A stretch of DNA of 20,000 bases, from assembly GCA_001724265.1 (NCBI GenBank), contig MEDY01000112.1, positions 54,215 through 74,214 of the forward strand. The letters run 5' to 3'. Below are positions 1 through 20,000 of this stretch, piece by piece. Both the position numbers and the translations under genes were made by a program. The first letter of the stretch is position 1; each line of letters opens with the position of its first letter. Source of the stretch: Rhizaria sp. SCN 62-66 (Eukaryota). Below the pieces are notes generated by a model, which made no database searches, had not been told where the DNA came from, and saw only the letters and a list, made by a program, of their open reading frames with translations.

Positions 1-122
1 TCCTGCTTTCTCTATCCTCTCTTCTCCTCTATCATTGCGCTCCCAGCTGCCACCGTTATGACCAACACTAACATCACACTCTTTTCTACTCTTTTATTTC
101 CTAATTGCCCCTCAATGCGCAG
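1..122 (+). other. 3' part of a spliceosomal intron
   Basis: Polypyrimidine-rich sequence, branch-point-like CTAAY motifs, and a CAG acceptor immediately before the GC-rich coding frame. Confidence 0.7.
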
Positions 123-1088
123 GTGGCCGCGCAGGGCGAGGTCCCCGTGGGCATGCGGGCCCCCAAGTCTGCAGTCGCGGGCCCCGCCGTCACGGGCGAG
201 TTCAACCAGGCCCAGATCGTTGCCGCGCGCCTGCGCAAGATCTGGCCCGGCGGCGACGTCGGTGTCCTCTCTTCTGATGAGGTTTCCGACGGCTCCGAGG
301 ACGCCAACGAGGTTCTGTCGCGCCTCAACAACAAGTACGGCGTGTACGACCGCTACAACATGGCTGTCCACACCAAGAACCGCCGCGACCTCCCCCCCGT
401 GGACGACACCGTGACCGAGTCCGGCCTGCCCCCGGAGGCGGAGGACTACATGGGCGTCTACAAGGCGGCCAACAAGCTCAAGTTCGACGCCCGCGTCGAC
501 AACCCCGAGGCGCTGGAGTCGATGCTCGGCTCGCTCTGGGGCAAGCGCTACCACTACCTCGACAAGGAGCAGCGCGAGGACTCTGCGCGCAACGACAACA
601 CCATCGTCATGCGTGCTACGCCCGCCTCGAACGAGCGCCTGTCGCAGGGCATCTCCACTGACGGCTCCGTCGACAAGTTCGTCGCCATGGCCGACGACAA
701 GGCCGACATCGAGGCCGCCGTCGCTGAGGCCCAGCTCCACGACCTGCCCTCCAACGCACCCCCCGCGCCGTTCAAGCCCTCCACGGTGTGGTACGGCCCC
801 CGCGTTGCCGGTTCCGCGCTCGACGTGACCTCGGCGAAGCTGCCCGCCAACGTCGGCGAGCGCGTGCCCAACGACCCGCCGAAGCCGCCCGTGCCGTCCT
901 TCGTGATCCCTGACTTCCACAACTCGTCCGCGCTGCCCGACAACGAGGCGCCCGTGACGATCATCCAGACGATCCGCGTGACGCCCGAGTCCAAGGGCAA
1001 CGGCATCAAGAAGAGCGAGAAGGTCTTCACCCCCATCATGGCCCAGCCCGTCATCAACCCCAAGCCCGCCTACGTCGTCGGCAACTAA
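123..1088 (+). CDS. Terminal exon of an uncharacterised protein (5' exons lie upstream of the window)
   Basis: Bases 1-122 look like an intron 3' end (CT-rich tract, CTAAC at 68-72, CTAAT at 101-105, CGCAG acceptor ending at 122). An open frame with strong C/G third-position bias follows from 123 to TAA at 1086-1088, then GC content drops. No family recognised. Confidence 0.8.
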   Translation: MAAQGEVPVGMRAPKSAVAGPAVTGEFNQAQIVAARLRKIWPGGDVGVLSSDEVSDGSEDANEVLSRLNNKYGVYDRYNMAVHTKNRRDLPPVDDTVTESGLPPEAEDYMGVYKAANKLKFDARVDNPEALESMLGSLWGKRYHYLDKEQREDSARNDNTIVMRATPASNERLSQGISTDGSVDKFVAMADDKADIEAAVAEAQLHDLPSNAPPAPFKPSTVWYGPRVAGSALDVTSAKLPANVGERVPNDPPKPPVPSFVIPDFHNSSALPDNEAPVTIIQTIRVTPESKGNGIKKSEKVFTPIMAQPVINPKPAYVVGN

Positions 1089-1654
1089 GTTGTGTTCATT
1101 CAATATAACAGAACAGAGCAAACTTTGAGCAATGAGGAGATAGTGGGCAATTGACGGACAACATCGTGTTGCTGCCGGTTGTCTCTTGCTCCGAATCTGT
1201 CAGAGGTTTTCTTTCGTTGCTGCTGTTGACTAGCTGACCGAGAAAAGGGGTGATCGATGAGACATGAGTTGATACTCATGTTTGTTTGACTCTGTCACTC
1301 ACTGCTTTTACGGATATAGGAAGCAGGGAAGGGTGTCAGAGAGTGGAAAGAGGCACTGCATTTGTTTGTCATTGATCGAGGGGAGCACAAGCGAGCTTCT
1401 TGCTCGCTTTGTAAAGCTTTGCTTTTGGTTGGTGCTAGGGTGGTGTTGTGCTTCGCAATTTTTTGTCTGTTGAACATGCCCGGATGATTTGATTTCCTGG
1501 ATGCGTCGTGTTTGTGTTCAATACATCACAATAACAAAATCAATCTATCTCATCTTTTTATTCATAGCTCGTCATATATAGCCCCGTTTGTTGTCTTTAC
1601 TTACTGTTGCAGGCAAAATCCTGTGCGCAGTTCTCGAAAAGTCAAATCATTTTT

Positions 1655-1690
1655 CGACCGACCGACCGACTCTGTGGGGCGGACCGACCG
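1655..1690. repeat. (CGAC)4 tetranucleotide repeat plus GACCGACCG upstream of the Sel1-like gene; possible cis-element
   Basis: CGACCGACCGACCGAC at 1655-1670 and GACCGACCG at 1682-1690; a similar CGACCGACCGACC occurs at 15083-15095 upstream of PDHA1. Confidence 0.5.
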
Positions 1691-1769
1691 GCCGCAGAAG
1701 TTGCAGACGAGCTGGGTGGTGTGCGTCTGTTCCGTTGTTGAGGACATTGATTCGTTTTGTAGCACGAAC

Positions 1770-3845
1770 ATGCATGCCAGTAAAGCGCGTCTGCGCGCTG
1801 CCGTGGATCGCGTGCCGCTCAACCGTGTTGTTCCCCGTATTGTTGAGAAGGTACGTTCCCCTCACCCACACCAGTCTCCAGCCCCTCACCGTTTGCCGCT
1901 TTGCCGCGCATTAAACCCTGCTCTGAGGGTGCTTAAGAACTGTTTTTTATTTGCTCAGATAGAACACATCTATTTATACGCCGCATGTCGGTTTTATCTC
2001 TATACTACGTCCGTTTACCTATGTATTATGAGCCTCAAAATGACCGCGAGCTCACCCACACCGCTTTGACTTTGACTTTCTCTCTCCGCACAGTGGAGCA
2101 CCCAGCTCCTCGAGCGCGCCCGTGCGGGCGACGCCGACGCGATGCTGAGCGTGGCTGAGCTTCAGTTCCAGCCCGAGGGCTGGGGCAAGATCGCCTACAA
2201 CCCGACCGAGGGGGAGCGCTGGGCCGAGCGCTCGAGCCTGTCTGGCAACAAGAACGCCGCGCAGAGTCTGCGCGAGATCCGCCTGACGAAGGAGATTGTG
2301 CAGCAGAAGACTGAGCAGATTCACCGCAAGATCCTTAACGACCGCTTCGCTAGCGACAACATCGAGGAGCCCTTCGTTGGTCCCAAGAAGATCGCTAAGA
2401 GTCTGATGAAGCTCAAGAAGAAGCTCGCCGCTGCCGGCTACACCCCGCGCGACGTCATCTGGCGCGAGGCCGTCGCCAACGCAATGCGGCGCCGCGACCG
2501 GCAGCTGCTGCGCGAGACGTCGGAGCAGTACATGATCGAGTCCAACTCGGACCCGGCCGACTCGTCCATCTACTACGAGACTCCCGTTCTGCAGTTCCCG
2601 CTCAACATGCAAGCCCCCGCGAGCCTGGACGGCATGCAGCGCGCCATGAAGGCCGCGCTCGACGGTCACCTCCAGCACACGGCCTACGACACTGTTCCGC
2701 GCCCGCTTGTGGAGCTCTTCTCCGCCGTCGACGAGGCGCCGCTCGAGAACCACTCGCCGATGGTAGAGCACGACGGCGTCTTCGTCCAGGCGCAGTACAT
2801 GCCTAAGATGTCTGCGGCCGAGATCATGCGCGCCCAGCGCGAGGGTCTGGCACCCGCCGCCGTGGACCCCTCTGCGCAGACAGCCGCGGGCGCGCTCGCG
2901 GGCCCCGTGCTGCTGCCGCCCGCGCCGCTTTCGGCGCCCGCGTTGCCGCTGCCCGCCATCATGGAGCGCTACCCCGCCATCGTCGCCGCCTACGGCGTGC
3001 GCGCGCTCGCCGGCAAGACGCGCGCGCAGCTCGACGAGCTGGCAGACGTGCTCCGCGCGAACAACGACGACGACGACGCGGCGGCCGAGGGCGCCGACGC
3101 CGACGAGACGAGTGGTCTGCGTTTCACGCCGCGCGAGAAGGACCGCATCGCCGAGGCTGAGCGGCTCGAGGAGAAGATCATGGCGCTGCCCGAGGTGCGC
3201 GCCCGGTTTGCGCGCTTCGACGAGCAGACGGGCCGCAGCGCGCTGGGTGACGACGAGGCCCGTTCTCGCCGCGCCGAAGCGCGCGAGGCGATGCGCTGGG
3301 AGATCCTGCGCGCGATGCTCACCGACGATGAGATGCGGTTGGTGCTTACCAAGCCCATTGCCGAGACGGCCGTGTACCTCGAGGCGACGATCGCCGAGGA
3401 GAACGCGCTGGACGAGGACGAGAACTCGACGCTCTTGGACCAGATGGCGCCGCTGGATCACATCGAGCGCGAGTACACGCTGCGCTGGCCCTACGCCGAG
3501 ACGGGCGAGTCGGCGCAGAACGAGTTCCGCAACACGCTTGGCGACTCGGCGGACCGCCACGAGATGGATCTCACGGTGTACGACGAGCGCTTCGCGCCCA
3601 CCGAGGACATCGACGTGATGCAGGGCTCTGTGGCCGACGAGGACGCCTTCGCGGGCGGCATCAACGGCGGCGCGATCGACCCCAACGCCGACGTCATGAC
3701 CCGCGCCTCGATGGCCAGCCGCGCTGGCGCCAACGGCGTCGGCACCCGCGCCGAGTGGCGCAAGCGCGTCGCCTCGGCCGCCAACGAGCGCGCCAACGCG
3801 GCGGTCACCGGCAGCGCCGCCGCGGGCCCCGCAGAGGTCATCTAA
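1770..3845 (+). CDS. Two-exon gene (1770-1850, 2094-3845), about 610 aa, with an N-terminal Sel1-like (TPR-type) repeat and a long uncharacterised acidic/Ala-rich extension
   Basis: ATG at 1770; exon 1 ends AAG|GTACGT at 1850/1851; acceptor ...TCTCTCCGCACAG| at 2093; the phase-0 join is in frame with the 2142-3845 ORF. The spliced N-terminus RVPLNRVVPRIVEK-WSTQLLERARAGDADAMLSVAELQFQPEGWGKIAYNPTEGERWAERSSLSGNKNA fits a Sel1-like pattern (A..GD..A........G.G.......G..W...A...G). Stop is TAA. Confidence 0.8.
1851..2093 (+). other. Spliceosomal intron (243 nt, phase 0)
   Basis: GTACGT donor, AT-richer interior, TTTGAC branch-like motifs, pyrimidine tract and CAG acceptor; removal restores a continuous frame. 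Confidence 0.8.
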
Positions 3846-4431
3846 GTCAGCTGCAGACAGTCGCGCTCACAGACGCGCTCGCGCCAATGCGTATGCGTGC
3901 GTGTGCCCGCACTGCCCGTTTATGTGAACGCGCTGTGAGTGAGAGATTGACCATTCGCAGTGTAGATTTAGTGTTGGTAGTGGTTTAGGTTGTTAGGGTT
4001 GAGCTACATTTTTTACTTAGTACAACGTATAAGATAACAGTAGCACTTCCCTCGAGCACAACGGAGTACATCATCCTACCATGACAGAGCATTGCAGCGC
4101 AGAGTTAGTTCGTTTTATTCCAAACTCAAATGAGACATTCAACAAGCAAAAAACATATCTTACTAATTAAAAGAAACAACAAAAAGAACGTCGTTGCGTT
4201 CAATATAACAATAGACACAAAATATTTATTTGTCATTGCATCACCACACTCTTATGCCGCATTGAACGAAGTACTAGGTCATATAAAGCTCTAGTGTATT
4301 GTTGATCGTGAGAGTTGTAAATATATGGCCATCGAGTTCGTTGGGTGTCATGACCTCAGATGGGCACGTCCGATTTTGTGATTAAGCAGTGAATGGGGTT
4401 CAATCTAGACGAGTCTGCCTGTACAATGCAC

Positions 4432-5907
4432 TCACTTGCCGCGCCAGCCATAGAGGGCCTCCGCGTTGAAGTCATCGTCATCGTCACTGTCGCTGTCGCC
4501 GGCATTTTTGCCGCTGCCCGGCTGCTGCGGCTTCGCTTTCCTGTCCTCCTCCTCCTCAATAGCAGCAGCAGCAGCAGCAGCAGCAGCGGCGGCGGATGCG
4601 GCGGAGGCTGACGCAGACTCGAGCGCACGCTTCGCCCGCCCGCCCGCGGCGGCGACGGCGCCGCGCAGCCTCGCTAGCCCCTGCGCGCGCTCCTCCTCCT
4701 CGCGCGCCTCCTGCGTCGCGCGCGTCGCCGCCACCGTCGCCGCCGCCAGCCCGCTCGGCGCGACTGCAGCCCACACCGCCGGGGCCGGAGCCGGTGCTGA
4801 CGCGGGCGCCGCTGCAGCCACAGCAGAAGGGGCGGAGGCGGGGGGATTCTTGCCGTCGCTGCTCTTGGCGTCGTTGGCGGCAAGGGCGAGGTCGAACGCA
4901 CGCAGGTCGCTGTCCTCATCCTCCTCCTCCTCCGCAGCGGCGGCAGCGGCTGAGTTAGCTCTGGCAGCGGCGGAGCCGGCCATGACGGCGGCGGCGGCGG
5001 CGGTGGCGGCGGCAAGCGCGGCGGCGTGCGCGGCCGCCTCGGCCTCGGCGTCGGCCTCATCGCCCCACAGCGGCCGCAGCTGCGCAGCCCCGGTCTCGGC
5101 GGACTTGCTGCGGTTGTTGCTGCTGCTGCTGCTGCTGCTGTTGGGAGAGGCTGCGGCAGGGTTCTTGGAGTCTCGGCTGTTCTTGCTGCTGTTGTTGGGT
5201 ACGTTTGTGGTATCATCTGTGGCGGCAATCATGACAACATCGCCGTCGGAGTTAAGCCGCCACGTGTTCCCGTCTTCGTCCACCAGCTCCACAATCTCGT
5301 CCTCATTCGAAATGCCGTCGGTGGAAGTACTGTCAGACTGGCCCTGGCTCTGGCTCTGGTTTTGACTCCGGCGCGCGGACTGGCGTGCGGCGCGGCGGCG
5401 TGCGAGTTCATGATCGATGTAATCATCGGGGTCGCCTAACCAGTCGTCAGGAACCTCGATGTCATCGCCGTCCTCGTCGTCGTCGCCGTCGTCATCATTG
5501 GCAGCTGTGGAGCCAGAGCTCGATGTGGCGGAGGTTGCTGTTGCGGGGGAAGCGATATTATCGTCGTCGTCGCTGTCGCTGTCGGCGTAGGCCGCAAAGG
5601 CGGAGATGGGAGCTGCGGGTGCAGACACATGAGCAGGAGCAGCAACAGCAGCCTTTAGAGGTGCAGGTACTGGAGCTGCAGCACGGGCGCTGCTACTAGA
5701 AGCGGACGCAGCGGGCGCGCTTGTTCCGGCGGCAGCTGCCTTCTTCTGCGCAAGCAGCGCCTGCAGCGCGGCGATTTTCTACCTGTGCATGGCGCCCGCG
5801 ACGTGTGCGGGCCAGGCGGCGTCGTCGCGCAGGGCGAGCTTGCACACCACGCACGTCAGCTGGCCCGCGTCTGTGTAGCGCGCGAGCTTGTCCGTCACGC
5901 CGGGCAT
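4432..5907 (-). CDS. ZNF830: ZNF830/CCDC16-like zinc-finger protein, about 491 aa, with an in-frame TAG at codon 43 (5779-5781)
   Basis: Manual translation from ATG 5907 gives MPGVTDKLARYTDAGQLTCVVCKLALRDDAAWPAHVAGAMHR*KIAALQALLAQKK. This matches the ZNF830 N-terminal finger pattern (A.Y...GQL.C..C........W..H..G..H..K...L). The frame continues into ORF 4432..5628 and ends in an acidic tract plus WRGK, like the family's C-terminal acidic-W-R-x-K tail. Stop is TGA. The exact start is uncertain: a CAG just upstream could be an acceptor. Confidence 0.8.
4561..4595. repeat. (AGC)n then (GGC)n trinucleotide tract encoding poly-Ala in the ZNF830-like gene
   Basis: About nine AGC units followed by GGC units, read directly from the sequence. 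Confidence 0.85.
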
Positions 5908-6194
5908 TAGGCTGCGCGGGTACGTTGAGACAACGGGGTAATTGGGGCGCAAGGCGGCGTCTTGTTGGAGTAGATAAGGGCTGTGACAGAGGAATCAAGA
6001 GCATGGGCGTATAACGGTTAGACACGGATGAGTTTGGACAGAACTTGGACCCGACGATTCACGGCATACACAGCTTCTAAAAGAGCATAATAACAATATA
6101 GTATATATTATATCGTGATGAATATGTGATTGTGACGGGTTCTCAAATGACGGATGTATTGTGGTGCTATGTATCGCGTAAGTCTCGAGCGCGC

Positions 6195-6665
6195 TCAGCG
6201 GCGGGCGTCCTCCTCGCCGGCCGGCGTGGTCGAGTACCGGTGGTCGGGCTGCTGGATGGGCTCATATCGCATGCCCTGGTGCTGCGGCGGCGCCAGCGAC
6301 GCGGCGGGCGACGCGCCGTAGGATCGCTGCGTGGGCTGCTGGTACTGCTGCTGCGGCGACAGCGCGGGGGCGGCTGCGGGGGCGGTGTAAGGCTGGCCCG
6401 GCACGTGCGGCGGCGGGGGCTGCGCGGGGTAGCCGGGCGGCACGTAGCCGTCGCGGTACACCGTCACCACGTTTTGCTGCGGGGGGGAAGGACAAGGGCG
6501 TGGAAAGAGAAAGAGTGAGGGGACGGAGAGGGCGGGGCAGCGGCGCGGAGGAGCGGGGTCGGGGTTCGAGAAGAGTCGTACCTTGGGGCGAAGAATCATG
6601 AAGGGGATCGTCACGCCGATGGCGAGGACGAAGAATTTACCAATGTCACTAAGCACACGACTCAT
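6195..6665 (-). CDS. Small protein (about 121 aa), exons 6665-6582 and 6476-6195: N-terminal hydrophobic helix plus Pro/Gln/Tyr-rich tail
   Basis: ATG at 6665 in ACGAACATG context, the same as at the 1770 gene; hydrophobic segment FFVLAIGVTIPFMIL; donor AAG|GTACGA at 6581; pyrimidine-rich 105-nt intron ending CAG at 6477; GC3-biased exon 2; stop TGA. Confidence 0.7.
   Translation of the reverse strand: MSRVLSDIGKFFVLAIGVTIPFMILRPKVRLFSNPDPAPPRRCPALSVPSLFLFPRPCPSPPQQNVVTVYRDGYVPPGYPAQPPPPHVPGQPYTAPAAAPALSPQQQYQQPTQRSYGASPAASLAPPQHQGMRYEPIQQPDHRYSTTPAGEEDARR
6477..6581 (-). other. Spliceosomal intron (105 nt, multiple of 3, stop-free)
   Basis: GTACGA donor, C/T-rich body on the minus strand, CAG acceptor. 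Confidence 0.65.
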
Positions 6666-7023
6666 GTTCGTAGCTGAATGCACAGATATATCACTTGTAT
6701 CACGACAGGTCGAACCATCAGCCTAGCTTGTCACTCCGCCGGTTCGATCCATCGTTCTGCTTCATGCATCGAACCAGTTTGTGGTCAGATCACATCCAAC
6801 TTAAAAACTCATTTAAAACAGTCTCTAAACCAGATCAGAGCTCGAAGTATAATAATAAAGTAACTATTGTATTTAAATGTCGTTTTAAAAGCCGCACGAG
6901 GCCCTCCTCTGATCATTGTCGGATAGCTTCGTTCACACGCGTAAAGCTCGCTGATCGAGCTTGCTAATCGAGTCTCGAGAACACATTGCACAGCTGTCGC
7001 CCTGCCGCCGTCACCCTAGGCCC

Positions 7024-10000
7024 TCACACGTCTGTGTAGAGCGAGCTGGCAAAGGGCAGCCCCCTGCGCACGGCGGCCTCGGCCTGCTCGAACTTGGCCA
7101 TCAGCGCCTCGTTGCCAACCGTGCGCGCGGCGTCGACGAGCTGCAGCAACAGCTCCGCGAGGCGCCGCAGCAGGCGCACGATGGAGCCCGGGTGCGCGTC
7201 AGTCATGTTGCACACGTCGACGAACGCGGCGCCGCGCGCCCACGCGAGCACGGGCGCCGCCATGCCGTGCCGGAAGCCAGCCAGGTAGGCCGGCTTGTCC
7301 ACGCGTTGCCCACACTCGGTTGACAAATCGGCGACGCGCTCGACGATGGCGCGCAGGCGCGCGACGGGCGGCGCCAGCTCGGCGGGCAGCGGGTCGCGGT
7401 CGCTGCTCGAGCGGTCCGTCTCGAACAGGACCGTGAGCAGCGCCGCCACCTGAGCAGGCTCGTACGCCGCGAACGAGTTGTCGAACACAAGCTCCGTCAG
7501 GACCAACTCGTCGACGGCCTCGACGTGCGCGGCGAAGCGACCCAGCACGGTCAGCATCCCGTCGGCCGTGGCGTAGCCCAGGCGCCGCAGCACGCGCAGG
7601 CGCGCCGCGAGCTCGGCCGTGAACACGTCCACCAGCTCGCCACCGCCATCGCTGCTGCTGCTGCTGGCTGAGTCGCCAGATCCCGAAGCCGGGCCAGTGA
7701 GGGCGGCGTGAGCGAGAGGGCTCGACAGCGCGGCCTGCAGCGCCGCCGCGGACCCCGCCGGACCAGAGCTCGGGGCAGTGGAGCTGGAGCTAGAGGAGCC
7801 GGCTGCGAAGCGCGCGCGCTGCTGCGCGGTGATCTGCGTGGTTTGGTTGACGCCGAAGACGCCCGACTGCGCGGCCTCGGTCAGCGCGGCCGCGCGGCGC
7901 AGCGCGTGTGCCAGCGAGCCCGCGGTCGCGGCCGAGACGAGGCCATGCGCGGCCGCCAGCGCGTCCAGCGTGCTCACGGTCACTGCACTGCTGCTGCTGC
8001 TGCTACTGCTCACGGTCACTGAGGTGGCGGCTGTGGGCGCGGGCAGCTGCACGTCTGTCTCACCGGCATTGGCAGCCGCACCGTCATCGGTAGCACGAAC
8101 GCTCATGTTCATGGGGGACTTCTTGGCGTCGTTCTGCTCTGCGTGTGCCTCGGCAGACTCGACACCCGTGGTCCCACAAGCATCAGCATCAGCGGCAGCT
8201 TGTGCATTAGCATCCGCGCTGTCAGCCTCGCGGAAACGCTTCTCCCTCGACGCAACAGCAGCCACAACACTAGCGGTATCACTAGCATCATGCGCACTCG
8301 CATTGACACGCGAGTCAACCGCTGTTGCAGTCGCCGGCGTCTTGCTGAGAGCAGGCACGCGCACAGTCGCAAACGGCTCAGCCAGCCCCTTGCCCTTAGC
8401 CCCGCTCCCGCCCTCAGCCCCAGCCCCGGCCAGTGCGCCGACCAGCGCGCCCCCACTCTGCAGCGTCACTCGGCCGTGTCCAGCAAGCGCGGCGCGGACC
8501 TTGCGCGCGAGCGGGACCTCCCTGGCCGCCGCTACAGCCGCGGCCGCGCGCGCGAGGGCCGCGAGGTTGAACCCGCGCGGGTCGACGCCCATATCATCGA
8601 AGGGCGAGAGCAGCGGCAGGGCGCCGGGCAGCCCCGCGGCGGCGTGCGCGCGGTGCGCCAGCGCCACAGCCTCGAACACAGCGGCCTGTTCGGCGGCGCC
8701 GCGGACGTCCGCGGGCAGCGCCACGCGCACGGCCGAGACCTTGTGCAGCATCGGCAGCGACACGCGGACGACGTCGTAACGCACCGAGGAGGCCTGCGCC
8801 GACTGCGCGCGCGCCTGCAGCTGCGACAGACTCAACCCTGACACCGCCGCATCAGCGTTGGCGATTGCATTAACGGCAGCGCCAGTGTTTGCAGTGGCGT
8901 GGAACGCAGAGGCTGCGAGCCGCTGCAGCCAGCCGGGCTCGACCGGGAGCGGCACTGTCACCGCGGGCGGCGCGGGGCCCGCGTCGAGCTGCTGACTCGA
9001 GGGTGGCGGCGCGACGGTGATCGTACCAGCCACGGGCACAAGCACGTCGACGTCGTAGGTCCAGGGCTCGAAGCGCTTCCAGACGGTCAGCACCACGGCC
9101 CAGCCGAAGTCGCGGCCGGTGTGCGCGAGCAATGTCGCCGCGTCCGCCGCCGACCGCGTGGAAGCCACGTTCGAGCCAGTACCAGCGCTGTTGCCGCGCA
9201 CTGCGCGAGCAGACACAGACGATGTTGCATCATGTTGTGTCGAGGGGACGTCGCCAGAGTTGTCAGTATTGCTGCCGTCCTCCTCCTCATCATCTTCGTC
9301 AACGTCGCTGTCACTGAAGCTGTTTGCGGCGGCGCCAGCGGTGGCGGCGCGGCCGGCCTGCGCGCGCCAGAGCTCAGGCGCCGTGGCCGAGGGCCGCAGC
9401 ATGCGCCACTTGCCGCCCATCACGGCCGCCACCTCCTCGCGCATGCCGCGCCGCCGCCGGTCCCCGCCGCCGCCATTGGCGCCGCCGGTCAAGGCTGCGT
9501 CCTAGCCGAGCGCGAGACCCAGCCCGATGCTGGCGCTGGCGGCCGAGGCCAGGTCGGCCACCGCGGCGGCCGCGGCGTCGGCGTCGGCCGACGCGCCCGC
9601 AGGCACCGCCGCTGCGGCCGCTGCGGCGGCGGCGACGGCGGCGGCGACGGAGAATGCGCGCGGCGGCGCGGGGGGGCCGAAAGAGTCTAGCACTGGCTCT
9701 AGCCCCCAGCCGTCGCAGCCCGCCCAGCCGGCAGCCTCGGCGCGCGCGCGGCGAGACCGCTGCGCCGCCGACAGGACCGTGCGCGGCGGCGCCGACGGGG
9801 GACCGGGCGCGGAAATTAAGCCGCCTGCGCCCGAGACAGCGGTGCCGGCGGACGGTGACAAAAGTGAGCCGCCCGACTGCGGCGCCGCGGCCTCGGCGGC
9901 AGCGGGAGGAGAGCTAGAGCCCGCAGTGACTGCGGTGGGGCTGGGCAGCGGACTGCCCTCGGTCGCAGCAGCGGCGGCGGCGGGCGAGCTGCTCGCGGTA

Positions 10001-13000
10001 AGGATGCTGTTAGTGACGACCGCGGCGGGCGCGGCGGCCGTGACCGCGTCCTCTGCGGCAACCAGCAGCATCTCCGCGGCGGGCCCCGCGCACGCGGTGG
10101 CGCTCTGTTGCGCGGCGCGCGCGAGCAGCGTGGCCGCCGCGCCGCCCGCGCCCGCGCCCGCGGGGTCGCGCACGTATACGACACGGCCGGGGGTCAGGAA
10201 GCGCAGCACGTGCGAGGGCCGCTGCGCCGCCGCGCGCACCGCCGCCGCCGCGGGCAGCGCGGAGGCCAGCAGCGCGGCGTACACTGAGAGGTCGGCCAGC
10301 GGCAGTGCGGCGGCGGCAGCGGCGGCCGCCGACGGGCCAGTCGCAGTGCTCGGCGAGGTGTTGGCAATAGCAGTTGTGGCGGCGGTGGCGGCGGAGAGCT
10401 GGGAGAGGAAAACACTCGCGGTCGCGGTCAGCTCTGCATCAGCCACTGTGTCCGACAAAGCACTCTCAGTCACGGACGCAAGGACAGCAGCATCAGCAGC
10501 AGTAACGGCGTTCTCCTCGTTGTCGCTATCATTCATGGCCGCAACCGTCGCCGGCGCCGGCGCCGGCGCAGTTGCAGACGCGGACACGGGCGCAGTGGCC
10601 TCGGCGGCGGCGAAGGCGGCGGGCGCGTGGGACCGCAGCAGCGCGCGCAGGGCGACGACGCGGCGCGCTTTGGCCAGCGCGCGGCGGTACGCGCGGCGGT
10701 GTGCGCGCGCACTCGGCGCGCTCTCAGCGGCAGCAGCACCTCCGCTGTCAGTGGGGCCGTCAGTTTCCTTCGTCATGACATGAGCTTCTTCTTCGTCGTC
10801 GTCGTCGTCATTGCTCTCAACAGCATCGAACCAGCCCTCGTCGTCGTCGCCGTGACCGCTCTTGTTCCCGCCACTTGCGGCCTCAGACTGCAGCAGAGCG
10901 AGTGCGAGCGCCTCCTCCTCGGCCGCCGCCGCGCCACCCTCGGCCACCGCCCAGTCCAACCCCGCACCGCCGCCGGCCCGGGCCCCCGCGCCGTCGCCCG
11001 CATCTCCGCCGCCGTCGCCGCCGCGCGCGGCGCCCTGGGCCTCGAAGGCGCGGCGGTAGCGGAACTGCGCCAGTGAGCTGCGGATCACCGCGTCCGTCCC
11101 CAGCAGCGCGTCGCCGCGGGCCAACAGCGAGAGGATCATCGCGTAGGAGAGACGGAAGCGCGACTCGAGCGGCTCAGCGGGCCCGAGGATCATGTCGTGC
11201 GCCTGCTCCGGCTCCAGCTCGTCGCCCTCCTGCATCAGGATCACGCACACGCCCACGGCGTCCTTGTTACGACGGCCCGCGCGGCCCGACATTTGCGTGT
11301 ACTCGCCGGCGTTGAGCAGCCGGCGGGTCTTGCCGTCGAACTTGCGCAGCGCCGCGAAAACGACCGTGCGCGCGGGCATGTTGACGCCCATGGCGAAGGT
11401 CTCGGTCGCGAACAGAACCTTGATCAGCCCCTCCTGGAAGAGCAGCTCGACCAGCTCTTTGATCACCGGCAGCAGCCCCGAGTGGTGGACGCCTACGCCC
11501 GCCCGCAACAGCGGCAGCATCGCGCGCACCTGCAGCAGCCCGCGGTCCCCAGGCTCGAGCCGCGCAACGGCAGCCTCGAACGTCGCCTCCACGGCCTCGG
11601 CCTCCTCGGCGGAGTTCAGCTGCAGCCCCGCGCAGGCGAGCGCGTGGGCCTCGCACTCGCGGCGCGCGAACGAGAAGACGATCATCGGCAGCCAGTCGTG
11701 CGCGCGCGCCAGCGCAACCACGCGCTTGACGTCGCTCGCGGCCCGCGCCGCCGCGCGCTGCCGGGCCGCGAACACGCCTCCGCCGACAGGGACTGGGGCC
11801 GCAGCCGCGCCGCCCAGTCCGGCGAGTCCGGTTCCGCTGGCGGCCTTGGCGGCGTCGAGCGCGGCGGCGAGGTGACGCCTGTGGAAACGGCCCTTCTGGT
11901 CGACCAGCAAGTAGAGCGAGGAGCCGCCGGGGGGCAGGACGAAATGCGCGAGCGGAGTCGGGCGGTAACTCGTGGTCACGGTGTGGCACGGCCGGCGCTT
12001 GACCGCGCAGACCCAGTCTGCGAACTCCTCGGCGTTAGACACGGTGGCGGAGAGAAAGACGAGCCCGACGCGCGCGGGCAGCAGGATGATGGTCTCCTCC
12101 CACACGACGCCGCGCTCACGGTCGCGCATGTAGTGAACCTCGTCGAACACCACGTGCGACGTGAACGCGATCGACTCGGCGCCGCGGACTAAGAGGTTGC
12201 GCAGGATCTCGGTCGTCATCACTACCACGGGGGCGTCGGGCGCGAGCGTGACGTCGCCCGTCATGAGCCCCACCTCGATGCCGGGGAAACGCTCCTTCAT
12301 CTCGCCGAACTTCTGGTTCGACAGAGCCTTGATCGGCGACGTGTATACAACGCGCTGCCCGCGCGCCAGCGCCAGCGCGACCGCGTACTCGGCGACGACG
12401 GTCTTGCCCGCCGAGGTGTGCGCGGCGACCATCAAGTGGTCCCCGCGCTCCAGGACCGCGACGGAACGCTTCTGGAACACGTCCAGGTCGAACGGGTACT
12501 CTCGGGCCATGTGTTCCGCCGCCGGGAACGAAAGACAGGCCGCAACGGCCTCCGCGGCGGCCGCGGGGGGTGCCGAGGCCGGCAGCACCGCCAGCGCGGC
12601 CTCGGCGGCGGCCAGCGCGGCGGGCGCGGCGGCGGGTAGCGTGCCGCTGGCCGGGGAAGGCACCGCGGTGTCCAAACGCACTGCCGGCCGATTCGGCAGC
12701 GACACATAGTGGGTGCACCGCGAGCGGTCGTGGTCGCGGCCCTGCGCGCTGGGGATGAGGAACTTGCCCTTGGCCACCGAGGACGCGGACACGGGCTCGT
12801 AGCTCTCGCTGTCGCTGCTGTCGCTGAGGTCAGCGCTCCCGTCGTTGTTGTCGTTGTTGCCGCGCTCATTAGCATTGTTGGCGTCATTGGACGCGTCGTT
12901 GCTGGCGTTGAATGCAACTGCAGCAGATGCGGAGTGCGTGGTTGGGCTAAACTCGTCGGTCATGTCGGTCGCCGGCGCATCAGCAGAAGCAGGCACTTCG

Positions 13001-13122
13001 GGCGTTGATGAGGAGACAGCGACTGGCGCCGGGGCAGTGGCGGGCGCAGCGGACGCGGAGTCCGCCGCAACACCGGGCGCGACGGCGCCATCTTGGGCCA
13101 CCGAAGGCGGAATATCACTCAT
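7024..13122 (-). CDS. MTR4: MTR4 (SKIV2L2/DOB1) Ski2-like DExH RNA helicase, about 2032 aa as one frame, with an in-frame TAG at codon 1207 (9502-9504) and large low-complexity insertions
   Basis: Motifs: YPFDLDVFQ, AHTSAGKT, YTSPIKALSNQK, GLMTGDV, VMTTEILR, DEVHYMRDRERGVVWEETIILLP, FLSAT, YRPTPL, GVGVHHSGLLP, LFATETFAMGVNMPA, QMSGRAGRR. KOW pieces FLTPGRVV and DFGWAVV lie on either side of the TAG, and the C-terminal DSHCT domain ends RRGLPFASSLY. ORFs 9502..13128 and 7024..9492 share a frame and are separated only by the TAG. Final stop is TGA. Confidence 0.92.
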
Positions 13123-13828
13123 ACACAAATTAATGTGGGCACTCTTGCTTAGTCAATCTACTCTTGGATCAATAGACAAGATAGTAATGCTCTGTCGAGG
13201 CCAATAGTGAGAGGAAGCAGGGCAAGTGGAAATGTGCGTGAGAACATAAATTAAGGAAGAGTTTGAAAGGCTTAATGGAAAATATAGACAACACAATTAA
13301 AAACAAAAAGATAAAGTACCACAGAAAAACTAAATTCAACAACTAAAAAACTATTGATGAGCAGATGATCGCAATCAGCGATGTGGTGTGAGAAAGTTGG
13401 ACTGAGATCACAAGACACAAATCAGTGCAACAAGAGAGCGGTCGTCAGAGCGAATAGTGGCATTACAGAGTTAGTATGGAGGTGGATTGTGGAGAAAATA
13501 GATTAAGGTGCTTTATTATATGAGCAAGTTCCGGTCACGGCCGCCCCGGCTCGCTGCCCCACGCGCCCGCCGCTGTCTCTACCGCTCCCCGCGTCACTCG
13601 CGCCAAGTGAAGGCGCGTCGCAGAGAGAGTAAGGAGATTAGCTAGCGCAGGCGTGTGAGTGCAGCGTCGGCCAAAGGCAGCGAGCCGCGCCGGAACAAAG
13701 AGAATACATAGCGTTATGCCCCCGCCGAAGCGAGCGCAGTCGAAAAAGAAGAAGAAGGAGAAGAGTTCAGAATTCACATCACGTCGCCTGTTGTTACAGA
13801 GCGTTATATAGAGTTATATACAGCGCGC

Positions 13829-14989
13829 TTAGTGGGCGGGGGAGACGGAGTTGATGAGCTCGGTGTGGCGCACCGTCTTGGGGGGCTCACCGTGGTAGAT
13901 GTGCTCGAACAGCTCGCCGACGACGGGCTGCGGGGACGCCTTGGCCTTCTCGACGGCGACGTCGACCTGGCCCTTGACCTCCTTGTCGATGGCCTTGAGG
14001 TCCGCCGCGGTCGCGAAGCCGGCCTCGAGGATGCGGTTCTTGCAGTTGTCAATGCAATCGCGCTGGGCGCGCATCGACGCCACCTCGTCGCGGGAGCGGT
14101 ACGAGAGGCCGGGGTCGGACATCGAGTGACCGTGGTAGCGGTAGGTCGAGGCCTCGACGAAGATCGGGCCCTTTCCGGAGCGGCAGTGGTCGATGGCGAA
14201 CTGGAAGCCGGCCTTGCAGGCGAGGACGTCCATGCCGTCAATCCAGATGCCGGGCACGTAGTCGCCGCGGGTGTAGAAGTCGGCCGACGCGGCGTGGCGC
14301 GCCGTCGAGGTGCCCATGGCGTAGTTGTTGTTCTCGCAGAGGAAGATGAGGGGCAGCTTCCACATCGCGGCCATGTTGGCCGCCTCGAAGACCTGGCCCT
14401 GGTTGGCCGCGCCGTCGCCGTAGGCCGCCACGGCGACGCCGCCGTCACCGCGGAACTTGTGGGCGAAGGCGAGACCGGCGCCGAGGGGGACCTGAGCGCC
14501 GACGATGCCGTTGCCGCCGTAGAAGCCGCCCTCCTTGTGGTACATGTGCATGGAGCCGCCCTTGCCGCGCGAGCAGCCCGAGGCGCGGCCCAGGAGCTCG
14601 GCGAACATCGACTCGAGCGAGTCGCCGCGGGAGATCTGGTGGCAGTGGTCGCGGTAGGCCGTGATGACGGAGTCGGTGCGGCGGAGACCAGCCTCCATAC
14701 CGGTGACGATGGCCTCCTGGCCGTCGTAGAGGTGGCAGAAGCCGCGGATGAGGCGCTCCTTGTACAGCGTGTCCGAGACGATCTCGAGACGGCGGTAGAG
14801 AACCATCTCACGGTAGAACTTGAGCATCTCGTCCTTAGTAGTGGTCACGGTGTTGGCGGGAAGGTTGTCGAGCTTGTGGCCCTTGAAGTCGCGACCGACC
14901 TTGAACGTCGCCGTGTTGGACGACATCATGCGAGCACCGATGGGCGCCTTCGAAAGCGCCTTCGAAAGGCGAAGAGTCTTACTGAGCAT
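13829..14989 (-). CDS. PDHA1: Mitochondrial pyruvate dehydrogenase E1 alpha subunit (386 aa, intronless)
   Basis: IRGFCHLYDGQEA, GKGGSMH, FYGGNGIVGAQVPLG, TPP-binding motif GDGAANQGQ...ENN, phosphorylation loop TYRYHGHSMSDPG.SYR. The basic, acid-free N-terminus MLSKTLRLSKALSKAPIGARMMSS resembles a mitochondrial presequence. Stop is TAA. Confidence 0.97.
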   Translation of the reverse strand: MLSKTLRLSKALSKAPIGARMMSSNTATFKVGRDFKGHKLDNLPANTVTTTKDEMLKFYREMVLYRRLEIVSDTLYKERLIRGFCHLYDGQEAIVTGMEAGLRRTDSVITAYRDHCHQISRGDSLESMFAELLGRASGCSRGKGGSMHMYHKEGGFYGGNGIVGAQVPLGAGLAFAHKFRGDGGVAVAAYGDGAANQGQVFEAANMAAMWKLPLIFLCENNNYAMGTSTARHAASADFYTRGDYVPGIWIDGMDVLACKAGFQFAIDHCRSGKGPIFVEASTYRYHGHSMSDPGLSYRSRDEVASMRAQRDCIDNCKNRILEAGFATAADLKAIDKEVKGQVDVAVEKAKASPQPVVGELFEHIYHGEPPKTVRHTELINSVSPAH

Positions 14990-15740
14990 TCTCGAAAAGA
15001 CGCGGCAGTGGGGACGAAAGTCCTCACCCCGCAATCAACTCTTGATGTCGGCCGCCCCAAGCCTGGGACTCCGCCGATCGAGCGACCGACCGACCTCGAC
15101 CCAAGCCACGGTTCGTGAAAAAGCCCAGAAACTGTCGTTCACTTGCCAAGTAAAACCGCACTACCGAGTTGAATTGACGTTTTATGCTAGATTTAACACT
15201 TGTAACATATGAATCATTGATTATTATATCGTATGTCATTTTAAAATCTCAATCTAAAACACATGTGGATCACAACAACTCGGTGATGGATTTCGCAGTT
15301 TCGACATCAACTCGTCATCAGCAACTTTATCGAAGTCTATCTCGCCTCAACTATGTCTGTTGTCTAAATATTAAGAGCTTCTATATTTATTATGTGCTAA
15401 TACGCAGTAGATCCTGATTTGAATCCTTATATCTACCTTCTTCTATGCCATATCTCGACTTTTAAGTCATCCGCGCTGCATTTTGAGACATATGCACCAG
15501 CTTCCACTTTGGACTTAGCATTGAATGTATTACCACCGTGTCTGTCTACGCTGTTTTCTTTTAGAGAATAAACGTAATAAACTGGCGAGGATATTCTTGT
15601 GCCCTATCTATGACGCTCTGTCCCGTCGAGAGCAAAGATATGGCAACGTCACGGGACATATCCGTGTGGCCACTGAAAATAACCCAATAGTATAATATAA
15701 CGTCGTAGAGTTCGTGTTTTAATTCGTCAAAAGCTGTTAA

Positions 15741-16845
15741 ATGGTATATGTCATGCGTAAAGTTAAGAAATGAGGTGGCTCAGAGGGGCGCTGCTCACGG
15801 TCATGCGACTTAATTTCGAGGGCGGACCGAGCGGAGCCTAAGTGCGCCCTCGTCCTCTCGGCCGCGCCCCTGCCAGGAGCAAAGACCGTCTTGTGTGGCC
15901 CCGGAACTCGTATTGTTGCTGTTGGCGTATTATCACAAGCCTGTTTACTGCGTGGCACATCTATTCTCGTTATTGCTGGAACAACTGGCGTTTGTGGCGG
16001 GCCTATCCGGACGCTCTTGAGTCGGCCCACTTCGGTCTTGAGTGTCCCGGTGTGGGGCCTCACCGCCGCCGACCCGCTCCCTCCCCTGCCGCGCCCATCC
16101 CCCCGCGTCCGCGTCTCTGCATATGCTCACCGCTCGTTTCATGTGCTCTTGCTCTTGCATTTTCTCCCCGCTACAGATGAAGCAGAACTTCGTTGAGACC
16201 GGCCGCGTCGCCCTCATCAACTACGGCCCCGACTATGGCAAGTGGGTTGTCGTCCTCGACATCATTGACCAGTCCCGCGTACGTCCTTCGCCCTCCTCCT
16301 GCGTTCCCTTTTTCCCTTCTCTAAACAACGCGCTGCTGTAGTGCATCTCCTGCAGCTCCCCACTCGCTATTCGAACGCGGTTTGCGCTTGTGGCAGAGGC
16401 GGTTGGTCCAACTTCTGCCCCGCAAGCCGTACAGCCCACTGCTCTACCCCCGCATCGCTCCGCTCTCCGTCATCATGCGCGGCTCTCAAAACGCATTCTC
16501 ACAGCACTCCTCTCTTCTTTTCTCTCTGTCTCTTGTCCTATTCGTCTTTAGGTCCTCGCCGACGGCTCTGCCAACGGTGTCAAGCGCCAGGCCATCCCCA
16601 CCCGCTGGCTCTCGCTGACCAACATCAAGATCGCTGTCCCCCGCACCATCGGCGTCGACAAGATCAACAAGTACTTCCAGATCAGCAAGGTCGCTGAGAA
16701 GGTTGCTGCTACCGCCTGGGGCAAGCGCGTCGCTGCCCAGAAGGTCCGTGCTAACCTCACCGACTTCGACCGCTTCAAGGTCATGCTCCTCAAGAAGCAG
16801 AAGGCTGCCATCGTCAAGAAGGCCACCAAGTCCGTCAAGGCGTAA
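15741..16845 (+). CDS. RPL14: 60S ribosomal protein eL14, about 132 aa; exons 15741-15743 (ATG only, tentative), 16177-16278, 16552-16845
   Basis: FVETGRVALINYGPDYGKWVVVLDIIDQSR|VLADG...KRQAIP...W...R..LTDFDRFKVM are eL14 signatures. Intron 2 is GTACGT...TTTAG (16279-16551). An acceptor CTACAG lies directly before ATG 16177, and ATG|GTATAT at 15741 is a plausible first coding exon. Stop is TAA. Confidence 0.95.
15744..16176 (+). other. Probable RPL14 intron 1 (433 nt; donor tentative)
   Basis: The acceptor is clear (pyrimidine tract plus CTACAG at 16171-16176). The donor GTATAT after the ATG at the end of an AT-rich promoter-like region is inferred. Confidence 0.55.
16279..16551 (+). other. 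RPL14 intron 2 (273 nt, phase 0)
   Basis: GTACGT donor, long CT tract, TTTAG acceptor; removal joins DQSR to VLADG as expected for eL14. Confidence 0.92.
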
Positions 16846-17310
16846 ATTGACTCAATAAAACACACCGCTTCATCCAACACACGCCTCTAGACCCTTGCTA
16901 TCCCCTCTGTGCTGTCATATGAACTGTATTGGCCTCGTCTGGCATCTCTATCACGTCTTAAACTGTCAATTGTGACTGCTACGGTCTGCGACTCTTTAGG
17001 TTGATCGAGATGCGACCCAATGAGGTAACCGTTGAAGCATCGACTTGTTCACTTCGCACGACTCAACTGCTTTACCCTGACCGTTATAGTGATTGTAACA
17101 AGTATATAACTTTTGTTCTATGTTTTTTTATATCATATTCTAATTAAGTATTCCCACAAACAATCCCTTGATCTTTCCCCAGACCTCCCAGAAAGCTCTC
17201 AACAAAGCAGTAGTGCCACCCGTTTTGTGTGCCGCCCCGCCGCACAACCTCGCCTTCCTTCCCTTTAAACCCGCGCCGCCCGCCTGCCCCAACCGCCCTC
17301 GTCGCGCGCG

Positions 17311-20000
17311 ATGTCGTTCGCCGACCTGCCCGACGCGATGGACATGGCGGACGCCGCGGACGCCTTCAGCCCAGTCGAGGGCGCGCAACTGCTCCGCGAC
17401 CTGCGCCTGCGCTGGGACCCCTGCCAGGTCCTCGACGACGACGCCGACGCCGACTTCGACTGGGAGCCTTTCACGGCGCTGCTGACGTTCCACCGCGTTG
17501 ACGACGGCGTTGTCATCGACAAAGGCTCGCAGGCCCACGCGCTGTACTTCATCCTCGAGGGCGTGGTCCGCGTCATGGTCGATGACGTGTCGATCGCCGA
17601 AGTCCCCGCCGGCACCGTACTGGGCGCGCAGGGGCTGTTTGAGACGGTGCGTGAGAAGCCCAACAAGCTCGTTGCGCACGAAATCACGACTTTCGCGCGG
17701 CTCGACTACTTGCAGCTGCGTGCATTCGCGGGCATGTACCCCGAGAGCTACGGCAAGCTCGTCAACATCCTCGCCACGCACGCCGTCGAGGGCTTCAAGA
17801 AGAACATCAAGGACCGCACGCGGCACGGGCTGCCGATTGTGGAGGACCGCCCCAAGGGCATGGCGGCGCTGGGCTTTGCCGTCGCCGCTGTCGCCATGCG
17901 CAAGAACAACCGCAAGCTCATCGACGCTGCCAACTCGATGGCCAACTCGGCCAACGCTAACTTCGCCGCCGCGGCCGCCGCGGCTGCCGCGGGCAGCGCA
18001 GGCGCGGGTGGCGCGGCGGGCGGCGTGGACGTGGGGGCCCGCAGCGACGCTGTCAAGCACGCCATCGGTGACTGTGTCGGCCCGGCCTCGGCGCTCGAAG
18101 CGCCGAAACGCACCAAGATGCAGTCCAAGGTGGCGGAGAACATTCACAACACACACGCGCTGGCCCGCGCGCGCGACAATGACAAGGTCTCGAAGGCGCA
18201 GTACGACGAGCTCTCGGCGAAGCACAGCGTGTTGTTGGCCACGGTCAACGGCACGATGCAGATCAACGGCTCGCTGCGCGCGGAGCTGCAGCAGACGCGA
18301 GAGGCGCGCGACAAGCTGCGCACCGAGAACGATCGCGTGCACGCCGACAAGCGCGGTGTGCAGGCGCAGGTGACGGCGCTGAAGCAGCAGATCGAGCGGT
18401 TGCGCGCTGAGGCGGCTGAGATGTCGACGGCGCTGGCGCAGGAGTCGACCGTGGCCGCGTCGCTGCGCCTGCAGCTGAGCATGGGCGACGCGCGTTCGCA
18501 GGAGGACCTTGACGCCGTCACGCAGCAGATGCTGCGCGACACAATGGAGTGGCGCGTCAAGGCGCAGCAGCTCGAGTCGGAGCTTCTGGCCGCGCGTGCC
18601 GCCGCCGAGGAGGACGCCGCGGCCGCGCGCGCGGTGATCGAGGCGCGCACGGCCGAGCTGGCTGTTATGGCGCGACGGTACTTCACGCTGCAGCGCGCAT
18701 CGCAGGGCGCGATCGCGGCGTGGCAAACGCAGTGCGATGACCACGCGCGCGCCGCCGCCGAGGCCCGTGCGGACGCAGACGCCACCCGCAAGGCGCGGCG
18801 CGCCGTGCAGAGCGCCAAGGAGGACGCCGACGAGCTCGTGCGGCGCCTCGAAGCGGCGCTCGAGGCGCGCGGCGCGGAGCTGGAGGAGGCGCGCGTGAGC
18901 GGCCACCGCGCGCGCGCTCAGCGGGCCCGCGTCGAGCGGCAGATGGACCTGGTGGCCAAGCGCGTTGGCGTTCAGCTAGTCGTCATGTTCGGCAAGGTCT
19001 ACCTCGCCAAGCGCCGCGTCGCTGCCGTTGCAGCGGCCTTATGCACGTTGCTCGACGCGCTGGGCCCGGCGCTGCGCGTCGGCGAGGCCGAGCTCGCTAC
19101 GGCGCGACTCCGGCTCGGCCAGGATAAGCTCCAGCAGCAGCAACAGCAGCAGGGGCAGCAGAAGCAGGCCCCAGGTGGCGGTCTCGGTGGCCGCGGCGGC
19201 CCCCCGGCCCTGATGTTGCCCGGCGGTGGCGGAGGCGGCGCGGGCGCGCTGCCGCTGAGCGCGCTGCTGGACGAGCCGGGCCCCGGGTTGCGCGTGTACG
19301 ACGCCCGCGAGTGCGCGCTCGTGCGCGAGCGGTTGCGCGCGGTCCGCGAGAACAGGCGGCTTGTCTTTAAGTCGGACGCCGACGGCGCGGACATCGCGGC
19401 TGGCTTCCACCCGCACTCGACGGCGTCCGCGGCTGGGGGCAAGGGCGACGCGGGCGGCGGCAAGGACAAGGACAAGGAGCACAAGGACGGTGGCAAGGAC
19501 CCCGAGGAGCACGACTACACGGACCCCTTGCCGACTCTGCTGCAGGTTGTGCGCGACGTCTCCGACGGCGTCTCGATGGCCGGGCTGGGGCTCGCGCGCC
19601 TGCTCGCCGTGCGCGACGCCGACCGGTCCCTCTTCTCGCACGCCGTCGACGGGCTGCTGGGGCCCGGCGAGCGCGGACACCTGGCCGGCGGGCACAACGC
19701 CTACGCCGCGGCGGTCCGCAGCATCCAGGACAACCGCGAGCTGCAGGTGCAGGTGCGCCGCCTCGGCGAGGACAATACGCTGCTACGCTCGCACCTCACG
19801 GCCATCACGCGCGGCTACTACGCCGGCGGCGCGGCGCCCCCCGCGGGCGCCGGCGCCGTCGCACTCATCGAGGACGTGCTCGCGCGCCAGCAGCAGGCCG
19901 CCGCCGCCGCCGCCGCCGCCGCAGGCGACGCGCCGGGCGGCGCCGCACTGGCGGGGGGCGCCGCGGCGGCCGTGGGCGCCGCGGCCATGGGCGCGAGCGC
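17311..20000 (+). CDS. Large protein, 3' incomplete (>890 aa): N-terminal cyclic-nucleotide-binding-like domain, coiled coil, Gly/Ala/Gln-rich segments
   Basis: Absent from the ORF track because the frame has no stop before the window ends. ATG 17311 gives MSFADLPDAMDMAD... then VIDKGSQAHALYFILEGVVRVMVDDVSIAEVPAGTVLG, a CAP/cNMP beta-barrel pattern. A heptad-like E/Q/R/A/L-rich stretch spans about 18150-18960. Strong GC3 bias throughout. Confidence 0.85.
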   Translation, partial: MSFADLPDAMDMADAADAFSPVEGAQLLRDLRLRWDPCQVLDDDADADFDWEPFTALLTFHRVDDGVVIDKGSQAHALYFILEGVVRVMVDDVSIAEVPAGTVLGAQGLFETVREKPNKLVAHEITTFARLDYLQLRAFAGMYPESYGKLVNILATHAVEGFKKNIKDRTRHGLPIVEDRPKGMAALGFAVAAVAMRKNNRKLIDAANSMANSANANFAAAAAAAAAGSAGAGGAAGGVDVGARSDAVKHAIGDCVGPASALEAPKRTKMQSKVAENIHNTHALARARDNDKVSKAQYDELSAKHSVLLATVNGTMQINGSLRAELQQTREARDKLRTENDRVHADKRGVQAQVTALKQQIERLRAEAAEMSTALAQESTVAASLRLQLSMGDARSQEDLDAVTQQMLRDTMEWRVKAQQLESELLAARAAAEEDAAAARAVIEARTAELAVMARRYFTLQRASQGAIAAWQTQCDDHARAAAEARADADATRKARRAVQSAKEDADELVRRLEAALEARGAELEEARVSGHRARAQRARVERQMDLVAKRVGVQLVVMFGKVYLAKRRVAAVAAALCTLLDALGPALRVGEAELATARLRLGQDKLQQQQQQQGQQKQAPGGGLGGRGGPPALMLPGGGGGGAGALPLSALLDEPGPGLRVYDARECALVRERLRAVRENRRLVFKSDADGADIAAGFHPHSTASAAGGKGDAGGGKDKDKEHKDGGKDPEEHDYTDPLPTLLQVVRDVSDGVSMAGLGLARLLAVRDADRSLFSHAVDGLLGPGERGHLAGGHNAYAAAVRSIQDNRELQVQVRRLGEDNTLLRSHLTAITRGYYAGGAAPPAGAGAVALIEDVLARQQQAAAAAAAAAGDAPGGAALAGGAAAAVGAAAMGAS

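What the first reader, a model, noticed from the sequence alone, without database searches (positions are those of the whole stretch)
5779..9504. Candidate variant nuclear genetic code: UAG read as an amino acid while UAA and UGA remain stops
Seen in sequence: two unrelated genes (ZNF830-like and MTR4) each have exactly one in-frame interruption, and both are TAG (5779-5781 and 9502-9504, minus strand). Neither shows a frameshift or other decay, and family sequence continues downstream in frame. None of the seven visible termination codons is TAG. Established knowledge: in most known nuclear variant codes UAA and UAG are reassigned together; split meanings are known from few lineages, e.g. the rhizarian exLh (UAG=Leu), Iotanema spirale (UAG=Gln) and some ciliates. 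Inference: this organism uses UAG as a rare sense codon, which implies a CUA-anticodon tRNA and an eRF1 that discriminates against UAG. TAG is absent from PDHA1 and RPL14, as expected for a rare codon in highly expressed genes. I cannot name the organism, so I cannot say whether this case is already described.
Basis: partly seen in the sequence, partly recalled or inferred. Interest (0 to 1): 0.92.

Follow-up and report, generated by a model that had tools for sequence, protein, structure and literature searches.

The report
Probable UAG sense codon, uncultured protist
Two housekeeping genes of an uncultured, GC-rich protist from wastewater each carry one in-frame TAG inside otherwise intact coding sequence, so the organism most likely reads UAG as an amino acid, which is a rare but already known kind of genetic-code change.

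Summary
TAG stands in frame at 5779-5781 (codon 43 of a ZNF830-like gene) and at 9502-9504 (codon 1209 of a 2,032-aa Mtr4-like helicase). These are the only in-frame stops in 4,814 annotated codons. Both frames stay open after the TAG, for 448 and 825 codons. The other two frames of the same DNA hold 4-27 stops. Conserved domains lie on both sides of the TAGs. All 7 visible terminators are TAA (4) or TGA (3).

The TAGs are not one-off assembly errors. Contigs from two studies and protein fragments from other assemblies show the same breaks. No credible intron spans either TAG.

At the one informative site, 56 homologue alignments give E 30, Q 9, D 6 and L 1. This favours Glu or Gln, not Leu as in the rhizarian exLh.

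I could not test tRNA(CUA), eRF1, genome-wide codon use, RNA or peptides. No genome is held, and the RNA contigs listed miss both sites.

Verdict: UAG is probably a rare sense codon (about 0.7). It would be a new member of a known kind. The organism is only tentatively rhizarian.

The parts
5779..5781 (-). In-frame TAG no. 1: codon 43 of the ZNF830-like gene, directly after the second His of the zinc finger (MHR-TAG-KIAALQ)
   Evidence: Homologues align here without a gap: E 30, Q 9, D 6, A 3, T 3, N 2, and H, K, L 1 each, in 56 alignments. The closest orthologues P0176 and P0134 have E.
4432..5907 (-). ZNF830-like gene, 491 codons including the TAG, stop TGA at 4432-4434
   Evidence: phmmer hits to ZNF830-like proteins. 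The JGI name of hit P0141 is 'zinc finger protein 830'. Hit P0164 carries Pfam ZNF380_CC and zf-met. BLASTP to P0176 gives E = 2e-29 over residues 5-221. The window protein itself has no Pfam hit.
9502..9504 (-). In-frame TAG no. 2: codon 1209 of the helicase frame (LGLALG-TAG-DAALTGG), inside an Ala/Gly-rich insert
   Evidence: Residues 993-1324 have no counterpart in the orthologue on L001, so the residue encoded here cannot be inferred.
7024..13122 (-). Mtr4-family (Ski2-like) RNA helicase, 2,032 codons from the ATG at 13122, stop TGA at 7024-7026
   Evidence: Pfam DEAD, Helicase_C, MTR4_beta-barrel and DSHCT. The best named hits are plant DExH10/MTR4 at 52-54% identity. The orthologue on L001 is 58% identical in the core.
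153..1088 (+). Gene g1, 311 codons, no family found, stop TAA
   Evidence: GC3 0.94.
2142..3845 (+). Gene g2, 567 codons, no family found, stop TAA
6195..6683 (-). Small Pro-rich gene with a putative 105-nt intron (6477-6581), stop TGA
   Evidence: The RNA-run contig X6 record 25 (6426-6591) is not spliced there, so the intron is unconfirmed.
13829..14989 (-). PDHA1 (pyruvate dehydrogenase E1 alpha), 386 codons, no TAG, stop TAA
   Evidence: Pfam E1_dh, E = 3.9e-107..
16177..16845 (+). eL14 (RPL14) gene: exons 16177-16278 and 16552-16845, intron 16279-16551 (273 nt, GTACGT...TTTAG), stop TAA. There is no TAG in the exons.
17311..20000 (+). cNMP-binding-like coiled-coil gene that runs off the window, 896 codons seen, no in-frame stop

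Best explanation
The window is nuclear DNA of an uncultured, intron-poor protist with very GC-rich coding sequence (GC3 about 0.9). It occurs in bioreactor, wastewater and activated-sludge metagenomes.

[quoted passage not shown] UAG is a very rare codon, 2 of 4,814 (0.04%). The one informative site suggests glutamate or glutamine.

Shown here:
- the two TAGs are real;
- they lie in frame inside coding sequence;
- conserved protein continues after them.

Inferred:
- ribosomes insert an amino acid there, through a tRNA that reads UAG (a CUA-anticodon tRNA derived from tRNA-Glu or tRNA-Gln, or an efficient near-cognate);
- eRF1 has lost or weakened UAG recognition.
For: (1) There are two TAGs and no TAA or TGA in frame in 4,814 codons.

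(2) After TAG1 there are 0 stops in 448 codons, and after TAG2 0 in 825. The other frames of the same DNA carry 4-27 stops. The GC3 periodicity is unbroken across both TAGs.

(3) Essential helicase domains lie on both sides of TAG2. The C-terminal 310 residues are 44% identical to the orthologue on L001.

(4) TAG1 sits in a gap-free conserved block. BLASTP to P0176 runs across it with E = 2e-29. Homologues have E, Q or D there in 45 of 56 alignments.

(5) The TAGs recur in other data:
- X1 record 4 covers 5151-9477 and X3 record 10 covers 5151-6456, both with 0 differences;
- X3 record 13 covers 9319-9603 with 0 differences (X1 and X3 belong to two studies);
- the 42-aa fragment that ends at TAG1 is on record in JGI/IMG, Logan, ENA and MetaClust, on 3 contigs;
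- two ENA alleles that differ by one residue (D1184E) both end at TAG2.

(6) No GT...AG interval that keeps the frame has a 5' site like the two introns seen (GTACG). Those nearest TAG1 would delete the zinc finger.

(7) 0 of 7 terminators are TAG. In 73 uninterrupted Mtr4 ORFs of other metagenomic eukaryotes the terminator was TAG 29, TGA 23 and TAA 21 times (many of those loci are near-identical to each other).

(8) 79 of 80 control loci have no in-frame stop in the helicase core.
Against: - There are only two codons. The residue can be guessed at only one of them.
- TAG2 lies in a low-complexity insert that the nearest orthologue lacks.
- No tRNA(CUA), eRF1, RNA or peptide evidence is available. 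No listed RNA contig covers either TAG.
- TAG is one base from GAG and CAG, the codons homologues would carry at TAG1. A plain nonsense mutation would look the same.
- The strain differences listed downstream of the TAGs are 5 nonsynonymous to 1 synonymous. They show no constraint there, but the number is tiny and the regions are disordered.
- If UAG were an ordinary Gln synonym, first-position usage elsewhere would predict tens of TAGs, not 2. TTG is 26 against CTG 189, and AGG is 8 against CGG 43.
- The only relative found, L001, has no convincing in-frame TAG in about 5,400 codons. The only two, adjacent and 63 codons upstream of the standard start of one ORF, were read as 5' UTR.
- The other assemblies may derive from the same samples as the window.
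- 12 rows of the 'other letters' table were not shown.
Confidence: 0.7

Rival explanations
1. UAG is still mainly a stop codon, and these two genes depend on leaky or programmed readthrough by near-cognate tRNAs. The code would be ambiguous, not reassigned, and full-length protein would be made at a reduced level.
For: TAG is extremely rare, 2 of 4,814 codons. That is far below what a normal synonym would reach, given TTG/CTG and AGG/CGG usage. 0 of 7 TAG terminators is not significant on its own. No suppressor tRNA has been seen (window only).
Against: The two sites share no context: AGG-TAG-AAA and GGC-TAG-GAC. An Mtr4-type helicase and ZNF830 are housekeeping genes, and sub-stoichiometric expression through readthrough would be unusual for them. 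That last point is established knowledge, not tested here.
Confidence: 0.1
2. The TAGs are genuine premature stops: recent nonsense mutations, pseudogene alleles, or one haplotype of a polyploid. The proteins would be truncated.
For: TAG is one substitution from GAG or CAG, which homologues carry at site 1. TAG2 lies in a dispensable-looking insert. The listed strain differences downstream are 5 nonsynonymous to 1 synonymous. The helicase sits on a long branch with L001 and may be a paralogue of canonical Mtr4.
Against: Two of eight genes in 20 kb would be affected, and both by TAG. There are no frameshifts and no further stops in 448 and 825 downstream codons. Truncation would remove the arch and DSHCT domains. 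The same breaks occur in contigs of two studies and in two alleles. 79 of 80 control loci have none.
Confidence: 0.1
3. The message is corrected before translation. This could be mRNA editing of UAG, for example A-to-I giving UGG or U-to-C giving CAG. It could also be removal of the codon by an unconventional or very short intron.
For: No RNA evidence covers either TAG. The base before TAG1 plus TAG reads GTAG, which resembles the start of a 5' splice site. Stop-loss A-to-I editing of UAG is known from filamentous fungi (recalled, not read here).
Against: The best frame-keeping GT...AG candidates lack the GTACG 5' site and pyrimidine tail of the two introns seen. The residues directly after TAG1 align to the family without a gap, so nothing is spliced out there. 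Trp occurs in 0 of 56 aligned homologues at TAG1. GC3 periodicity is unbroken around TAG2.
Confidence: 0.07
4. Sequencing or assembly error at both positions.
For: The region around TAG2 is GC-rich and repetitive. Contigs of X1 break at 9477 and resume at 9535 and 9659.
Against: Contigs agree in X1 and X3, which belong to two studies, with 0 differences. Protein fragments ending at both TAGs occur in JGI, ENA, Logan and MetaClust records. X1 depth is about 28-37.
Confidence: 0.02

Closest known systems
Rhizarian exLh (Sainouroidea): UAG = Leu, UAA and UGA stop (PMC5304391, passages read)
   Same: Only UAG appears in frame. UAA and UGA are the terminators seen. The codon is avoided in ribosomal protein genes. 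There is a possible rhizarian affinity: the nearest named PDHA1 hits are Paulinella and Bigelowiella.
   Different: In exLh UAG is abundant, 384 in 71 genes, and sits at conserved Leu. Here it is 2 in 4,814 codons, and Leu appears in only 1 of 56 alignments at the informative site. This genome is very GC-rich. The one sainouroid genome in print, Rosculus vilicus, has 37.7% GC (PMC10770858, passage read). Membership in Sainouroidea was not tested because no 18S is available.
UAG = Gln with UAA kept as stop: Iotanema spirale, Protocruzia tuzeti, Hartmannula sinica, Trochilia petrani (PMC5304391; PMC11687900 abstract and passages)
   Same: UAG alone is reassigned. Gln is the second commonest residue at the informative site, 9 of 56. 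In I. spirale UAG is also scarce.
   Different: The lineages differ (Metamonada, ciliates). Glu is three times commoner than Gln at the informative site, and the two closest orthologues have Glu.
Oligohymenophorea sp. PL0344: UAG = Glu, UAA = Lys (PMC10553269, search listing only; PMC11687900, passage read). Blastocrithidia nonstop: UAR = Glu (PMC12153298, abstract in listing)
   Same: UAG is read as Glu, the residue most favoured here.
   Different: In those organisms UAA is also a sense codon. Here TAA ends 4 of 7 genes and never occurs in frame.
Scotinosphaera: UAG = Ser with UAA as stop (PMC11687900, passage read)
   Same: A UAG-only change in a non-ciliate.
   Different: Ser occurs in 0 of 56 alignments at the informative site.

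Membership tests
Nuclear code with UAG reassigned to sense and UAA/UGA kept as stops | In-frame UAG in conserved genes, with homologous protein continuing in the same frame | tested here: met
   Two genes.
Nuclear code with UAG reassigned to sense and UAA/UGA kept as stops | No in-frame UAA or UGA | tested here: met
   0 TAA and 0 TGA in 4,814 codons.
Nuclear code with UAG reassigned to sense and UAA/UGA kept as stops | UAG not used as a terminator at homologous C-termini | tested here: inconclusive
   0 of 7 terminators are TAG. The sample is too small.
Nuclear code with UAG reassigned to sense and UAA/UGA kept as stops | UAG positions match one amino acid at conserved columns | tested here: inconclusive
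   There is one informative site: E 30, Q 9, D 6, L 1 of 56. The second site lies in an insert that cannot be aligned.
Nuclear code with UAG reassigned to sense and UAA/UGA kept as stops | The TAGs are real DNA, not errors | tested here: met
   Contigs of two studies agree. Fragments in several assemblies and two alleles end at the TAGs.
Nuclear code with UAG reassigned to sense and UAA/UGA kept as stops | Cognate tRNA with anticodon CUA | not testable with these tools
   No tRNA in the window. No genome is held.
Nuclear code with UAG reassigned to sense and UAA/UGA kept as stops | eRF1 altered in its stop-codon recognition motifs | not testable with these tools
   eRF1 is not in the window and no genome is held.
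Nuclear code with UAG reassigned to sense and UAA/UGA kept as stops | Transcripts keep the UAG, and peptides span it | not testable with these tools
   No listed piece of the RNA run X6 covers either TAG. No proteomics is available.
exLh-type code (UAG = Leu) | UAG aligned with conserved Leu | tested here: not met
   Leu in 1 of 56 alignments at the only informative site. A single site is weak evidence.
Rhizaria / Cercozoa (taxonomic placement) | Conserved markers group with named rhizarians | tested here: inconclusive
   PDHA1: the nearest named hits are Paulinella chromatophora 63%, P. micropora 64% and Bigelowiella natans 60%. They rank behind unnamed metagenome proteins at 73-79%. The helicase search was dominated by plants. 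No 18S and no phylogenomics.

The most novel reading that the evidence does not exclude
This GC-rich, uncultured, probably rhizarian protist reads UAG as glutamate while UAA and UGA remain the only terminators. I did not find this code table in the papers I searched and read. There, UAG = Glu appears only together with a reassigned UAA.

The codon is used about once per 2,400 codons. That would catch a reassignment at a stage where the codon has almost vanished from the genome, which would be direct evidence for a codon-capture route under GC pressure.
Probability: 0.3. Interest if true: 0.75.

Novelty: new member of a known kind. Interest (0 to 1): 0.6.

Why it matters
Nuclear codes in which UAG and UAA have different meanings are few. 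The papers read here list exLh, Iotanema, Scotinosphaera, Protocruzia, some phyllopharyngean ciliates and one oligohymenophorean. Each new lineage tests the idea that the two codons are mechanistically coupled through eRF1 and wobble.

A case in a very GC-rich genome, with the codon almost absent, would bear on how reassignment starts: codon capture or an ambiguous intermediate.

There is also a practical side. Standard gene callers split this organism's genes at TAG. The databases already hold a 42-aa and a 1,153-aa fragment of the two genes, so annotation of such metagenomic eukaryotes is affected.

Tried and rejected
- **tRNA scan of the window:** 0 genes.
- **RNA evidence:** no listed piece of the polyA RNA run X6, or of X4, covers either TAG. 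Nothing can be said about transcripts at these sites. X6 record 25 spans the putative small-gene intron unspliced, so that run may hold DNA or pre-mRNA.
- **Helicase residues 1000-1560 against 5.8 billion proteins:** only a 100%-identical fragment that ends at the TAG. No relative aligns at TAG2.
- **Metagenome scan with the helicase core:** the window's own contig is not in that collection. The best relative, L001, is 58% identical. It shares no synteny with the window and has no convincing in-frame TAG. Its record could not be extended.
- **Scan of prokaryote genome contigs for mis-binned eukaryote contigs:** only bacterial helicases at 37-48% identity.
- **Synonymous versus nonsynonymous differences between strains downstream of the TAGs:** 1 synonymous to 5 nonsynonymous, too few to use.
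- **ESM Atlas for gene g2:** no usable hit.
- **PDB sequence search with the ZNF830-like N-terminus:** nothing below E = 0.38.
- **P0282:** it clusters with the 42-aa fragment but proved unrelated.
- **Rosculus as the source:** rejected on GC content, 37.7%.
- **Literature:** searches for a described case in Cercozoa or wastewater eukaryotes found none. Supplementary files were not consulted.


Full report
**What the window is.** The 20 kb alternates between very GC-rich stretches (0.65-0.77) and AT-richer spacers. It carries eight eukaryotic genes, mostly without introns:
- two genes with no family (153-1088 +, 2142-3845 +);
- a ZNF830-like gene (4432-5907 -);
- a small Pro-rich gene (6195-6683 -);
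- a 2,032-codon Mtr4-family helicase (7024-13122 -);
- PDHA1 (13829-14989 -);
- eL14 with one GTACGT...TTTAG intron (16177-16845 +);
- a cNMP-binding-like coiled-coil gene that runs off the end (17311 onward, +).

Coding GC3 is 0.74-0.94.

No genome is held for the window. Public runs that hold the stretch are bioreactor, wastewater, activated-sludge and microbial-fuel-cell metagenomes from six studies. The organism is therefore known only from metagenomes.

The nearest PDHA1 proteins are unnamed metagenome sequences at 73-79% identity. The nearest named ones are Paulinella chromatophora (63%), P. micropora (64%) and Bigelowiella natans (60%), all Cercozoa. This is a hint of a rhizarian origin, not a placement. 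The helicase search returned mostly plant MTR4/DExH10 at 52-54% and says nothing about taxonomy.

**The observation.** TAG stands in frame at 5779-5781 (codon 43 of the ZNF830-like gene) and at 9502-9504 (codon 1209 of the helicase frame read from 13128).
- In 4,814 annotated codons the in-frame counts are TAG 2, TAA 0, TGA 0.
- After TAG1 the frame runs 448 codons without a stop. The other two frames have 4 and 20 stops.
- After TAG2 the frame runs 825 codons without a stop, against 18 and 27.
- GC3 stays at 0.8-1.0 in the same frame on both sides of each TAG.
- The seven terminators are TAA x4 and TGA x3.

**Is it coding on both sides?**
- Helicase: Pfam finds DEAD and Helicase_C before the TAG, and the Mtr4 beta-barrel (1336-1517) and DSHCT (1857-2024, E = 2.7e-39) after it. 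The orthologue on metagenome locus L001 aligns in one frame to the core (51% over 641 columns), the arch (31%) and the C-terminal 310 residues (44%).
- ZNF830-like gene: a 75-residue N-terminal query, with X at the TAG, found 272 proteins at E <= 1e-3. The closest full-length orthologue, P0176, aligns from residue 5 to 221 across the TAG at E = 2e-29. The residues right after the TAG (KIAALQ) align to the family without a gap.
- The family name rests on homologues, not on the window protein. Hit P0141 is named 'zinc finger protein 830' by JGI. Hit P0164 carries Pfam ZNF380_CC and zf-met. The window protein itself has no Pfam hit.

**Errors.** The Logan contigs laid on 4300-13300 agree with the window.
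- X1 record 4 covers 5151-9477 and X3 record 10 covers 5151-6456. Both have 0 differences and both span TAG1.
- X3 record 13 covers 9319-9603 with 0 differences and spans TAG2. X1 and X3 belong to different studies, although one of them may be the window's source.
- No row of the 'other letters' table touches either TAG, but 12 rows were not shown.
- In the protein collections, the 42-aa fragment that ends at TAG1 is on record from JGI/IMG, Logan, ENA and MetaClust, on 3 contigs.
- Two 1,153-aa ENA fragments end at TAG2. They differ from each other by one residue, D1184E. The break is therefore shared by at least two alleles.

**Introns.** I listed every GT...AG interval that spans a TAG and keeps the frame: 394 for TAG1 and 242 for TAG2.
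- None has the GTACG 5' site and pyrimidine-rich tail of the two introns seen in the window.
- The best candidates for TAG1 would delete the zinc finger.
- Together with the gap-free alignment at TAG1 and the unbroken GC3 periodicity at TAG2, splicing is unlikely. It is not excluded for TAG2, which lies in an Ala/Gly-rich insert (residues 993-1324) that L001 lacks.

**Background rate.** As a control I aligned the helicase core to the 80 metagenomic eukaryote loci.
- 79 of the 80 loci have no in-frame stop, in 38,437 aligned residues.
- The exception, L007, has four, all TAG.
- Among 73 uninterrupted Mtr4 ORFs the terminators were TAG 29, TGA 23 and TAA 21. Many of these loci are near-identical to each other.
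- In-frame stops are thus not a common artefact of such contigs, and TAG is not generally avoided as a terminator.

**Which amino acid?** I took 55 of the 150 listed hits. These were single-stretch hits that I chose by eye as ZNF830-like. I left out the multi-finger proteins, the query's own fragment and two short single-stretch hits.
- They gave 56 alignments over codon 43: E 30, Q 9, D 6, A 3, T 3, N 2, and H, K, L 1 each.
- The two closest relatives, P0176 and P0134, have E.
- Both GAG and CAG are one base from TAG.
- This favours Glu, then Gln, and speaks against Leu, the meaning in exLh. It is a single site.
- It is also exactly what a plain GAG-to-TAG or CAG-to-TAG nonsense mutation would look like.
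- TAG2 cannot be aligned to anything.

**Points against a simple reassignment.**
- TAG is far rarer than a normal synonym would be. TTG is 26 against CTG 189, and AGG is 8 against CGG 43. By that measure a Gln-coding TAG should appear some 20 times beside 138 CAG, not twice.
- The few strain differences listed downstream of the TAGs are 5 nonsynonymous to 1 synonymous.
- The only relative found, L001, groups with the window in the helicase tree (support 99, FastTree, long branches). It has no convincing in-frame TAG in about 5,400 codons. Its five complete genes end in TAA x4 and TGA x1.
- None of this contradicts a rare, poorly decoded or recently captured UAG. It does keep leaky readthrough and true nonsense alleles alive as rivals.

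**What could not be tested.** These are tRNA(CUA), eRF1, genome-wide terminal codons, RNA across the TAGs and peptides.
- The window has no tRNA.
- The metagenome scan did not contain the window's contig.
- The scan of prokaryote genome contigs found only bacterial helicases.
- The record behind L001 is not held.

**Comparison with what is known.** UAG-only reassignments are in print for these organisms (PMC5304391 passages; PMC11687900 abstract and passages):
- the sainouroid rhizarian exLh (Leu);
- Iotanema spirale (Gln);
- Scotinosphaera (Ser);
- Protocruzia tuzeti, Hartmannula sinica and Trochilia petrani (Gln);
- an uncultivated phyllopharyngean clade (Leu);
- one oligohymenophorean in which UAG = Glu and UAA = Lys.

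My searches found no described case in a GC-rich cercozoan or a wastewater eukaryote. Supplements were not seen. The only sainouroid genome in print has 37.7% GC (PMC10770858), unlike this one.

If the reading is right, this is a new lineage with a known kind of code change. If the residue is Glu with UAA kept as a stop, the table itself would be new.

| Rival | Confidence |
|---|---|
| Leaky readthrough | 0.10 |
| True nonsense alleles | 0.10 |
| RNA-level correction (editing or splicing) | 0.07 |
| Sequencing or assembly error | 0.02 |

Interest is 0.6.

Noticed in passing
L007:2750-4957 (in-frame TAGs at 3845, 4184, 4415, 4469): This is a different metagenomic eukaryote (contig Ga0136560_1006356, GC 0.54). 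Its Mtr4 orthologue has four in-frame TAGs in the helicase core and no TAA or TGA there. One TAG sits at a column that is Q in 79 of 79 other loci, and another at a column where Q is the commonest residue, 33 of 79. The organism probably reads UAG as Gln. Its sister in the helicase tree is L021, from the same metagenome, GC 0.73. L021 ends its Mtr4 gene with TAG at the homologous C-terminus, so the change would be recent. Neither is related to the window's clade.
   Followed up: partly
window 16279-16551 and 6477-6581: The eL14 intron is 273 nt and the putative intron of the small gene is 105 nt. Both lengths are multiples of three, and both are free of TAA and TGA in the exon frame. The eL14 intron holds two in-frame TAGs, one of which is the 3' splice site. 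The RNA-run contig X6 record 25 (6426-6591) is not spliced at the small gene's intron.
   Followed up: partly
window 11326-11488 and 12031-12298: Runs X4 and X6 hold contigs of a second, diverged relative in the helicase core. At 11326-11488, 13 of 13 listed differences are synonymous third-position changes. At 12031-12298, 9 of 12 are synonymous. A sister species or strain therefore lives in the same kind of sample.
   Followed up: partly
window 7024-13122: The helicase is about twice the usual Mtr4 length: 2,032 codons against about 1,000 for the named hits. The extra length comes from Ala/Gly/Ser-rich inserts. The orthologue on L001 has 1,670 codons.
   Followed up: no
window 5630-5690 (ZNF830-like codons 73-92): There is a short Ala/Pro-rich stretch with GC3 of only 0.1-0.2 inside a gene whose GC3 is otherwise 0.6-1.0. 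This is unexplained.
   Followed up: no
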